Below, one piece after another: positions 1 through 64,000 of a DNA stretch of 64,000 nt. The notes under the pieces were generated by a model. The model searched no databases and had not been told where the DNA came from. It was given only the letters and a program-made list of their open reading frames with translations. The stretch covers positions 255,137 through 319,136 of the forward strand of contig JAJNDK010000004.1 in assembly GCA_021156365.1 (NCBI GenBank), read 5' to 3'. Origin of the DNA: Bacteroidota bacterium. Lineage in GTDB: Bacteria; Bacteroidota; Bacteroidia; B-17B0; Aurantibacillaceae. The translations under genes were made by a program, and so were the position numbers. Each line of letters begins with the position of its first letter. Positions within the stretch are counted from its first letter, which is position 1.

Positions 1-12
1 ATTTCGCAGGTA

Positions 13-852
13 TTAATTTTTTACATTAGCCGTGAACCTGCTTTGTTTCTTCTCAAGCGGATTAGCCGGAGCTGCTTTTACAAACACCGTGATCATATCC
101 GAATTCTTACAACCGTTTACATCCGTGCCCGTCACGATATATGTTTCTGTTGTGGAAGGAACGAATGCTTTTGCATTCTCCACATTTCCCGACCAGGTAT
201 AAACATCCGCACCGCTTCCCGAAAGTAATACGGAAGCGCCGCTTTCCACCACATTTTCAGTTGTATGCGCAACAACATCCGGGAGCTTATGCACATGGAC
301 CCGGATCACATCCGTATCCCTGCATCCCTTTGCATTTGTTCCCGTTACGGTATAGGTGGCAGTAGCTGTTGGATTAAAAGAAGTGGCATTCACTACACCC
401 CCGGTCCATTTATAGGAAACAGCGCCGCTTCCCCAAAGACTGAAGGATGAAGCGTTGCAGACCGAAGGTGCAGTGCCGTGGGCAATAACAAAGGGCAGCT
501 CATTTACGGTCACAACCGTTTCGCCGGACAAAACAGTTGGATCATATGGAGTATTCCTGACAGCTAATACATAATAATACGTGCCTGCATCAAGCGGCTG
601 AGAAGTATAGGAAACGCTGTTTGCCCCCTTGCCTCCTGTTACATCCAGGTAAGGTCCACCGGAAACACGGGCTACTTTCCATTGGAACAATGCACCGGGA
701 TGGAAGGACCCGGAGGCGGAGACAGAAAGCGGCTGCCCGGCACAAATGGTTTGGGTGGAGGGTACAAATATCACCTGTGCCGGGAGATCCGCTGTCATAA
801 AGAATAAAAAAAGAGCGGAGATCTTTTTCAATAAGCTGTAAGGGAGTTTCAT
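13..852 (-). CDS. secreted Ig-like/PKD-like repeat protein
   Basis: N-terminal signal peptide (MKLPYSLLKKISALFLFFMTA) followed by repeated Thr/Gly/Val-rich beta-sandwich-like segments; complete 279-aa ORF. Confidence 0.5.
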   Translation of the reverse strand: MKLPYSLLKKISALFLFFMTADLPAQVIFVPSTQTICAGQPLSVSASGSFHPGALFQWKVARVSGGPYLDVTGGKGANSVSYTSQPLDAGTYYYVLAVRNTPYDPTVLSGETVVTVNELPFVIAHGTAPSVCNASSFSLWGSGAVSYKWTGGVVNATSFNPTATATYTVTGTNAKGCRDTDVIRVHVHKLPDVVAHTTENVVESGASVLLSGSGADVYTWSGNVENAKAFVPSTTETYIVTGTDVNGCKNSDMITVFVKAAPANPLEKKQSRFTANVKN

Positions 853-1459
853 ATGTTTAAAAATGAAAAGGGTTAATACTGATCTGATGTTTCTGTATCA
901 AAAATAGTCCGGCAACAGGAGCAATAGAACCTGGTTTTCGCTTGTCCACTACATATGTAAGAAAACAAAGGATTATGTTCTTTCCGGAGAGTGTTTACAT
1001 TATTCTACACATCACACACATCTGCGGTGTAAAATCCCGATTTCCGCGGGAAAAATGCAGGCATAAAGTTTACACTACTGTTGCATCTGATCTTCTTTAG
1101 GTTTGTTCATCGGAGGGTTTATCCCTTCAACGAACGTATAATCTACAGATCATCAACGAAACGAAAAGGCCTTCCGTCAAAAGAAGGCCTTTAGTTTTTT
1201 ATGGCCATTTGATGCCGCATAAATACCAGACACAGATTCCGCAGATTGCACGGATTTATTTGCCGACGAACAATCAATAGAAATTACACAAAAGTATCTG
1301 TGCCATCGGCGATCCCGTCGCGAAGCCTCGCGAGCTATCGGGACCGTGTCTGGCCAGCTAAAGCGGAGTTCTTTTAAAAAAGAAACCCGCAGGAAATATC
1401 CCGCGGGTTTGTTGTTGGGTACGGGACGCCACCTGTTAGTAGGCTCCATCCCTCACCAA

Positions 1460-1615
1460 TTATTTTTTCGGTTTTTTCGCTCCGCTGTCTTTTTGGTTTT
1501 CAGGACTTTTTTCTTTCGTATGCCTGCTGTCCATATCATCGCGGATCTCCGGGCGTGGCTTTTTCGACATGCCTTGTTTGCTCTGTTTGTTGGTGGTGCT
1601 TCTTGACGTTTTCAT
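1460..1615 (-). CDS. small basic hypothetical protein (51 aa, MKTSRSTTNKQSKQG...KKPKK)
   Basis: short Lys-rich ORF not in the >=60 aa track; a hairpin plus T-run terminator follows on the minus strand at ~1368-1400. Confidence 0.2.
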   Translation of the reverse strand: MKTSRSTTNKQSKQGMSKKPRPEIRDDMDSRHTKEKSPENQKDSGAKKPKK

Positions 1616-1679
1616 AAAATAAGTTTTAAACTGTTATACTGAACACGGGAATCCGATGCCAGTAACAGCGAGGCAAGGA

Positions 1680-2042
1680 TCAAACCTTCTCCAGGATCTT
1701 TTTCCGGTGATCTACGCCCCACTTGTGCATAGCTTCCAGCACCGTGTTTGCCGATTTCCCGTAAGGAGTGATCGTATACTCCACGGTAGGCGGAACGGTA
1801 TCGTACACCGCCCTGACCACCACCTTGTTCATCTCGAGGTCGCGCAGTTCTTTCGAAAGCATCCGGGGCGTGATCTTCGGGATCATCCGCTCCAGCTCAT
1901 TGAAGCGCCGGCTGCCATGCATCAGCGCCCCTAAGATCGGAAGCTTCCACTTGCCGTTAAAAAAATCAATGGTATCACGAATGGCCCTTGTGAACTCTTC
2001 GGGATTGTCGGGGCAGGCTGCTATTGCTTTGTTTGGTTTCAT
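1680..2042 (-). CDS. HxlR-family winged-helix transcriptional regulator
   Basis: HxlR signature region (FNGKWKLPILGALMHGSRRFNELERMIP...MLSKELRDLE); divergent from the DoxX gene. Confidence 0.8.
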   Translation of the reverse strand: MKPNKAIAACPDNPEEFTRAIRDTIDFFNGKWKLPILGALMHGSRRFNELERMIPKITPRMLSKELRDLEMNKVVVRAVYDTVPPTVEYTITPYGKSANTVLEAMHKWGVDHRKKILEKV

Positions 2043-2146
2043 GGATGATTCTTTTAACTATACCGGAGTATAGTACTATCCTTTGGTATAGTACTTACTT
2101 TAGTATAGCAAAGCTACTTACTTTTGCTCCCACAAAAAAATAAAAC

Positions 2147-2524
2147 ATGAAAAAAGATAAAATTATTTACTGGATAGCGACTAGTATTGTCGGATTGATG
2201 GGAGCGATGGCAGGCATTATGTATTTTGCCAACCCAATGGTAGCGGAAGGATTTAAACTATTAGGATTTCCTGACTATTTCCGGGTAGAGTTAGGTATTG
2301 CAAAGCTGATCGGCGTGCTGGTGCTGCTGATCCCTGCGATCGCTTTGCGTTTTAAGGAATGGGCTTATGCCGGCTTTGGTATTGTATTCATTTCGGCAGC
2401 CATTGCACATGGTGTAGTGGAAGGACCTGCAAATGCAGTGAGTCCCCTGGTGTCGCTTTTGTTCCTGGTGGTTTCTTATGTTTATTTCACGAAAGTGAAT
2501 AAGTATAAGGAAGTAAGGGTTTAA
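2147..2524 (+). CDS. DoxX-family membrane protein
   Basis: 125 aa with 3-4 transmembrane segments and DoxX-like composition; classic HxlR-DoxX divergent pair. Confidence 0.75.
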   Translation: MKKDKIIYWIATSIVGLMGAMAGIMYFANPMVAEGFKLLGFPDYFRVELGIAKLIGVLVLLIPAIALRFKEWAYAGFGIVFISAAIAHGVVEGPANAVSPLVSLLFLVVSYVYFTKVNKYKEVRV

Positions 2525-2739
2525 TGCGCAGAAACAAAAGTATCCTCCTGGATAGCTGACCAGACACAGATTTCACAGATTCCGCAGAGAATTAGTTGTG
2601 AATTAAATTGGCGGATAACTGCTTGCCAGCATGGTAAGTACTATATCTTATCTGCGCTAATTTCTAACCACAATTATGATCTGTACGAAATTAAATCCGT
2701 GCAATCTGCGTAATCTGTGTCTGCATTTTAAACTGATAG

Positions 2740-3342
2740 TTACCGCAATAAATGAACACACTTGTACTTCCTTAATATACGCTTGAATTGTTTCATCCCA
2801 CCGGAAGTCATAAACCATTGCTCACTGAGCATAGCTTCCGTGTATTTGTTCAGGATGTCTGCTATACATGATTCCCGCAGGAGCCGGAGCTCGAATTTGA
2901 GCTCATAGGGAATATTCAGAAAACCAAGCGGCGAATGCAAAAAACGGTATTGCGCGGATTCGTAGCGGATCACACCATGTTCTTCTAACAGGCGCTCCGT
3001 AAGCCATTTCCGGAACAGGTGCTGATTCCGGTGCAGGCGCGAAACACTCAGCTGCATGATGAACTCAATGGTAGGCAGTGAAAGTTTTAGCTCCGTATGG
3101 GACACATCATGTGTGCCATGCTGCAGGTAATTCTGAAGAATGAGGATTTCGGACGGGCTCAGAAAGGAAGCGCCGCTGCCGGTCCATTCTCTCCAGTGCG
3201 GTGCATAGGGTTCGATAACAGCAATGAGCTCTTTTACTTTTTTGATCGCATCGGGCGGGTGGTGAAATTCCATGAGGTATTGGCTTATGAAAAATAGTGC
3301 ATCGCACAACACAAAAATACAAAAAACATCTAATAATGACAA
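2740..3342 (-). CDS. hypothetical protein
   Basis: 200-aa ORF with coding-like composition and no recognisable motif. Confidence 0.35.
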   Translation of the reverse strand: MSLLDVFCIFVLCDALFFISQYLMEFHHPPDAIKKVKELIAVIEPYAPHWREWTGSGASFLSPSEILILQNYLQHGTHDVSHTELKLSLPTIEFIMQLSVSRLHRNQHLFRKWLTERLLEEHGVIRYESAQYRFLHSPLGFLNIPYELKFELRLLRESCIADILNKYTEAMLSEQWFMTSGGMKQFKRILRKYKCVHLLR

Positions 3343-3356
3343 ATAAATAGCATTTA

Positions 3357-3764
3357 TTGATTATTAATTTAGGTTTGTGCTGTGGAAATTTGGGTGTGAG
3401 CAAAAAAGTAGGAGATAGGATCCGGAAATACCGCCAACTGGCAGGTCTGAACCAGGAATACGTAGCGGAGGAGATCGGGATGAGCGGGGGCAACTTTGGT
3501 AAGATCGAACGAGGGGAGATCGATATCAATACAGATTACCTGTACAAATTATCCAAATTATTTAAAATACCTGTGAGCGAGTTTTTCGAAGAGAAACCTG
3601 TGAGCATTGTACATGATAAAAATGTCCCTTATGGGTATGCAACCAAAGCTGACCTGGAAACGCTTACAGATATTGTAAAAAAACTGGCTACTGAAGTAGA
3701 GAAACTGCGGGAAGCTATTCCGAAAAGAAAAACAACAAAGACTGCAGGCAGAAAGAAAAATTGA
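3357..3764 (+). CDS. XRE-family helix-turn-helix regulator (start uncertain, possibly GTG near 3396)
   Basis: HTH_XRE motif (YRQLAGLNQEYVAEEIGMSGGNFGKIERGEIDINTDYLYKLSKLF). Confidence 0.6.
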   Translation: MIINLGLCCGNLGVSKKVGDRIRKYRQLAGLNQEYVAEEIGMSGGNFGKIERGEIDINTDYLYKLSKLFKIPVSEFFEEKPVSIVHDKNVPYGYATKADLETLTDIVKKLATEVEKLREAIPKRKTTKTAGRKKN

Positions 3765-3791
3765 TGCGTTCCTGTATCAGATAACAATAAA

Positions 3792-5702
3792 ATGAAAAAG
3801 ACATTGTTTTTTTTAGGGATCCTTTTTTCGGGAATTCTCTGTTCCCAGGATAAAGTGATCGATAGCCTGCAGGCATTGCTGAAGGTTGCTCCGAAAGATA
3901 CTTCGAAAGTAAATTTACTGAACCAGCTTAGCAACCGATACACAGATGCGACAAATTACGATCAGGCAGTGAGCTCCGCGCAACAAGCTCTTGATCTTTC
4001 CTCCAAACTACCTTTCCGCCCGGGAATGGCTCGTTCGAATGTTATGCTTGGCAGGGCATTCTGGAAGAAGGGAAATATAGATGCGGGGCTTCCTTATTAT
4101 TTTAAAGCTGAGAAGCTGTATGCAGATATGGCCGATAAACCCGGCCTGGCAAAAACGGATGCCGCGATCGGGCTTATATATGCGTATCACGACAGGTTCC
4201 CGCAATCCCTGCAATACCTGTATAAAGCATTACGCATGTATGAAGTACTCGGGGATTCGGAAGGTATTGCAAAGATCCACCTGAACCTGGGCTTTAGCTA
4301 TCTCGGCCAGCAGAATGGCCCAAAAGCTAAAAAATATTTACTTCTTGCAAGTAAAGAATTAAAAAAAGCGGGCAACATTGGCGGGCAGGCCACCGCACTC
4401 ATAAACCTGGGTAATCTGTACCTGGGAAGGGTTCCTAAAAGTTTGCCTGATAGTGCCATGTTTATGTATCAGCAGGGACTTAAACTGGCTTCAGCCATCG
4501 GGGATATCAAGAACCAGGGGATAGCGCTGGTGAATATGGGGATCATCTATCGGGATTGGGGTGATACAACAAAAGCCCTTGAAACTTTTTTTAAATCGAT
4601 GGAGATCCATAAGAAGCTGAATGATAAAGGAGGAGTGGCAGCGGTCCTGATGGATATTGGTATTATATACAAGCTTCAGTACAAAAACAAAAAAGCCATT
4701 GTTTATTTTGAGGATGCGGCGGCTCTTGCAAAAGAAGTGAATTCCTGGGAATATACCTTTTATTCCCAAAATCACCTGAGTGAATTGTATGCACGCCAGC
4801 ACGACTATAAAAAGGCATTTGCTGCACATGTACTGAGATCCAATGCATATGACAGCCTCTTCAATGAAAAGAACACCAAAAAGATCGTGCAGGCCGAAAT
4901 GGATTTTAATTTCGAAAAAAAAGAGCTTGCCTTTAAGGCAGAGGCTGAAAAGCGGGAGGCTGTATATAAAGAAGAGAACAGGCGACAGAAGACTATTATC
5001 ATTGCTGCGATTGCTGTTTTGGGATTGATGATCTGTATTACGTTCCTGATCATCCGCCAGATAAAATTCAGGAACGAACAGCGCGAAATCCAATTAGAGC
5101 ATCAGCTGTTGCGTACACAAATGAACCCGCATTTTATATTCAATTCATTGCAGGCCATCCAAAATTACATATTAACGAACAAGACCATGGATGCCGCAAA
5201 ATATCTGAGCTCCTTTGCGAGGATCACCCGCTCAGTACTGGAGGGCTCCAGGATGGAACTGATCTCCGTGGAAAAAGAAGTGGAGCTGCTGAACAATTAC
5301 CTGCAATTGCAGAAGCTGCGTTTCGGTGATCGTTTCGATTACAGGATCGATGTGCAACCCGGGCTGGATACGAATATGCTCATACCACCCATGCTTTCAC
5401 AGCCTTTTATCGAGAATGCACTGGAACATGGCATGCGGGATATTGAGAGCGGCGGACTTATTCTTGTGAATATGGCTGTTAAAGAAGATCGTTTGGTGCT
5501 TGAAATAAAAGACAACGGGCAAGGACTTTCACAAACCCCGGAACCGAAAAGGATCCACCAATCATTAGCAACAGCGATTACCCGGGAGCGCATTAAACTG
5601 ATGAACCGTAAACAATCTGCAAAGATCATTTTCACGATCGAAGATGCCTACCCGGACCAGGTACACAAAGGAGTGAAAGTGAGCTTTTCTATCCCTATAT
5701 GA
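3792..5702 (+). CDS. TPR-repeat sensor histidine kinase, LytS/YehU type
   Basis: signal peptide, multiple TPR-like repeats, one transmembrane helix, His-kinase LytS motif (NPHFIFNSLQAIQNYIL), HATPase_c (IENALEHG...DNGQG). Confidence 0.8.
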   Translation: MKKTLFFLGILFSGILCSQDKVIDSLQALLKVAPKDTSKVNLLNQLSNRYTDATNYDQAVSSAQQALDLSSKLPFRPGMARSNVMLGRAFWKKGNIDAGLPYYFKAEKLYADMADKPGLAKTDAAIGLIYAYHDRFPQSLQYLYKALRMYEVLGDSEGIAKIHLNLGFSYLGQQNGPKAKKYLLLASKELKKAGNIGGQATALINLGNLYLGRVPKSLPDSAMFMYQQGLKLASAIGDIKNQGIALVNMGIIYRDWGDTTKALETFFKSMEIHKKLNDKGGVAAVLMDIGIIYKLQYKNKKAIVYFEDAAALAKEVNSWEYTFYSQNHLSELYARQHDYKKAFAAHVLRSNAYDSLFNEKNTKKIVQAEMDFNFEKKELAFKAEAEKREAVYKEENRRQKTIIIAAIAVLGLMICITFLIIRQIKFRNEQREIQLEHQLLRTQMNPHFIFNSLQAIQNYILTNKTMDAAKYLSSFARITRSVLEGSRMELISVEKEVELLNNYLQLQKLRFGDRFDYRIDVQPGLDTNMLIPPMLSQPFIENALEHGMRDIESGGLILVNMAVKEDRLVLEIKDNGQGLSQTPEPKRIHQSLATAITRERIKLMNRKQSAKIIFTIEDAYPDQVHKGVKVSFSIPI

Positions 5703-5946
5703 GCTGAAAACGAAGCGATATCAACACTTTATTAACCGTTTAGTTTTTCTAAGTACCTAAAAAACAGTGTTTTCAAAAACAAACCAGGTTTGTTCCAAAT
5801 ATATGACGTATATTTGGACTCTTCATTAGAAGATTGTATCACAATCTGTTTGTAGTGCCTCCCAATACAATTCGGTAAATTTTACACTCTTCTTGATGAA
5901 GGGCAGCACATGTTGTGCAAGGCCAAATAGTATATAAAAACAGTTA

Positions 5947-7218
5947 ATGACATTTAAGGATTTAAAATTAATACAGCCACTTTTAACGGCGTTGGATAAA
6001 ATAGGTTACACAGAGCCCACTCCCATTCAAAAGCAATCGATCCCACCTTTATTAGAAGGGAGAGATATTTTCGGTTGCGCACAAACAGGTACCGGTAAAA
6101 CGGCCGCTTTTGCGCTTCCTATCTTACAATTGCTCGATTCGAAAAAAGGCCAGCAACCCGGACGCAGGACCATCAAAACATTGGTACTGGCACCAACACG
6201 TGAGCTTGCTTTGCAGATAGCAGAGAATTTCAAGGAATACAGCCTTCACCTCGATATTAGTTTTACTACTATTTTCGGTGGTGTATCGCAGGTAAACCAG
6301 GTAAAAGACCTTCAGCGGGGTGTGGATATCCTCATCGCTACACCAGGGCGTTTGCTCGACCTGATGCAGCAGGGCTACATCAAACTGAACGATATAAAGA
6401 TCTTTGTATTGGACGAAGCGGATCGTATGCTGGATATGGGTTTTATCCACGATATCAAAAAGGTGATCGCCAAGCTTCCTGCACAGCGCCAAACGATGTT
6501 CTTCTCTGCCACGGCAGCTCCGGACATTATGAAGCTGGCAAATACCCTTCTGAAAGATCCGGTTCGCGTAGCAGTTACGCCCGTATCTACAACAGCTGAG
6601 CTGGTAGGACAAAAAGTATATTACGTTTCCAAGAACAATAAAAAACACCTGTTGAAACAAGTGTTGGAGACTGAAAAGATCGACCACGTACTGGTATTTA
6701 CACGTACCAAGCACGGTGCTGATAAGGTAGCGAAAGACCTGAGCAAAGCCGGGATCAAAGCAGAAGCTATTCACGGGAACAAATCACAGGGCGCAAGAGA
6801 GCGTGCACTGAAAGGATTCAAGGATCGCACGATACATGTGCTGGTAGCTACGGATATTGCTTCGCGCGGTATCGATGTAGACAAATTATCACACGTGATC
6901 AATTTTGAGATCCCGGAAGTAGCCGAAACTTATGTTCACCGCATTGGTCGTACAGGAAGAGCCGGTAGCACAGGGATTGCCATTTCCTTTTGCATGGAAG
7001 AAGAGCTTCCATACTGGAAAGGTATTCTGAAGCTGACGCAACAGGATATCGAAGTAGTAAAAGATCATGCATATGCGGAAAATATTTCTGCAGACCGGCC
7101 GATGGCAAGCGCCCCTAAAAACGGGGAAGCAAAAAAATCGCAGGGAAAAAGTAACAACGGCTGGAGGGGCGGCAGAAAGTCCTTCCACAAACCAAAAAGT
7201 TTTCAAAGTAAAGCCTGA
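5947..7218 (+). CDS. rhlE: DEAD-box ATP-dependent RNA helicase (RhlE-like)
   Basis: Q motif, Walker A AQTGTGKT, DEAD box VLDEADRMLDMGF, SAT, HRIGRTGRAG; basic C-terminal tail. Confidence 0.9.
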   Translation: MTFKDLKLIQPLLTALDKIGYTEPTPIQKQSIPPLLEGRDIFGCAQTGTGKTAAFALPILQLLDSKKGQQPGRRTIKTLVLAPTRELALQIAENFKEYSLHLDISFTTIFGGVSQVNQVKDLQRGVDILIATPGRLLDLMQQGYIKLNDIKIFVLDEADRMLDMGFIHDIKKVIAKLPAQRQTMFFSATAAPDIMKLANTLLKDPVRVAVTPVSTTAELVGQKVYYVSKNNKKHLLKQVLETEKIDHVLVFTRTKHGADKVAKDLSKAGIKAEAIHGNKSQGARERALKGFKDRTIHVLVATDIASRGIDVDKLSHVINFEIPEVAETYVHRIGRTGRAGSTGIAISFCMEEELPYWKGILKLTQQDIEVVKDHAYAENISADRPMASAPKNGEAKKSQGKSNNGWRGGRKSFHKPKSFQSKA

Positions 7219-7296
7219 GAAACAGGGCTGAAACCAGAAATAGAGTGAGAGTAATAATAACCGTTCGCCTATAAGCGGACACAAAACAACAACAAA

Positions 7297-7488
7297 ATGA
7301 AAAAAGGAACAGTAAAATTCTTCAACGAAACCAAAGGCTTTGGATTTATTAAAGAAGACGGCGGAGAAGAAGTATTTGTACACGTATCGGGATTGAAAGA
7401 TGAGATCCGCGAAAACGATGTAGTAGTATTCGAATTACAACAAGGTAAAAAAGGCCTTAATGCTGTGAACGTAAGTTTAGCAGAATAA
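7297..7488 (+). CDS. cspA: cold-shock protein (CspA family)
   Basis: GTVKFFNETKGFGFI RNP1 motif; 63 aa; terminator hairpin at ~7500-7540. Confidence 0.9.
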   Translation: MKKGTVKFFNETKGFGFIKEDGGEEVFVHVSGLKDEIRENDVVVFELQQGKKGLNAVNVSLAE

Positions 7489-7672
7489 TCTGAAAAACAA
7501 TGAAGAGCAAGCCCACACCGGCTTGCTCTTTGTTTTTTTAAACAACCGGTGTAGGGGATCTATGGATCGATCGTACATCTCCGCAAATTTCGAAAAGTAC
7601 CCGAATCAAAACGATTCCCGCGGAAACCAGGAATGTGTCACGCGTGAATGAGTTTAAGCTAAAATCATCACC

Positions 7673-8788
7673 ATGAGCAATCCATCCATTCGTTTCATTG
7701 AGAAAGACAAAAACAGGGCACAGTTTTTTGCCATACTACGTCAACGGGTCGATAATCATTTCAAAGAAAACAAGATCTCCAAGCACGGCAACAGGAAAAT
7801 GGTGGTAAAAACCATTGTGATGCTGGGCGCATATATTATCCCTTTTTGCATATTACTGATCTTCCAGCCCGGAACCTTTGTTGGCTACGGCCTCTGGCTC
7901 CTGATGGGAATTGCATTATCGGGTGTGGGCATGAGCGTGATGCACGATGCCAACCACGGGGCTTACTCCTCGAACGGAAAAGTAAATTTCTGGGCAGGAC
8001 ATACATTGAATCTAACAGGCGGTTCCGTTTTCAACTGGAAACTGCAGCACAATATGTTACATCACACGTATACCAACGTAGTGCATGTGGACGATGATAT
8101 CGACGATAAACTGGTTATGCGTTTTTCTCCGCACACCGATGTAAAATGGTATCACCGCTTCCAGTTCATCTACGCGTTTTTCTTTTACGGGATCCTCACA
8201 CTTTATTGGGCGGTATTAAAAGATTTTATACAATTCGGTAACTACACTAAAGAAGGTGTGAATAAAGAAAGTAAAGAAAAGAACAGGATCACGCTCGCTA
8301 AGATCATCGCGATCAAGATCGTTTATTTTTCCGTGTTCATGTTCATTCCGATCTTTGTATTAGGCATTCCGGCCGGCCCTCATATCCTTGGTTACCTGCT
8401 CATGCAGTTCGTTTCGGGTATTATCCTTACAGTGATCTTTCAATTGGCACACACCGTGGAAGAAACCAGCCATCCTATCCCGGATGCGGATGGGACTATC
8501 GAGAACAACTGGGCCATTCACCAGCTCAACACGACAGTTAATTTTTCGAGAAAAAACAAATGGATCTCCTGGTATGTAGGCGGATTGAATTTCCAGGTGG
8601 AGCATCATTTGTTCCCTACGATCTGTCATGTGCATTATCCGCATATTGCACCTATCGTAAAAGCAACGGCAGAAGAATTCGGTGTTCCGTATCTTGAAAA
8701 CGAAACCTTCGGACTGGCACTTCGCTCACACATACGTACACTGAAACGTTTCGGAAGTCTGCCTTCTCTTAACGAAGCGATCGCGTAG
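7673..8788 (+). CDS. membrane fatty acid desaturase
   Basis: three His boxes (HDANHG, HNMLHHTYTN, QVEHHLFP) and multiple transmembrane segments. Confidence 0.85.
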   Translation: MSNPSIRFIEKDKNRAQFFAILRQRVDNHFKENKISKHGNRKMVVKTIVMLGAYIIPFCILLIFQPGTFVGYGLWLLMGIALSGVGMSVMHDANHGAYSSNGKVNFWAGHTLNLTGGSVFNWKLQHNMLHHTYTNVVHVDDDIDDKLVMRFSPHTDVKWYHRFQFIYAFFFYGILTLYWAVLKDFIQFGNYTKEGVNKESKEKNRITLAKIIAIKIVYFSVFMFIPIFVLGIPAGPHILGYLLMQFVSGIILTVIFQLAHTVEETSHPIPDADGTIENNWAIHQLNTTVNFSRKNKWISWYVGGLNFQVEHHLFPTICHVHYPHIAPIVKATAEEFGVPYLENETFGLALRSHIRTLKRFGSLPSLNEAIA

Positions 8789-8803
8789 CTTTCTTTTTAC
8801 AAG

Positions 8804-9760
8804 TCAATAGAACAAACTGGCATCCGAATACAGATTGAGGAACAGTCTTGGCTTTCGTATCTTTTGATTCTCACCATATAAATAAGGCTGATCATTTGAA
8901 TCGAGCATAGGAATATGACAGTTCTTTGCCTTGTTCCATTTTTTCGGAATGAACCGCAGATCGTGTATGAATTTATTCTGAACCGCATTACGCACCTGCT
9001 CTGCATCGATGCCGGCATTGAGCTGGAGATTCTGACAATACCCGATGTTGTATTTGATCTGCGCACTCAGCAAACCGTGTGAAGTATTGGCATATACGCC
9101 TCCGGTAGTATCCATATAACATTCGTAATGAAACTCCGGGCGCCTGATCTCCCGTCGCTGTCCCATGCTGCCCGTCCACATACTGCAGCTGACAGCCGCC
9201 TGTAGTATATCTTTATATTGATATTGGAGCAGGCAGGCAGCTGTCCGGAAGCGGTCAAGCAGCGGCCGTGCAAAAATATCGTTTTCGGTGATAAGGCTGA
9301 AATCACCGGCCTGAAAAGCGATCACACCTGTTTGCTGTGTGGTTCTTTGTTTATTGAACCAGGCATTGTAGGAATAAGCGACGCAGTTCCTATAACCCGT
9401 TTGATTGGATACGGATGATAAGAAGGGATTAAAAAGATCCTGCTGTTTACCAAAACCAAACGTGAGGCCCTGCGCTAAAAGCAATTCCGGGTAGCTGCGT
9501 TTCGGCCCTAAACTTTTTAAATTATAGTAAGCACGCAGTTCGGAATTGAGCTGAAAAAAATCGCGGGTATAATAGAAATGAAGATTTATTCCGAATCGCT
9601 GGAAGTGTGTACCCACAGCAAAGTTAACCCCGACGTTAAAGCCCATTCCTGAATTGTGTACAAGCAGTTCCTGTGCAGAGACCGGATAGGAAAGAAAAAG
9701 AAAGACCGGAATGATCTTAACCAGCATTTTTCTCAGGGAAGTCACTTGTCTTTTCTTCAT
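8804..9760 (-). CDS. hypothetical secreted protein (start taken at MKKRQV)
   Basis: signal peptide then beta-rich sequence; the ORF upstream extension would overlap hrpB, so the internal Met is taken as the start. Confidence 0.4.
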   Translation of the reverse strand: MKKRQVTSLRKMLVKIIPVFLFLSYPVSAQELLVHNSGMGFNVGVNFAVGTHFQRFGINLHFYYTRDFFQLNSELRAYYNLKSLGPKRSYPELLLAQGLTFGFGKQQDLFNPFLSSVSNQTGYRNCVAYSYNAWFNKQRTTQQTGVIAFQAGDFSLITENDIFARPLLDRFRTAACLLQYQYKDILQAAVSCSMWTGSMGQRREIRRPEFHYECYMDTTGGVYANTSHGLLSAQIKYNIGYCQNLQLNAGIDAEQVRNAVQNKFIHDLRFIPKKWNKAKNCHIPMLDSNDQPYLYGENQKIRKPRLFLNLYSDASLFY

Positions 9761-9779
9761 TGTATCATCGAAAGGCGAT

Positions 9780-12263
9780 TTACTTCCAGCTCTTACCTTT
9801 AGCCACAGCTTCCGCCGTCCAGGGGTCATCGGGCCAGGCATGTTTGGGATAACGACGCTGCAATTCTTTTTTCACTTCGTGGTAGAGGTTGTTCCAGAAA
9901 CTTTTCAGATCGGTGGTTACCTGCACAGGTTTGTACCCCGGAGAGAGCAAATGCATCACTACTTTTATTTTTCCATTATTGACGGTGGGTGTATCACTTA
10001 ACCCGAACACTTCCTGCAACCTTACCGAAAGTACAGGGGTAGCACCGTTTGCAAAATAAGTGATCGGGATCTTCGAACCGCTTGGTACTTCCAGTTTTGC
10101 CGGCGCCAGTGTATTCAACTGATTTTGTTTTTCCCAGTCGAGCGAATGGAACAAGGCTTCTCCGAGATCAATACGTTTCAGGTCATCTGCTTTTTTTACC
10201 GTACGCAGATAAGGTCCCAGCCAGTCACGGGTGTTTTTCATCAGGCTCTCCGTGCTCACATCCGGCCAGTTTTCATCACTGTTCCATGCCCGCAGACTTA
10301 AGATCCGGTATTGCAATTGTTTTACCTTGTCATCAAAATCCAGCAGATTTTCTCCTTCTTTCTCCAGGGCTTTGCAAATAGCCTGGATCACTAACTCTTC
10401 ATCGGGTGTGGCCAGTGGCTTCGATTGCAGAACGATACTGCCGATCTTCAATTCTTTGCTTGCGATCAAACCTCCTTTTCGTGTATCCCATAGAATAACC
10501 GATTGCTCTTTCACCATAGAGATGAGGTCTGTAGGATTTAAAGGAGCCGCAAGGAATATTTTTCCGAGCCCTTCTCTCAGGTCCATATTGGCAACTGCCA
10601 GCCAGGCTTCGTGTGCAAGGTCATCTTTGTGGCCGGCTGCTACGATCTTTCCGTTGGCTAACTGGAACTGTGCATTATTCCCCGGTTTGGCAGAAGCAAT
10701 TCGCTCCGGATAGGCATAGGCCAGCAGTAGTCCTGTACTGTATGCATCATAAGCGCTGTTGTCTGCTTCGAGGTCCAGCAACCTGCGATAGGATGCTGCA
10801 TTTTTTTCGATGCGTGAAAATTTGTTACCGGTACTTTTATTTCCTCTCGATCTCCGTAAGGCTTCAATGCGCAGGTTGATATCGATACCAGTGTCGCGCG
10901 GCAGAGGGTCTCTTTCTTCGAGCACAGCTGCAATGTCGGTGGCGAGCTGCTTCATTTTCACATCTTCTGCCATCAGCAGCATGTGTGCAATACGCGGATG
11001 ACAGGCCAGCTGATGGATCTGTTTTCCGTGTTCGCTGATGCGCCCATTCTCCAGTGCATTGATCTGGTGAAGGGTTTCGGAAGCCTGGCTTAGTGAATTG
11101 GCAGGAGGTGGAGTAAGCCAGGTGAGCTGCGAAATATCACTCACACCCCATTTGGCCATATCCAGCATCAGGGAGGAAAGGTCCGCTTCCATAATTTCGG
11201 GAATGCGGTGTTCGGCCAAACGTCCATGTGTTGCCAGTGTCCAGATGCGGTAACAAACACCTTTGCTCAATCGCCCTGCACGCCCGGCCCGTTGATCGGC
11301 TGCATCTTTGGAGATCCGCTGGGTTTCCAGTTTCGACAAACCGGATTTAATATCGAATTTAGAGCTACGGCCAAAACCACAATCTACAACGATCTTCACA
11401 CCTTCTATTGTTAAGCTGGTTTCGGCAATGGAAGTGGCTAGTACAATTTTTCGCTTACCAAATTTATTCGGAACAATAGCAAGAAATTGTTCATGCTGCG
11501 GGAGCATACCATACAAAGGATGAATGCAAAAATCCGGGAGGGCTCCGCTCAGGATGTCTTCACATTTTTTTATTTCCGCTTCACCGGGCAGGAACACCAA
11601 TACATCACCGGGATTTTCTACAACTGCTTTGCAAACAACACGTGCGGTTAATTCTGGCAGGAGCGTTTCATCCGCTTCGCCGCTGTATATTATTTCAACA
11701 GGATATTGCCTGCCCTTGCTTTCAATGACAGGAGCATTCAATAAAGATTTGAGCTGCGGCATATTTAAAGTGGCCGACATGATCAGGATCCGCAGGTCCG
11801 GTCTCAGTACCTGCTGGGCTTCCCTGCAAAGAGCCAGTGCGAGGTCGGCATGTAGGCTGCGTTCGTGGAATTCATCAAAGATAACGAGCGCTACATTTTC
11901 CAGTGCATTGTCCTGGTGAAGCATGCGGGTGAGGATCCCTTCGGTAACGACTTCTATCTTTGTGTTAGTGCTTATACGGCTTTCGAAACGGATCCGGTAA
12001 CCGATCGTTTGTCCTACTGCTTCGCCAAGCAGATCTGCCATCCGCGCTGCAATTGTTTTGGCAGCGAGGCGGCGCGGTTCCAGCATGATGATCTTTTTGC
12101 CTTTCAACCAGTTCTCTTCAAATAAAGCAAGCGGGAGCAAGGTACTCTTCCCTGCACCCGGTGGGGCATTCACAATAAGCGTGTTGGATGCAGCAAGCTG
12201 TTCCCGTACTTCCGGAATGATCTCGGTAACCGGTAATTCTATTTGAAAAGGATCGAAACGCAC
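9780..12263 (-). CDS. hrpB: ATP-dependent RNA helicase HrpB (DEAH box)
   Basis: Walker A GAGKST, DEFHER (DEAH) motif, HA2/OB and HrpB C-terminal regions; 827 aa. Confidence 0.9.
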   Translation of the reverse strand: MRFDPFQIELPVTEIIPEVREQLAASNTLIVNAPPGAGKSTLLPLALFEENWLKGKKIIMLEPRRLAAKTIAARMADLLGEAVGQTIGYRIRFESRISTNTKIEVVTEGILTRMLHQDNALENVALVIFDEFHERSLHADLALALCREAQQVLRPDLRILIMSATLNMPQLKSLLNAPVIESKGRQYPVEIIYSGEADETLLPELTARVVCKAVVENPGDVLVFLPGEAEIKKCEDILSGALPDFCIHPLYGMLPQHEQFLAIVPNKFGKRKIVLATSIAETSLTIEGVKIVVDCGFGRSSKFDIKSGLSKLETQRISKDAADQRAGRAGRLSKGVCYRIWTLATHGRLAEHRIPEIMEADLSSLMLDMAKWGVSDISQLTWLTPPPANSLSQASETLHQINALENGRISEHGKQIHQLACHPRIAHMLLMAEDVKMKQLATDIAAVLEERDPLPRDTGIDINLRIEALRRSRGNKSTGNKFSRIEKNAASYRRLLDLEADNSAYDAYSTGLLLAYAYPERIASAKPGNNAQFQLANGKIVAAGHKDDLAHEAWLAVANMDLREGLGKIFLAAPLNPTDLISMVKEQSVILWDTRKGGLIASKELKIGSIVLQSKPLATPDEELVIQAICKALEKEGENLLDFDDKVKQLQYRILSLRAWNSDENWPDVSTESLMKNTRDWLGPYLRTVKKADDLKRIDLGEALFHSLDWEKQNQLNTLAPAKLEVPSGSKIPITYFANGATPVLSVRLQEVFGLSDTPTVNNGKIKVVMHLLSPGYKPVQVTTDLKSFWNNLYHEVKKELQRRYPKHAWPDDPWTAEAVAKGKSWK

Positions 12264-12296
12264 TGGTGAAAATTAGTTCCCCAAAGGTACCAAAAC

Positions 12297-12851
12297 TTAT
12301 TTCAATGCATAGGTCAGCAATACGTTTCCGGATGTAAAAGTCCGTGTACTTTTCAGTTCCATGCCTGTGCGGTCACTGATCCCTTCGAATAAGGTGTGTC
12401 CGGAGCCAAGGAATACAGGACTGACAATGACCCGGTACTCATCGATCAGCCGGTGTTCCATGCAGGTAAGCGCCAGATTGGGGCTTCCGAAGATCACCAT
12501 GTATTCGCCCCGTTCTTCTTTCAGCTTCAGGATCTCAGCGGCGGCATTTTCTTTAATGAGCTGTGTATGGTGCCAGTCCGCGTGTTTCATTGTTCGCGAA
12601 AAAACGAATTTTTGCAGAGAATTCATTTTTCCGGCTACAATCGGATCATTTTTCAAAGCTTCTGCTGTGGGCCACCATGCCACCATAACCTCATATGTTT
12701 TCCGTCCGAACAAAAGTATGTCGCTGTTGTTGAGCAGATCGACAGCATAGTCATTGAACTCTTCATCTACAGTGTGCCAGTCGATCTGCCCGGATGGACC
12801 TTCGAAATATCCATCCAGGCTGATCATTATCTGGAAAATAAGTTTTCTCAT
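12297..12851 (-). CDS. dihydrofolate reductase-like (RibD C-terminal domain) protein
   Basis: MISLDGYFEGP...LLFGRKTYE pattern typical of the RibD_C/DHFR-like family. Confidence 0.7.
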   Translation of the reverse strand: MRKLIFQIMISLDGYFEGPSGQIDWHTVDEEFNDYAVDLLNNSDILLFGRKTYEVMVAWWPTAEALKNDPIVAGKMNSLQKFVFSRTMKHADWHHTQLIKENAAAEILKLKEERGEYMVIFGSPNLALTCMEHRLIDEYRVIVSPVFLGSGHTLFEGISDRTGMELKSTRTFTSGNVLLTYALK

Positions 12852-12855
12852 ACAC

Positions 12856-13335
12856 TTAATTTGTTACAGAGGGCAGCACGGTTTTTTCTAACAGGTCGAA
12901 CATGAGCAGCCAGCTTTGATAAGCTCCGGTACGTTTGGCCACTTCCACATCGGCAGTCTGGTGCAAATGCATGGTGGTTTTTCCATCCTTCCCGGTAAAG
13001 GTGATGCTGACAGTTGTTTCCATTGGCCATTCAGGATCTTTGCCTACAGGAGAATCGGCCACTGCATTCCCAGTCTCGTCGGAAAAGCCAATTGTAAAAA
13101 CGATCTTTTGGTTCACAACGATCTCCTTGTAGACACCTTTGCACCAGCAATCGCCCATAGGTGTGGAAACACAGTGATGGAATGCGCCGCCTTCACGAAA
13201 GTCGACGGTGCAGAAAGAAAGATCGCAACCAGGTGGCGCATACCACTGTTTCAACATATCGGCCTTGCTCCAAGCTGCAAATACGAGTTCAGGCGGAGCG
13301 TTGAGTATGCGGGTTATATTTATTTCGTTGTTCAT
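12856..13335 (-). CDS. SRPBCC (AHSA1/Aha1-like) domain protein
   Basis: N-terminal motif ITRILNAPPELVFAAWSKADMLKQWYAP; paralog of the next three genes. Confidence 0.75.
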   Translation of the reverse strand: MNNEINITRILNAPPELVFAAWSKADMLKQWYAPPGCDLSFCTVDFREGGAFHHCVSTPMGDCWCKGVYKEIVVNQKIVFTIGFSDETGNAVADSPVGKDPEWPMETTVSITFTGKDGKTTMHLHQTADVEVAKRTGAYQSWLLMFDLLEKTVLPSVTN

Positions 13336-13356
13336 ACTTTGACGAATAGTTGTGTT

Positions 13357-13851
13357 TTATTTTCCTGCTAATACTTCATCCAGATTGTTGTGCGCCATCG
13401 CAAATCCTTCTTTGAAGCCCATCTCTACAATGGTTTCCAGGTCTTTCACCGACTCAAAAGTAAGTTTAATTTCCAGCTTCGTACCTTTGTCAGTAGAAAT
13501 GAACTGTGTAACCCAGTGCATGTTCGGGAGCTCTTTGCTTTTAGTTCCCTGCGCGTCTGTAAAGAAGTCGCGACCTTCAATCGTTTTGTCTTTGTCGATA
13601 CGAACGAATTCAAAACCTGCCCAGTGTTTTTCTCCATTCGGTCCCACCATGGCATAGGCCCATGCTCCGCCTTCACGGAAATCCATTGTTTTGGTCTCCG
13701 CTTTCCAGGGTTTCGGAGCCCACCATTTTTCCAGCACAGCTGCTGTTGTCCAGGCGTTCCACACATCGCTCACCGGCGCGTTGAATTCTCTTGTAACGTT
13801 AATGGTTTTGTTTTCCTTATCAACTACGTAATTTGTTTTTTCAAGTGTCAT
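13357..13851 (-). CDS. SRPBCC (AHSA1-like) domain protein
   Basis: REFNAPVSDVWNAWTTAAVLEKWWAPKPW; tandem paralog. Confidence 0.75.
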   Translation of the reverse strand: MTLEKTNYVVDKENKTINVTREFNAPVSDVWNAWTTAAVLEKWWAPKPWKAETKTMDFREGGAWAYAMVGPNGEKHWAGFEFVRIDKDKTIEGRDFFTDAQGTKSKELPNMHWVTQFISTDKGTKLEIKLTFESVKDLETIVEMGFKEGFAMAHNNLDEVLAGK

Positions 13852-13915
13852 GATTTTATGTTTTTATTGGTTTATAAAATGGATCATCCGATTGATCCGG
13901 ATTTATTATTTATAC

Positions 13916-14428
13916 TTATGTGTTCTTTAAATCAGGTGCGGAAGCTATGAGCTCATCCAGGTTGTCATAGGCCATAGCAGTTCCTTCGGCGAATCCAAGC
14001 TCAATGATCTTTTCGAGGTCAGCTTCCGAATCGAACTCCACCCGGACTTCAACCCTGGTGCCGGTTGCAGTGGGAATAAAATTCGTTGTCCAGTTCATAT
14101 TCGGGAATTCGGCATGACGATTCCCGTTCTCATCACAGAAATAATCACGGGCAGTAAAGCGTTTATTTGGGTCGATATTTTTATAATCGAAGCCTACCCA
14201 GCTCTTTTCTCCCTCGGGGCCCACCATGCAATACAGCCAGCAGCCTCCCTCACGGAAATCCATTTTTTCGGTCTGAGCCTTCCAGGGTTTGGGCGCCCAC
14301 CATTGTTCCAGAGCATCGCTGGTAGTCCACGCTTTCCATACCTCTTCTACAGGAGCTTTGAACTCGCGGATAATGTTGATCGCTTTTTTGTCTTTATTGA
14401 CTTCGTAATTTGTTTTACCTACCATCAT
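13916..14428 (-). CDS. SRPBCC (AHSA1-like) domain protein
   Basis: REFKAPVEEVWKAWTTSDALEQWWAPKPW; about 60 percent identical to the previous gene (tandem duplication). Confidence 0.75.
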   Translation of the reverse strand: MMVGKTNYEVNKDKKAINIIREFKAPVEEVWKAWTTSDALEQWWAPKPWKAQTEKMDFREGGCWLYCMVGPEGEKSWVGFDYKNIDPNKRFTARDYFCDENGNRHAEFPNMNWTTNFIPTATGTRVEVRVEFDSEADLEKIIELGFAEGTAMAYDNLDELIASAPDLKNT

Positions 14429-14439
14429 GTTATATCTGT

Positions 14440-15360
14440 TTAGTTTTTTGTATAATTGATCATCCAGTTGATCCCGAATTTATCCGTAAAAGATCCGAAG
14501 TAAGCGCCCCAGAACATATCCTGCAAAGGCATGGTCACATTTCCGCCCGCACTCAGTTCATCAAAAAGTCGTTTGGTTTCTTCTTTGCTTTCCGGCTCCA
14601 GGTTGATGTGCATATTGTTTCCGTGTTGCATTTGAAAACCCATGCTTTCCGGAGAATCCGTTGCCATCAGTACGTGGCCGCCCAAAATAGTGAGCTCGGC
14701 ATGGATGATAAGCTTTTTGGTGGCTTCATCGAGCGGCGGCATTTCGGCTGGCATTTCAATATCACCAAATCTCCTCAGGCCTACACCGGTAAATTCACCT
14801 TTAAAAACAGCTCTGTAAAAATTAAATGCCTCTTCGGTTTTTCCCGGAAAATTCAGGTAGCTTGTTACTCTTGCCATAGTGCATGTTTTATTTTGTTTGT
14901 ATAATCCGATCCGTGTTTTAAGATAAACATCCAGCTTCTCGATGTTCTGTTTGAGTCCTTCATCTGCTTTGAATGTTTTCACTACCTGGATGAATTGTTC
15001 TTTGGATTCGAACAACATATGCCAGTTCAGCAGCGTTTGATCTCCTTGTTTTTCAAAAAGAATGGTTGCGAGATATTTTGGGGAGATATGTTCGTAAACG
15101 ATTTTTTTGTGCAGGACTACTTCTTTGAATACGCTTTTATTCTTGTAGTCAGTTCCATCAGGCCCGTGCATCACCAGGTCCCATTCGCCTTCGGGTTTCA
15201 CATCCATTTTACTGATCGTGTTTGAAAAACCTGTCGGGCCCCACCAGTTTTTGATGTGTTCCGGATCTGTCCATACTTCCCATACCAATTCGATCGGCGC
15301 ATTGAACAGCCGGTTTAGTTTTAGTTCCCTGTCGGCTGTACTATTTTTTGTGAGTTCCAT
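14440..15360 (-). CDS. SRPBCC domain fused to a VOC/glyoxalase (PhnB-like) domain
   Basis: N-terminal SRPBCC motif (LFNAPIELVWEVWTDPEHIKNWWGP) plus C-terminal VOC-like region (TSYLNFPGKTEEAFNFYRAVF...HAELTILGGHVLMATD...PLQDMFWGAYFGSFTDKFGINW). Confidence 0.7.
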   Translation of the reverse strand: MELTKNSTADRELKLNRLFNAPIELVWEVWTDPEHIKNWWGPTGFSNTISKMDVKPEGEWDLVMHGPDGTDYKNKSVFKEVVLHKKIVYEHISPKYLATILFEKQGDQTLLNWHMLFESKEQFIQVVKTFKADEGLKQNIEKLDVYLKTRIGLYKQNKTCTMARVTSYLNFPGKTEEAFNFYRAVFKGEFTGVGLRRFGDIEMPAEMPPLDEATKKLIIHAELTILGGHVLMATDSPESMGFQMQHGNNMHINLEPESKEETKRLFDELSAGGNVTMPLQDMFWGAYFGSFTDKFGINWMINYTKN

Positions 15361-15685
15361 TTTTTTTGTCTTTTTGAATTTTGGCTAAATATTCTTCCAG
15401 GGCATCCAGCTTGCTCTCCCAGAACCGGCGGTATTGTTCTACCCATTCGGAGACTTCATTCAGCTTGTCCAGCTTTGCTTCGCAATAGCGTTCCCTGCCT
15501 TGCTGATTGATCTCGATGAGTCCGCATTCCGTCAACACTTTTACATGTTTGGATACAGCAGGCCGGCTGATATTAAAATTTTCTGCCACTGCATTCAGTG
15601 TTAAGCTTTGTATAGCGAGCAAACCAAGTATGGCCCGACGGGTAGGATCGGCAATGGCCTGAAATACATCTCTTCTTGTTTCCAT
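15341..15685 (-). CDS. ArsR/SmtB-family transcriptional regulator
   Basis: METRRDVFQAIADPTRRAILGLL...ISRPAVSKHVKVLTECGLI HTH; first gene of the ArsR-SRPBCC operon. Confidence 0.8.
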   Translation of the reverse strand: METRRDVFQAIADPTRRAILGLLAIQSLTLNAVAENFNISRPAVSKHVKVLTECGLIEINQQGRERYCEAKLDKLNEVSEWVEQYRRFWESKLDALEEYLAKIQKDKKNGTHKK

Positions 15686-15832
15686 AATGTGTAACTTAAT
15701 GGTTACAAATATATGTGTAACAATTTGGTTACGCAAAATTTAATTTATTTCAGTCACATAAATAACTGGTAATCAATCAATAAAAAAACATGTTACCGGA
15801 TTTTGTTAGTATAGGAAAGAAACGATCCGGAA

Positions 15833-16774
15833 TTGATGTCTATGCAAATGCGATACCTGTTTATGCTCCTGTACTGTTTACTGATGTTGATTCGATCGAA
15901 TGCACAGGTGTACAATTATGATCCGATCCGGTATACAAATTTTGAGACCAACCCCTCTTATCTTTCATCGGATAAATACAGAAGAACAGCAACATATCTC
16001 CATCAGGGGCACCTTGTTTCTTCCGGAAAATTCTCCTGCGATGAGCTGAAGATCTCCGCATACAGCAGAAGGCTTTTTACCGGGGCGGGCCTTGTGCTGA
16101 ATCATACGGTTGTGAATGACAGTACACAGTATAGCTACATCGGTGCAGGCCTGGCATACCGCACTACTTTATTCGATAAAATAAGAGCAAGAGCCGGGAT
16201 CTTTTATAAGCTCAATAGTATCCGTTCCTCTGCCGGAAGCTTTGAGTATTATGGATTCAGATCTTCTGCCGAAGGAATAAGCAGCGGAAATAAATTACAG
16301 AATGCAAATCTTTCTCTTTCTTTTTCCAGTCCGCGCGACCGGTATTTTTTATCGCTGGCCATGCTGAATGTTTTTTTAGTTAAACAAGCTGTAGCAGACA
16401 AAATCCTTTTCCCTGCTTATTATACCATCAGTATAGGCGACCTCGCGAAAGTATTCGACCGCCAAAACGCAGAGCTGTATTATACCGGTTTTGCAACGCA
16501 GTATGCAGGCCGGAAAAAGATGCTCTTTTCGCATTATATAAACGTGCTTAATGTACTCAACTTTACGCGATACAGTTCAGTACGATACGGTCTTCGCGCA
16601 GGATATGCAGAGGAGAGCTATGCTCATTGCACCCCGGTGCTTTCGTATTATATGCGGACGGAAAAGAAAAACTTCTGGAATTATCAATTGCTATACGACT
16701 TTGCGATCCCTTTGAAAAACAAGCAACGCATATTTAAGCCGAGTTTACAAATAAGTTTAACCTGTATGTTTTAA
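15833..16774 (+). CDS. possible PorP/SprF-family type IX secretion membrane protein
   Basis: signal peptide, then AQVYNYDPIRYTNFETNPSYL resembling the QQDPQFSQY...NPA PorP/SprF N-terminus; about 300 aa beta-rich. Confidence 0.4.
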   Translation: MMSMQMRYLFMLLYCLLMLIRSNAQVYNYDPIRYTNFETNPSYLSSDKYRRTATYLHQGHLVSSGKFSCDELKISAYSRRLFTGAGLVLNHTVVNDSTQYSYIGAGLAYRTTLFDKIRARAGIFYKLNSIRSSAGSFEYYGFRSSAEGISSGNKLQNANLSLSFSSPRDRYFLSLAMLNVFLVKQAVADKILFPAYYTISIGDLAKVFDRQNAELYYTGFATQYAGRKKMLFSHYINVLNVLNFTRYSSVRYGLRAGYAEESYAHCTPVLSYYMRTEKKNFWNYQLLYDFAIPLKNKQRIFKPSLQISLTCMF

Positions 16775-16778
16775 GTAT

Positions 16779-18335
16779 ATGAAAATAATAAATCTGTTGG
16801 TACTGGCACTGCCGGTGTTAGCCTTCGCACAAAAAAAGGAAACGGAAGTTACCGCAAAGATCAAAGAGGTGCTTGTGTATACTTCTTCTGCGGAAGTGTA
16901 TTATGAAAAAAAAATCCTGGTACCGAAAGGGCAAAGTGTGGTCATGTTTACGGAGCTCACCCCGTATATTGCGGAGAACACCGTAAATGTATCGTTGTCC
17001 GATCCCGGTGTAAACATCGTGACCGTAACGGAATTGATCAATTACACAAAGGAAAAAAGAAATTCAAGTGACCAGGTCATTTCGCTGCAGGACAGTATCC
17101 GCCGTATCCGGAAAGAGAGCGGGCTGATCGCTTGCAAGCGGGAGGCAGTGGAGAAGGAAAAGGAATTGCTCTTCAAGGGTGAAGCGATAGGAGGCTTGTC
17201 TACACAAGGTGTCCTGGTAGCAGAGATAGAAAAGGCATCTTCTTTTTTCAGCAAACGGTATTACGAGCTGACGAAAGAACTCTATGAACTGAAAGACAGA
17301 GGGGCAGAGTTGGACGAACGTGAAAAGCGATATCAAAACCAGATCAAAGAACTAACGACCGTGACACAGCAAACCACTTCAGAGATCAAAATCCTGGTAA
17401 AATCTCCTGCTGAGAAGGAAGTAACATTCAATCTGAAATTCCTCACGACAAGGGCAGGCTGGGCCCCCATGTATGATTTTAAATACGAGGGACCGACCGC
17501 GCCTATCGGTTTTGTTTTCAGGGCCAATGTGTTCAATGCAAGCGGCACGAATTGGGAAGATGTGAAGATCCGGCTTTCGACAGCCGATCCGGGTAAAGGA
17601 TTTAAGCTGCCCAGCCTGAATGATAAAGGCGCAGCTGCTGCTTCCGTTTCGGGAGTTGCTTTTAAGCAGGTAGAGATCATCAACGCGATCACCGAATACA
17701 ACATTCAGCATCAGTATACGATCCCGTCGGATGCCAAGCCTTATCTCGTGGAAGTGGATGCCTATGATATGCCGGCCAGCTTTAATTACCTGCTCATTCC
17801 GAAGCTGGATCCTTTCGGGTTCCTGATGGCGAAAGTGCCGGGCTGGAACAGGTACAACCTGATCCCAGGTACCGCCAATATCTATAATTCCGGAATGTAC
17901 ATGGGAAAAACCTTCCTGGATACCTACGCGCAAAACGACACCCTGAGCCTGTTCTTAGGTAAAGACAAACGGATCCAATCGAACAGGAAGGAGAATTCCA
18001 CTATCCGGAAAAATTTCATTGCGGGCAATTATTCTGTGGAGGAAACAGAGATCGAAATGACTGTGAAGAACACGTCAGCTGATATGCTACCGGTAGATAT
18101 CATCGACCAGGTCCCTTATTTTGATAAGGAAGATGATGAAAAAATAAGTATGTATGGATTGACCGGCGCTTTGTACGACAAAACAGATGGTATGATCAGG
18201 TGGAGCTTTAAGATAAAACCCGAAGAAACCATAAGCCTGAAATATAAATACGAGATAAAATCTCCTAAGAACATCGGAGACGGGTACAGAGCTAAAAAGC
18301 GAAAATTCAGAACTATTGCTTGTCCATCGTTTTAA
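16779..18335 (+). CDS. DUF4139/DUF4140-like (MuiA-like) secreted protein
   Basis: signal peptide, N-terminal beta region, central coiled coil, C-terminal beta domain typical of the TIGR02231 family. Confidence 0.4.
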   Translation: MKIINLLVLALPVLAFAQKKETEVTAKIKEVLVYTSSAEVYYEKKILVPKGQSVVMFTELTPYIAENTVNVSLSDPGVNIVTVTELINYTKEKRNSSDQVISLQDSIRRIRKESGLIACKREAVEKEKELLFKGEAIGGLSTQGVLVAEIEKASSFFSKRYYELTKELYELKDRGAELDEREKRYQNQIKELTTVTQQTTSEIKILVKSPAEKEVTFNLKFLTTRAGWAPMYDFKYEGPTAPIGFVFRANVFNASGTNWEDVKIRLSTADPGKGFKLPSLNDKGAAAASVSGVAFKQVEIINAITEYNIQHQYTIPSDAKPYLVEVDAYDMPASFNYLLIPKLDPFGFLMAKVPGWNRYNLIPGTANIYNSGMYMGKTFLDTYAQNDTLSLFLGKDKRIQSNRKENSTIRKNFIAGNYSVEETEIEMTVKNTSADMLPVDIIDQVPYFDKEDDEKISMYGLTGALYDKTDGMIRWSFKIKPEETISLKYKYEIKSPKNIGDGYRAKKRKFRTIACPSF

Positions 18336-18382
18336 GAATGAAAAAAGATTATGTGTATATTTAAAAAGGCATCCGCCTTCCT

Positions 18383-18946
18383 ATGACAACGCTTTTAAAA
18401 GAAATACGAAAAAAGGACAAGAAAGCACTGCAGCTCATTTACGACTGTTATGGGAAAAAACTGTACGGGTATGCCGTGAGCAAATGGAAGCTGGAGGAAG
18501 ACGAAGCCTGGGACGTCATCTACCAAACCCTGTACCGGACGATCGATGTGATCGACAAATATACTTTTGCGGACGAAAAAAAATTTGCTGGATTTATTTT
18601 CACGGTTTTCACCAACAACCTGCGGAACCATTACAACAAGAAAAAGAACACCAATACCCAAACGGTGGAACTATTGGATGGTCATGGCAGTATTGCGCAG
18701 GATCCACCCGCAACGGAAACGGAGACTGACAAGGAATCCATTCATATGCACTGCCTGCAGAAAGGACTGGCAGATATGGACGACTGGAAGCGTATTGTAC
18801 TGTTGATGCGCGCACAGGACCATTCCTATGAGGAAATAGCGAACTACGTAAAAAAACCGGTGGAACAATTGAAAGTATATTACATGCGCCTGAAAAAAAT
18901 ACTGACGGAGAAGATAAATGAATGCCTTAGCAAGAACAGCGAATGA
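18383..18946 (+). CDS. ECF-type RNA polymerase sigma-70 factor
   Basis: region 2 (LQLIYDCYGKKLYGYA) and region 4 HTH (HSYEEIANYVKKPVEQLKVYYMRLKK); 4-nt overlap with the downstream gene. Confidence 0.8.
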   Translation: MTTLLKEIRKKDKKALQLIYDCYGKKLYGYAVSKWKLEEDEAWDVIYQTLYRTIDVIDKYTFADEKKFAGFIFTVFTNNLRNHYNKKKNTNTQTVELLDGHGSIAQDPPATETETDKESIHMHCLQKGLADMDDWKRIVLLMRAQDHSYEEIANYVKKPVEQLKVYYMRLKKILTEKINECLSKNSE

Positions 18947-20376
18947 GAGATAAAGATCCTATAGACGAAAACAAGCTCGACGAATTATTGCGGGCCCATT
19001 CGCTGGACAAAGGTGCGGATGAGTCGCTGGCAGAGGCAGTGCTGTCGCAGGAATACAATGTGCCTGTGAACGCTGCAAAAGAAACGGCCATGCTGAACAA
19101 GCTTGACCAAAACATAAACCGTGGAAATAAGAACTGGCCTTTTATATATGGTGGAATCGTCGTGATCATTGTGGCAGCGCTGGCCATTTATGCCGCCACT
19201 TCCAAACGAATGAAGCCGAACGAAAGTTATGCAATTGCCGAACCGGATAAAGTGACGCAGACTTCAGATAAAAGGGAAGAAGTACAGACGAATACAAACG
19301 ATCAGCAGAAACCTGCAGTAAAAACCGACACATTCGAAAAGACTGTGCGCTTGTATCCTGTGGTATACAAAGATTCTACTCAGCCGGCTGCTCAATCTGT
19401 TATCACACGTACTGTCGTGCCAAAACCAGGCGTGTTGCCTTATTTTAAGCTATCGGATAACTACCTCTATACAAAAATAAAACAGCAGATGCTGGAAAAA
19501 TTATACAATGCCGACAAAGGTTTGTATACGCATGTGGCGGCCAATAAAATGGAGTATGCAGGAAAACCAGCAGTAATAGATGGGTTTACGATCCGCAACG
19601 TAGCGGTAACCAACTTAGAATATAAGACCTTCATGGCTGATCTGCTTGCACGGAACAGGGCAGCAGACTATTTCAAAGTGGAGGTACTTGCCTTGAAATG
19701 GAAGCAAGACGGCTACAGCAAAATGTCCGATATGTATTTCCAGGATCATGCCTACAACGATTTCCCGGTAGTGAATATCAGTGCAGAAGGAGCGCGTCTT
19801 TTTTGCAAATGGATAGAGGAGGAATTGAAACTATATATTCAGACGAACAAATTGAAAAGTAAAAACATAACGATCCGCCTTCCCACCGATAGGGAATGGA
19901 TCCTGGCAGCGCGCGATGGTATAGCAAAGATCTCCTTCGAAACCGGCTACAATACGATCTATGAGCCTCGTGAAGGCTTAGTGGATTTTTCGTTTGTGAA
20001 ACGTATGCACCAGATCCGTAAAAAATCGATGGCTAAAGATACACTGTATCCTTTGTATATAAGCAACCGGTATGGCTGGGAAGAAGAAAGACTGATCGGC
20101 TTCCTGGTGAAGGGCTTTAATGTATACAATGATGCACCAATGGACACGATCTACCCGGATCGGATGAAAGTACGTGGAAAAATAGGACACGTATCTGAAA
20201 TGGTACCGCAGTTTGGTGCTTCACGTGTGTGGCTGAGCGGGCTTACCTGGAAATCGAAAGAGGAATACGATGCTTTTGAATCTGCCTTCAAAACATCCGG
20301 GGTTTCTCCTTTTGTTACGTTCCGTTTTGTGATGATCGATGCGGAAGAACCGGCGTACAAAGCTCCGTTCTGGTAA
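18943..20376 (+). CDS. anti-sigma factor with C-terminal FGE-sulfatase (SUMF1-like) domain
   Basis: translationally coupled to the sigma factor; single transmembrane helix (IYGGIVVIIVAALAIYAA); C-terminal FGE core motifs (FPVVNISAEGARLFCKW...RLPTDREWILAARDG). Confidence 0.6.
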   Translation: MRDKDPIDENKLDELLRAHSLDKGADESLAEAVLSQEYNVPVNAAKETAMLNKLDQNINRGNKNWPFIYGGIVVIIVAALAIYAATSKRMKPNESYAIAEPDKVTQTSDKREEVQTNTNDQQKPAVKTDTFEKTVRLYPVVYKDSTQPAAQSVITRTVVPKPGVLPYFKLSDNYLYTKIKQQMLEKLYNADKGLYTHVAANKMEYAGKPAVIDGFTIRNVAVTNLEYKTFMADLLARNRAADYFKVEVLALKWKQDGYSKMSDMYFQDHAYNDFPVVNISAEGARLFCKWIEEELKLYIQTNKLKSKNITIRLPTDREWILAARDGIAKISFETGYNTIYEPREGLVDFSFVKRMHQIRKKSMAKDTLYPLYISNRYGWEEERLIGFLVKGFNVYNDAPMDTIYPDRMKVRGKIGHVSEMVPQFGASRVWLSGLTWKSKEEYDAFESAFKTSGVSPFVTFRFVMIDAEEPAYKAPFW

Positions 20377-20429
20377 AACAAAAACAGCCCTTACGATCGG
20401 TAAGGACTGTTTTTCGGGTTTTCAGTTGT

Positions 20430-21674
20430 TTAGTATTTTGCTTTTCCTTTCAGGTTCACTTTCTTTTTAGCGGCTTGTTTTTTTACATTTTCGTATACCT
20501 GGTTCTCAAAAGAAGTTTCCACTTCCGCTTTGCTCTTTTTACTCAGCTCTTTGTCAATATAGGATTTGCGTTTTTCCACCAGCACTTTCATTTCTTTGTT
20601 GATGCTGTCGCGGCGTACCACCATTTTATCCAGGTATATTTTTTTCTGTTTCTCATCCATTTTGGCTACTTCCGCGGGGAGCTGTGCCGGCTTTATATCA
20701 GCGATCTTTACTTTACCTGCTTTGTAATCGTTTACCAGCTCATTTGTTCCGTAATAGGCCGTATTCCCGGAAGTGGTGGTGATGTTGTATTCAGCACGGC
20801 GTGCGGCAGTGGAAACGGATGTGCCTCCTTTCAGCTTGGTGCTTTGAACCTGCTTGCTCACGTTTTTTTGCGTGTATTCTGCTGTTCCGTAATACATCCG
20901 CGTTTGGTCCATTTGGTCGGATAGCTTTGCAATACTGTCATCATAGGGAGTAGCCACCACAAGGTTGTTGGCATTCATATTCACCTGCATAAATTCTCCC
21001 TGCGAGCAGTTAGCTATTTCGTGCCAGACCTTTTTGGCTACTAAATCATTTCCCATCAAAATGGTATTAAGCACGATGTCCTTTCCTTTTGCGATCTCGC
21101 AGGTTTTCGGATATTTTACATCATCCTGGTAATCCATGTGCGGAGGACAATCACCTACTAGGAAAACAGTTTTATAGGTAGTGGTGTCGTTGTTCCAGCC
21201 CATTTTGGTAACGGCTTCATACAATCCCTGGTTCACACTTTCCGGCGAATCACCCCCGCCGTCTGCCGTGATGCTCATCAGATGTTCATATACATTATCC
21301 ATGTCGTTCGATAGCTGTACCTGTTTTGTAATGAATTTGTCGCCTTTGTCGCGGTAAAAGATCAGTCCCATTTCTACGATGGTATTAGTATCGGACTGGG
21401 TGAAGCTGCTGGCAATGGACCAGATCTTTTCTTTGGCGGTGCCGATCAACCCGCTCATGCTTCCGGTGGCATCGAGTGCAAAAACCACCTGTACTTTTTT
21501 CTCCGGTGCAAGGGTAGCAGTGCCACTACCGAGCGTGTCGGGCCCGGCATTCAGACTGGGTTTTTTCATCCCGGGTTCGGGCAGGGCCGGATTGGTTGCA
21601 TACATTCCGGCAAGTGTGAAGCCGGCAAATAGAATGGCCGCGAACACGGCATGTTTTGGCTGGATTTGCATGGT
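20430..21674 (-). CDS. von Willebrand factor type A domain protein with C-terminal coiled coil
   Basis: signal/transmembrane segment, vWA MIDAS motif VVFALDATGSMSG, Lys-rich coiled-coil tail. Confidence 0.65.
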   Translation of the reverse strand, partial: TMQIQPKHAVFAAILFAGFTLAGMYATNPALPEPGMKKPSLNAGPDTLGSGTATLAPEKKVQVVFALDATGSMSGLIGTAKEKIWSIASSFTQSDTNTIVEMGLIFYRDKGDKFITKQVQLSNDMDNVYEHLMSITADGGGDSPESVNQGLYEAVTKMGWNNDTTTYKTVFLVGDCPPHMDYQDDVKYPKTCEIAKGKDIVLNTILMGNDLVAKKVWHEIANCSQGEFMQVNMNANNLVVATPYDDSIAKLSDQMDQTRMYYGTAEYTQKNVSKQVQSTKLKGGTSVSTAARRAEYNITTTSGNTAYYGTNELVNDYKAGKVKIADIKPAQLPAEVAKMDEKQKKIYLDKMVVRRDSINKEMKVLVEKRKSYIDKELSKKSKAEVETSFENQVYENVKKQAAKKKVNLKGKAKY

Positions 21675-22046
21675 GGTTATTTTGGAACAAGTATAGAGCT
21701 CCGAACTCCTTTTTAGAACCTGCACTTAGCCAAACAGCGTTTTGACTTAGTGAAAGAGATGAATGGGTTGTGTATCAGTTTGAGCTAAAGAGTTTAGACA
21801 CAGATTGCACGGATGGCTCAGATATTAGTTATGAGTGTAATTTTCACGGATTATCTGTTTTAATTTTAACAATTGCATATCTGTCTGTGCAATCAGCGAA
21901 ATCTGTGTCTGTATTCAAACTGATACACTACCGATAAACGGAAAGGTTTTCAAATATTGATCCCATTGCGTACCTTTATATAAAATGGAGAGCTACCCTC
22001 CTGGAACGAAATTTTCAGGGGGCTTTTTTATGCAGTACATTGAAAT

Positions 22047-23888
22047 ATGAGCAGAAGAAGAAAGAGTGTTGTAATGTGTTTGTTTTTCTGTTTCCTGTGT
22101 TTTTTTTCGCAGGCACAGGAACCTGCTGATTCTTTGGCCAATTGTACGGTAAAGGATTCGCTGCAGATGTACAAAAAGATCAAGTCCTTTATGTATAAAC
22201 GGAAATTTACACGCCTCGTGTATGATGCCGTATTCAGGGATCCGGAACCCAAAGAATATCCGAAAGCCCCGGAGACTGCTGAAAAAAACGTAAACCCTTA
22301 CCTTGTGTATAATGGATTTGTGATCCAGAAGATCCAGATCACTGTTTACGATCCTTTCGGGTTTTCACTTACCGATACCTCGCAAAAAGATATAAAGCGA
22401 ATAGAACGCTGGGGAAACAAAACGCATATCCGCACCCGCAAATGGGTGATCAACAACAAACTCCTGTTCAAGGAAAGTGATACCATCAATGCCCTTGTGA
22501 TAAGTGAGACCGAACGTTTGTTACGTGCAGCTCCCTATGTGAATGATGCAAAGATCACCATGTTTGAGCAGGGCTGCGACAGTGTGATCGTGAATGTGGT
22601 GGTGCACGATAAATGGGCCATCACGATCCCTGCTGAGCTAACGGATGTAACGGCGAACGCCCGTTTCAGGAATTACAATATGATGGGACTGGGGCAGCAG
22701 TTCGAGCAATATGCCCGTTTCAAAAGACCGGACGACTGGTATTTCAGCGGATTCTATACGATCGCCAATCTCGACAATACCTATATTTCTTCTACGCTGG
22801 CCTATAGCAGGGGCAGGGATGGAACGGCCGTGAGCCTGAATTTCGACCGGCCTTTCTTTTCTCCACTGGCAAAGTGGGCAGGAGGCCTGACCGTTGGAAA
22901 AAACTGGAACTATTATTTTTATACGGATCCGGCTACTTCGGAAGAAAAAAAGACACCTGCCGACAATGCCTATTATGATGCATGGTTAGGAAAGAGCTTT
23001 AAGCTGAGTAAGGAACGGACTTTATTTAATCAGAGTACGAATATCATTGCCTCGGTCCGGTATTATAACTCCCTGTTCCAGCGGGTACCGGATGTGAGCG
23101 TTGCCCCGGCCTATTCGTACCGCAACAGCTGGGGTGTTCTGGCAAATGTAGGCCTGGCCGTGCAGCAGTATTACAAGGATCAGTATGTTTATCGCTTCGG
23201 TTCGAATGAAGATGTTCCCGAAGGCTTTATCGGGCAATTGGTATACGGCATCCAGGAAGTGGAACCATTAAGGCTCCGGCATTACATTGGTTTTGAAATA
23301 GCGAGGGCCAAACATTTTAATTTCGGATATCTTACCGGGACCTATGCGCAGGGTGTATTCTTCAACAGGAATATCTCCAACGATGCCACCTACAATGCGA
23401 AGCTGTATTATTTCAGCAACCTGCTCCGGAGCGGCAGATGGTATTTCAGGCAGTTTGTGAATTACAATTTCCTGCACGGGGAGAATAAGCAGTTCGGCGC
23501 AAAGATCACTTTGTCAGGGGATGAGCTGTATGGTTTTACCAGTGGCTCACTTAACGGGAATACAAAAATGCTCATGAACCTGGAAACGATCGCCTATGCA
23601 CCTTACAAATTAATAGGATTCAAATTTGCACCGGCCTTTCTTGCCGGTTATGGAATTATGGGTGATCCGCAAAACAAACTGACCAAGAGCAGGCTGTACC
23701 AGGGTTATTCCATTGCACTGATGATACGGAATGAAAATCTGTTGAACAGCACCTTCCAGGTTTCGGTGGGTTTGTATCCGTTTCTGCCCGATCACAAAGA
23801 TCCGGTACTCAAATACAATCCCGTGACGAGCTTTACTTTGCGTGTGCGTCCTTTTGTAATGGGGAGGCCGGAGTTTGTGGGGTATTGA
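22047..23888 (+). CDS. outer-membrane beta-barrel protein (Omp85/BamA-like?)
   Basis: signal peptide, POTRA-like N-terminal region, alternating-hydrophobic beta strands, C-terminal aromatic residue (..FVGY). Confidence 0.45.
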   Translation: MSRRRKSVVMCLFFCFLCFFSQAQEPADSLANCTVKDSLQMYKKIKSFMYKRKFTRLVYDAVFRDPEPKEYPKAPETAEKNVNPYLVYNGFVIQKIQITVYDPFGFSLTDTSQKDIKRIERWGNKTHIRTRKWVINNKLLFKESDTINALVISETERLLRAAPYVNDAKITMFEQGCDSVIVNVVVHDKWAITIPAELTDVTANARFRNYNMMGLGQQFEQYARFKRPDDWYFSGFYTIANLDNTYISSTLAYSRGRDGTAVSLNFDRPFFSPLAKWAGGLTVGKNWNYYFYTDPATSEEKKTPADNAYYDAWLGKSFKLSKERTLFNQSTNIIASVRYYNSLFQRVPDVSVAPAYSYRNSWGVLANVGLAVQQYYKDQYVYRFGSNEDVPEGFIGQLVYGIQEVEPLRLRHYIGFEIARAKHFNFGYLTGTYAQGVFFNRNISNDATYNAKLYYFSNLLRSGRWYFRQFVNYNFLHGENKQFGAKITLSGDELYGFTSGSLNGNTKMLMNLETIAYAPYKLIGFKFAPAFLAGYGIMGDPQNKLTKSRLYQGYSIALMIRNENLLNSTFQVSVGLYPFLPDHKDPVLKYNPVTSFTLRVRPFVMGRPEFVGY

Positions 23889-24009
23889 TTTAAAAATACA
23901 CTGTCACGTCGAGTGCCCTCCCGATAGCTCGCGAGGCTTCGCGACGGGACCGCGGTGTTCGCGAAGCCTCGCGAGAGACGCTTACGAGTTTATTTTAGAG
24001 TGTAAAAAA

Positions 24010-25074
24010 TTATATAGAATAAAATTCCTCTCTCAATTCTATCAATAACTCTTCCGCTACTTTCACATCGGGCTCTTCCGGCAGTGAGCTTTTTTCATAG
24101 AGCGCATCTATGTTATATACTTTCTCATTGGCCAGTGCTACCAGCTCTTCGTATTGAAAAGCACCGGAGCGGATCTTCAGCAGGAATTCACGATCAGTAC
24201 GCCGTACGTTGATAGTATTTTCCTTTGCGATCTCTTCGGCCATATTCAGCAGGCGGAAGGTATGCATCATGTTTTTGGCATCGTAATTTTTTCCGTGATC
24301 CACTGTGTTCTCGTAACGCGCTTCGTTCCGTTTGTCTACCCATTCCCAGTAAGACTTGTAATCTTTGCAGTATTTGGAATAACCGTCTTTGTTGAAGCTC
24401 ATCGTAGCAAGCGAATCCACGTTTTTCGGAACGGAGCTCAGGGAAATATCATTCGCTTCCGGCCCGGAAGAAATACCTTTCAGGTATCCTTCTTCTATCT
24501 GTGAATTGTGGAAGACTGTATATACATCGTGCATATGCGGCACGTTCACCAATCCGCAATCCTCCTGTTTGAATCCGTTTTTTCGCAGCCAGGAAGAAAG
24601 AATTATAGCGCCCTGCCCGGAAACCACGTAACAAAAATCAAGAATGGATTTGCGTTCCTTCTCCACCGGGTTAACGATCTTTTTATTGAGGCCTTTCGCT
24701 TTTTTGATCTGCGATTGTGCATAACCGGCAAAGGTTTGTTTGCAGAGCTTCGACAGGAACAATTCCGGTTTGATCCGTTCCATCAGTTTATGTTTGTGAA
24801 GCACACAGTCTGCCGGTGTTGCCAGCAATTCCAGGATATTCGGATTGTTTTTCGTCAACAGATCGATAAAACGTTTCAGCTCATAATATACAATGTCGTT
24901 GCTTTCGTTGTTTACCTGTTCAGTATATTCTAAACCATAGAAGGTTCGTTTCGGAAGTACGAACACTCCTTTAATATCTGTATCGGAAGTGGGCGTGGCA
25001 AGTCCGTATGCCCGGCTGCCGCTGATGCATTTCAGGAGAAGGGAATTGTTGGTGTCTATATCTTTAAGGTTCAT
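24010..25074 (-). CDS. Pol-beta superfamily nucleotidyltransferase (RNA 3'-end repair or CD-NTase-like; start taken at MNLKDID)
   Basis: GS...D.D catalytic motif (CISGSRAYGLATPTSDTDIKGVFV); last gene of the Rnl1-Pnkp operon. Confidence 0.55.
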   Translation of the reverse strand: MNLKDIDTNNSLLLKCISGSRAYGLATPTSDTDIKGVFVLPKRTFYGLEYTEQVNNESNDIVYYELKRFIDLLTKNNPNILELLATPADCVLHKHKLMERIKPELFLSKLCKQTFAGYAQSQIKKAKGLNKKIVNPVEKERKSILDFCYVVSGQGAIILSSWLRKNGFKQEDCGLVNVPHMHDVYTVFHNSQIEEGYLKGISSGPEANDISLSSVPKNVDSLATMSFNKDGYSKYCKDYKSYWEWVDKRNEARYENTVDHGKNYDAKNMMHTFRLLNMAEEIAKENTINVRRTDREFLLKIRSGAFQYEELVALANEKVYNIDALYEKSSLPEEPDVKVAEELLIELREEFYSI

Positions 25075-25124
25075 ACTACTAAATGTATAGAAATAAGTCC
25101 GGAAAATATCCGGGCTTATTTCTT

Positions 25125-26000
25125 TTAAAAATCTCCATAAAACACCTGGAAACATGGCAGACCAAGGTCGTTACGCCACATATCCACTACCTGGTTACGG
25201 TCGTCCAGGCAGAACTCGATGAAGTACTTGTTCGCGATCTCCTTATCGAAGATCTCGCGTTTGATGATGGAATCCTTACGCATGTCCTTAAAACGACGCA
25301 TCAGGAGCAGATCGAATTCCACCTCGTGGTTCTTCAGCCAGTTCAGTGTCTGCGGTTTATGCACATCCTGGCGTCCCGATAAAAGGATGATCGTATATCC
25401 TAACTTTTTATAGTTCTTCAATACATTCAACACCGGGTTGTTCGGCAGATCTTTCTCACAGGTAGCGGCATCGAATGGATTTCGTCCGTTCATGATACAG
25501 AGGGTTCCGTCAAGGTCGCAGAGGATCGCTTTCGGTAAAGATGCATCCTGCTCTGCATATTTCAGCTCTTTACGATAAAATTGTTTTTCCATATTCTTAA
25601 TTACTTTTTCACCTACCGGTTTCGAACGAGCAGCATCGCGCTTTATACACTCTTCCACCGTCGTGTCCATTTCTTTTACTTCCACTTCTATTTGTTCATC
25701 ATTGTTGTTTTTGCTGAACTCACGCACTAACTGGCGGATGCGTGTTTCATTCGTGGAACTCAGGTTGGTATCGTCCACGATCACGCTTTTTCCTTCTTCA
25801 AGGGCTTTCATGATCAGGAGGTCGCGTACTTTTTTTACAAACTTTTCATTTTTGTCAGATGTAAAGCCGTTGTCGAACATCATACGCAGGTCGTCGCGGT
25901 TGATGCGTTTGTACATTTCAGGATTATCCGCTACCAGTTTTTTCGCATAAGTGGATTTACCGCTTCCGGGCAAACCACGCATTAATATCACTTTTTTCAT
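25125..26000 (-). CDS. pnkp: polynucleotide 5'-kinase/3'-phosphatase (T4 Pnkp-like)
   Basis: N-terminal P-loop kinase MKKVILMRGLPGSGKST (near-identical to the T4 Pnkp N-terminus), C-terminal HAD/DxDGT phosphatase motif ILCDLDGTL. Confidence 0.8.
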   Translation of the reverse strand: MKKVILMRGLPGSGKSTYAKKLVADNPEMYKRINRDDLRMMFDNGFTSDKNEKFVKKVRDLLIMKALEEGKSVIVDDTNLSSTNETRIRQLVREFSKNNNDEQIEVEVKEMDTTVEECIKRDAARSKPVGEKVIKNMEKQFYRKELKYAEQDASLPKAILCDLDGTLCIMNGRNPFDAATCEKDLPNNPVLNVLKNYKKLGYTIILLSGRQDVHKPQTLNWLKNHEVEFDLLLMRRFKDMRKDSIIKREIFDKEIANKYFIEFCLDDRNQVVDMWRNDLGLPCFQVFYGDF

Positions 26001-26022
26001 ATTCAAATTCTTTATTTCTTTT

Positions 26023-27045
26023 TTAATTTTCTTCCGCATTGTTCTGGAACGGGCGCTCATACTCTGGTTTCAGCATTTTCCAGATCACACGTGAATGGTC
26101 TTTTTTATCTAACATCGCAAACAATACCTGTGGGTATTTGCAGGTTTGGAAGTATATGGCAGTTTCTTTACGGTCTTCCAGCTCTTTGTACTCTGCTTTT
26201 GCCACTGCTTCAATTTCTGCAAAGTTCGCATGCATACGGTCCACTGTTTCACGCACCCAGTTAAAGAATTCATCCGGCACACGTTCCAGCACTTCGTTCA
26301 ATGGCTTGTTCTCTTTCAGGTATTCCCAGATGTTGAGGGAAGAAACCTGTGTAACAACACGGTGGATACGTACATAATCATCAAATTTCACTTTGTAACG
26401 GATACCACCTTCGAATTTGATCACAAAACCTTCCTTGTTCTCTTCTTCCAGCTCTTTTAAGGCCTGCAGGCTGTTGATCCCGTCATAACGCTTCACCAAA
26501 GTGAACCCGATATCCGAAAGCGGAACATCCTTGCCTGTTGCATTGTCGGTGATCGCCAGTAATACCAGGTCTTCCTGTTCGCCGTAGTTTACCACGATAC
26601 GGTTCTCCGGATAAATGATCTCGAACAGGTAGGTTTTGGTTTTATCCAGCAATGAAAAGGTATGCGCATATTTTTCATGCAGCATTTCTGTTGCCTTTAC
26701 CGATTGTTTGCTGGTGAAGGAACCACGGGTTGCAATGGCAGGTTTATCATCGTTCCAGTACAGGATACCTAATGAACCATCCATTTTCTCATAGACCTCG
26801 AATTTTTCGTTCGGGATCTCCTGGTTCTCGTGCTCACCCAGGTTGAAGAATTTGGTAAAAGGGCGGGCTACTACTGAAAAATTTTCATCCATGATCAGGC
26901 CACGGCACTGCAAAGTAACTTCATTCCATACACGCTCGAACTGTGCCGATTGTGTATAATTGTAAATGAAGAGTTTTTCGTTCGGGTGCTTTTGTGTTAC
27001 CACGTACCCTTCGGCCATCATTTTGTTCAGTAGTTCTGTGTTCAT
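26023..27045 (-). CDS. ATP-dependent RNA ligase, T4 Rnl1-like
   Basis: nucleotidyltransferase motif I KxDG (YEKMDGSLGILY), similar length to T4 Rnl1; start taken at MNTELLNK. Confidence 0.75.
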   Translation of the reverse strand: MNTELLNKMMAEGYVVTQKHPNEKLFIYNYTQSAQFERVWNEVTLQCRGLIMDENFSVVARPFTKFFNLGEHENQEIPNEKFEVYEKMDGSLGILYWNDDKPAIATRGSFTSKQSVKATEMLHEKYAHTFSLLDKTKTYLFEIIYPENRIVVNYGEQEDLVLLAITDNATGKDVPLSDIGFTLVKRYDGINSLQALKELEEENKEGFVIKFEGGIRYKVKFDDYVRIHRVVTQVSSLNIWEYLKENKPLNEVLERVPDEFFNWVRETVDRMHANFAEIEAVAKAEYKELEDRKETAIYFQTCKYPQVLFAMLDKKDHSRVIWKMLKPEYERPFQNNAEEN

Positions 27046-27099
27046 TTTCGTAGTTTTAAATATACTTGTTATTTCCAACGATACAAAGGTGAAATGGAA

Positions 27100-27120
27100 C
27101 TGCGCAATCGAACTGCGTAG
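27100..27120. promoter_or_regulatory. palindromic operator CTGCGCAA-N5-(C)TGCGTAG upstream of the Rnl1-Pnkp-NTase operon
   Basis: ctgcgcaatcgaactgcgtag, 55-75 bp upstream of the Rnl1 start; same motif at 33156, 33257, 37392 and 37504. Confidence 0.6.
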
Positions 27121-27274
27121 ATAAAAATAATTTGTTAAAAAAATCACGAATCACTCAAAAAAGCCTGTTTCTGAGTAATTTAAACAGCAGGCCCGGATCG
27201 GAATTAAGAATTAATTTTTGTATTTTTATGTATATACCACCGTTATAGCATCAAAACACAGCAATTCAAAACCT

Positions 27275-30200
27275 ATGAACAAAAATCTATCCTCCTTGTT
27301 ATTGCTGGCTGGTGTCGCTGCAATGACCTATGCACTCTTTTCCAAAAGTGACCCAGCGTCCGAGACTGACCTGGTGAGCGAAACACCGGATACAACAATG
27401 GTATTGCCTGCCGATCCTTCTACTTTTCCGGCTTTACTGGTCCACCGGATTGAAGGAGACAGTACTTCTGTGCCACTGCACATGAGCGGCCTGAAGCTGG
27501 ATGTAAAAGTAGTAGGGAATATTGCGCTTAGCACGATGGAGATGACTTTTTACAATGATCTCGATCGCGTGCTGGAAGGGGACCTGTGTTTTCCCTTAGG
27601 TGAGGGGCAGACCGTATCCGGATTCGGGATGGAAACGGATGGAGTAATGCGGGATGGCGTAGTGGTGGAAAAGGCAAAAGCACGGCAGGTTTTTGAATCT
27701 GTTGTGAGAAGAAGGATCGACCCGGGATTACTGGAATGGACGAAAGGGAATAATTTCAAAACACGTGTGTACCCTATTCCTGCACATGGAAGCAAACGTG
27801 TTCGCATCAGCTTCGAGCAGGAGCTGATCTCTACGGTCAGTGGTTTTGTTTACCTGCAACCGATGCTGTTTAAAGACAAGATCGAGAAATTCGATCTTCG
27901 CGCAGAGGTGATTCAGCAATCGGTAAAACCAAGGTCTTCGAAAAATGCAGTGTCCATAGAATTCGACGAGTGGAACAACTCTTGGGTGGCAGAAAAGCGC
28001 CTGGAGAATTTCACAGGTAATAAAGCCCTTTCATTTGAGATACCAAAGGCAGAAGATATGCAACGTATTTTTGTAGAGAACACCGGCTATTTTTATCTCA
28101 CACTTGATCCGGTTAAATACATCCGCCCTAAAAAACTGCCTTCTTCTGTGTGCCTGCTTTGGGATGTTTCGGGATCAGGGCTGAACCGCGACATTCAAAA
28201 GGAGGAAGCCTTGCTGGACGTTTATTTCAAGAAGCTACAAAATGCAGGTATTCATCTGGTGACCTTTAGTAATACTATTCATACGGAATCGGATTTTATT
28301 CTCAGCAAAGGAAACTGGCAGGCACTGAAGGAAGAGCTGGACAGACAGGTGTTTGATGGAGGCACACAGTTAGGTGCGATCGATCTGAAAAAATACAAAG
28401 CTGAGGAGATTCTCCTGTGCTCGGACGGGCTCAGCACTTTCGGCGATGCAGACATGAAGCTCTCAAAAATCCCGGTTAATGCTATTTGTTCCTCGCAGTC
28501 GGCCGATCATTCCATGTTGAAATACATTACGCAGGCAACGGGCGGACATTATATAAATGCGCTTTCTACTACAAACGAAGAAGCGATGAAGCTCATCGGT
28601 ACAGAATCGTATCGGTTCTTAGGAGCAAGCCCGGGTGTGGGAAGGGTTTCCCAATTGTATCCTTCCATTCCTACGGATTTCAACAGAACAATTGCTGTAG
28701 CAGGAAAGATAGAAAGCTCTTCAGCGGAAGTCACATTGAATTTCGGTTTCGGGGATGAGATCGTCTATTCGAAAAAAGTGCTTGTACATGCTGCAACGCA
28801 GATCAAAGACGGTTTTGTGAAAAAGCTGTGGGCGCAAAAAAAGATCAGCGAACTCGATATGCGCTACGAAAAAAACAAGAAGGAAATAACTGCATTGGGA
28901 AAAGAATGCTCGATCGTTACACGCAACACTTCTTTGCTGGTGCTCGACAGGCTGGAAGACTATATTCAGCATCATGTAGTTCCTCCACAAAAAGAATGGC
29001 AGGAACAATATTATACAGCTATAAATGAACAGGTCGAAAATGTTGCTGCCGACAAGAACGCTCATCTCGAAGAAGTGGTGCAGGCCTTTCAGCAACGGAT
29101 CGATTGGTGGAACACCAGCTTTAAGTACAGGAATTATAAGAAGGAGCAGAAACCAAAGGTTGCACCAACGGTGCGTTTTTCTAATCCTGTTGTAACAGAT
29201 GATGCAACGGAGACTGAAACGGCAGCTTCTGACACATTCCGGGCTTTCAGAGGAAATGGGTTTGCGACTGCAGACTCCGTTTCATTTACACCAGGACGTG
29301 TCAATGAAACTTCGAATAATCTTGTTAACGCCGAAACCCAGAACTCACCCGTTACCGGCTGGTCATACAATGATCCGCAGAACGGAGGATTTGACCATGT
29401 TCCTTACGAAGAACAGGAAACAACTGCCGGAACAGCTTACACCTGGAGCTTTAATGGAACATCGGACGGGACAGTCGCGAATCAGTCGGGAGCATATGCC
29501 ACAACGTTAAATACCACCAGTTATAATGTAACAGTAACGGATGCCAATGGAGCTACAATGGCTACAAGGTCGGCCAACTTTCGCATGGAAGCCGGAGTAG
29601 TATCGAAGATCAACCTGAAGGCCTGGGATCCGAAAACACCTTATATGGAAAAGCTCAAAAAAGCAAAAGAACAAAACAGGTATGCGACTTATCTGGATTT
29701 ACGGAAAACCTATAAGGATCAGCCCGCTTTCTTTCTCGATGCCGGAAACTACTTTATCGAAAAGGGAGATAAGACAAATGGTCTTCGGGTACTTTCCAAT
29801 CTTGCCGAGTTTAATACAGAAGATCATAAGGCACTTCGTGTGTTGGCACATAAGCTGCAACAGGCGGGTTTCACCGATCTTGCTATTGCAATGTTTAAAG
29901 AAGTATTGAAGATCCGGGAAGAAGAACCACAGTCTTATCGCGACCTTGGTCTTGCACTGGCTGATAAAAAAGAGTACCAGGGCGCAGTGGATATGCTCTG
30001 CAAAGTCGCGAATAAACGATGGGACAGCCGTTTTCCCGGGATCGAAGTACTTGCAGCCAATGAGATCAATTCCCTGATCGCCAGCAGCGGAGCGAAAGTA
30101 AAATTAGATTCTCTCGATAAACGCCTGATCAAACCAATGCCGGTGGATGTGCGGATCGTGATCAACTGGGAGTCGGACAATTGTGATATGGATCTATGGG

Positions 30201-30511
30201 TGACGGATCCTGTAGGAGAGCAATGCATGTACAACCACAATGAAACACAGAACGGCGGCAGGATCTCGCAGGATTTTACAGGAGGTTACGGTCCGGAGGA
30301 ATTCATTGTAAAAAAAGCGCTGAACGGAAAATACCTCGTTCAGGTCAATTATTACGGCACGCGCGAGCAAACACTTTTAGGACCAACAACAGTTCAGGCG
30401 GAGCTATATACCAATTACGGAAAACCGAATCAGAAAAAACAGGAAGTCACACTCCGGCTGAAAGAGGATAAGGAAGTAATTGATATCGGCGCATTGGCTT
30501 TTGGGAAATAG
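27275..30511 (+). CDS. VIT-vWA-TPR-DUF2135 large protein (YfaP-like C-terminus)
   Basis: transmembrane/signal segment, VIT domain (LKLDVKVVGNIALSTMEMTF...RVYPIPAHGSKRVRISFEQ), vWA (LLWDVSGSG), TPR-like helices, C-terminal DUF2135-like beta domain (VRIVINWESDNCDMDLWVTDP...YGPEEF). Confidence 0.7.
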   Translation: MNKNLSSLLLLAGVAAMTYALFSKSDPASETDLVSETPDTTMVLPADPSTFPALLVHRIEGDSTSVPLHMSGLKLDVKVVGNIALSTMEMTFYNDLDRVLEGDLCFPLGEGQTVSGFGMETDGVMRDGVVVEKAKARQVFESVVRRRIDPGLLEWTKGNNFKTRVYPIPAHGSKRVRISFEQELISTVSGFVYLQPMLFKDKIEKFDLRAEVIQQSVKPRSSKNAVSIEFDEWNNSWVAEKRLENFTGNKALSFEIPKAEDMQRIFVENTGYFYLTLDPVKYIRPKKLPSSVCLLWDVSGSGLNRDIQKEEALLDVYFKKLQNAGIHLVTFSNTIHTESDFILSKGNWQALKEELDRQVFDGGTQLGAIDLKKYKAEEILLCSDGLSTFGDADMKLSKIPVNAICSSQSADHSMLKYITQATGGHYINALSTTNEEAMKLIGTESYRFLGASPGVGRVSQLYPSIPTDFNRTIAVAGKIESSSAEVTLNFGFGDEIVYSKKVLVHAATQIKDGFVKKLWAQKKISELDMRYEKNKKEITALGKECSIVTRNTSLLVLDRLEDYIQHHVVPPQKEWQEQYYTAINEQVENVAADKNAHLEEVVQAFQQRIDWWNTSFKYRNYKKEQKPKVAPTVRFSNPVVTDDATETETAASDTFRAFRGNGFATADSVSFTPGRVNETSNNLVNAETQNSPVTGWSYNDPQNGGFDHVPYEEQETTAGTAYTWSFNGTSDGTVANQSGAYATTLNTTSYNVTVTDANGATMATRSANFRMEAGVVSKINLKAWDPKTPYMEKLKKAKEQNRYATYLDLRKTYKDQPAFFLDAGNYFIEKGDKTNGLRVLSNLAEFNTEDHKALRVLAHKLQQAGFTDLAIAMFKEVLKIREEEPQSYRDLGLALADKKEYQGAVDMLCKVANKRWDSRFPGIEVLAANEINSLIASSGAKVKLDSLDKRLIKPMPVDVRIVINWESDNCDMDLWVTDPVGEQCMYNHNETQNGGRISQDFTGGYGPEEFIVKKALNGKYLVQVNYYGTREQTLLGPTTVQAELYTNYGKPNQKKQEVTLRLKEDKEVIDIGALAFGK

Positions 30512-30519
30512 TCCGGGGC

Positions 30520-31065
30520 TTATTTCCGGACCGTATCCCATTTCCCAAAATGCTGCAGGAAGATCTTCGCAATATTCCGTGCATCATCGATCCCGCGGTG
30601 GTGTGTGCCCTCAAGTTCGATCTTTTCCATCCACAGTGCGCCTGCCATTCCGGTATGTTTTTTCAGGCCTTTGATCCCGGTGTACTGATGTTTGAGACTG
30701 ATATGCTTTTCGAGCCAGGAGGTTTCCAGTTCGTGGAGCTCGCAATCGTTCTTCAGCTGCACGCGGTCATAATGGCCCCAGCTGCAGAGCAGGTAATCTT
30801 CTGTACCAATCCAGTTTCTGAATTTTTTCAGCACTTCCGGGAATGTTTCCGCAGCATCTACCTGCTCCTGGGTGATAGTTGTGAGTTTGATGCAGAAAGG
30901 CGAAAGCTGTGTATCCAGTTTGGGTTTCACAAATGCACAGAATTCGCTTTCAATAATTTTGTTTTCGTTGATGCAAAGCGCACCGATCTCAATGATCTCG
31001 TTTTTCTTTGATGGATCCCTCGGCTCCCAACAGGAGGCTTCGAGATCGAGTATAATGTATTTCAT
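30520..31065 (-). CDS. DEDDh 3'-5' exonuclease (ERI-1/KapD-like)
   Basis: Exo I DLEAS, Exo II, Exo III H-x4-D (HHRGIDDARN); 181 aa. Confidence 0.75.
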   Translation of the reverse strand: MKYIILDLEASCWEPRDPSKKNEIIEIGALCINENKIIESEFCAFVKPKLDTQLSPFCIKLTTITQEQVDAAETFPEVLKKFRNWIGTEDYLLCSWGHYDRVQLKNDCELHELETSWLEKHISLKHQYTGIKGLKKHTGMAGALWMEKIELEGTHHRGIDDARNIAKIFLQHFGKWDTVRK

Positions 31066-31080
31066 AATTTTCTTTTTTTG

Positions 31081-31398
31081 TTATAATTCTTTTTCTTCTT
31101 GTTTGTATTCACAGCGAATAGCTTTGCCATAAATGATCTTCGTCCAGCCATTCTCGAATCCATGATTGTTGGCGATCAGGAAGCCTTTATTCGTGTCTGT
31201 TTGAACGATCTTATGTGCATCTATGAAACGTCCTCTCACCTTGCAAAATACAATATCACCAATTTCATAGTGTTCAGCCTTTGTAAAGGTAAGCAGCGAA
31301 CCGCTTTTTAAAATGGGTAACATAGAATTGCCGAAGCATTTCATGGAACCTGTTCCTGTATTTTCTAATTCTTCTTTTAATCGTAAATATTTATTCAT
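31081..31398 (-). CDS. stand-alone S24-family (LexA/UmuD-like) peptidase domain protein
   Basis: GNSMLP Ser motif plus downstream Lys; 105 aa. Confidence 0.5.
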   Translation of the reverse strand: MNKYLRLKEELENTGTGSMKCFGNSMLPILKSGSLLTFTKAEHYEIGDIVFCKVRGRFIDAHKIVQTDTNKGFLIANNHGFENGWTKIIYGKAIRCEYKQEEKEL

Positions 31399-31453
31399 TT
31401 GTTTTTTTAATTGTAAAAAGCCCTGCTTCTATGGAAGCAGGGTCGGGTTTTAG

Positions 31454-32548
31454 TTATGGGCCGAACAGCGTTCGCAGCTGCGATGAAACGGGGCTCTCAC
31501 CGGAGATCGTAATACCATTGATCTTCGCTGTGATCTTTTCCACAAACTCCATCTCTTTGAGCTTGAACAGCATTGCATTGTCCTCCATCAGCTTCGCAGT
31601 GTTCAGAAGGCTACGTGTAGCTGCTGTTTCCTCACGACGCATGATGGTGTTGGCCTGTGCTTTTTTCTCCGCAATCAGTACCTGGTTCAGGATCTCTTTC
31701 ATATCACCTGGCAGGATGATGTCGCGGATACCACCACCGCGCAGTGCTACACCCAGTTCTTTGATACGTTCGGCAGCAGCTTCCAGGATGAAAGCGGAAA
31801 TGCTTTCTTTTTTATCCAGCAGTTCATCCAGGCTCAGCGCACCCACATACTCGCGCAGGACCAGCTGCATGATCACATAGAGTTGTTTTTCGTACTCTTT
31901 GTTATTCACCACTGCTTTCACAATGTCTTCAATGTGATACTGCACATAGAAATTGATACGCAGGCCCGCTTTGTCTTTGCTCAGGATCTCCTGGCCCGCG
32001 ATCTCCAGCTGCATCGTACGCATATCGGCACGCGTGATCACAATAGATGTGTTATTTTTCCAGAAGTAATACGAACCCGGTTCCATGATCTTCACGTATT
32101 TACCATCCATGTACATCACGGCTTTTTCACACGGCTCTACTGTATAAAAACGGATGTACTGGATCAGCTCTTTACGCATGTACAGGGATGGATCGATATC
32201 CGCACCGATCTCCGTTTTATTCAGATCCACGATTTTGAATTCCTGTATGATCAGACCTTTCCAGTATATATAAGTGCCGGGACCCAGCACTTCCATGAAC
32301 AGACCTTTTTCGTAACGCAGGGCAATCTCGTTATTTTTCACTTCAACGATATCGATAGCAGCTATGAAAGCCGGATCACGCATCAGGATATTGATGTTGC
32401 GGGGCGCAATGAATGGTTTCGCCATATCATATTCCACCAGCTCATCGAAGTAGGAAATACGATGTGCGCCTTCGGTCAGCACTGTTTTGTATTCGCCATC
32501 GGAAAATACCATGCCGATCTTACCGGCCTTTATTTTTATCTTTTTCAT
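31454..32548 (-). CDS. SPFH/band-7 (stomatin/flotillin-like) domain protein
   Basis: C-terminal SPFH core (LSLDELLDKKESIS...IKELGVALRGGGIRDIILPGDMKEILNQVLIAEKKAQA); start taken at MKKIKIKAGK. Confidence 0.65.
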   Translation of the reverse strand: MKKIKIKAGKIGMVFSDGEYKTVLTEGAHRISYFDELVEYDMAKPFIAPRNINILMRDPAFIAAIDIVEVKNNEIALRYEKGLFMEVLGPGTYIYWKGLIIQEFKIVDLNKTEIGADIDPSLYMRKELIQYIRFYTVEPCEKAVMYMDGKYVKIMEPGSYYFWKNNTSIVITRADMRTMQLEIAGQEILSKDKAGLRINFYVQYHIEDIVKAVVNNKEYEKQLYVIMQLVLREYVGALSLDELLDKKESISAFILEAAAERIKELGVALRGGGIRDIILPGDMKEILNQVLIAEKKAQANTIMRREETAATRSLLNTAKLMEDNAMLFKLKEMEFVEKITAKINGITISGESPVSSQLRTLFGP

Positions 32549-32872
32549 ATGTTTGTTTTTTCTTGTTTTTAAATTTAAAAGAAGGAATTGTTTCATTCAC
32601 CCGTGAATAGCGGAATCCTGTTTCAGTAAGCCGCTTTCGAATGGTTTTTATACAATTACAAGAAAGTCCATTGTATAAAAAGCAAAAGCTGTTGGCATAA
32701 CGGTATCCACATTCATCTGGCTTTCCACCGGTTGTTCCGTACCGCTTCCGGCGCGGAGCTGAATCAAACCATTCCTTTCTTTTTGAGCGCCATTTTTATA
32801 GAAGTCGGCATCTTCTCTTTTGAGGATCTGGAATCCTTTGCGTTTACCAGTTTCGCCACCCTGATTGCAACA

Positions 32873-32996
32873 TCAGGGGCAGGATTCGAACCTGCATGTT
32901 TGGTGTCACACTCTAACCACTGAGTTACCTGCATTGCTGCAGAACCGGATTCGAACCGGTGACCTTGACGTCATTCGTTCGTTAATCAACCGCAGC
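32873..32996 (-). pseudogene. two tandem degenerate tRNA-like fragments (D-arm plus T-arm, no anticodon arm)
   Basis: GTAACTCAGTGGTTAGAGT D-arm and GCAGGTTCGAATCCTGC / ACCGGTTCGAATCCGGT T-arms on the minus strand with incomplete acceptor stems. Confidence 0.3.
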
Positions 32997-33155
32997 ATAT
33001 AAATAACCAGTGGCCATTTACACTATGGGGCCTTTTGAAACCCTCATCACGGGCGTATTGCTAACGAAACGCTCTTTATCCTGCTTTCGCAGAAAATGAT
33101 TTTATATATTCAAAGAACTATTTTACTCTATCAACACTGCAAAGGTGAAACGCGA

Positions 33156-33176
33156 CTACGTAACCGAATTGCGCAG
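33156..33176. promoter_or_regulatory. palindromic operator copy (CTACGTAA-N5-TTGCGCAG)
   Basis: ctacgtaaccgaattgcgcag, preceded by caaaggtgaaa as at 27086. Confidence 0.5.
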
Positions 33177-33256
33177 GAACTATTTTTACTTCCTTTTTTT
33201 CTAAGCAACTGGAACAGAGCCGGAATACTTTTTTATCCCTTCCTGTTTTTGCTCAT

Positions 33257-33277
33257 CCGCGCAAATAGATTGCGTAG
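33257..33277. promoter_or_regulatory. palindromic operator copy (CCGCGCAA-N5-TTGCGTAG)
   Basis: ccgcgcaaatagattgcgtag. Confidence 0.5.
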
Positions 33278-33284
33278 ATCACTG

Positions 33285-33355
33285 TTCTCTTAACCGGAAT
33301 CGAACCAATATCTTATCCTTAGAAGGGATGTGTTTTTCCTTTAAACTATAAGAGA
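33285..33355 (-). tRNA. tRNA-Arg(UCU), AT-rich non-canonical
   Basis: hand fold: acceptor TCTCTTA/TAAGAGA, D-stem GTTT/AAAC, anticodon loop CTTCTAA, T-arm ATTGG-TTCGATT-CCGGT. Confidence 0.55.
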
Positions 33356-33358
33356 ATG

Positions 33359-33441
33359 TTCCTCCGAACCCCGATAGTTATCGGGGCGAACTTTTGTTTC
33401 GCGGTTAAAAGCCGCGAGCTCTGCCACTGAGCTACGAAGGA
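33359..33441 (-). ncRNA. tRNA-Lys(UUU)-like gene with T-arm replaced by palindromic hairpin CCCCGATAACTATCGGGG
   Basis: acceptor TCCTTCG/CGGAGGA, D-arm GCTC-AGTGGCA-GAGC, anticodon arm CGCGG-CTTTTAA-CCGCG; the T-arm position holds GTTCG[CCCCGATAACTATCGGGG]TTCGG. Confidence 0.45.
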
Positions 33442-33455
33442 ATTTATATTTTTAC

Positions 33456-33529
33456 TGGTAGCTCCTGATTGAATCGAACAATCACTTTATGGATGTAAGC
33501 CATACATTCTGCCTTTAAATTAAGGAGCT
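33456..33529 (-). tRNA. tRNA-Val(UAC), CCA encoded
   Basis: acceptor AGCTCCT/AGGAGCT, anticodon arm TATGG-CTTACAT-CCATA, T-arm GATTG-TTCGATT-CAATC, 3' ACCA encoded. Confidence 0.6.
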
Positions 33530-33535
33530 GTTTTG

Positions 33536-33607
33536 TTGCCTTAGAAAGAATCGAACCTTCACCCTCCGGTTTATGAGACCGGTGCTCCACCCTTGAGCTA
33601 TAAGGCA
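33536..33607 (-). tRNA. tRNA-Met/Ile2(CAU)
   Basis: acceptor TGCCTTA/TAAGGCA, D-arm GCTC-AAGGGTG-GAGC, anticodon arm CCGGT-CTCATAA-ACCGG, T-arm GAAGG-TTCGATT-CTTTC. Confidence 0.65.
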
Positions 33608-33613
33608 TTTTTG

Positions 33614-33685
33614 TTGTCTTAACAGGATTTGAACCTGTAGCCTCCGACGTATCAGGTCGTTGCTCCACCTGTTGAGCTATAAGAC
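33614..33685 (-). tRNA. tRNA-Ile(GAU)
   Basis: acceptor TGTCTTA/TAAGACA, D-arm GCTC..GAGC, anticodon loop CTGATAC, T-arm ACAGG-TTCAAAT-CCTGT. Confidence 0.6.
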
Positions 33686-33691
33686 AATGTG

Positions 33692-33762
33692 AGCAGAATA
33701 TCGGATTCGAACCGCGTCCCCTGGGTGGAAACCAGGTGCTTTACCACTAAGCTATATTCTGC
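33692..33762 (-). tRNA. tRNA-Gly(UCC)
   Basis: acceptor GCAGAAT/ATTCTGC (extendable to 9 bp), anticodon arm CCTGG-TTTCCAC-CCAGG, T-loop TTCGAAT with a weak 3-bp T-stem. Confidence 0.5.
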
Positions 33763-33906
33763 ATAGTATTCCCACGGTCCCGATAGCTATCGCGAGAACC
33801 CGTGTCTGGTCATTGAAAGTGACCGATCCTAACCATTAGAAGATGGGAACATAGTTCCTCTTCTTCATTCCTTTTGTTCTTCATTTTATTAATTATTAAT
33901 CGTTTG

Positions 33907-33975
33907 CACATTCACAGGGAATCGAACCTTGTCCTGCAGTTTTGGAGGCTGCGTGGCTACCATAGCCTTGAATGT
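33907..33975 (-). ncRNA. tRNA-like gene with 9-nt anticodon loop
   Basis: acceptor ACATTCA/TGAATGT, D-like hairpin GGCTA-TGG-TAGCC, stem GCAG-CCTCCAAAA-CTGC, T-arm ACAAGG-TTCGATT-CCCTGT. Confidence 0.35.
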
Positions 33976-33981
33976 AGTGGC

Positions 33982-34018
33982 GGTTCATAAGGGTCCCGAT
34001 AGCTGTCGGGACGGACCC
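33982..34018. repeat. extended palindromic element GGGTCCCGATAGCTGTCGGGACGGACCC
   Basis: member of the CCCGATAGCTATCGGG palindrome family (copies near 33369, 33779, 34265, 34974, 35372, 41201). Confidence 0.6.
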
Positions 34019-34232
34019 TTGTCTTCCGAGCGACAGTCGGAGATAATGGCCTTTATACCAATGAACCTGGTGCTTCGATAGATGCCGATGTGATGTACAA
34101 GGCTTTTGCAAACTTCGCCTTCATTGTCATCGGGCCGCGGACTTTAACCGCTCCTTGTACACTGCGCTTTGACAAGAGCACAGCTACATTTTTCGCATCT
34201 ATCCGGCGCGCCTTTGCATGGCTTACCGTTTG

Positions 34233-34318
34233 CGGACAAAGCAGGATTCGAACCTACTGCCTGATGCCCCGATAGCTATCGGGGCAGTCAACTGCTCATC
34301 CATATGAGCTTTTTGTCC
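34233..34318 (-). ncRNA. tRNA-like gene with anticodon arm replaced by a 22-bp perfect palindrome TGCCCCGATAGCTATCGGGGCA
   Basis: acceptor GGACAAA/TTTGTCC, D-arm GCTC-ATATGGAT-GAGC, T-arm GTAGG-TTCGAAT-CCTGC; the region between D- and T-arms is the palindromic hairpin with short flanks and no anticodon stem. Confidence 0.45.
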
Positions 34319-34328
34319 AATTTTTTTG

Positions 34329-34401
34329 AGCCAGTAGCAAGCCTCGAACTTGCGACCTTCTGCTTACAAGGCAGTTGCTCTTCCCGCTGAGCTATACCGG
34401 C
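34329..34401 (-). tRNA. tRNA-Thr(UGU), GC-rich canonical-looking
   Basis: acceptor GCCGGTA/TACTGGC, D-arm GCTC-AGCGGGAA-GAGC, anticodon arm ACTGC-CTTGTAA-GCAGA, T-arm GCAAG-TTCGAGG-CTTGC. Confidence 0.65.
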
Positions 34402-34462
34402 ATTTGAAGGTGAAAACGCAGTAAGCCAGGTTTTTCCTGATAGCTACACTCAATCACCTTTG

Positions 34463-34605
34463 TTGACCCGGATGGATTCGAACCATCGCAACCCGTGTTA
34501 ATCACTGACGAAAAATCTTAATCGATTTTTATCAGAATTAACCTTGATAAAACTTGTTTCGTCAAGGTTACAAGCACGGTACTCTACTTGCTGAGCTACA
34601 GATCA
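34463..34605 (-). ncRNA. tRNA-Thr(UGU)-like gene with ~70-nt structured insertion in the anticodon loop
   Basis: acceptor TGATCTG/CGGGTCA (2 GU pairs), D-arm GCTC-AGCAAGTA-GAGT, 5' anticodon stem CCGTG plus loop CTTGTAA, then insertion 34497-34566 with internal inverted repeats (CCTTGA..TCAAGG; AAAAATC..GATTTTT), then 3' stem CACGG, T-arm GATGG-TTCGAAT-CCATC. Confidence 0.4.
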
Positions 34606-34626
34606 ATAATTCAAGGAATACAATTT

Positions 34627-34772
34627 TTTAAAAGGGCAATGAACGAACATAGTTTTGGGTTTTCGTTAACAGCGAAGTAACTATGTTCTACGGCACCTTA
34701 TTTTAAAAGGCAATAAACGGGTATAGTTTTATTTTGCGTGACAGGCGAAGTAACTATACTCTACGGCACTTT
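34627..34772. repeat. two tandem ~73-nt paralogous hairpin units (candidate small structured RNAs)
   Basis: unit 1 has inverted repeat GAACATAGTT...AACTATGTTC; unit 2 has GTATAGTT...AACTATAC; the units share aaaggcaat..catagtttt..cgaagtaactat..ctacggcac. Confidence 0.45.
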
Positions 34773-34774
34773 TG

Positions 34775-34847
34775 TCGATCTACCTGGATTCGAACCAGGG
34801 ACTTCAGTCTTAAAAGGACTGAGCTCTGCCAACTGAGCTATAGACCG
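34775..34847 (-). tRNA. tRNA-Lys(UUU)
   Basis: acceptor CGGTCTA/TAGATCG, D-arm GCTC-AGTTGGC-AGAGC, anticodon arm CAGTC-CTTTTAA-GACTG, T-arm CCTGG-TTCGAAT-CCAGG. Confidence 0.65.
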
Positions 34848-34849
34848 AA

Positions 34850-35400
34850 ATTTGAATGGGTAAAAATCGAAAGAGAACGTTTTGGCGCTCTATCCGCTGA
34901 GCTATAAGGCAATGAAATGAATATTGGTTGCCTCAATGGGATTCGAACCCATGACCTCCCGATTAAGAGTCGATCCCGATAGCTATCGGGACTTTTCTAC
35001 GACACCATTCAATGGTTTTGATGAGGAAAAAAACGTTCAGTGCTTTTGTTAACTGAGCTACTCTTCATTGCTGAAAGATTGGACTTGAACCAATGGCCTT
35101 CCCGACATTTATCGTCGGGGCGCTCTACCGAAGTATCACTTTACTACGTCACTCATCAATGTTTTTAAACAGGTAAAAAGCTGTAAAAGTTTTTTGTCTT
35201 GTGCTCTAACCAACTGAGCTATCTGCCTTTCGACAAAACCGGACTCGAACCGGTGCCCCCAAGGTTAACGATGTATCTCTTACATACGACACTGTTTAAT
35301 TTTGAAGAAAGAGCGATGGTTGCGGGAGCGTGTCTTAGAGGATTCGAACCTCTGACCTTTCGGCCTCACCATCCCGATAGCTATCGGGAGAAGTATCTCT
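34850..35400 (-). pseudogene. run of degenerate or rearranged tRNA-like fragments with palindrome insertions
   Basis: 5' half TGCCTTATAGCTCAGCGGATAGAGC (34850-34913); 3' half ..ATGGGTTCGAATCCCATTGAGGCAACCA with palindrome (34925-35012); Leu(UAA)-like anticodon hairpin CCCGAC-GATAAAT-GTCGGG plus T-arm ATTGG-TTCAAGT-CCAAT (~35060-35110); 5' half GGCAGATAGCTCAGTTGGTTAGAGCAC (~35200); T-arm ACCGG-TTCGAGT-CCGGT (~35235); element 35320-35400 with palindrome, GAAA-tetraloop hairpin and T-arm AGAGG-TTCGAAT-CCTCT. None folds into a complete cloverleaf by hand. Confidence 0.3.
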
Positions 35401-35447
35401 CCGCGAACGGCATCTTTCAATAGGTTTGTCAGGAGCAATTGCGATCC

Positions 35448-35520
35448 GCAGTGATGGAGACCTGCCGGCGGGGATTTGCACCCCGTTCCGTTTCTGCACC
35501 GGAACCCTCTCTCCTATGGA
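35448..35520 (-). ncRNA. D-armless tRNA-like hairpin RNA with TGCAAAT T-loop (candidate Y-RNA-like)
   Basis: GGAGAGA..TCTCC closing stem, stem GTTCCG/CGGAAC, T-like arm GGGG-TGCAAAT-CCCC; located ~290 bp downstream of the rsr stop. Confidence 0.35.
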
Positions 35521-35589
35521 TGGTATGCTCACCGCGATCTACGGCAACCTGACAATGTGTTTAATTATATGCTGTCAAAAGCGAAATGC

Positions 35590-35660
35590 GATGAGGGCAG
35601 GGGATACGCAATGAGGATTTGCACCTCTTCCTGATTGTAATGTCAGGACCCTTCCCCTTC
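35590..35660 (-). ncRNA. D-armless tRNA-like RNA with TGCAAAT T-loop (candidate Y-RNA-like)
   Basis: closing stem GGGGAAG/..TATCCCC, anticodon-like arm TCCTGA-CATTACAA-TCAGGA, T-like arm GAGG-TGCAAAT-CCTC; paralog of 35448-35520; ~150 bp downstream of rsr. Confidence 0.35.
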
Positions 35661-35744
35661 AATGGCGCGAAGTAGCCCTTTTCTGCGGCATTCTGGCAGC
35701 AATGTTTTTTTGTCTTTGAATAATATGTCAATGAACGAATTTCT

Positions 35745-35797
35745 TTTAAAACCTCCCTGTCTCCTTCGACAAGCTCAGGATGACGGGGGAGGAGTTT
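35745..35797 (-). terminator. rho-independent terminator of rsr
   Basis: minus strand CCTCCCCCGTCATCCTGAGCTTGTCGAAGGAGACAGGGAGG followed by TTTT; loop sequence resembles the terminator at 63065-63110. Confidence 0.6.
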
Positions 35798-35803
35798 TTT
35801 ATT

Positions 35804-37321
35804 TTATAATTCAATTTGTTTGATTTTTTCTACTGCACCCACACCATTTTCGATAGCGTGCAATACATCAAACACTTTGTCCGACCAACCTGCGATCAGG
35901 TGTACATCGTTTTTCTGAACGTTCAGCGGCGTGTTTCCATGGCCCGCAAGATCGAACAGGTACAATTTTGCTTTTGGCGCGATCGCTTTGTAGGCATTCC
36001 AGGATTTCTCCAGGGAAGAACCCGCATGACGGCTATCCCACAGCTGGCAGTCGGTGAACAGCATCACTTTATCCATCACCACGTTTCGTGCGATCAGGTC
36101 ATCGATCACTTTGTAACCATTGGTCGAGTAACCCACTTCACCTTCACGTTTGTAGTATTGGTCCACATTGGCCAGTACTCCGCGGTTTGGCAGGTTGATC
36201 ACTTTCCAGGTATCACCGAACATACCTGATACCACACGCTTACATTTCGACTGCATCAGCATACCCAGCATCAGGCCGATGTCGTAAAACATCACTTTGC
36301 TTTTAGCCGATACGGCTTGCTGCATCGAACCGGATACGTCACATGCTACCAGCACGGCAGTGTTCTCGTCGAAACCTTTCAGGTTCTTAACGCTTGCCAC
36401 CACTGCATCTTCCAGCGCATTCAATACCATGGTCACGAACTCCGAGTTCATCACTTTGATCTCACGGTGCGCTGCGAGGAAACGGAATGGCAACTGTTTC
36501 GAGTTTGCCACCGCAGTCTCATTCGACAGGTAAGCGCATACTTTTTTCACATGCGAAGCAGATACTTTTGCTTCCAGTATGTTACGCAGGTTACGCATCA
36601 AAGCCATATAACCAACTTTACCGCTGTCGATCAGTTCTTCCCATTTAGCACGGAAAGCTGCAGCCTTTTCTTTATCGTTGGCATATTTTGTCTGACCCAA
36701 TGCCGACAGCTCAGTTTCCCAGGTGTATGGAACAGCCAGTTCGTTCGCAGCTATTTTATTGAACACCACTTGCTGGTTCTCGTCTTTCGCTTTTGGATGC
36801 ACTATGAACAGGGCGTCACGCAATTTCACTTCCGCATCCCGATTGTATTTTGCGAACTGGTATTCATCGAAACGGTTGAAAGATACTGCCAGCCCTTTCT
36901 GGATCTGCTTCGACAGCTTATTCAGCTTTTTAGTACCGTTACGTTTGTTGGCCAGCTGGTAATATGCCAGGAGCTCGGTGATCTCATCGGCACGTTTTAC
37001 CACGCCCGATACGGTTTTACCTACCACCGCATCACCGGAGTTCAGTTTGGCCAGTTCTACCGCCAGTACCATTGGGATCGAACGCATATACATTTCGTTA
37101 CGTGCATACACTGCCAGTTTCGCTACGTATTGTGCATCGTTTTTCAACATCAGCTCACGGATACGTGTCAAACGGGTATCTGCTTTCTCATAGAAGCTGT
37201 CGTTTAGGCCCGCAGTTACTACCGCTGAGTATAGCTCCAGCTCAGGAGTCAGTTGGAATGCTTTTGCACCTTCATAGTTTGTAACTACGTTTTCTGTTTT
37301 TTTGAAGATGTTGAATTTCAT
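35804..37321 (-). CDS. rsr: Ro60-like (TROVE domain plus vWA/MIDAS) ribonucleoprotein Rsr
   Basis: 505 aa; N-terminal TROVE-like helical repeats (NYEGAKAFQLTPELELYSAVVTAGL...MRSIPMVLAVELA); C-terminal vWA MIDAS (VLVACDVSGSMQ). Confidence 0.8.
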   Translation of the reverse strand: MKFNIFKKTENVVTNYEGAKAFQLTPELELYSAVVTAGLNDSFYEKADTRLTRIRELMLKNDAQYVAKLAVYARNEMYMRSIPMVLAVELAKLNSGDAVVGKTVSGVVKRADEITELLAYYQLANKRNGTKKLNKLSKQIQKGLAVSFNRFDEYQFAKYNRDAEVKLRDALFIVHPKAKDENQQVVFNKIAANELAVPYTWETELSALGQTKYANDKEKAAAFRAKWEELIDSGKVGYMALMRNLRNILEAKVSASHVKKVCAYLSNETAVANSKQLPFRFLAAHREIKVMNSEFVTMVLNALEDAVVASVKNLKGFDENTAVLVACDVSGSMQQAVSAKSKVMFYDIGLMLGMLMQSKCKRVVSGMFGDTWKVINLPNRGVLANVDQYYKREGEVGYSTNGYKVIDDLIARNVVMDKVMLFTDCQLWDSRHAGSSLEKSWNAYKAIAPKAKLYLFDLAGHGNTPLNVQKNDVHLIAGWSDKVFDVLHAIENGVGAVEKIKQIEL

Positions 37322-37391
37322 TTTGTTTAGTTTTTAAATTTCTTGTTTATCAATTGTTGTTCTTAATCAGCACTGCAAAGATTCTATACTC

Positions 37392-37412
37392 CTGCGCAAC
37401 AGAATTGCGCAG
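37392..37412. promoter_or_regulatory. perfect palindromic operator CTGCGCAA-cagaa-TTGCGCAG upstream of rsr
   Basis: 71-91 bp upstream of the rsr start; 8-bp arms are exact reverse complements. Confidence 0.65.
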
Positions 37413-37503
37413 TAAAAAAATAATTCGCGGAACGATCAAATAAATCTGTAATGTGTTGATTTTCATTTGAGATAATTTCAAAAGAAAATTCATCTCTTTC
37501 CTA

Positions 37504-37524
37504 TTGCGCAAATAGATTGCGCAG
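37504..37524. promoter_or_regulatory. palindromic operator TTGCGCAA-ataga-TTGCGCAG upstream of the WYL regulator gene
   Basis: 51-71 bp upstream of the WYL gene start; likely autoregulatory site. Confidence 0.65.
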
Positions 37525-37574
37525 ATAAATGAAATGTTTATCTTTGATACAACCTGTTTTTAAATAAAAACGTT

Positions 37575-38588
37575 ATGCCCATTAATAAATTAGCCCTTGT
37601 TCGCTACAAAACCATCGACAATTGTTTACAGAACCGTTTTCGCAAATGGACGCTGGACGACCTGATGGAGGCGGTTTCCGAAGCTTTGTATGAATACGAA
37701 GGTATCACCAAAGGCATCAGCCGGAGAACCATACAGCTTGATCTGCAAAACATGCGCAGTGAGAAACTTGGTTACAATGCACCGATCGTAGTAACGGATA
37801 AAAAGTTCTACAGTTACGAAGACAAGCAGTACAGCATCACCAGTATTCCTTTAACAGAACAGGATATGGGCACGTTGAACGAAGTGTTGGGTGTTCTGAA
37901 ACAATTCAAAGGCTTTGGTTATTTCCAGGAACTTACCGGGATGGTAACCAAGCTCGAGGACAAGCTTTATAAGCAACAGCATAAAGGCAAATCATATATC
38001 GATTTTGAAAAAAACGAATTGCTCAAAGGTTTAGAGTTTATTGATCCTTTGCACAAAGCGATCATCAATCGTAAAACGATCGAGATCACTTATCAATCCT
38101 TTAAAGCGAATCAATCACAGCAGATCGTTTTTTATCCTTATCTACTGAAAGAATACCGCAATCGCTGGTTCCTCTTCGGTATGAACAGAAAAGGCAGCTC
38201 AGCGATGATCCTTGCACTGGACCGCATTGAGAAGTTCAAAGAGCTCTCCGAAAAATATGTGAAAGCACCTTTCGATGCGCACATGTTTTTCGATGATGTG
38301 ATCGGTGTAAGTAAAGCGCCCGGACAAAAACCATCAACCATTGTGATGAAGATCGACAAAGAAAATGCACCTTATGTGATCACCAAGCCGATCCATCCTT
38401 CGCAAAAGATCCTGAAGGAAGAACCCGACGGGATCTTATTCAGCATTGATGTTGTCTGGAACTTTGAGCTGGAACGTGAATTGCTTGGCTTCGGTGAGAA
38501 GCTGCACATACTTTCTCCGCGTAGGCTTGCCGGAAAAATACAATCGCGTTTGAAACACACATTACAAAAATATCAAAGAACGGAATAA
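37575..38588 (+). CDS. HTH-WYL-WCX domain transcriptional regulator
   Basis: N-terminal wHTH (LALVRYKTIDNCLQ), WYL signature (IVFYPYLLKEYRNRWFLFGMN), C-terminal WCX-like region. Confidence 0.8.
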   Translation: MPINKLALVRYKTIDNCLQNRFRKWTLDDLMEAVSEALYEYEGITKGISRRTIQLDLQNMRSEKLGYNAPIVVTDKKFYSYEDKQYSITSIPLTEQDMGTLNEVLGVLKQFKGFGYFQELTGMVTKLEDKLYKQQHKGKSYIDFEKNELLKGLEFIDPLHKAIINRKTIEITYQSFKANQSQQIVFYPYLLKEYRNRWFLFGMNRKGSSAMILALDRIEKFKELSEKYVKAPFDAHMFFDDVIGVSKAPGQKPSTIVMKIDKENAPYVITKPIHPSQKILKEEPDGILFSIDVVWNFELERELLGFGEKLHILSPRRLAGKIQSRLKHTLQKYQRTE

Positions 38589-38594
38589 TACGTG

Positions 38595-38670
38595 TCGGGA
38601 AAGCAGGATTTGAACCTGCGAACTCTCGCTTCCAGGGCGAGCGGGGACGGCCTGACTCCCCCATTTCCCG
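38595..38670 (-). tRNA. tRNA-Pro(UGG)-like, C at position 33
   Basis: acceptor CGGGAAA/TTTCCCG (C1:G72 as in bacterial tRNA-Pro), D-arm GGGG-AGTCAGGCCGT-CCCC (11-nt loop), anticodon arm CTCGC-CCTGGAA-GCGAG, T-arm GCAGG-TTCAAAT-CCTGC. Confidence 0.5.
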
Positions 38671-38681
38671 TTTTATCTTTG

Positions 38682-38755
38682 TCGATCAATGAGGACTCGA
38701 ACCTCAAACCTTCTGATTCGTAATCAGGTGCTCTATCCAATTGAGCTATTGATCG
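38682..38755 (-). tRNA. tRNA-Arg(ACG)
   Basis: acceptor CGATCAA/TTGATCG all Watson-Crick, D-arm GCTC..GAGC, anticodon loop TTACGAA, T-arm TGAGG-TTCGAGT-CCTCA. Confidence 0.7.
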
Positions 38756-38756
38756 G

Positions 38757-38832
38757 TGGTGGACAAGGGTGGGATCGAACCACCTTCTCCGGATTTTCAG
38801 TCCGGCGCATAGACCAACTCTGCTACTTGTCC
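38757..38832 (-). tRNA. tRNA-Phe(GAA), CCA encoded
   Basis: acceptor GGACAAG/CTTGTCC, anticodon arm CCGGA-CTGAAAA-TCCGG, T-arm GGTGG-TTCGATC-CCACC, ACCA 3' end; only 1 nt from the preceding gene. Confidence 0.6.
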
Positions 38833-38956
38833 ATTTCATCAACACTTTATGCAAGCCACCTTCCGGATTTTAAAGTGGCTGCTTTTGCCACTTTGAGGTC
38901 GCTATTCGCTCGGTTCAATCCGCTGCATTGACCATCTTTGCTACATTTCCATTTTG

Positions 38957-39029
38957 GGTGAGATAGGGGAATTGAACCCGTATCTGCGGCATCACAAGCC
39001 GATGTGTTGACCATTACACCAATCTCACC
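38957..39029 (-). tRNA. tRNA-His(GUG) with encoded G-1 and C73
   Basis: G-1 plus acceptor GTGAGAT/ATCTCAC, D-arm GTGT-AATGGTCA-ACAC, anticodon arm TCGGC-TTGTGAT-GCCGC, T-loop TTCAATT. Confidence 0.55.
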
Positions 39030-39067
39030 ATGTTTCAATTGTAGCAAAACGTTCGCTGCAATTGTAG

Positions 39068-39143
39068 TCGGGAAGGCTGGATTCGAACCAGCGAACTCCT
39101 GCGTCCAAGGCAGGCGGGGACGACCTGACTCCCCTACTTCCCG
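39068..39143 (-). tRNA. tRNA-Pro(UGG), paralog of 38595-38670
   Basis: acceptor CGGGAAG/CTTCCCG, D-arm GGGG-AGTCAGGTCGT-CCCC, anticodon arm CCTGC-CTTGGAC-GCAGG, T-arm GCTGG-TTCGAAT-CCAGC. Confidence 0.55.
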
Positions 39144-39172
39144 TAGTTTTTTTATCGGTCTACAAACCGAAG

Positions 39173-39267
39173 TGGGAAAGACAGTCACGCTATAGCGTGA
39201 GAACCTGCTAAGCCTTGCGGCGACGGAGTTACAGTCCGTCTCAACTCACCATCGTTGACGCTTTCCC
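39173..39267 (-). ncRNA. tRNA-Tyr(GUA)-like gene with T-arm replaced by a 6-bp/TATA-tetraloop palindromic hairpin
   Basis: acceptor GGGAAAG/CTTTCCC, class-II D-arm TCAA-CGATGGTGAG-TTGA, anticodon arm ACGGA-CTGTAAC-TCCGT, variable arm GCC-GCAA-GGC, then TCACGC-TATA-GCGTGA where the T-arm should be. Confidence 0.4.
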
Positions 39268-39274
39268 ATTTTTG

Positions 39275-39348
39275 TACCCTCTACAGGATTCGAACCTGCA
39301 CTCTCTTGTTTCTAAGACAAGCGCCTTTGCCTGTTTGGCTAAGAGGGC
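39275..39348 (-). tRNA. tRNA-Leu(UAG)-like lacking the long variable arm
   Basis: acceptor GCCCTCT/AGAGGGT, 3-bp D-stem with long D-loop GCC-AAACAGGCAAA-GGC, anticodon arm CTTGT-CTTAGAA-ACAAG, 5-nt variable AGAGT, T-arm GCAGG-TTCGAAT-CCTGT. Confidence 0.45.
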
Positions 39349-39356
39349 ATATTTTG

Positions 39357-39439
39357 CGGAAGGTATAGGAATCGAACCCTGCCCTTGTGGACCGCCCAAG
39401 ATTTCAAGTCTTGTTGTACACCATTGTACGCTACCTTCC
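39357..39439 (-). tRNA. tRNA-Ser(UGA)-like (class II length)
   Basis: acceptor GGAAGGT/ACCTTCC, D-stem GTAC/GTAC, anticodon arm CAAGA-CTTGAAA-TCTTG, long variable region, weak T-stem around TTCGATT. Confidence 0.45.
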
Positions 39440-39440
39440 G

Positions 39441-39535
39441 TTGCGGAGAATTGAGTTCCCGACACTCATCCCGACGATACTGTCAGGACACCATGCTTAG
39501 CAGGCAGGTCCGGGCCCCGCCCGGTTAATTCTCCA
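39441..39535 (-). ncRNA. structured RNA with tRNA-like closing stem (GGAGAAT/ATTCTCC) and no T-loop
   Basis: internal hairpins CCGGGC-GGGG-CCCGG and direct repeat TCGGGA..TCGGGA. Confidence 0.2.
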
Positions 39536-39542
39536 TATGTTG

Positions 39543-39615
39543 TACCCCCTGCAGGATTCGAACCTGCATGCTCTTGTGTCTGAGACAAGCGCCTTTACCG
39601 TTTGGCCAAGAGGGC
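39543..39615 (-). tRNA. tRNA-Leu(CAG)-like lacking the long variable arm (paralog of 39275-39348)
   Basis: acceptor GCCCTCT/AGGGGGT, D-arm GCC-AAACGGTAAA-GGC, anticodon arm CTTGT-CTCAGAC-ACAAG, T-arm GCAGG-TTCGAAT-CCTGC. Confidence 0.45.
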
Positions 39616-39616
39616 G

Positions 39617-39725
39617 TTGGTGGGAGGCAGGATCTTTAACTGTCAGGCGACAGAGTATCCTGCAGACAGACGGTTCTTCCACGCCCATCCGGATCTCCCA
39701 AGTGTTTCGGAAGATCTGCTCCCCG
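39617..39725 (-). ncRNA. ~105-nt structured RNA closed by a 12-bp stem (GGGGAGCAGATC/GATCCTGCCTCCC)
   Basis: internal hairpin CTGTC-AGGC-GACAG; no tRNA motifs. Confidence 0.2.
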
Positions 39726-39735
39726 TATTTTTTTG

Positions 39736-39807
39736 TTGTCAGGGATGGATTCGAACCACCGCTTTCAGAGCCAAATTCTGACGTCCTGCCAATTAGACGA
39801 CCTGACA
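39736..39807 (-). tRNA. tRNA-Gln(UUG)
   Basis: acceptor TGTCAGG/CCTGACA, D-arm GTCT-AATTGGCA-GGAC, anticodon arm TCAGA-ATTTGGC-TCTGA, T-arm GGTGG-TTCGAAT-CCATC. Confidence 0.6.
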
Positions 39808-39817
39808 GTATTTCTTT

Positions 39818-39852
39818 AAAACAAAAAGGCCCGATCTTTTTTAAGGATCGGG
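39818..39852 (-). terminator. rho-independent terminator downstream of the Rnl5-type ligase gene
   Basis: GGCCCGATC..GATCGGGCC 9-bp stem followed by TTTTTGTTTT on the minus strand. Confidence 0.6.
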
Positions 39853-39958
39853 CCTGCGCATATTTATGCACACCAATCCTGGTCAATCATCGTATAGTGA
39901 TTGAAAACTAAACCGAATACTATACGGTCGTTGTCCTGTTTTTATATTTCCGTCTTTT

Positions 39959-40960
39959 TTATTCATCGTATTTGATCAAAAAATCCGGATTGATCGCTTT
40001 GAAGGATACACGACCCTGCAAACTGTATTTGTCTGTCATTTCCTCAACAGGCCTGATAACAATACCTTCGGCGATAGTATCTGCGTGAAGCACCGATCTC
40101 ATTTTGGATTTAGCGATTAGTTTTTCGATATCGCTTTCCAGCATGTAACCTTCCTCCAATACAGGAACCATTTTCAGCTCTAGGTCGTTCAGCAGTTGCT
40201 TTGCTTCCTTCAGTGACAAATAGCTGTAGCTATCGATCGCAAACACGTTGAAGAAATGCACATGCTGACCTTTCAGTTTGTATTTATTCTTCTGAATGCC
40301 TTCACCTATGATCTCGCCCTGCAATGCAATGTTCGAACCCAGTTGTTTCAGCTTTTCTTCCAGCTTATTTTCTACTGCAAACTTCCACATGGAATTGCTT
40401 TCGTCAAACAGCAGATCCAGGTTCCTGGAGCAAACACCGAACTCACCATCTTTGAAGTAGAAAGTAGCTGAACTACCATCTAATTTTTCGGTTACGTAGC
40501 ATGCGATCCCTTCATATTTGTCCAATACCTTCTGCAATACCTGCACCCTGGTCTCATCTGTTTTAGGGATGAAAGAAGGGAACATACCTTTTACCTCGCC
40601 TGCTAAATTCGCAGGAATTGGCGGCTCGAACTTCGTTACGCCTAAGATGTCGGTTACGTCCAGGTCTTCTTCCACCTGTATTCCTTCCGGAAGTACATTT
40701 AATGGAAAGCAGATACCCTGTGAGATCTGGCCACGCAGCCTGATGGTTTTGATCCTGTTGCTTTTTGCACGAACAAATTCAAACTCCGGCTTATCAGGCA
40801 TCACGCTATCGATCTCGCAATACACACAGAGATCATCGATGGCAAAATCACCTTTACGGATCACTAACTGCCAACCCAACACGCTTGCTTTTTCAATGGC
40901 ATCGGCGCCTTCTATCGGCTCTATATTTTTTATCCTTTGTATGGATGCTAATTTTCTCAT
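39959..40960 (-). CDS. ATP-dependent RNA ligase, Rnl5/DraRnl (DRB0094) type: N-terminal OB fold plus nucleotidyltransferase
   Basis: N-terminal OB-like region (MRKLASIQRIKNIEPIEGADAIEKASVLGWQLVIRKGDF), motif I KxDG (TEKLDGSSATFYF); start taken at MRKLAS. Confidence 0.7.
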   Translation of the reverse strand: MRKLASIQRIKNIEPIEGADAIEKASVLGWQLVIRKGDFAIDDLCVYCEIDSVMPDKPEFEFVRAKSNRIKTIRLRGQISQGICFPLNVLPEGIQVEEDLDVTDILGVTKFEPPIPANLAGEVKGMFPSFIPKTDETRVQVLQKVLDKYEGIACYVTEKLDGSSATFYFKDGEFGVCSRNLDLLFDESNSMWKFAVENKLEEKLKQLGSNIALQGEIIGEGIQKNKYKLKGQHVHFFNVFAIDSYSYLSLKEAKQLLNDLELKMVPVLEEGYMLESDIEKLIAKSKMRSVLHADTIAEGIVIRPVEEMTDKYSLQGRVSFKAINPDFLIKYDE

Positions 40961-41097
40961 ATTTACCTCCCTTGTCCTGACATTATCGTCAGGGTTTACC
41001 CCGACACTTGTCGTCGTTAATTTTGTTTTAATTTTCTTTCGCACGGGCTGCACCACCTCTCCCTCTACAGTGCAGCCCCGATCAGCTTTCGATGATA

Positions 41098-41859
41098 CTA
41101 ATTGTTATTTAAGATCCTGTGGCTCAGGAAAGCTCTGTCCTTTGTGAAGATGGGAACTTCTTTACTTACCCATCTGCTCCGGATCGCACCTTCTCTTTCG
41201 TCCCGATAGCTATCGGGATCTTTTTCGATGATCCTCCCTCTTTTGTATTTCGGTGCATAGTCGTTCCAGTTAATACCTTTCTGAAAGATCAGCTCCTGTT
41301 GCTCGTCACTGCTTTTGCCACTCAACTCTTTGTGGCTATACAGAGACTGTGCTACGGAAGCGATACTGTTCCGGGTGGTATCCTGTTGTCTCCAGATGAA
41401 GTAGTTTTCTACTTCTGCTTTGGACGGGATCTGGAACACCCTGCTGTCGAACAATGCTACCTTCTCCGGTCGCAGTTGATTGAACCTTACAGTTGCAAGG
41501 CTTGCAGACACGCTGCAGATCTTCTGGATATTTCCTTCGAACCATGCACTGGTATTGATGTCGTCAAAGTCAGTCAAAAGGATAGAGATCTCATCGGACT
41601 GTACGAAGGCAAACTTTGCACCCTGGATATTCTGGCAGAGATAAGCGGCAGTTTCATCCATGTCGTTTATCAGCTTATCATCGAAGGGTTTTTCCAAACC
41701 CCTGGTATACGTGTGAAAGGCTTTACCATCTACCCGGATCAATGTGTATGTTCTCCGCGGAATGAAGTACCGTGTCCGGTCTTCATAAAACGCTTTCATC
41801 CTGTCACCTAATGTATCTTTCATTTCTTTTTTGTTAACTGTTAGTATTTTCTGAGCCAT
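41098..41859 (-). CDS. Thg1-like protein (tRNA 3'-5' nucleotidyl polymerase)
   Basis: Thg1 catalytic region LIRVDGKAFHTYTRGL...FVQSDEISILL; start uncertain (MAQKIL or MKDTLG); contains an in-frame copy of the palindrome TCCCGATAGCTATCGGGA encoding DPDSYRD. Confidence 0.75.
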   Translation of the reverse strand: MAQKILTVNKKEMKDTLGDRMKAFYEDRTRYFIPRRTYTLIRVDGKAFHTYTRGLEKPFDDKLINDMDETAAYLCQNIQGAKFAFVQSDEISILLTDFDDINTSAWFEGNIQKICSVSASLATVRFNQLRPEKVALFDSRVFQIPSKAEVENYFIWRQQDTTRNSIASVAQSLYSHKELSGKSSDEQQELIFQKGINWNDYAPKYKRGRIIEKDPDSYRDEREGAIRSRWVSKEVPIFTKDRAFLSHRILNNN

Positions 41860-41861
41860 AA

Positions 41862-41895
41862 AAAAACCCGGGCATTTTGCGTGCCCGGGTTTTTC
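41862..41895 (-). terminator. hairpin terminator (CCCGGGCA..TGCCCGGG plus T-run) immediately upstream of the Thg1-like start
   Basis: seen in sequence. Confidence 0.5.
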
Positions 41896-42521
41896 TTGTT
41901 CAAGTGTGTTCACTTAAACCGGGACGCGATGATGCGCAAATAGTCTACTCCCGTTGGCGGGCACTGTTCCGATCTTGTCTGCCTGCCGGCAGATGGATAT
42001 CGAAAGAATGGATCGTGTATATCGTTTTTCGTTCATTTTGTTGTAAAATAAAAAAGGTCCCGAAAATTTTCGGGACCTTTCTGTAATTATTCTGTATTTA
42101 ATAATTACTCCCCGAGCGTGTACAACATGCCTGAAAACCCTTTCGGATCTAGACTGTTATGGCGGTATGTAATTACTAAATTTTGCATTTCTATTGTTTT
42201 GATGATGCAAATATAAACACAAAAAATTACTGAATGCAAATTATTTTGAAAATATTTTTTCCAAATCAAAAAATAAAACAAAGTGCTACCTCCGGATCCA
42301 TTGATAATAAAGGGAAGCATCGTCTTGTTTAAAATGAGTATAAATTTCTGACACTACCGGATTAAATTTTAAGCAAATCCATTTCAGTGATTTGATTTTT
42401 AATGATCGAATCAAAGTGAAAATAATTTCCTTTTTTCATGAAGGTATCGGGTAAAAGGATTAAGAATAGCCTGTAATCAGAAGGCTCCACACACCTGAAT
42501 ATTTTTCAGTACCTTTGAAAT

Positions 42522-42776
42522 ATGGAATTAAAACGCCCCAACAAAAAACTGGAAACGCAAATAAAGCTTGTAGTGAAAGACATGTATTGTCCTGTTCATT
42601 CCAAACAGGCTGTGATAAAAATGGAAAATGAGGAAGAGCCTGTTTCGGTGGAAGCCTGTTGTCCTTTTTTCAAAAAGGATGTGGAGCTTGTTGGCGAGCG
42701 TCTCCGAAAAGATTTTCTTTATAAGGCTGAAAAAACAAGAGAACGATTGGAGCGGGAAAGAAAGCGTGATCTATAA
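42522..42776 (+). CDS. small Cys-containing hypothetical protein
   Basis: 84-aa ORF with CPVH...CCPF; convergent with the retron RT. Confidence 0.25.
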   Translation: MELKRPNKKLETQIKLVVKDMYCPVHSKQAVIKMENEEEPVSVEACCPFFKKDVELVGERLRKDFLYKAEKTRERLERERKRDL

Positions 42777-42784
42777 GACAGTGC

Positions 42785-44296
42785 TTACCAGATTTTCCAC
42801 CAGGGTTTTTTTGTATCTGAGGTGGTTTTCGTTGAAGCACCGATTCCCGCCTGCTTTTTCGGAGCCTCTTTTTCTTTCTGCGCTTTTGATTTGTGAACGA
42901 TTATATGTTTGAAGGCGTTCGCAACAAGGATCTTATTCACACGCTCCAGCATGGGTTTTCCTTTCACCGGATCTACCTGGTAAATAAAGCTTGCGTATCC
43001 TTTGATGGATGCGAGAAGAGTGGTAGAACCATTCCAGTGTTTTCCTGCGATCCCGTCTTTTTCTATCTGGAACAGCAAAGCCCGGAATTTTTTCACCTTA
43101 TCCGATGATACGGATAATTTCTGGTTGACCACAATTCCTGTCACTTCACGTCTTGCTCCTTTTCTCAACACTTTGAATTTGTCCGGGTGCAGCGTGAAAT
43201 TTTCCGCCTTGATGGTCTTTTTCACAAAGCCAATGAATTTCTTGAATTCTTCTTTCTTTTCTTCCGGCGCCGAAAAACTCAGATCATCCGCATAACGTGT
43301 ATATACGAAACCGTATTTTTTGGCAAGACCTGCAAAACGTGCATCCAGTCTCCGGCACAGCAGGTTTGTTATAGCAGGACTTGTAGGCGCACCCTGCGGT
43401 AAAGAGCGATCGCCGCTTTTTACGTAGTATGTTTTTTTATCGAGCTCGATCTCATCTACTTCGGATTCCGTGCAGATCAATGCAAAAATAGTCGCCACCT
43501 GTTCACTGTAACCGATCGCTTTGAAAAAACCTTTTACGCGCGGGTAGTGAATAGATGGAAAAAAATCTTTCAGATCGATATTGATCAGCAGGTTGTTCTG
43601 TAAATGTTCTTTCGCATTACTTACGATCGATCTTTTGGTTACAAAACCGTGAGCAGCAGCATGTACCGGTAGTTTATTTAATATTTCCTGCAGGATCCAG
43701 TGCTGGGCGCTTTTTAGCCTCGGTAACGGAGCGGAGATAGTACGGAAGCCTCCTGTTTTTTTCGGGAGTTGGAATTTTTTGTAATGTGTGATCTCGCTCA
43801 CGACCCTGTTGTAGGCAACGAAACGTAATTCGGAGATACTGATCTGCATGAGTGCAGCCAGTTTTTCTGCACTTTCAATAAGAGGCAGTCCGGATTTTTG
43901 GAGTTTTTCGGTATTAGCTTCGGCGTTGTTTAATCCTGTGGAAACAGCTTCGCCGAGATAGGTAATGTCTTTTTGTTTTTTCTCTTTCCAGGCGGCTGCT
44001 TTTTTCTCGGCTTTTTCTTTGCGCAGGAGTTTGTTCTCCGCCTGTTTTTTTCGTGAGGCTTCCATGCGCGCGGCACGCATGTCTTTCAGTGCAAGGTCCC
44101 TGTTCTGGTAATTGCGCTGTTTCTGCAAAAGCTCATTCAGATCCTTGCGTAAGGAAGCTTCCCGCAGAATGAGTTGTTCCGGCACGGACGCAGCTGCCCC
44201 GTCTTCTTTCCAGAAGCCCAGCTTTTTCATCTCTTCCAGGATCACAGCATCCTTGGTCGAGTTTTTTATCCGGTCGTATATTTCTTGTCTGGTCAC
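42785..44296 (-). CDS. retron-type reverse transcriptase with 170-aa coiled-coil N-terminal extension (GTG start)
   Basis: RT motifs KKTGGFRTISAP, NAKEH (NAxxH), PQGAPTSP, YADD, thumb REVTGIVVN (VTG); Lys/Glu-rich N-terminal coiled coil. Confidence 0.75.
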   Translation of the reverse strand: MTRQEIYDRIKNSTKDAVILEEMKKLGFWKEDGAAASVPEQLILREASLRKDLNELLQKQRNYQNRDLALKDMRAARMEASRKKQAENKLLRKEKAEKKAAAWKEKKQKDITYLGEAVSTGLNNAEANTEKLQKSGLPLIESAEKLAALMQISISELRFVAYNRVVSEITHYKKFQLPKKTGGFRTISAPLPRLKSAQHWILQEILNKLPVHAAAHGFVTKRSIVSNAKEHLQNNLLINIDLKDFFPSIHYPRVKGFFKAIGYSEQVATIFALICTESEVDEIELDKKTYYVKSGDRSLPQGAPTSPAITNLLCRRLDARFAGLAKKYGFVYTRYADDLSFSAPEEKKEEFKKFIGFVKKTIKAENFTLHPDKFKVLRKGARREVTGIVVNQKLSVSSDKVKKFRALLFQIEKDGIAGKHWNGSTTLLASIKGYASFIYQVDPVKGKPMLERVNKILVANAFKHIIVHKSKAQKEKEAPKKQAGIGASTKTTSDTKKPWWKIW

Positions 44297-44304
44297 GTTT
44301 TTTT

Positions 44305-44535
44305 AAAAAATTGGAAGGGCAGGGCTTTCTTCGTTCACTTTGAGGACTGGGTTGGTCAACTCAAGCGGTACGCATCCAGTACGCTATTTCACTTCCGGGA
44401 AGTCTCACCGGAAATGGCGTACTGGATGCAGTACCGCACAGTAAAGAACAGACCAGTGATGCATTACTAATCTGTTGGCATGAACAGCGATCCACTGTTC
44501 GGGTTGCAAGATGTTTGCCTGCGCCTTCCAAAATG
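44305..44535 (-). ncRNA. candidate retron msr/msd non-coding RNA
   Basis: inverted repeats a1 TTGGAAGGCGCAGGCAAAC (44512-44530) and a2 GAAAGCCCTGCCCTTCCAATT (44308-44328) flank a long hairpin GCGGTACTGCATCCAGTACGC...GCGTACTGGATGCGTACCGC (44364-44436); immediately 5' of the RT on the same strand. Confidence 0.5.
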
Positions 44536-44554
44536 TTTTTGTTTTGTAAGTATA

Positions 44555-46228
44555 CTAAATAATTAAATCTAAAATTCCTTTTTTTATTGTTTGTTTTTCC
44601 CGGTACGTAATGTTCAATGCCACGATATGCTCGCAGGGGCCTTTGAACAATTTATTCTGCATATAATAATTGCATTCGCATCGTGCAGACACCACTGTTT
44701 CATCCCTGCTCAATACGATCTCCGGCTTGTATGTTTTTCCTTTGTCGGTAACACTGCCTGCCACTCTCAGCCCGCCTTTATCAGCTTCGGTAATGGCGTT
44801 GAGCTTCACAGCATCCGTATCGCTGAAGATCCGCGCAGCTTCTTCCCGCGCATTGGCAAAACGTAATTTTTTTCCATCGATCGGATCGCGGCTCAGTTCG
44901 CGGATACGATACACTCTTTTATTGATATCATAGATCGCACGTCCCGATTGGGCAAAAGCAAGCAGTGAGCTCATGACAGTTGTTTTATCCAGCTGTACTT
45001 TGGAAGCAAGAGCATCTGTTTTACTGAACCAGGTTTCCCGAAGTGCGGTGTAAATTTTTTGCATCGCCATTACGTCCGTTTCCCGGCGCGGAGCCAGCAG
45101 GTCGAAATTTCCTTGTCCTGACCAGTCATTGGCAGTCCAGCCCGAAAGACCAAGCGTGAAGCTCATATCGCCCATGTCGGCAATAAAGAACGAAGGAAGC
45201 CCCGTTCCCATTAACACGACATTAAATTTTTTGGTAACGGGGATCAGGCGTTCCAGTAACAACAATCTTCTTCTGCCCCAGATGCGGATCTCTGTTTCTG
45301 CTGAACCTTTGTACAAGGAGCGTGGGCAGTCCAGCACAAAACCCCAGGGTTCGAACAGGATCTTCACTGGTTCACCCGGTTTCAATATAAAACGTAAAGA
45401 GCGTGGACCTTCTTTTTCTTTTTTCCGTTTCAGGTGGAAACAAATATTGTACACATCCATCGGATGCAATTCTATTTCCGCTCCACCCAATGTCATGGCA
45501 GAATTCACCTGCAGAAAGCCCCGTACCCAACTATCAGGCACGTCGATCTTGGTTTCTTTAAAACTTTCCTGCTCGCCGGTTGTTACTTCAAAGCCTGAAG
45601 GATCGATGACGAATTTGGTTTCTTTGTAATCCCGGATCTTCTGGAATTCATCGTACAGCGCCGAAGAATAATCGATGTTGGTCGTGCCGCATTTGAAGTC
45701 GTTGATCTTTGTGAATACCTCGTAGCTGCAGCTCAGTCTTCCATACGAAGATTCGTCTTTGCTGAAACATTCGAAAAACAACTCATCCGGATGCACGGTG
45801 ATCACGGGATCGAGTACGATCCACATATCACGGTCGGAAGTATAGATGTAATTGAAATATTTTGATTTGGCCGTATTGAAGGGACCAAGTATTTTATTTT
45901 TTTGATCGTAAATATCCGAAAGCTCTTTCCGTAGCAGTCCTGCTTTTTGTGTGAGCTCTTCGGAGGTTTTCATGAATTCTGCCAGCCATATCGACTCCTG
46001 TTCTGCTGCCCAGGCTTTGTAATCACTTTTATCTTTGGGCTTGAAACGGAAATCGGAAACCACAATATCATGCAGGGCAGAGATCGCTTCGCGGAAGGGC
46101 AAATGTTTGTTCAGTATCCCGTTGAAGAAAGTAGGATCACGCATTACATCAGGCGAAAACGACATCTCCGTGGAAGAGCCGCTATTCGTCACTTTTGTAT
46201 CTCCGTTGAATTTATAATTGAACTGCAT
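44555..46228 (-). CDS. SWIM zinc-finger domain protein
   Basis: C-terminal SWIM CxCxnCxH (CECNYYMQNKLFKGPCEH); 557 aa; stop is 20 nt from the retron a1 repeat. Confidence 0.7.
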   Translation of the reverse strand: MQFNYKFNGDTKVTNSGSSTEMSFSPDVMRDPTFFNGILNKHLPFREAISALHDIVVSDFRFKPKDKSDYKAWAAEQESIWLAEFMKTSEELTQKAGLLRKELSDIYDQKNKILGPFNTAKSKYFNYIYTSDRDMWIVLDPVITVHPDELFFECFSKDESSYGRLSCSYEVFTKINDFKCGTTNIDYSSALYDEFQKIRDYKETKFVIDPSGFEVTTGEQESFKETKIDVPDSWVRGFLQVNSAMTLGGAEIELHPMDVYNICFHLKRKKEKEGPRSLRFILKPGEPVKILFEPWGFVLDCPRSLYKGSAETEIRIWGRRRLLLLERLIPVTKKFNVVLMGTGLPSFFIADMGDMSFTLGLSGWTANDWSGQGNFDLLAPRRETDVMAMQKIYTALRETWFSKTDALASKVQLDKTTVMSSLLAFAQSGRAIYDINKRVYRIRELSRDPIDGKKLRFANAREEAARIFSDTDAVKLNAITEADKGGLRVAGSVTDKGKTYKPEIVLSRDETVVSARCECNYYMQNKLFKGPCEHIVALNITYREKQTIKKGILDLII

Positions 46229-49200
46229 GTGCTTTTTCTTTTTGATAGACCGGCGTATCTTTAATATGAAGTACGGCGTCTACCGAAGGATATTTTTTAC
46301 GGATGTCTGTAAGCGCTTTTATATACAATGCTTTGTCAGTGATGGCAGCCGAGGCCGACATGCGATTGAATATACTTACGATCAGCAAGGCATTCTTTTC
46401 GTTTTCCAGGGCTTCGGTATGCAGAAGGTTAATGGCCCGCACTTTTGCCGTATGTCCTTTATTTATCTGAGATAACAAGGTTACAAAGAAGCCGCCCAGT
46501 TTTTCCAGCATTTCATAATTGCTTTTTGCATAGTTGTCGAGGAACCCGGAAGCAAAGAGCTGCATACGGCTATCCGGGTGCTGGCTCAACTTCATCAGGT
46601 ATTCGAATCCGTTATCTTTTTCGAACCATTTGCTGATCATTTCTCTCCCGAAAGCTTGTACATCTTCCTTGATACTGTCGCAAAGCGAAACAAACATATT
46701 TACATCCCATTCGTTGGCCGTAAAATTATTCCGGAACAGGTCGAAAGCAAATCTCCGTGTATCTTCCCAGGTAGCGTCTGCCAGCAGTATGGCATTTTTC
46801 CGGTCATTTTTGATCAGGGCAATATTTCCTGTGTAATGAGCGCGGATGAGCTCTCTTAGTTTCAACAGTGGCGAATCAGCGAGGGTATTCAGTTCGCTAA
46901 CAGACAATCCACTTAAAGGAACATATTTTTGGAGCAGAAGCAAACCTAATTCCTGTGCGGCTGAATAACGGGATGCGCAAAGTGAGAGTGTTTTCTTTTT
47001 TTCGATGTACTGTAAAAAGGCTTCCAGCTTCTGAGTGAGCAGGTTGAAAATGTCCTTGTGTAATTCCTCGTGTTTCTCTTTTACCGTGAGCACCGGCAGG
47101 AAGAGGTGAACCAGTTCCGCTCCGGAAGAAGGCTCGGCTTGTAACAAGCGTTCGATCAGCTTTTGAGCGGATTGACGCAGATCAGCAAGCGGGGATAAAC
47201 ACAAGCTCAGGATCAGGTTTTTCTTTTCCAGTAATTGTGCGCTTCCTAAATTATTCAACAGATCGACAGCTGCGGCCCTTGCTATTATACTTTCGGACTG
47301 GAGCAGGGTAAATATTATTTTCTCCGGAACCTGTTCGGCCGGAAGTTTTTTAAGAGCAAGCAGTTTTCCGCCCAGTCCCTGGATCAATATATTCGGGTGC
47401 AGGAGCAGATCAAAAACCATTTCATTGCTAAGCAGTCCTATTGCCGGATTGTAAAAATCCGTAATAAAGGAGCTGATAGCCTGTATGTATGCCTCATCGA
47501 GCTTGTAATCCTTTACACAAATAACATCCAGTATTTTCTGAATGACCTCTGCACCGGTGGATGCTTTTGGTAAATGACTTTTAAGGAAGTTCTCCAACCA
47601 ATCGTGCAGTTCTTTGTCCATCGACAGGATCAGCATGGTCTGGAACACTGCATCATCGGCAAAGGCAGCCGGATTGGAACGAATGAATTGTTGTCCTAAC
47701 TCACGTGCTTCTTTTATTGTGCTCATAAAAAGAGCTACGATGATCTCCGCGTCAGGTATTGTATTCGCAAATTTTTCTTTCACTACATCAAGCCCCAATT
47801 GCTGCACTTTCACGGATTTGTTACGTAAGAGGTCAGCAAGGTGATGGGTTTGAATATAATCTGAAAAGGAAGCATTATTTCTAAATACGGTCAATGCAAA
47901 ATCGGTGACACGCTCGCAATTGCTTTTGGTAAGCAGGCGGACAATGTCTTCCGGCGCTTTATTCCAGAGGCGGGCAAATGCTTCTTCACGGCTCGGCTCA
48001 AACACTTTACCAGGTTCGTATGGAGCCACACATTCCCAAACCTGTTTTGCCTTGTTGAAGCGATAGCGTGTGCTATTGGCATACAGGATATAGTACATGG
48101 AAATATACGAGGAATGCGTATCGAACCAGTTGTTGATCACTTCCGTGGAATAAGTACGTGTGGCGCTGTTGTAGTTGTAATTGATCTTCGATTCTTTCGC
48201 CGGTTTTTCTCCGTCGCCTTCATCATCATAACGAAGCAAAATAGAGGTAGCGAATTTTGTATAGGAAAGTGATTCATCTTCTCCGAGCTTACGCAAGGTC
48301 CGCAAAGTCCTTCTGCCGAAATATTGTTTTGTTTTTTTGGAAAATGCCTTGGTACTGTTTTCTTTTTGCAGCTCATTCCGTATCGGCCCCCAGTTTTTGT
48401 CAATGTATTCGTAGGAGTCGGCGCTGCTGAATGTGCCCTGTGCTTTCTCGATCTTTTTTACGAATACTGCGTAGGTGTCCGCATCGTCCAGCATTTCTGC
48501 GATTTTATACAATTGCCGGATAGCCCTGAAATAACCGGCTTTTACCGGGATCACATCCAGTGCTTTGGTGAAAGCCGTTTTTAGCTGCTCGTTGGAACGG
48601 GATAATAAATAGAGCGGAACGGCAAATTCATTTACACCGGTTCCGAAACGGCTGAAAACGTCCTTGAGGTATACTTCCGGAATTCCATTTTCCAGTGTGA
48701 ATACCATATTGATGCTTTCCGGGAGCTTTCCACGCAGCTCTTTTAAAAAGGCTTCCTGTTCCTTTCCTTCCAGGATGTTGGAAAGCGCAGCCAAAGCCAG
48801 ATTTCGGATATAAGAAGGAAAATTACCCGCCGCTATTTCCTGTAAAAAAGTCGTGGATTTCTGGTCGCCGATCCTGCCGATCGTGCGAATACAGGAATAG
48901 AGCAGGAGCAGGTCTGTTTTGTCAATGAGCTTTAGAACAAGTGGCGCAGCTTCTTTTAAATTCAGCTCTCCTGCTCTCCAAACAATTCTTGACAAAGGCC
49001 AGGTTTCGTTCTCCTCTTCGTTAATGGCTGCTTTCAGGTCTTTGATAACAGCTTTATCTCTTTTATTGCCGGTAGTTTTAGGTGCGGCAATTTCCGCTTG
49101 AAATGCTGGGTTTTCTCCTGTGGCCGCATAGCCTTTTTTTCTTTTCTCGTCTTCCAGTACGGCAAAGATCTTTTCGGCTTCGGTTTTACTTACGGGGAAA

Positions 49201-49256
49201 ACGGTTTTACTTCCTTCCTTCAGTGCCGCACCTCTCCGGCCATAGCGGAAATTCAC
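46212..49256 (-). CDS. large alpha-helical HEAT/ARM-repeat-like protein (DUF4132/MolR-like?)
   Basis: 1014 aa, all-helical repeat composition (ALAALSNI, AAAVDLLNNLG); 17-nt overlap with the SWIM gene. Confidence 0.5.
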   Translation of the reverse strand: MNFRYGRRGAALKEGSKTVFPVSKTEAEKIFAVLEDEKRKKGYAATGENPAFQAEIAAPKTTGNKRDKAVIKDLKAAINEEENETWPLSRIVWRAGELNLKEAAPLVLKLIDKTDLLLLYSCIRTIGRIGDQKSTTFLQEIAAGNFPSYIRNLALAALSNILEGKEQEAFLKELRGKLPESINMVFTLENGIPEVYLKDVFSRFGTGVNEFAVPLYLLSRSNEQLKTAFTKALDVIPVKAGYFRAIRQLYKIAEMLDDADTYAVFVKKIEKAQGTFSSADSYEYIDKNWGPIRNELQKENSTKAFSKKTKQYFGRRTLRTLRKLGEDESLSYTKFATSILLRYDDEGDGEKPAKESKINYNYNSATRTYSTEVINNWFDTHSSYISMYYILYANSTRYRFNKAKQVWECVAPYEPGKVFEPSREEAFARLWNKAPEDIVRLLTKSNCERVTDFALTVFRNNASFSDYIQTHHLADLLRNKSVKVQQLGLDVVKEKFANTIPDAEIIVALFMSTIKEARELGQQFIRSNPAAFADDAVFQTMLILSMDKELHDWLENFLKSHLPKASTGAEVIQKILDVICVKDYKLDEAYIQAISSFITDFYNPAIGLLSNEMVFDLLLHPNILIQGLGGKLLALKKLPAEQVPEKIIFTLLQSESIIARAAAVDLLNNLGSAQLLEKKNLILSLCLSPLADLRQSAQKLIERLLQAEPSSGAELVHLFLPVLTVKEKHEELHKDIFNLLTQKLEAFLQYIEKKKTLSLCASRYSAAQELGLLLLQKYVPLSGLSVSELNTLADSPLLKLRELIRAHYTGNIALIKNDRKNAILLADATWEDTRRFAFDLFRNNFTANEWDVNMFVSLCDSIKEDVQAFGREMISKWFEKDNGFEYLMKLSQHPDSRMQLFASGFLDNYAKSNYEMLEKLGGFFVTLLSQINKGHTAKVRAINLLHTEALENEKNALLIVSIFNRMSASAAITDKALYIKALTDIRKKYPSVDAVLHIKDTPVYQKEKAHAVQL

Positions 49257-49444
49257 TACAAAAGCATCATCACCCGATTCGAGCAGGTCGATCTCATATA
49301 CTTTATCGGAATTTCCTTCCTGGAAAAAAAGCTGTATGGATTTGATGAGTTTCAGAGTAGCTACAAATAGGTTTGTACGAAAATACTAATAAAACTATAT
49401 GCGATACTGCTTGTTAATAAAATGTAGAATAATGAGAAAGATCT

Positions 49445-50092
49445 TTAGGCGTGATCTACGATATCAACGTCGTCGCTGAAATAAACAGGATGTTCATTGT
49501 CGCGCCTGATCAGTAATACCCGTTCGCAGGGAAGATCCATGCGTACCTCTTTTCTGTGTACCCATTCGGCTTTGCCCACTACAGCAATCACTTCGCCCTC
49601 TTCCAATATCCCTTCTTTATAATCAAGCGTTTTATTAAGACCAAGCCAGTCTTCACTTTTTTCCCCGTGTTTTTGCAGGTATTTCTCCAGCCGGGGAGTA
49701 GCGTTGTTTAAGAAACCTGAATTGTATGATTTGTCCGGGTGGATATATGTTTTGACAATATCCGTAGTAATTATGGCAAAGTGTTTCCCGTTTTGAATGA
49801 TCACATCACCCGCCTTTTCTTCATTTATCCATTCATGCCGGTTTTTTCCCTGGCCATGTGTTATGATGACATGATAATAAGCACATTTTCTTCCGGAAAG
49901 CGGTGCAATAAGCGTTTTGCCTCTGAAGACAACGCTTCCTTTGATTTTTACAACTTCTCCTTCCTGTACTTCCCCGATATTCTTCCCTTCTGTTTTCCGG
50001 ATCTTTCTTTTTATAATACTTTTTCTATCGGTATAAATAGTATAGAGAATGGCAAGAGTGAAAATGATCGCAACTGGAAGAATAAAATCCAT
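49445..50092 (-). CDS. membrane-anchored hypothetical protein
   Basis: N-terminal transmembrane helix, 215 aa. Confidence 0.4.
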   Translation of the reverse strand: MDFILPVAIIFTLAILYTIYTDRKSIIKRKIRKTEGKNIGEVQEGEVVKIKGSVVFRGKTLIAPLSGRKCAYYHVIITHGQGKNRHEWINEEKAGDVIIQNGKHFAIITTDIVKTYIHPDKSYNSGFLNNATPRLEKYLQKHGEKSEDWLGLNKTLDYKEGILEEGEVIAVVGKAEWVHRKEVRMDLPCERVLLIRRDNEHPVYFSDDVDIVDHA

Positions 50093-50208
50093 GTAGTATT
50101 AATTAATGGATAAATATAATTAATTCATGGCAAATAAAAGAATTCCTCTTTGCCGGATGCACCCGGAAACATCCAGCTTCACAGGCTTTTATTCTCAGAA
50201 ATATGGGT

Positions 50209-51000
50209 TCAATTTTTAATCTCGAATGTAGCTTCGATCTCATACCGCAGTTTGATGGAACGGAAATCACTTTCACTATTAGCTCCTCCTCCGCTGGCAA
50301 CGTAACTGGAACTATTGCTCAGCATATTCGACTGGTTGGAATACCATGAAGAATAATACCTGTTGTTTTCTCCAAGCTCGCGGATGGCGATCACCTCTCC
50401 TGTTTTTTTTCCGATCCCGTCCAGCAGATAACCGGCTTTTTCTTTTGCTGCTTTCAGCGCATCTGTTTTAACAGTCTTGCGGTATTCCAGGATCTTTTTG
50501 CTGGATAATTCACCAACGTTCATATACTCCACACCTTTAACGGCAAGCTCTGCCACGATCTTATCAATAAGGGAAAAATCCTGGACCTTAAATTTAAGCT
50601 GCTTGCTCATCTGGATATTCCGGCCTTCGTATCTCCAGTAACCGCCTACACATTCGGTAGTGATATCTTCTTTGGCAACTCCCAGCGCGGTCAGTTTTGA
50701 ACGGACTTCCTGTTCTATTTTATCCAGCTTTATCTTTGTTTTGTACTCCAGGTAGCTTTTGCTTGTAAATTCTTCTGCATAGTACTCGCGCATGCCGATG
50801 ACAAATTCTATATCGTCGGGTTTGATGCACATTTCGCTGCTACCGGTTACTTCTATGCTTCTTTCGGAAAACGGTACTTCGGGATGTTGTGTACGCGAAG
50901 TGTATGCAGAGAATACAACCAGCGTAAGAACAATAAAGCCAGTTCCTATCACAATTTTATTTTTGAGTAAAGACTCCAATTCATTAAAAAGATTTTTCAT
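50209..51000 (-). CDS. SIMPL/DUF541-like periplasmic protein
   Basis: signal/transmembrane segment; size and composition fit the SIMPL family. Confidence 0.4.
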   Translation of the reverse strand: MKNLFNELESLLKNKIVIGTGFIVLTLVVFSAYTSRTQHPEVPFSERSIEVTGSSEMCIKPDDIEFVIGMREYYAEEFTSKSYLEYKTKIKLDKIEQEVRSKLTALGVAKEDITTECVGGYWRYEGRNIQMSKQLKFKVQDFSLIDKIVAELAVKGVEYMNVGELSSKKILEYRKTVKTDALKAAKEKAGYLLDGIGKKTGEVIAIRELGENNRYYSSWYSNQSNMLSNSSSYVASGGGANSESDFRSIKLRYEIEATFEIKN

Positions 51001-51020
51001 GCCATTTTATTTTACACCGT

Positions 51021-51611
51021 TTATTTGCCTTTACGTACAGAAGTTCCTTCGAACTCTATCCTCGGATCGAATACACTGATCAGCTCCGACAGCTCATATA
51101 CGTTTTTATAACCATAACCATACAGGTTGATATAAGTAGGGATATTGAGGGCGAGAGTTAATTCTTTTTGCCCGGCTTTAGGCTTTGCAGGAATATACGC
51201 CTTGCTGGCAAAATTGAGATCATCGTTATCGAAGTTATTATTGCAATAGATCAGGATGCGGTAATCGGAGGAAGGAATGATCTTTGCCAGGTTACTTTGT
51301 GTAAAATCAGAAAAATTTAAATGGATCGCTCCTTTTACGTGTTTGCTTTTGTACATCGCATCGGAGCGTGTATCCAGGATGATCGTTTTGGCTTCTCCGC
51401 TCATTTTGAAAAACTCTTCAAGACCGACCAGTCTTGTTTTACGATGGGCCTTTACTTCCGACACCAGTTTTTCGTAGGCATCAAAATCCACTTTTGCAAT
51501 AAGAGAAACACGAGCTGCTGCAGATTTGGTTTGAGCTTTTGCAATGGAGAAGGAAAAGAGGCCGATCAGCAGGAATGCGGCGATTGTGAACTTGTTTCCG
51601 GAGGTTTTCAT
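51021..51611 (-). CDS. rhodanese-like domain protein
   Basis: signal peptide; rhodanese-homology segment (IILDTRSDAMYKSKHVKGAIHLNF...YCNNN). Confidence 0.5.
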   Translation of the reverse strand: MKTSGNKFTIAAFLLIGLFSFSIAKAQTKSAAARVSLIAKVDFDAYEKLVSEVKAHRKTRLVGLEEFFKMSGEAKTIILDTRSDAMYKSKHVKGAIHLNFSDFTQSNLAKIIPSSDYRILIYCNNNFDNDDLNFASKAYIPAKPKAGQKELTLALNIPTYINLYGYGYKNVYELSELISVFDPRIEFEGTSVRKGK

Positions 51612-51755
51612 GATTTCTTTTTTTAAATGATTTTATGTAAAACTACGCCCTGAAAACCGGCTATTTAAGTGCTACTTAGTGAAACGGATGCCTGACTTGG
51701 TGAAACGGCAGCAAGGGATGGTAAAAAAGCCAAAAAGCCTGTAAACACTGATGTT

Positions 51756-53990
51756 TTGGCGAAAATAAAGTTTTTTAATTGCAAATTCCTTGCTAAGTTT
51801 ACATCGGAAATGAGAAAACCCGGATCCATACAGAACCTGCTACATACTTCTGCCTGCCTGCTTGTGTGGATGGGTCCGCCTGTTTTTTTGCAGGGCCAGG
51901 TGAGCCAGCAGAACTCTGTTCCCCCTATACAAAAGGAATATCAGCAAAATTCCACCAAACAGCAAAACTCAGTCTACCAGCCAAAAACAGTGCAAAACGG
52001 CAAAGGAGGTTTTTTTCAAACGACCTCTTTATTGGACGCGTATCTCGATTCGGCCCGTTATCTTTCCAACCGCTCACCAATGAAGGCCGTGGATTTTATC
52101 AATAAAGCCATCGAAGAAAGCATCAATACCAATAACAGGGAAAAGGAAGCGCAGGCATTCCTTATTCTTGGAGATATTCAACAGCACCTGGGACAACATG
52201 ACCTTGCAGTCGAAAACTACAAAAAAAGTATAGGTGCGCTCGACATTCAAAAAAAGAAAAAGATCAATTACAGTTCCGTAGCAAATCAGGTGACCCTGTT
52301 CAATGCGTATAAACAGATGGCCGTTTCGCTTACCGAACTTTCCGGGTATGATAAGGCATTGGAGACGATCAATTTCAGCCTGAGCAAATACGCATATGCT
52401 GTACCTGTAAAAGATCAGATGGAGGCGCAGCGCATTCTGGCGGATGTGTACCTGAAACAGGGAAAAACTCAATCCGCGCGAGAAGTGTTGACCGGGGTAC
52501 TTGAAAAAGAACAGGCTTCCAAAAATACAACAGGGGAGATCCAGACGCTTTTGGCTATCGGGAAAACCTGGCAGAAAGACGGGAACGAGAACACGGCTCT
52601 TGAGTATTATACAAAGGCTAAAGACCTGTCGGAAAAAACAAAGCAGTCTGCGCTGACCATACAGGCGAACGGATCAATGGCAAGTGTGTATCGTGCACAA
52701 AAAAATGTGGACAAAGAAGTACAGGCGCGAAACGATAACATTGCCCTGAACAACAGTACCAATAATCAGATCGCCAATACCAAGGAGAATGTTGAAATAG
52801 GAAATGCTTACCTGAATGTGAACCAGGTGAATCAGGCAGCGAACTATTATAACATCAGCACCCAGCAACAGTCAGTAAATACAGCAAATATGACAAGCAC
52901 GGGTGCAATCCAGGTGTTTTCTTTTCAGCCACAAAAAAAGGAACTGTTCAGTGTAAGTAATGACTTAGGAGAAAGTGCGGATGCATATAAAACACTGGGA
53001 GAGAAATACGCAAAACAAAATCAATTTGAAGAGGCGGCTCTTTATTTCGGGAAGTATGCACAGCTGCAGGACTCCATAAAAAAGATCAGGGACAAAGAGC
53101 TGGACGATGCCATCGCGATCAGTACCAATATAGGGAAGAACCAGCAGCGCATCGACCTCCTGGAAAAAGAAAGGGAGCTGAACGGAAAATCCATCGACAT
53201 CCTGAAGCAGGATAAAGTGCTGAAAGATGAACAGCTTGGTTTGAAGAACGGGATCATCATATCATTATCCGTGATCATGGCACTAATGCTCCTCGCCGTG
53301 TTTTTTATTATCCGGAGCTCGCGCGAGAAGAAAAAGATCCATCAGTTGCTGGCCCTGAAATCACTGAGAGGACAGATGAACCCGCATTTTATATTTAACG
53401 CACTCAACTCAGTGAATCATTATGTATCGCAGAATGATGAGCGCCAGGCAAACCGCTATCTGTCCGACTTTTCGCGGCTTATGCGTTTGGTGATGGACAG
53501 CTCCAAATATGATTTTATTGCCCTGAACGAAGAGCTGGAGATGCTACGCCTGTATCTGCAGCTGGAGCATGCACGATTCAAAGATAAATTTGAATACGAG
53601 ATCCGGGTGAGCGAACAGGTGGAAGATGCGGAATGGGAATTGCCACCGATGCTGGTCCAGCCGTATCTCGAAAATGCTGTCTGGCATGGCCTGCGCTATA
53701 TCGATGGCAAGGGCACACTGAAGCTGGAGCTGGAACAGGTCGGAGCTGAATTGCAGGTAACGATTACGGATAGCGGGATCGGAAGGAACCGTTCGCTTGA
53801 ATTAAAAACACAAAATCAAAAGAAACAAACCTCACTGGGAATGCAAAACATAAGTAACCGTGTGCAGATCATGAATGAGATCTTCCATACCAATATCCGC
53901 GTAGAGATCGGGGAGGCTTTTCCCGGGCAGGCGGATTGCGGCACACGTGTGAAACTAACGATCCCTAAAAAACCGAATACAAATGCTTAA
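51756..53990 (+). CDS. TPR-repeat sensor histidine kinase, LytS/YehU type (paralog of 3792-5702)
   Basis: TPR-like repeats, coiled coil, transmembrane helix, MNPHFIFNALNSVNHYV, HATPase_c; 8-nt overlap with the response regulator. Confidence 0.8.
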   Translation: MAKIKFFNCKFLAKFTSEMRKPGSIQNLLHTSACLLVWMGPPVFLQGQVSQQNSVPPIQKEYQQNSTKQQNSVYQPKTVQNGKGGFFQTTSLLDAYLDSARYLSNRSPMKAVDFINKAIEESINTNNREKEAQAFLILGDIQQHLGQHDLAVENYKKSIGALDIQKKKKINYSSVANQVTLFNAYKQMAVSLTELSGYDKALETINFSLSKYAYAVPVKDQMEAQRILADVYLKQGKTQSAREVLTGVLEKEQASKNTTGEIQTLLAIGKTWQKDGNENTALEYYTKAKDLSEKTKQSALTIQANGSMASVYRAQKNVDKEVQARNDNIALNNSTNNQIANTKENVEIGNAYLNVNQVNQAANYYNISTQQQSVNTANMTSTGAIQVFSFQPQKKELFSVSNDLGESADAYKTLGEKYAKQNQFEEAALYFGKYAQLQDSIKKIRDKELDDAIAISTNIGKNQQRIDLLEKERELNGKSIDILKQDKVLKDEQLGLKNGIIISLSVIMALMLLAVFFIIRSSREKKKIHQLLALKSLRGQMNPHFIFNALNSVNHYVSQNDERQANRYLSDFSRLMRLVMDSSKYDFIALNEELEMLRLYLQLEHARFKDKFEYEIRVSEQVEDAEWELPPMLVQPYLENAVWHGLRYIDGKGTLKLELEQVGAELQVTITDSGIGRNRSLELKTQNQKKQTSLGMQNISNRVQIMNEIFHTNIRVEIGEAFPGQADCGTRVKLTIPKKPNTNA

Positions 53991-54735
53991 AGCCATTATT
54001 GTAGACGACGAAAAGATCAGCCGGGAGATACTGAACGACTACCTGAACAAGTATTGTACGGATGTATCCGTGCTTGCACTGGCCGAATCTGCTGCGCAAG
54101 GCATAGAGTTCATAAAAAAATACAAACCGGACGTGGTGTTCCTGGATGTGGAAATGCCGAAAGGTAACGGCTTTGATTTGCTCGAACAATTGGATGAGAT
54201 CAATTTCGAAACGGTATTTGTGACGGCTTTCGACAATTATGCAATACAGGCACTTAACTATAGCGCGGCTTATTATATACTGAAACCGGTGAGTATCGAT
54301 GAGCTTATTGCAGCAGTAGAAAAAATAAAAACCCAGCGGCAGAAGAACCTGCCTGCATTACAAACGCGCATCCTGCTGGAAAACATCCATGCTTCGGGTG
54401 CTCAGCAGCAAAAGATCGTACTGCCCCTGCAGGATGGTTTTGAAGTGGTGAGCATTGCGGACATTGTACACTGCGAGGCACACGACAATTTCACGGATTT
54501 TTATTTTGTGTCCAAGCAAAAGATGATGATCTGCCGTACACTTAAATTCTACGAAGAGCTGCTGAAAGACTCGGGCTTCCTGCGTGTGCACAAATCGCAC
54601 CTCGTGAATCTGAACCATGTGGTGAAATACACACGTGGAAAGGGTGGACAGCTTACCATGTCGAACAACGCGGTAATTGATGTGTCTCCGAATAAGAAGG
54701 ATGACCTGATGGAGAAATTCGAGAGAGGAAAATAG
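53983..54735 (+). CDS. LytTR-family response regulator
   Basis: receiver domain (IIVDDE...VVFLDVEMP) plus C-terminal LytTR DNA-binding domain. Confidence 0.85.
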   Translation: MLKAIIVDDEKISREILNDYLNKYCTDVSVLALAESAAQGIEFIKKYKPDVVFLDVEMPKGNGFDLLEQLDEINFETVFVTAFDNYAIQALNYSAAYYILKPVSIDELIAAVEKIKTQRQKNLPALQTRILLENIHASGAQQQKIVLPLQDGFEVVSIADIVHCEAHDNFTDFYFVSKQKMMICRTLKFYEELLKDSGFLRVHKSHLVNLNHVVKYTRGKGGQLTMSNNAVIDVSPNKKDDLMEKFERGK

Positions 54736-54794
54736 AGATCATAAAAAAGCCCCCACAGATCTGCGGAGGTTTTTTTAATTTTTAACCGAAAGAA

Positions 54795-55277
54795 TTATTT
54801 CGCTTCAAATGTCCAGGTCTCTCCTGCAGGAGTAGTAAGAACCAGCGCTTTTTCTGTTGCTGAAGTAACAGTATATGCCTGCTCTTTTCCATCGAGGGTT
54901 ACTTTAAGATCTTTGTTATCCGGGCTGATGGTGAAAGTACCATTTTGTGTACCGAATAAAATAGACACTTCCACTTTTCCGTTGTCTTTGAACTCATATG
55001 TAGATCCTTTCAGGAAAGCGTTTGCCATTGCAGATCCAACATCTGTCATTGCATTGGCCATTGTTTCCATACCTTTGGTCATTTCTTTCATTGCTGTATC
55101 TACGCCTGTTACACCAGCCGAGTCGATATTAGTGTTCATTTCCGATGAAATGTCAACTTTCGGAAGACCGATATCCACCAGTTTCCATTTACCGATCACC
55201 GGGCTTGACATTTTGTCTCCGCAAGAGCTTAAGAAAACTACTGTTGCGATCGTAAGGGCATACATTACTTTTTTCAT
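54795..55277 (-). CDS. lipocalin-like lipoprotein
   Basis: lipobox LSSC, 160 aa beta-rich. Confidence 0.5.
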   Translation of the reverse strand: MKKVMYALTIATVVFLSSCGDKMSSPVIGKWKLVDIGLPKVDISSEMNTNIDSAGVTGVDTAMKEMTKGMETMANAMTDVGSAMANAFLKGSTYEFKDNGKVEVSILFGTQNGTFTISPDNKDLKVTLDGKEQAYTVTSATEKALVLTTPAGETWTFEAK

Positions 55278-55332
55278 TGTTTTTTGTTTTTAGGGTTGTT
55301 TTTAAATTGGATCGAAATTAAGAAAAAATTAT

Positions 55333-56043
55333 TTATTGGTTTACTGATTTACTCACATTATCCGAAACAGAGCCCAGCACATTCCAATCAAAGGGCGTCC
55401 AGAATCCTACACATATATCACTATTCTTCAGACATTGTCCTGTCCATACATTGCAGGTCTTCAAGAAGCTGTAAGTGCCTTCCGCCTCATAAAAATTATC
55501 GTTATCACCATATCCCGGAAGGGCAATGAGCTGTATCTTACTATCCGCACGCTTGAAAGAGGAAGAGATCTCTGTACACAATTTCTTATAGATTTCTTCG
55601 CTGATGAGCAGTTGCACACAATCCTCGTTTAGTTGGGGTTCTTTTTTTCTGTAGGTTACGTGCATGGCGGTATTGCTCATAAAGAACAGTGCTTTGAATG
55701 CGGTGGAAGCTTTCAGGTCGTCCCAGGTAGGAGTATCCAGGTAAAAACCTTTGTCGCCCCAGCCGAAGGAAAGGTATTGGAATGTACTGTCCACCTTTTC
55801 GAAAGTATTTACCGCAAAAGTGTCACGCCAGTTAACTATTGAATTGGTAGCGGGTACAACAATGTCGGTGTGCACACCATTACTTTTAATATAGATCGGA
55901 ATAGTGTTCTCTGCGCTTACATTTTGCGTGTTTACTTTTATTGCTGATAAACCCTGGGCACACAAAAAGTATACAATGATGAAGGCAACAAAGCCGAGCA
56001 GCAATTTCAACACAAATTTAAGTGACCGAAAAAGAAACGGCAT
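55333..56043 (-). CDS. hypothetical membrane-anchored protein
   Basis: N-terminal transmembrane helix; 236 aa. Confidence 0.4.
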   Translation of the reverse strand: MPFLFRSLKFVLKLLLGFVAFIIVYFLCAQGLSAIKVNTQNVSAENTIPIYIKSNGVHTDIVVPATNSIVNWRDTFAVNTFEKVDSTFQYLSFGWGDKGFYLDTPTWDDLKASTAFKALFFMSNTAMHVTYRKKEPQLNEDCVQLLISEEIYKKLCTEISSSFKRADSKIQLIALPGYGDNDNFYEAEGTYSFLKTCNVWTGQCLKNSDICVGFWTPFDWNVLGSVSDNVSKSVNQ

Positions 56044-56227
56044 TGCTTTGTTTTCCTTTAATGCAGGTTTTCGGAAAAAGTAACCCTTCGGTTAACCGGA
56101 GTGGTATTGATGTATTCCATTCAATCGGATGGGAAAGAATCGACAAAAGGAAGGTATTTTATTGATTTACAGAAGTGTAAACAAAAATGTCAAAAATACT
56201 TGACCAATCCGTTCTTTTCTTCGAATT

Positions 56228-56680
56228 ATGCAGATACACATGGGAGAAATACTGGAGAAGGCTATCCGGAAGAACAGGACGAACATAACTGCCCTGGCCA
56301 AACGTGTCAATTGTTCACGGCAGCACATCTATGATCTTTTTGAGGAAGACTATATCCCTGACCTTCAGCTGATCGAAAAGATCGGCAAGGTCATCAAACA
56401 CGATTTTTCGGAAGAGATTGCCGAGCTGAAAAATCCCTTGCACACCGCAGTAGAACCCAAAGAAGGATATGAGAACCTGACGGAAAAAGAACAGATCGTT
56501 CTGCTGGAACAGAAATATAAATTGCTGGAACAGAGATATGCCGGATTAATGGAACGATACCGTCTGCTGCAGGAAAAAACAGAAGCCGTGGAAGAAAATA
56601 ATCATCTGTTGAGAACAACGATCAAACTGATGAAGAAGCAACAACGGAAAAAATCGACAGAGAAGAAGAAACCCACCTAA
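56228..56680 (+). CDS. HTH plus coiled-coil protein
   Basis: N-terminal HTH-like (ITALAKRVNCSRQHIYDLF), C-terminal coiled coil; start may be the internal Met at 56240. Confidence 0.4.
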   Translation: MQIHMGEILEKAIRKNRTNITALAKRVNCSRQHIYDLFEEDYIPDLQLIEKIGKVIKHDFSEEIAELKNPLHTAVEPKEGYENLTEKEQIVLLEQKYKLLEQRYAGLMERYRLLQEKTEAVEENNHLLRTTIKLMKKQQRKKSTEKKKPT

Positions 56681-56777
56681 TACCGGAAAATAAGCAGAGA
56701 TATTTCACGCAGAGACGCTAAGAGCGCAAAGATCTTAATTGGTTTCTCTGCGGCCTTTGCGTCTCTGCGCGACCTGT

Positions 56778-59700
56778 TTATTTCATCACTTTCACCCGGA
56801 TACCTTCGCTGTGGCTGGTAAACTCTGGTGCATACATACACTGGATAGTTGTAATGCCATTGCTGAAATTCCCAAAATGCGTTACCACCACCGTGTATTC
56901 AAACACATAACTTCCTTTGCGGAGACTGGAGAAGAAGAAATTAGTGGAGGCATCTTTTGTGCTTTCATAATAACCCAATCCATCCTGCCATTTATACTGG
57001 CTGAATACATTCAAGGGCTCGAAACAGGAAGCGCGCATATCTTTCATATGCACATACTGCATATCCCTGTCCACTTTTAATTCGATACGAACCTTCACTT
57101 TGTCTCCGGGCTTCAAGGCAGTTTGATCGCTGATCGGAGTGATCACAGGTCCGCTCTTCGTGTTCTGCTGCAGGAATAATTTTTTTGTCAGCTTCAAGGG
57201 TGTTGCATGCGGTGTGATCTTATCCAGCTGCTCGAAATATTGCCAGTAGATAGCTCCCCAGCTCACGCCTTCGTCTTTCTTCGAAACCTTGACATTTCCC
57301 ATTTCCGGTTTGATCTCACTTCCGCTCCAGGTTTTTTTGAAATAGCCTGTGCCGGCTTCGGCTTTCAGTGTGGGATCGTTTTTCGGATCCAGTTTTTCGG
57401 ATCCAACGGTGATCTCTACATTCGGCTCCGTGCTCAACCAGTCGGTTCCGCGAAGCAGTAATGCATACACTGCTTCTGTGGTAGCTTTTGTAGTTCCCCA
57501 GTTCTGTGTCTGCTTGCTTTTCAATAACCATGTTTTTAATTCATCCACCGATTTCTGATCTCCATTGATCTCGTCAAATGCTTCAATTAACAGAGCCTGG
57601 CTTTCGATCGGTGCTTCGTACCAATAGAAGCCTTCGTAATTCTCTTTCCAGTACATACCCATTTCCTCGCTGTACAGTGCATTTTCTTTGAGCGATTTCA
57701 AAATGTCTTTCGGCGTTTTCAGATCTTTGTTACGGTGCAAAGCCAGAGCGATCATTCCCTGCATGTAGCGTGAGTTTTTCAGCCAGTGTTTTTTTGCTTG
57801 TGCTGTAAAGTAATCAACCGCTTTCTGGTTTCGTTTGCTCACTTTCACATCCGTGAAATAGCTTCGTGCATAGAGGTAATCGATCGCCATATAGCTCAGG
57901 TGATCGTTCTTCTCGAAATCCTTGTCGTATTTTTTGATCTCTTCGTATTCTTCACGGATCCTGTCATCACAATAAGCAGCAGCACGTTGTACCATGCTCC
58001 AGGTTTTGTAATCGCTGCGAACGCTTGTTACGCCTAATTTATCCAGGTGGCCCATACCCGACACAATGTGCTGGGTAATGTACCAGTCGTCCGGTCCGCC
58101 CTCGAACCACGGCCAGCCGCCATTGCTTACCTGCATTTTCTGCAGCTTGTTCATTGCCCGTGTCAGTTCGTTGCTCATGGTATTTAGGTCGAACAGGAGC
58201 GCAACACGTTTTTTGTTCTCGCTTTCACTTTTCGCCTGCAATACCCACGGCGTTTCTTCCAGCATCAGCGATTTTAGCTCCTGGTTTTTTTGCAGGTTGG
58301 AGAAGAATGCCTCCGGGCTGCTTTGTTTCCAGGATTCGAATATCTGTTTGATCTTCGGTTTTGAATTTACGATATGTGATGCGAGACTGTTTGCATAATA
58401 GCGGGAGAAGGTTTGCTCCGAGCACTCATATGGATATTCGATCAGGTAAGGAAGGGATTGAACCGCATACCAGGCAGGATTAGCAGTAAATTCCAATGTT
58501 ACTTTATGATTGCGCAGCGTGGTCGAATTGTTATTTTGACTGATCAGTTTCTGGAACGTGAAATCTTTTGTTTGTTTGCTGCGGATCGGCAAAGGCATGC
58601 TTTCCGTTACCAGCATACTGTTGGTAAGAACCGGCAAAGCCATTTCTTCTCCATCGGTAAAATTCCCTGCTTTCGCTACCACTTTGTATTTGATGGCACC
58701 AATACCTTCCGGTATACTGATGTTCCATTCGAGCAATGCACTCTGGCCTTTTTTTGAAGAGAAGGTACGCTCACCGATAGTTGAGAATTTACCATGCATA
58801 GCCTCGATCATTCTGGAGCTGATCTCTTTATCGGTAAGTGCATCATAGAACAGCAGATCGGCAGTTCCGCTCAGTTCTTTATCCGAGAGGTTCACTACTT
58901 TGGCAGTAAAGGTCATTTTATCATTCTCGCGCAGGAACCGGGGAGCATTAGGCTGCACCATCAGGTCTTTTTGTGTTTGCACTTCTTTTTCGATTTGACC
59001 GTATTTCAGATCTTTGGTATGTGCAAAGCCTTTGAACTTCCATTTGGTGAGGGATTCCGGAACCGTAAATTTCACTACGTATTCGCCTTTTTCATTGATC
59101 TGGACCTGCGGAAAGAAGAAAGCGGTTTCGCTGAAATTGGAACGTGCTTTTACTTCGCCACCAATTCCGTCTTTGCCGGTCCGATCGTCCATTTCCGAAT
59201 TTTTTGTTTTCGGTGAGGTAACCCCTGCCAATGCAGATGTTACAGGCATTGCTGTAGTCTCATCTCCGGCAAAGGCATCGCTTTTCGAATTTTCTTCGCG
59301 CTTAGCACCTTTTTTTGAAGGTTTGTTTTCAGTAACGGTCTGCGTGGCCACATTTCCTTCTTCGGTAGGTGGGGCTTCAGCCATATCCATTTCCGCATAT
59401 TCATAGTCGGGATTCAAATCATGGGAATAGCGATAGGAGTAGTAATACATTCCGAAATTGTTGAGGTGATCATAATTCCTGTATGGAACAGCATGATACA
59501 CGACAAGATCTTTAGAACATTCCCTGCTGGTTGTTGTAAGTCCGGCTTCTGAGCTCAGCGGCAATGTAGAATAGTAATAATCATAAATATTCATGTACCA
59601 GCTGGAGCTTCTGAATTCATCGAGGGAAGCATCGTACATAGCCGCCAGCAATTCGGCCGTTTCTTTTTCGCCTTTTTTATTCTTGATGATCATTTTCCAT

Positions 59701-62700
59701 TCCTCTTCCTGCCCCGGCAATAATTTATTCCGGAAGGTCTCGAAGCTGATGTCGAGCTCTTTGTTGGTATAGGGAACAGTCACCACCTGTGTATGTGAGT
59801 AGAACCGATTGTTTTTCAGGAAACTGATATAATACACAAAATTACCGCGGTATCCTTCTTCGATCGTTATCTCTACCGGTTTCATGGAAGCTTTCTGTGT
59901 GAGGGATGCAACAATCACTTCCCCATGTTCGATCTCAAGTTTGTAATTGAGGTCTTTTAAAGCGGATGCAAGTATATAGGATGCTTTTTCTCCGGGTTCT
60001 CCCTTGTCCTTCAAAACTTTGAGCCAATCGATCTCTTTTTCCGGAATGCTCTCGTTCCCGGTAGAGTAAAGTGTTACATAACGCACATCTTTTACTTCTT
60101 CCCCGAATTTGTCCTTACAAATAGCTTCCAGCACATACACGCCGGGTTTCATTTCTTTCAGCCGGCTTGCCCAGTCGATCTCTTTTTGCGTTTTGGTGTC
60201 GAAAGAAAATTCCGCTACCTGTTTTTCTTTCGTCCATTTATATTTATTGGTTTCGTCTTCGTATTTATCATATGGGAACAGCTTATAATATTCTTCTTTC
60301 GGAATGATCTTTTTGTCGGGTTCCTGCCACAAACGTTCTCTGAATGCCCGGTCGGGCTGATTAAGCGCATACATGGTGATCTTTCCCTGTGCAGCTTCAT
60401 CCACGCCATTCAGGTTGGTAGTAGATACACGCAGTTTTTCTGCATTGGCAATATCTGTCTCTTCCGGAATGCTGAGGCTCAGGTTGAGAGATTTGTAACC
60501 CACATTTATCCAGGTTTGTGCACTGTGCGTTTCGCCGTTGAGATCGGTTACATCTGCATAAACGGTATAGTTATAGGTCGGCTGTTCTTTTTTGCTTACG
60601 GATGGATCCGGGAATGCTTTGAACTTTATTTCAAAAGCGCCGGTATCATTACTTTTCATTACACCGTTCATTATTTCAACGGGCTCCGTGTTCCCATAGT
60701 AACCGCGGTACCAATACCACCAGCCCGGGTAACTTACATTTCGCACCACGCGGTAACTCACGTCTGCACCATCTATATTGTATCCTGCAAACGCTTTGGC
60801 TGTTCCGGTCACGGTCACTTCTTCATTCAGCTTGTAGCTTCCTTTTACCGGTTCAAATGTTGCCTCGAATTTCGGGCGCTTGTATTCTTCTACGGAAAAA
60901 TAAGTGCTTCCGTAATTGTCCATGATATTCATATTCCCGTTCAGTAAGCCCTGCGGGATAACAAAGCTTCCGCTCACCGTTCCATATTCATTGGTGGTTA
61001 GCGTTTGTGTGGTCACGGTTTGATAGTTCACATCACGTAACTGAATATACACTTGTGTATTCGGAAGTAATTTATTGCTGGTTCCATCACCGGATAAATG
61101 AATGGCTTTGAAATGAACGGTTTGACCCGGACGATAAATACCCCTGTCAGTAAAGAAGAAGGTCTTCGTACGGTTTTTATCATACTCATACGGCTTATAG
61201 GCATAAAAGGCCCTGTCGGAATAATAGTAGTCTTTGTCGCTGTTAAATTCAAGGTAAAAATTGCTGGAGTAATTATTGTCGCTGATAAATGGGATATTCA
61301 AAGAACCATTCTTGTCGGAAGTGTAAGATCCTTTGTTCTCCATTTTGTATTTGCGGTCCTTGTAGTCATAACGCTCCATCCACACGGTGGTTTTTACATT
61401 GGCCAGCGCTTCTCCGGTCTGGCGGTGAAGTATGCTGATGTCGAAGCTGGCATCTTTGTTTTTACGACTGGTGTAGGCAATATCGCTGTACCACAGATCG
61501 GTGTAGGTAACAATGTTCTTGTCGCAGGAAAAGGTTGGAGAAGTGGATGCAAGCAAAGTATAAAAGCCAACCGGCAGTTCAGGGATCTTTGCCTCTACGG
61601 TGTGTGAGTTGTAGTCTTTATCATCCGGCACATCATATTCGAATGAGGCTACCGGCTTCTCATCCGTGTATTTTTTTATCAGCTTGTCTCCATACACGTC
61701 GCGGGTGAGCTCCCTGTTCTTTTTGTAATCGGATTTTATGACGCGGAAATATACTTTGCTAACATTGTTGTAACGCAGGAGTGTGCGTGCAGGTTTACCC
61801 GGTTCGTTCACATCTTCGGCAGTAAGACTGAGGGCTTTCCGTTTGATGTTTTCGAGCATTGGTGCTGCGAGCTTTGCGCCATAACTTTCAGGGAACAGGG
61901 TTATGGCTTTTTCTCCATAAGCGATCGCTGTTTTATTGAACCATTTGTATTCGTCTCCCTTCAATGGGCTGTATTTTCCGGAGTTAGAAGCATACCATTG
62001 TCCGATCTTTACAAGCGCTTCGGCTGAGGAAGGGCTGCCCTTGTGTTTTTCAGCGATGTAATGAAGTGCCCGCAGGTAAAGTGAGTCTTTGCGCTCGTTT
62101 TTCGATTGACTGTTTATAAAGCTCAGCCTGTTCAGGTCTGCATCGATAAGTGCTTCTGGTTTCGCATCATTCAGGTGAAAAGCAAGCAGGTCCTGGTACA
62201 ATCGGAGTGCATAATATTTCAAATTGAGCGTGTCATCCGGATTTTTTACTTCAAGCGTACTGAATTCCTTTGCAGGCAGGTAATACACCGAGTCATTCAT
62301 GCTGAACCGGTTAGCCGGGCGCGATACATCCGCTTCACTGCTTTCGTAGAAATCGAGCGCACGGTTGGCAAGGAAATCATAAAGTGTAGGACGGAAGTCC
62401 CGTGCATCTGTTGTTCCTTTATTGAGTATTTCGTCGTAGATGTTTATTGGTGTCCTTTTTAAGCTGTCGGCGCTTTCAAGCGAAGCCCTGTAGTTCTTGA
62501 TGGTTTCCGAGAGCAATTGATTCAATGTCCAAGTGCTTACGTCATCGTTCTTAAAATTAACGGTAGTGGAGCGATTCAGGAATTTCCAGCGGTTATTCTG
62601 GTAATAGCTCCAGTAGGCATCAGCAAGGATGCTTTGAATAACAGGTTTCACCGGAAATTTACTGCCGGCGATCTCAGTGTTGAGTTTGTAGATCGATTTT

Positions 62701-63017
62701 TCCAGCGAAAATTCTTCCATTTGCGATTCCAGCTTCATTTTCTTCATGATGGCTTTTACAAACTGGGGCGCGTTGTTCTCTTTTTTTGCGAGGGTATAGA
62801 TGCCATTCACCACTTCGAGGGCAGATTTAGTAAGTCCTTTGTTGGTAAGGGAGTCCACCCGTTTCCATAATTTGGAATAATCGCTGCCTTTTTCAAAAAC
62901 CAGTGTTTGCATCGGTTTTGGTTTTGTGTACGCATTGCTCAGGAATCCAACCGAAATGAGGAGCGAGGAAACACAGATAAACAGGACTGAAAGGATCTTT
63001 TTAATAGTCATAAACAA
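56778..63017 (-). CDS. alpha-2-macroglobulin family protein (thioester region CSEQ variant)
   Basis: 2079 aa, signal peptide, MG-domain repeats, thioester-region motif YPYECSEQTFS. Confidence 0.8.
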   Translation of the reverse strand: MFMTIKKILSVLFICVSSLLISVGFLSNAYTKPKPMQTLVFEKGSDYSKLWKRVDSLTNKGLTKSALEVVNGIYTLAKKENNAPQFVKAIMKKMKLESQMEEFSLEKSIYKLNTEIAGSKFPVKPVIQSILADAYWSYYQNNRWKFLNRSTTVNFKNDDVSTWTLNQLLSETIKNYRASLESADSLKRTPINIYDEILNKGTTDARDFRPTLYDFLANRALDFYESSEADVSRPANRFSMNDSVYYLPAKEFSTLEVKNPDDTLNLKYYALRLYQDLLAFHLNDAKPEALIDADLNRLSFINSQSKNERKDSLYLRALHYIAEKHKGSPSSAEALVKIGQWYASNSGKYSPLKGDEYKWFNKTAIAYGEKAITLFPESYGAKLAAPMLENIKRKALSLTAEDVNEPGKPARTLLRYNNVSKVYFRVIKSDYKKNRELTRDVYGDKLIKKYTDEKPVASFEYDVPDDKDYNSHTVEAKIPELPVGFYTLLASTSPTFSCDKNIVTYTDLWYSDIAYTSRKNKDASFDISILHRQTGEALANVKTTVWMERYDYKDRKYKMENKGSYTSDKNGSLNIPFISDNNYSSNFYLEFNSDKDYYYSDRAFYAYKPYEYDKNRTKTFFFTDRGIYRPGQTVHFKAIHLSGDGTSNKLLPNTQVYIQLRDVNYQTVTTQTLTTNEYGTVSGSFVIPQGLLNGNMNIMDNYGSTYFSVEEYKRPKFEATFEPVKGSYKLNEEVTVTGTAKAFAGYNIDGADVSYRVVRNVSYPGWWYWYRGYYGNTEPVEIMNGVMKSNDTGAFEIKFKAFPDPSVSKKEQPTYNYTVYADVTDLNGETHSAQTWINVGYKSLNLSLSIPEETDIANAEKLRVSTTNLNGVDEAAQGKITMYALNQPDRAFRERLWQEPDKKIIPKEEYYKLFPYDKYEDETNKYKWTKEKQVAEFSFDTKTQKEIDWASRLKEMKPGVYVLEAICKDKFGEEVKDVRYVTLYSTGNESIPEKEIDWLKVLKDKGEPGEKASYILASALKDLNYKLEIEHGEVIVASLTQKASMKPVEITIEEGYRGNFVYYISFLKNNRFYSHTQVVTVPYTNKELDISFETFRNKLLPGQEEEWKMIIKNKKGEKETAELLAAMYDASLDEFRSSSWYMNIYDYYYSTLPLSSEAGLTTTSRECSKDLVVYHAVPYRNYDHLNNFGMYYYSYRYSHDLNPDYEYAEMDMAEAPPTEEGNVATQTVTENKPSKKGAKREENSKSDAFAGDETTAMPVTSALAGVTSPKTKNSEMDDRTGKDGIGGEVKARSNFSETAFFFPQVQINEKGEYVVKFTVPESLTKWKFKGFAHTKDLKYGQIEKEVQTQKDLMVQPNAPRFLRENDKMTFTAKVVNLSDKELSGTADLLFYDALTDKEISSRMIEAMHGKFSTIGERTFSSKKGQSALLEWNISIPEGIGAIKYKVVAKAGNFTDGEEMALPVLTNSMLVTESMPLPIRSKQTKDFTFQKLISQNNNSTTLRNHKVTLEFTANPAWYAVQSLPYLIEYPYECSEQTFSRYYANSLASHIVNSKPKIKQIFESWKQSSPEAFFSNLQKNQELKSLMLEETPWVLQAKSESENKKRVALLFDLNTMSNELTRAMNKLQKMQVSNGGWPWFEGGPDDWYITQHIVSGMGHLDKLGVTSVRSDYKTWSMVQRAAAYCDDRIREEYEEIKKYDKDFEKNDHLSYMAIDYLYARSYFTDVKVSKRNQKAVDYFTAQAKKHWLKNSRYMQGMIALALHRNKDLKTPKDILKSLKENALYSEEMGMYWKENYEGFYWYEAPIESQALLIEAFDEINGDQKSVDELKTWLLKSKQTQNWGTTKATTEAVYALLLRGTDWLSTEPNVEITVGSEKLDPKNDPTLKAEAGTGYFKKTWSGSEIKPEMGNVKVSKKDEGVSWGAIYWQYFEQLDKITPHATPLKLTKKLFLQQNTKSGPVITPISDQTALKPGDKVKVRIELKVDRDMQYVHMKDMRASCFEPLNVFSQYKWQDGLGYYESTKDASTNFFFSSLRKGSYVFEYTVVVTHFGNFSNGITTIQCMYAPEFTSHSEGIRVKVMK

Positions 63018-63064
63018 ATGTTTAATTATCAGATGAAATTAGGGCAAAAATTCCATAAAAGAAA

Positions 63065-63110
63065 AGGCTGCCCCCTTTTCGTCAAGCTCAGAATGACGAG
63101 GGGCAGCCTT
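63065..63110 (-). terminator. rho-independent terminator
   Basis: GGCTGCCCC..GGGGCAGCC hairpin followed by a T-run on the minus strand; loop TCGTCAAGCTCAGAATGACG resembles the 35745-35797 terminator. Confidence 0.55.
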
Positions 63111-63132
63111 TCGGATAAAGTGTATTGTTTTT

Positions 63133-63759
63133 CTATAAAGCGTCCAGGATCCGCAGTATAGCGATCACGATAGCTGCCAGACCTAACAGACCGAAAGGCC
63201 CGAGGAAAAACCAGCTAAAAAGGAGTAAGAACAGGATAAGATCCACAATGAACCATACATCCGTTTGTTTATCCCATAAATACATAGCCAAAGGTGGAAT
63301 AAACAAAGCGAGGATAATGCACAGGATCATTTTTACATCGCTGTCTCCGCCGCCTGTTGATTGTGATTCCTTTTGCTGAACGCGTGTTCCCTGTTTCAGC
63401 TGCTTGTTTTTAATAGTGGTTTGTTCAACATCGTTTTTTTCTGTTGCCGGTAAGCTTACTGTTGTTTTACTTGTTTTCTTCGTAAATCCGTTCAGGGACG
63501 TGTTTTCCTGTATGCCACCTTTGATCTGCGGGGCTGTTGCCTGGGACGCAGGCAGGGATTGAGCTACAGGCTCCATATCGGAAATTGGTTCTTTGGTGCT
63601 TTGTTTTGCCACACCTTCCTGCGGCGTTAAAGGGGATTTGTGCTTATCGAAATGATAACCTTTTGTATACCTGCGCTTGGTCACGTCCATGGTGTTTTTG
63701 CAGGAAGATACAAGGAACACAAGTCCCAGTGCTGCTAAAAGTAAATATGTTTTTTTCAT
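63133..63759 (-). CDS. lipoprotein with C-terminal YqaE/Pmp3-like membrane domain
   Basis: lipobox VSSC; C-terminal two-transmembrane Pmp3-like segment (ILCIILALFIPPLAMYLW...). Confidence 0.5.
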   Translation of the reverse strand: MKKTYLLLAALGLVFLVSSCKNTMDVTKRRYTKGYHFDKHKSPLTPQEGVAKQSTKEPISDMEPVAQSLPASQATAPQIKGGIQENTSLNGFTKKTSKTTVSLPATEKNDVEQTTIKNKQLKQGTRVQQKESQSTGGGDSDVKMILCIILALFIPPLAMYLWDKQTDVWFIVDLILFLLLFSWFFLGPFGLLGLAAIVIAILRILDAL

Positions 63760-64000
63760 ACGAATTGGGTTACTGGTTTATTCGTCTAAAGTATGGATTT
63801 GTTTGCCTGCCCTGAAAGAAATTTTACGTTTTTTATGAATAGCCGGCGGTTGGAAAAAATTCATTGTGCCGATAATAGTTATATTTGCAAACTATTTTGG
63901 AATTCAACTAATTTATGCAAGCTACCAAAACCGAACCGGATATTCCTGTAGGAACGCGGACACTCATCCTGTCCAAGCTGTATTACGGAGTATTATCGAA

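What the first reader, a model, noticed from the sequence alone, without database searches (positions are those of the whole stretch)
35448..35660. Two paralogous D-armless tRNA-like RNAs with unusual TGCAAAT T-loops immediately downstream of rsr: candidate Y-RNA-like partners of Ro60
Bacterial Rsr orthologues are usually encoded next to Y RNAs, which contain tRNA-like modules (YrlA). The two elements at 35448-35520 and 35590-35660 share G-rich stems capped by TGCAAAT and a closing acceptor-like helix, but lack a D-arm. They lie between the rsr terminator and the tRNA array.
Basis: partly seen in the sequence, partly recalled or inferred. Interest (0 to 1): 0.6.

Follow-up and report, generated by a model that had tools for sequence, protein, structure and literature searches.

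The report
Two tandem Y RNAs beside rsr
Two neighbouring structured RNA genes of about 135 nt, just downstream of the bacterial Ro60 gene (rsr), are very likely Y RNAs, the partner RNAs of Ro60; they belong to a type found across Bacteroidota that has a tRNA-like T-arm but no D-arm and matches no Rfam family.

Summary
The flagged cores lie inside two complete RNA genes: YB (35701→35567) and YA (35557→35421).

Each gene has:
- a terminal stem formed by its 5' and 3' ends;
- an invariant GCCG(U/C)AGA motif and a second stem followed by YUAC, which resembles the published Rsr-binding region of YrlA;
- a head with a variable hairpin and a 4–5 bp T-arm with loop UGCAAAU.

A covariance model built from YB orthologues finds the family in most of 80 Bacteroidota rsr loci, always on the rsr strand. 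Covariation is strong: 90.5% of cells paired against 68% in shuffles, and 32 of 34 pairs show double changes. The shared module motif occurs 310 times on the rsr strand and never on the other. A protein-blind scan of viral contigs for the same module lands next to TROVE genes in at least 34 of 49 cases.

YB/YA are not YrlA members (no D-arm, no acceptor-like hairpin, no Rfam hit) and are not tRNAs. UGCAAAU is a clade-specific variant of the canonical UUCGACU loop seen in Flavobacterium and Pedobacter orthologues. YA is a duplicate seen only in this genome. At least six more Y-like genes follow.

Verdict: a new variant of a known kind. Rsr binding is inferred, not shown.

The parts
35567..35701 (-).
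   Evidence: Model R1 scores it 133.9 bits over the full model. Orthologues lie directly downstream of rsr in related loci.
35691..35700 (-). YB P1, 5' strand (GCUGCCAGAA). It pairs with 35571-35580 (UUUUGACAGC), with one C·A mismatch.
   Evidence: In the family, 11 of the 12 pairs of this helix show changes on both sides. Sequence checked.
35571..35580 (-). YB P1, 3' strand
35682..35689 (-). YB candidate Rsr-binding motif GCCGCAGA (family consensus G[C/U]CGUAGA). It follows bulged U35690. Its GC pairs with GC at 35581-35582, and its GA pairs with UC at 35590-35591.
   Evidence: Near-invariant in alignments A1, A2 and A4. The flanking pairs covary: CG:30/UA:22 and GC:34/AU:19. It resembles GNCGAAN0-1G of PMC4201824.
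35675..35679 (-). YB P2, 5' strand (AGGGC). It pairs with 35594-35598 (GCCCU).
   Evidence: All 5 pairs show changes on both sides.
35594..35598 (-). YB P2, 3' strand
35668..35675 (-). YB CUAC-UUCG linker (YUAY-type element plus conserved UUCG)
   Evidence: Conserved as U[A/U]C[A/U]UCG in the family. The composite motif occurs 310 times on the rsr strand and 0 times on the opposite strand in 80 loci.
35666..35669 (-). YB P3, 5' strand (CGCG). It pairs with 35607-35610 (UGCG), which lies just 3' of the T-arm. P3 crosses P4, giving a putative pseudoknot.
   Evidence: Each sequence's own two strands are more complementary than strands taken from different sequences: 3.48 against 2.90, with 0 of 5000 permutations as high. 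At least six distinct pair sets are seen, including CGC/GCG, GUC/GAC, CGUA/UACG, ACCA/UGGU, GGUA/UACC and GUCA/UGAC.
35653..35658 (-). YB P4, 5' strand (AGGGGA). It pairs with 35599-35604 (UCCCCU).
   Evidence: Mostly invariant G4/C4, with a few compensated variants: GGGAC/GUCCC, GGGGC/GCCCC, GGGC/GCCC, and GGAGA/UCUCC in YA.
35648..35652 (-). YB conserved single-stranded AGGGU, a candidate mimic of the D-loop GG that could dock on the T-loop
   Evidence: Nearly invariant. Its form tracks the T-loop type: AGGG(U/C) with UGCAAAU, and AGGAAU with UUCGAYU. The tertiary contact is inferred.
35629..35648 (-). YB P5 variable hairpin (UCCUGA-CAUUACAA-UCAGGA), in the anticodon-arm position
   Evidence: All 6 pairs covary. 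Loop length and sequence vary, so it is not anticodon-like.
35613..35627 (-). YB T-arm GAGG-UGCAAAU-CCUC (loop 35617-35623)
   Evidence: The T-stem covaries (GAGG/CCUC, CCGG/CCGG, CCAG/CUGG, CCGGG/CCCGG): 4 of 4 pairs, 100% paired. Orthologues carry canonical UUCGACU or UUCGAAU loops.
35581..35592 (-). YB conserved 3' motif AUCGCAUUUCGC (family AUCG[C/U]NNNUU[G/A]C)
35421..35557 (-).
   Evidence: R1 scores it 55.5 bits over the full model. It shares 87 identical positions with YB in a 143-column alignment, and every helix is rebuilt with different base pairs. No counterpart was found in the 16 closest genome loci or in 16 metagenome loci.
35548..35555 (-). YA P1, 5' strand UUGUCAGG. It pairs with 35426-35433 (CCUGACAA).
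35538..35545 (-). YA motif GCCGUAGA
35529..35536 (-). YA P2, 5' strand CGCGGUGA. It pairs with 35447-35454 (UCACUGCG).
   Evidence: 8 bp including one G·U
35510..35514 (-). YA P4, 5' strand GGAGA. It pairs with 35456-35460 (UCUCC).
35486..35504 (-). YA P5 hairpin UUCCG-GUGCAGAAA-CGGAA, preceded by AGGGU (35504-35508)
35469..35485 (-). YA T-arm CGGGG-UGCAAAU-CCCCG (loop 35474-35480)
35804..37321 (-). rsr (Ro60 orthologue, 505 aa)
   Evidence: Pfam TROVE at 9.4e-29 plus a weak Ro60 vWA match. Full-length match to the solved TROVE-domain protein chains 9L5Y and 9KOP, whose accession codes are the phage phiLo Ro60 entries of PMC12135203.
35752..35792 (-). Hairpin after the rsr stop codon, followed by UUUU (possible leaky terminator or processing site)
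   Evidence: Folds at -18.4 kcal/mol, z = -2.58. The terminator scan did not call it.
34622..35422 (-). Six further Y-like genes that share the same module: Yc about 35300-35422, Y1 35168-35297, Y2 35012-35162, Y3 about 34852-35014, Ys2 34707-34771, Ys1 34622-34706
   Evidence: R1 hits of 34.3, 36.9 and 22.1 bits. Rfam YrlA sub-threshold hits of 38.4 and 31.5 bits. Module motifs located. For Yc, Y1, Y2 and Y3, the minimum-energy folds close the 5' and 3' ends.
37575..38588 (+). Divergently oriented WYL-WCX regulator, the likely controller of the locus
   Evidence: Pfam WYL and WCX domains. Conserved upstream of rsr in 55 of 80 loci.

Best explanation
YB (35701-35567) and YA (35557-35421) are two tandem genes for Y RNAs, the noncoding RNA partners of the Ro60 orthologue Rsr encoded just upstream.

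Shown:
- Each is a modular RNA of about 135 nt.
- Module 1 is a long stem made by the 5' and 3' ends: P1, a bulged U, two G-C pairs, an asymmetric internal loop with invariant 5' CGUA, a GA/UC step, then P2, followed by YUAC-UUCG.
- Module 2 is a head with a conserved AGGG(U), a variable hairpin (P5) and a T-arm whose loop is UGCAAAU.
- Short helices P3 and P4 flank the head and cross each other.

Inferred:
- Module 1 docks on the outer face of the Rsr ring, as in characterised Y RNAs.
- The head folds compactly, through T-loop docking on the AGG and a P3/P4 pseudoknot. It then serves as the effector or protective module: it tethers Rsr to a partner such as PNPase, gates the Rsr cavity, or mimics part of a tRNA.
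- The genes are probably transcribed with or just after rsr, under the divergent WYL regulator, as part of a polycistronic array of Y RNAs and tRNAs, and are then processed.
- G at T-loop position 55 means that TruB cannot make the usual pseudouridine 55.
- YA is a lineage-specific duplicate of YB that kept the fold through compensatory changes.
For: - Position and strand. R1 gives 225 hits in 80 Bacteroidota rsr loci, all on the rsr strand. It gives one high-scoring YB orthologue per locus in 52 loci and in 14 of 16 metagenome loci. The five hits in the window are all downstream of rsr.
- Module motif. It occurs 310 times on the rsr strand and 0 times on the opposite strand. It is present in 77 of 80 loci, and 99% of copies lie within 5 kb downstream of the rsr stop.
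- Structure. 90.5% of cells are paired against 68.4% in shuffles and about 50% in slid controls. 32 of 34 pairs show changes on both sides. Every helix covaries.
- P3. Complementarity is specific to each sequence: 0 of 5000 permutations reach the observed value.
- Link to Ro60 that does not depend on Bacteroidota. A DNA-only pattern for the module plus a T-loop finds 49 viral contigs, and 34 of them have a TROVE gene in the fetched stretch.
- The motif pair resembles GNCGAAN0-1G and YUAY of YrlA. Published precedents exist for Y RNAs with only a T-arm and for a T-arm lacking U55 (PMC4201824).
- YA and YB differ in every helix yet keep every pairing.
Against: - No expression or binding data were available. 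Rsr association rests on synteny and on motif resemblance.
- The 5' motif differs from the published GNCGAAN0-1G at one position (U or C instead of A).
- No Rfam family, including YrlA and Y_RNA, matches YA or YB even at E <= 10.
- Single-sequence folding energies are ordinary.
- Promoter and terminator scans give nothing above shuffles, so the transcription units are unknown.
- P4 is nearly invariant, so the pseudoknot has covariation support on only one of its two helices.
- The match between T-loop type and AGG-motif type may reflect a single clade split.
- Alignment A4 was fitted to the model structure, which inflates the pair counts somewhat.
- One YB orthologue (L141) lacks the GCCGUAGA motif.
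Confidence: 0.8

Rival explanations
1. They are structured noncoding RNAs of the rsr locus that do not act through Rsr. For example, they could be partial tRNA mimics that serve as decoys or competitive inhibitors of tRNA-targeting nucleases. They could also be ligands or substrates for the neighbouring WYL regulator, RNA ligase, Thg1-like enzyme or RNase T.
For: The locus is rich in tRNA-repair genes and tRNA arrays. The WYL regulator is conserved with rsr in 55 of 80 loci. [quoted passage not shown] Rsr binding is untested here.
Against: The one element shared by all the different RNAs of the array is the terminal-stem module. That module tracks TROVE genes even in phage contigs that do not have this gene neighbourhood. 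RNA ligase, Thg1, RNase T and SPFH homologues are found in few of the 80 loci (0, 0, 6 and 2), although flanks of only 6 kb were searched. A decoy role and Rsr binding are not mutually exclusive.
Confidence: 0.12
2. They are cis-acting structures of a long rsr-tRNA transcript, such as processing signals, attenuators or a 3'-UTR stabiliser, and not independent RNA products.
For: No convincing promoter or terminator lies between rsr and the array. The genes are packed head to tail with 10-20 nt spacers.
Against: The units are self-contained: each is closed by its own covarying terminal stem. They occur in 1-9 copies per locus with different heads. The same module occurs upstream of TROVE genes in phages. 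Polycistronic synthesis followed by processing is already documented for true Y RNAs (PMC4201824).
Confidence: 0.05
3. They are decayed tRNA genes (pseudogenes) at the edge of the tRNA array.
For: They have a T-arm-like hairpin and a hairpin in the anticodon-arm position. They lie next to a tRNA array that also holds disrupted tRNA-like genes.
Against: There is no acceptor stem, D-arm or anticodon loop, and ARAGORN and the Rfam tRNA model do not call them. Non-tRNA helices P1 and P2 are conserved and covary from Chitinophagia to Flavobacteriia. The same closing module occurs on short RNAs with no tRNA-like part.
Confidence: 0.03

Closest known systems
YrlA (Y RNA-like A; Rfam RF02553; Chen et al. 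2014, PMC4201824)
   Same: Encoded beside rsr on the same strand. The 5' and 3' ends form the stem. It has a 5'-strand motif of the GNCG-A-G type followed by a second stem and YUAY. It contains a tRNA-type T-arm. Several copies can sit in one locus. YrlA-like genes with the same module lie in the same array (Y1 and Y3).
   Different: The head of YA/YB has no D-arm and no acceptor-like stem-loop. The hairpin lies before the T-arm, not after it. Two short helices cross in a putative pseudoknot. The T-loop has G where YrlA has U55 (pseudouridine 55). The motif has U or C where the published consensus has A. The Rfam model gives no hit.
Deinococcus radiodurans Yrn1 and the neighbouring small RNAs a and b (PMC4201824)
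   Same: As described in the paper, Yrn1 has a T-arm, a stem-loop in the anticodon-arm position and only D-loop-like features, in the normal tRNA order. [quoted passage not shown] This is the same overall layout as YA/YB.
   Different: Homology could not be tested because no Yrn1 sequence or model was available in the tools. Yrn1 is encoded upstream of rsr. According to the paper, its Ro-binding helix is closer to the metazoan form.
Mycobacterium smegmatis YrlB and Salmonella YrlB (second Y RNAs of an rsr locus)
   Same: They are additional Y RNAs in an rsr locus that also encodes a YrlA (bound by Rsr in the published work; binding is untested here). M. smegmatis YrlB 'contains a possible T-arm' (PMC4201824).
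   Different: [quoted passage not shown] That fits the short Ys1 and Ys2 genes of this window better than it fits YA/YB.
tRNA
   Same: A T-arm with a 7-nt loop that keeps U54, C56 and A58. An upstream GG could dock on it.
   Different: No acceptor stem, D-arm, anticodon loop or CCA context. Not detected by tRNA finders.

Membership tests
Y RNA (functional class) | Encoded within a few kb of the Ro60/rsr gene on the same strand (the bacterial rule of PMC4201824) | tested here: met
   The two genes start 103 and 247 nt after the rsr stop, on the same strand. The same holds in related loci.
Y RNA (functional class) | Length of about 80-150 nt, with a long stem formed by pairing of the 5' and 3' ends | tested here: met
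   P1 and P2 covary: 11 of 12 and 5 of 5 pairs show double changes. The minimum-energy fold of YB reproduces them.
Y RNA (functional class) | Conserved Ro60-binding motif in the 5' strand of that stem (GNCGAAN0-1G in bacteria, GGUCCGA in vertebrates) | tested here: inconclusive
   The invariant G[C/U]CG[U/C]AGA fits GNCG-A-G except for U or C at the first A. The same variant (GGCGUAGA) is found in RNAs next to TROVE genes in phage contigs. This is a resemblance, not a binding test.
Y RNA (functional class) | A second module of loops and stem-loops, distinct from the Ro-binding stem | tested here: met
   The head contains P5, the T-arm and the P3/P4 helices.
Y RNA (functional class) | Physically bound, and usually stabilised, by Ro60/Rsr | not testable with these tools
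   Needs RIP or CLIP, EMSA, or an rsr deletion mutant.
YrlA (Rfam RF02553) | Score at or above the Rfam gathering threshold (69 bits) | tested here: not met
   No hit on 35421-35701 even at E <= 10. The threshold is strict, though: textbook T-arm / acceptor-like hairpin / D-arm examples score only 42-48 bits.
YrlA (Rfam RF02553) | tRNA-like domain with a T-arm, then an acceptor-like stem-loop, then a D-arm | tested here: not met
   Only the T-arm is present. There is no GCUC...GAGC D-arm and no hairpin after the T-arm.
YrlA (Rfam RF02553) | Conserved YUAY after the Rsr-binding stem | tested here: met
   CUAC in YB; the family has mostly UUAC or AUAC. AUAC in YA departs at the first position (A instead of a pyrimidine), as do many orthologues.
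YrlA (Rfam RF02553) | T-loop with U at position 55 (the TruB substrate, pseudouridine 55) | tested here: not met
   The loop is UGCAAAU, with G at that position, in YA, YB and 17 related loci (plus UGCGAAU in one more). Flavobacterium, Pedobacter and Sphingobacterium orthologues keep UUCGACU or UUCGAAU.
tRNA | Cloverleaf with acceptor stem, D-arm, anticodon arm and T-arm, detectable by ARAGORN or Rfam RF00005 | tested here: not met
   Not called.
Yrn1-type Y RNA (D. radiodurans) | T-arm preceded by a stem-loop in the anticodon-arm position, with D-loop-like residues but no D-arm | not tested
   The layout matches the published description, but no Yrn1 sequence or model was available for a homology test.

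The most novel reading that the evidence does not exclude
The two RNAs are the first members of a modular battery. In Bacteroidota, rsr is followed by up to nine Y RNA genes that share one Rsr-docking module but display different heads: a T-arm with a pseudoknot, a circularly permuted near-complete tRNA, a T-arm/acceptor-like-hairpin/D-arm (YrlA-like) mimic, or a bare hairpin. These genes are interleaved with a spare tRNA array and sit under a WYL sensor. The heads would act as interchangeable adaptors or decoys. They would direct Rsr and its exonuclease partner to different damaged tRNAs, or soak up different tRNA-targeting toxins. On this reading the locus is a programmable tRNA-damage response or anti-toxin system, not a single RNP.
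Probability: 0.2. Interest if true: 0.8.

Novelty: new variant of a known kind. Interest (0 to 1): 0.5.

Why it matters
Bacterial Y RNAs have been characterised in only a few species, including Deinococcus, Salmonella, M. smegmatis and one Thermus phage. Rfam holds a single narrow model, YrlA.

This finding defines a well-supported Y RNA family with at least 66 orthologues across Bacteroidota, a phylum that includes culturable and genetically tractable genera. The family has a clear shared Rsr-type module and a head that is neither YrlA-like nor a plain hairpin. It gives three things:
- a ready covariance model for annotating rsr loci that Rfam currently leaves empty;
- a natural series of heads on one docking module, which makes the open question of what the second Y RNA module does directly testable;
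- a natural U55-to-G T-loop variant for testing the role of pseudouridine 55 and T-loop docking in tRNA mimicry.

It also shows that the Rfam YrlA threshold misses most YrlA-like RNAs in phages and Bacteroidota.

Tried and rejected
- Rfam at gathering threshold on the window and on 23 related loci gave only tRNAs and unrelated sRNAs, with no Y RNA family. In E-value mode, YrlA appears only at sub-threshold scores and not on YA/YB.
- ARAGORN tRNAs and none in 35421-35701.
- MAFFT plus RNAalifold on the first 18 sequences found P1, P5 and the T-arm. It misaligned the 3' strand of P2 and produced two spurious helices. This was fixed by building a covariance model with a hand-set structure and realigning.
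- P3 could not be counted column by column on A4, because its register differs by one nucleotide between clades. I used a test of own-strand against other-sequence complementarity instead.
- Single-sequence folding z-scores are weak.
- The sigma-70 promoter and terminator scan gave fewer hits than shuffles. A search for the Bacteroidetes TAnnTTTG -7 box found nothing in 32800-37600.
- The local alternative hairpin CUUC/GAAG in YB is not conserved in orthologues, so I rejected it (by inspection).
- I looked for YA orthologues in the 16 closest genome loci and in 16 metagenome loci and found none.
- The supplementary tables of Chen et al. 2014 and two Wolin-lab reviews are not held. I therefore could not check whether any Bacteroidota Y RNA was listed there.
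- Four literature searches found no description of this family.

Full report
**Context.** The window is a Bacteroidota chromosome. The best Rsr match is 83% identity to an uncultured Chitinophaga MAG. The ORF at 35804-37321 on the minus strand encodes a 505-aa TROVE protein with a weak Ro60-type vWA match. It aligns over its full length to the solved TROVE-domain protein chains 9L5Y and 9KOP, whose accession codes are the Thermus phage phiLo Ro60 entries of PMC12135203. It is therefore an rsr gene. A WYL-WCX regulator is encoded divergently at 37575-38588 and is conserved with rsr in 55 of 80 related loci. tRNA arrays flank the gene on the same strand. An RNA ligase, a Thg1-like enzyme and an RNase T-like exonuclease lie nearby.

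**The observation.** The two flagged elements read correctly on the minus strand.
- GTGCAAATCC occurs exactly twice in 64 kb, at 35615-35624 and 35472-35481. Each copy caps a G-rich 4-5 bp stem.
- Neither element has a D-arm, and no tRNA finder calls them.
Blastn of the rsr-downstream region against 80 rsr loci from other Bacteroidota showed that the conserved unit around element B runs from about 35698 to 35573.

**The family and its structure.** Eighteen orthologues aligned at 59% mean identity, with obvious compensatory changes. I set a structure by hand on a 13-sequence alignment, built covariance model R1, and realigned. On the 54 best matches:
- 90.5% of cells form standard pairs, against 68.4% after shuffling and 46-56% when partners are slid by 1-3 columns.
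- 32 of 34 pairs show changes on both sides.
- Each of the six helices covaries. The alignment was fitted to the model, so these figures lean towards the structure, but the margin is large.

The anatomy of YB, in window coordinates on the minus strand, is as follows:
- P1: 35700-35691 with 35580-35571.
- Bulged U35690, then two G-C pairs.
- An internal loop with invariant CGUA/CGCA inside the motif GCCGCAGA (35689-35682), opposite AUCGCAUUUCGC (35592-35581).
- A covarying GA/UC step.
- P2: 35679-35675 with 35598-35594.
- CUAC-UUCG (35675-35668).
- The head: P3 5' strand (35669-35666), P4 5' strand (35658-35653), AGGGU (35652-35648), variable hairpin P5 (35648-35629), T-arm GAGG-UGCAAAU-CCUC (35627-35613), P3 3' strand (35610-35607) and P4 3' strand (35604-35599).

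P3 and P4 cross, so they would form a pseudoknot.
- P3 is supported. Each sequence's own two strands are more complementary than strands taken from different sequences (3.48 against 2.90, with 0 of 5000 permutations as high), and at least six different pair sets are seen.
- P4 is almost invariant G4/C4, with only a few compensated variants.
- I therefore treat the pseudoknot as a hypothesis.

**Element A.** R1 was built without YA, yet it scores 35557-35421 at 55.5 bits over the full model. The only other hits in the whole window are three more on the same strand, further downstream. YA has the same parts as YB: P1 UUGUCAGG/CCUGACAA, GCCGUAGA, P2 CGCGGUGA/UCACUGCG, AUAC, P4 GGAGA/UCUCC, AGGGU, a P5 hairpin, and the T-arm CGGGG-UGCAAAU-CCCCG. 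Every helix uses different base pairs from YB. In the closest relatives, the YB orthologue is followed directly by a different Y-like gene, the 'UUGAAAGAUGCCGU' type, which is Yc in this window. No relative has a YA counterpart. YA is thus a lineage-specific duplicate that kept its fold.

**Why these are Y RNAs.**
1. Position. There are 225 R1 hits in 80 loci, all on the rsr strand. One high-scoring YB orthologue is found in each of 52 of these loci and in 14 of 16 metagenome loci.
2. The module. The composite motif G[C/U]CGU[A/U]N ... U[A/U]C[A/U]UCG occurs 310 times on the rsr strand and never on the other strand in 1 Mb. It is present in 77 of 80 loci, usually in 3-5 copies, and 99% of copies lie within 5 kb downstream of the rsr stop. 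The module is shared by RNAs with quite different heads.
3. Independence from Bacteroidota. A protein-blind DNA pattern (CGTARA, TACTTCG, T-loop) run over 2.9 million viral contigs returned 49 stretches. Most of these are classic RNAs with a T-arm, an acceptor-like hairpin and a D-arm, carrying GGCGUAGA ... UUACUUCG. Thirty-four have a TROVE gene in the fetched flank. One contig has exactly the length of Caulobacter phage CcrColossus, a phage reported to encode Ro60 and a Y-RNA-like RNA.
4. Agreement with the literature. Chen et al. 2014 (PMC4201824) describe bacterial Y RNAs as encoded within a few kb of rsr on the same strand. They describe a 5' GNCGAAN0-1G motif, a conserved YUAY and a tRNA-like domain. 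They report at least two Y RNAs in each of the three species studied. They note that M. smegmatis YrlB has a possible T-arm and that the T-arm of D. radiodurans RNA a lacks U55. They describe Yrn1 as having a T-arm and an anticodon-arm-like hairpin but no full D-arm. YA/YB fit this picture closely.

**What they are not.**
- They are not YrlA members. They have no D-arm and no acceptor-like hairpin, they carry G at T-loop position 55, and the Rfam YrlA model gives no hit even at E <= 10.
- That model's gathering score of 69 bits is very strict. It gives only 42-48 bits on textbook examples from viral contigs. It reached threshold in none of 23 related loci.
- It does give sub-threshold hits at 35180-35283 (38.4 bits) and 34861-34976 (31.5 bits).
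- YA/YB are not decayed tRNAs, because the non-tRNA helices covary from Chitinophagia to Flavobacteriia.

**The unusual T-loop.**
- UGCAAAU is a clade-specific state. It is present in YA and YB here and in 17 related loci, with UGCGAAU in one more.
- Flavobacterium, Pedobacter, Sphingobacterium and Chryseobacterium orthologues have UUCGACU, UUCGAAU or UUCAAAU.
- U54, C56 and A58 are kept. Only position 55 (U to G) and positions 57 and 59 differ.
- The loop type tracks the conserved single-stranded motif upstream of P5: AGGG(U/C) with UGCAAAU, and AGGAAU with UUCGAYU.
- This fits docking of the GG on the T-loop, as the D-loop does in tRNA. It may equally reflect a single clade split.

**Mechanism.** The modular anatomy and the rsr linkage are shown. 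The following points are inferred:
- The P1/GNCGNAG/P2 module binds the outer face of the Rsr ring.
- The compact head acts as the effector or protective module. It could tether Rsr to PNPase or another partner, gate the cavity, or serve as a partial tRNA mimic.
- The RNAs are made from a polycistronic transcript of rsr, Y RNAs and tRNAs under the WYL regulator. No internal promoter or terminator stood out. A hairpin followed by UUUU lies after the rsr stop.

I put the probability that these are Rsr-associated Y RNAs at 0.8.

**Novelty.** Four literature searches found no description of this family. The supplementary lists of Chen et al. 2014 and two reviews could not be read, so earlier listing of some Bacteroidota YrlA-like hits cannot be excluded. 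The finding is a new variant of a known kind. It is a solid and useful extension of the Y RNA family, not a surprise in principle. The broader pattern is the more interesting lead: up to nine Y-like genes with interchangeable heads on one docking module, interleaved with tRNAs.

Noticed in passing
window 34622-35422 (-): Six more Y-like genes carry the same closing module as YA/YB. Yc (about 35300-35422) has a T-arm plus a REP-type hairpin. Y1 (35168-35297) has the YrlA layout of T-arm, GNRA-capped acceptor-like hairpin and D-arm. Y2 (35012-35162) looks like a near-complete tRNA that is circularly permuted in the D-loop. Y3 spans about 34852-35014. Ys2 and Ys1 (34707-34771 and 34622-34706) are short hairpin types reminiscent of YrlB. 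The order YB-Yc-Y1 is syntenic in the closest relatives.
   Followed up: partly
window 33371-33384, 33780-33793, 33996-34009, 34269-34282, 34976-34989, 35374-35387, 41203-41216: A 16-18 nt perfect palindrome, (T)CCCGATAGCTATCGGG(A), occurs seven times. Six copies sit inside tRNA-like or Y-like genes, where the hairpin takes the place of the T-arm (33356-33455, 33763-33850), the anticodon loop (34233-34318) or the D-arm position (Yc, Y3). The same palindrome occurs elsewhere in Flavobacterium rsr loci, apparently outside these RNA genes, so it looks like a REP-like mobile hairpin. Whether the interrupted tRNA-like genes still function is unknown.
   Followed up: partly
window 34463-34605 (-): A tRNA-Thr(UGU)-like gene of 143 nt has an insertion of about 70 nt just after the anticodon loop (Rfam tRNA 42.2 bits). 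An intact tRNA-Thr(UGU) lies at 34328-34401. The insertion could be an intron-like element or a disruption.
   Followed up: no
window 27218-32596 and 37575-41913: The gene neighbourhood suggests an RNA-damage island. It holds a divergent WYL-WCX regulator (conserved in 55 of 80 loci), an RNA ligase with a PHA02142 OB domain, a Thg1-like 3'-5' polymerase, an RNase T-like exonuclease, an SPFH/Band-7 protein and a large VIT-vWA protein.
   Followed up: partly
L081-L129 (IMG/VR contigs): A plain DNA pattern for the module plus a T-loop finds 49 viral contigs, many longer than 100 kb. Thirty-four have a TROVE gene in the fetched flank, and several carry 2-3 tandem copies (L105, L112, L116). One contig has the length of Caulobacter phage CcrColossus. 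The GGCGUAGA...UUACUUCG form of the Y RNA module is therefore widespread in phages.
   Followed up: partly
Rfam RF02553 on L085, L087, L093, L101 and window 35180-35283: The Rfam YrlA model scores only 38-48 bits, against a gathering score of 69, on RNAs with the full layout of T-arm, acceptor-like hairpin and D-arm next to TROVE genes. Standard Rfam annotation therefore leaves most rsr loci outside the seed clades without a Y RNA.
   Followed up: yes
L141:4078-4207: This YB orthologue (R1 49.5 bits; its Rsr is 75% identical) has the GCCGUAGA motif replaced by GUGAAAGG and the T-loop UGCAACU, while the rest of the fold is kept. It is a natural variant for testing whether the motif is needed.
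   Followed up: no
window 35752-35792 (-): The hairpin after the rsr stop codon contains GUCAUCCUGAGCUUGUCGAAGGA. From memory, this resembles a repeat common in Bacteroidota intergenic regions. I did not check this.
   Followed up: no
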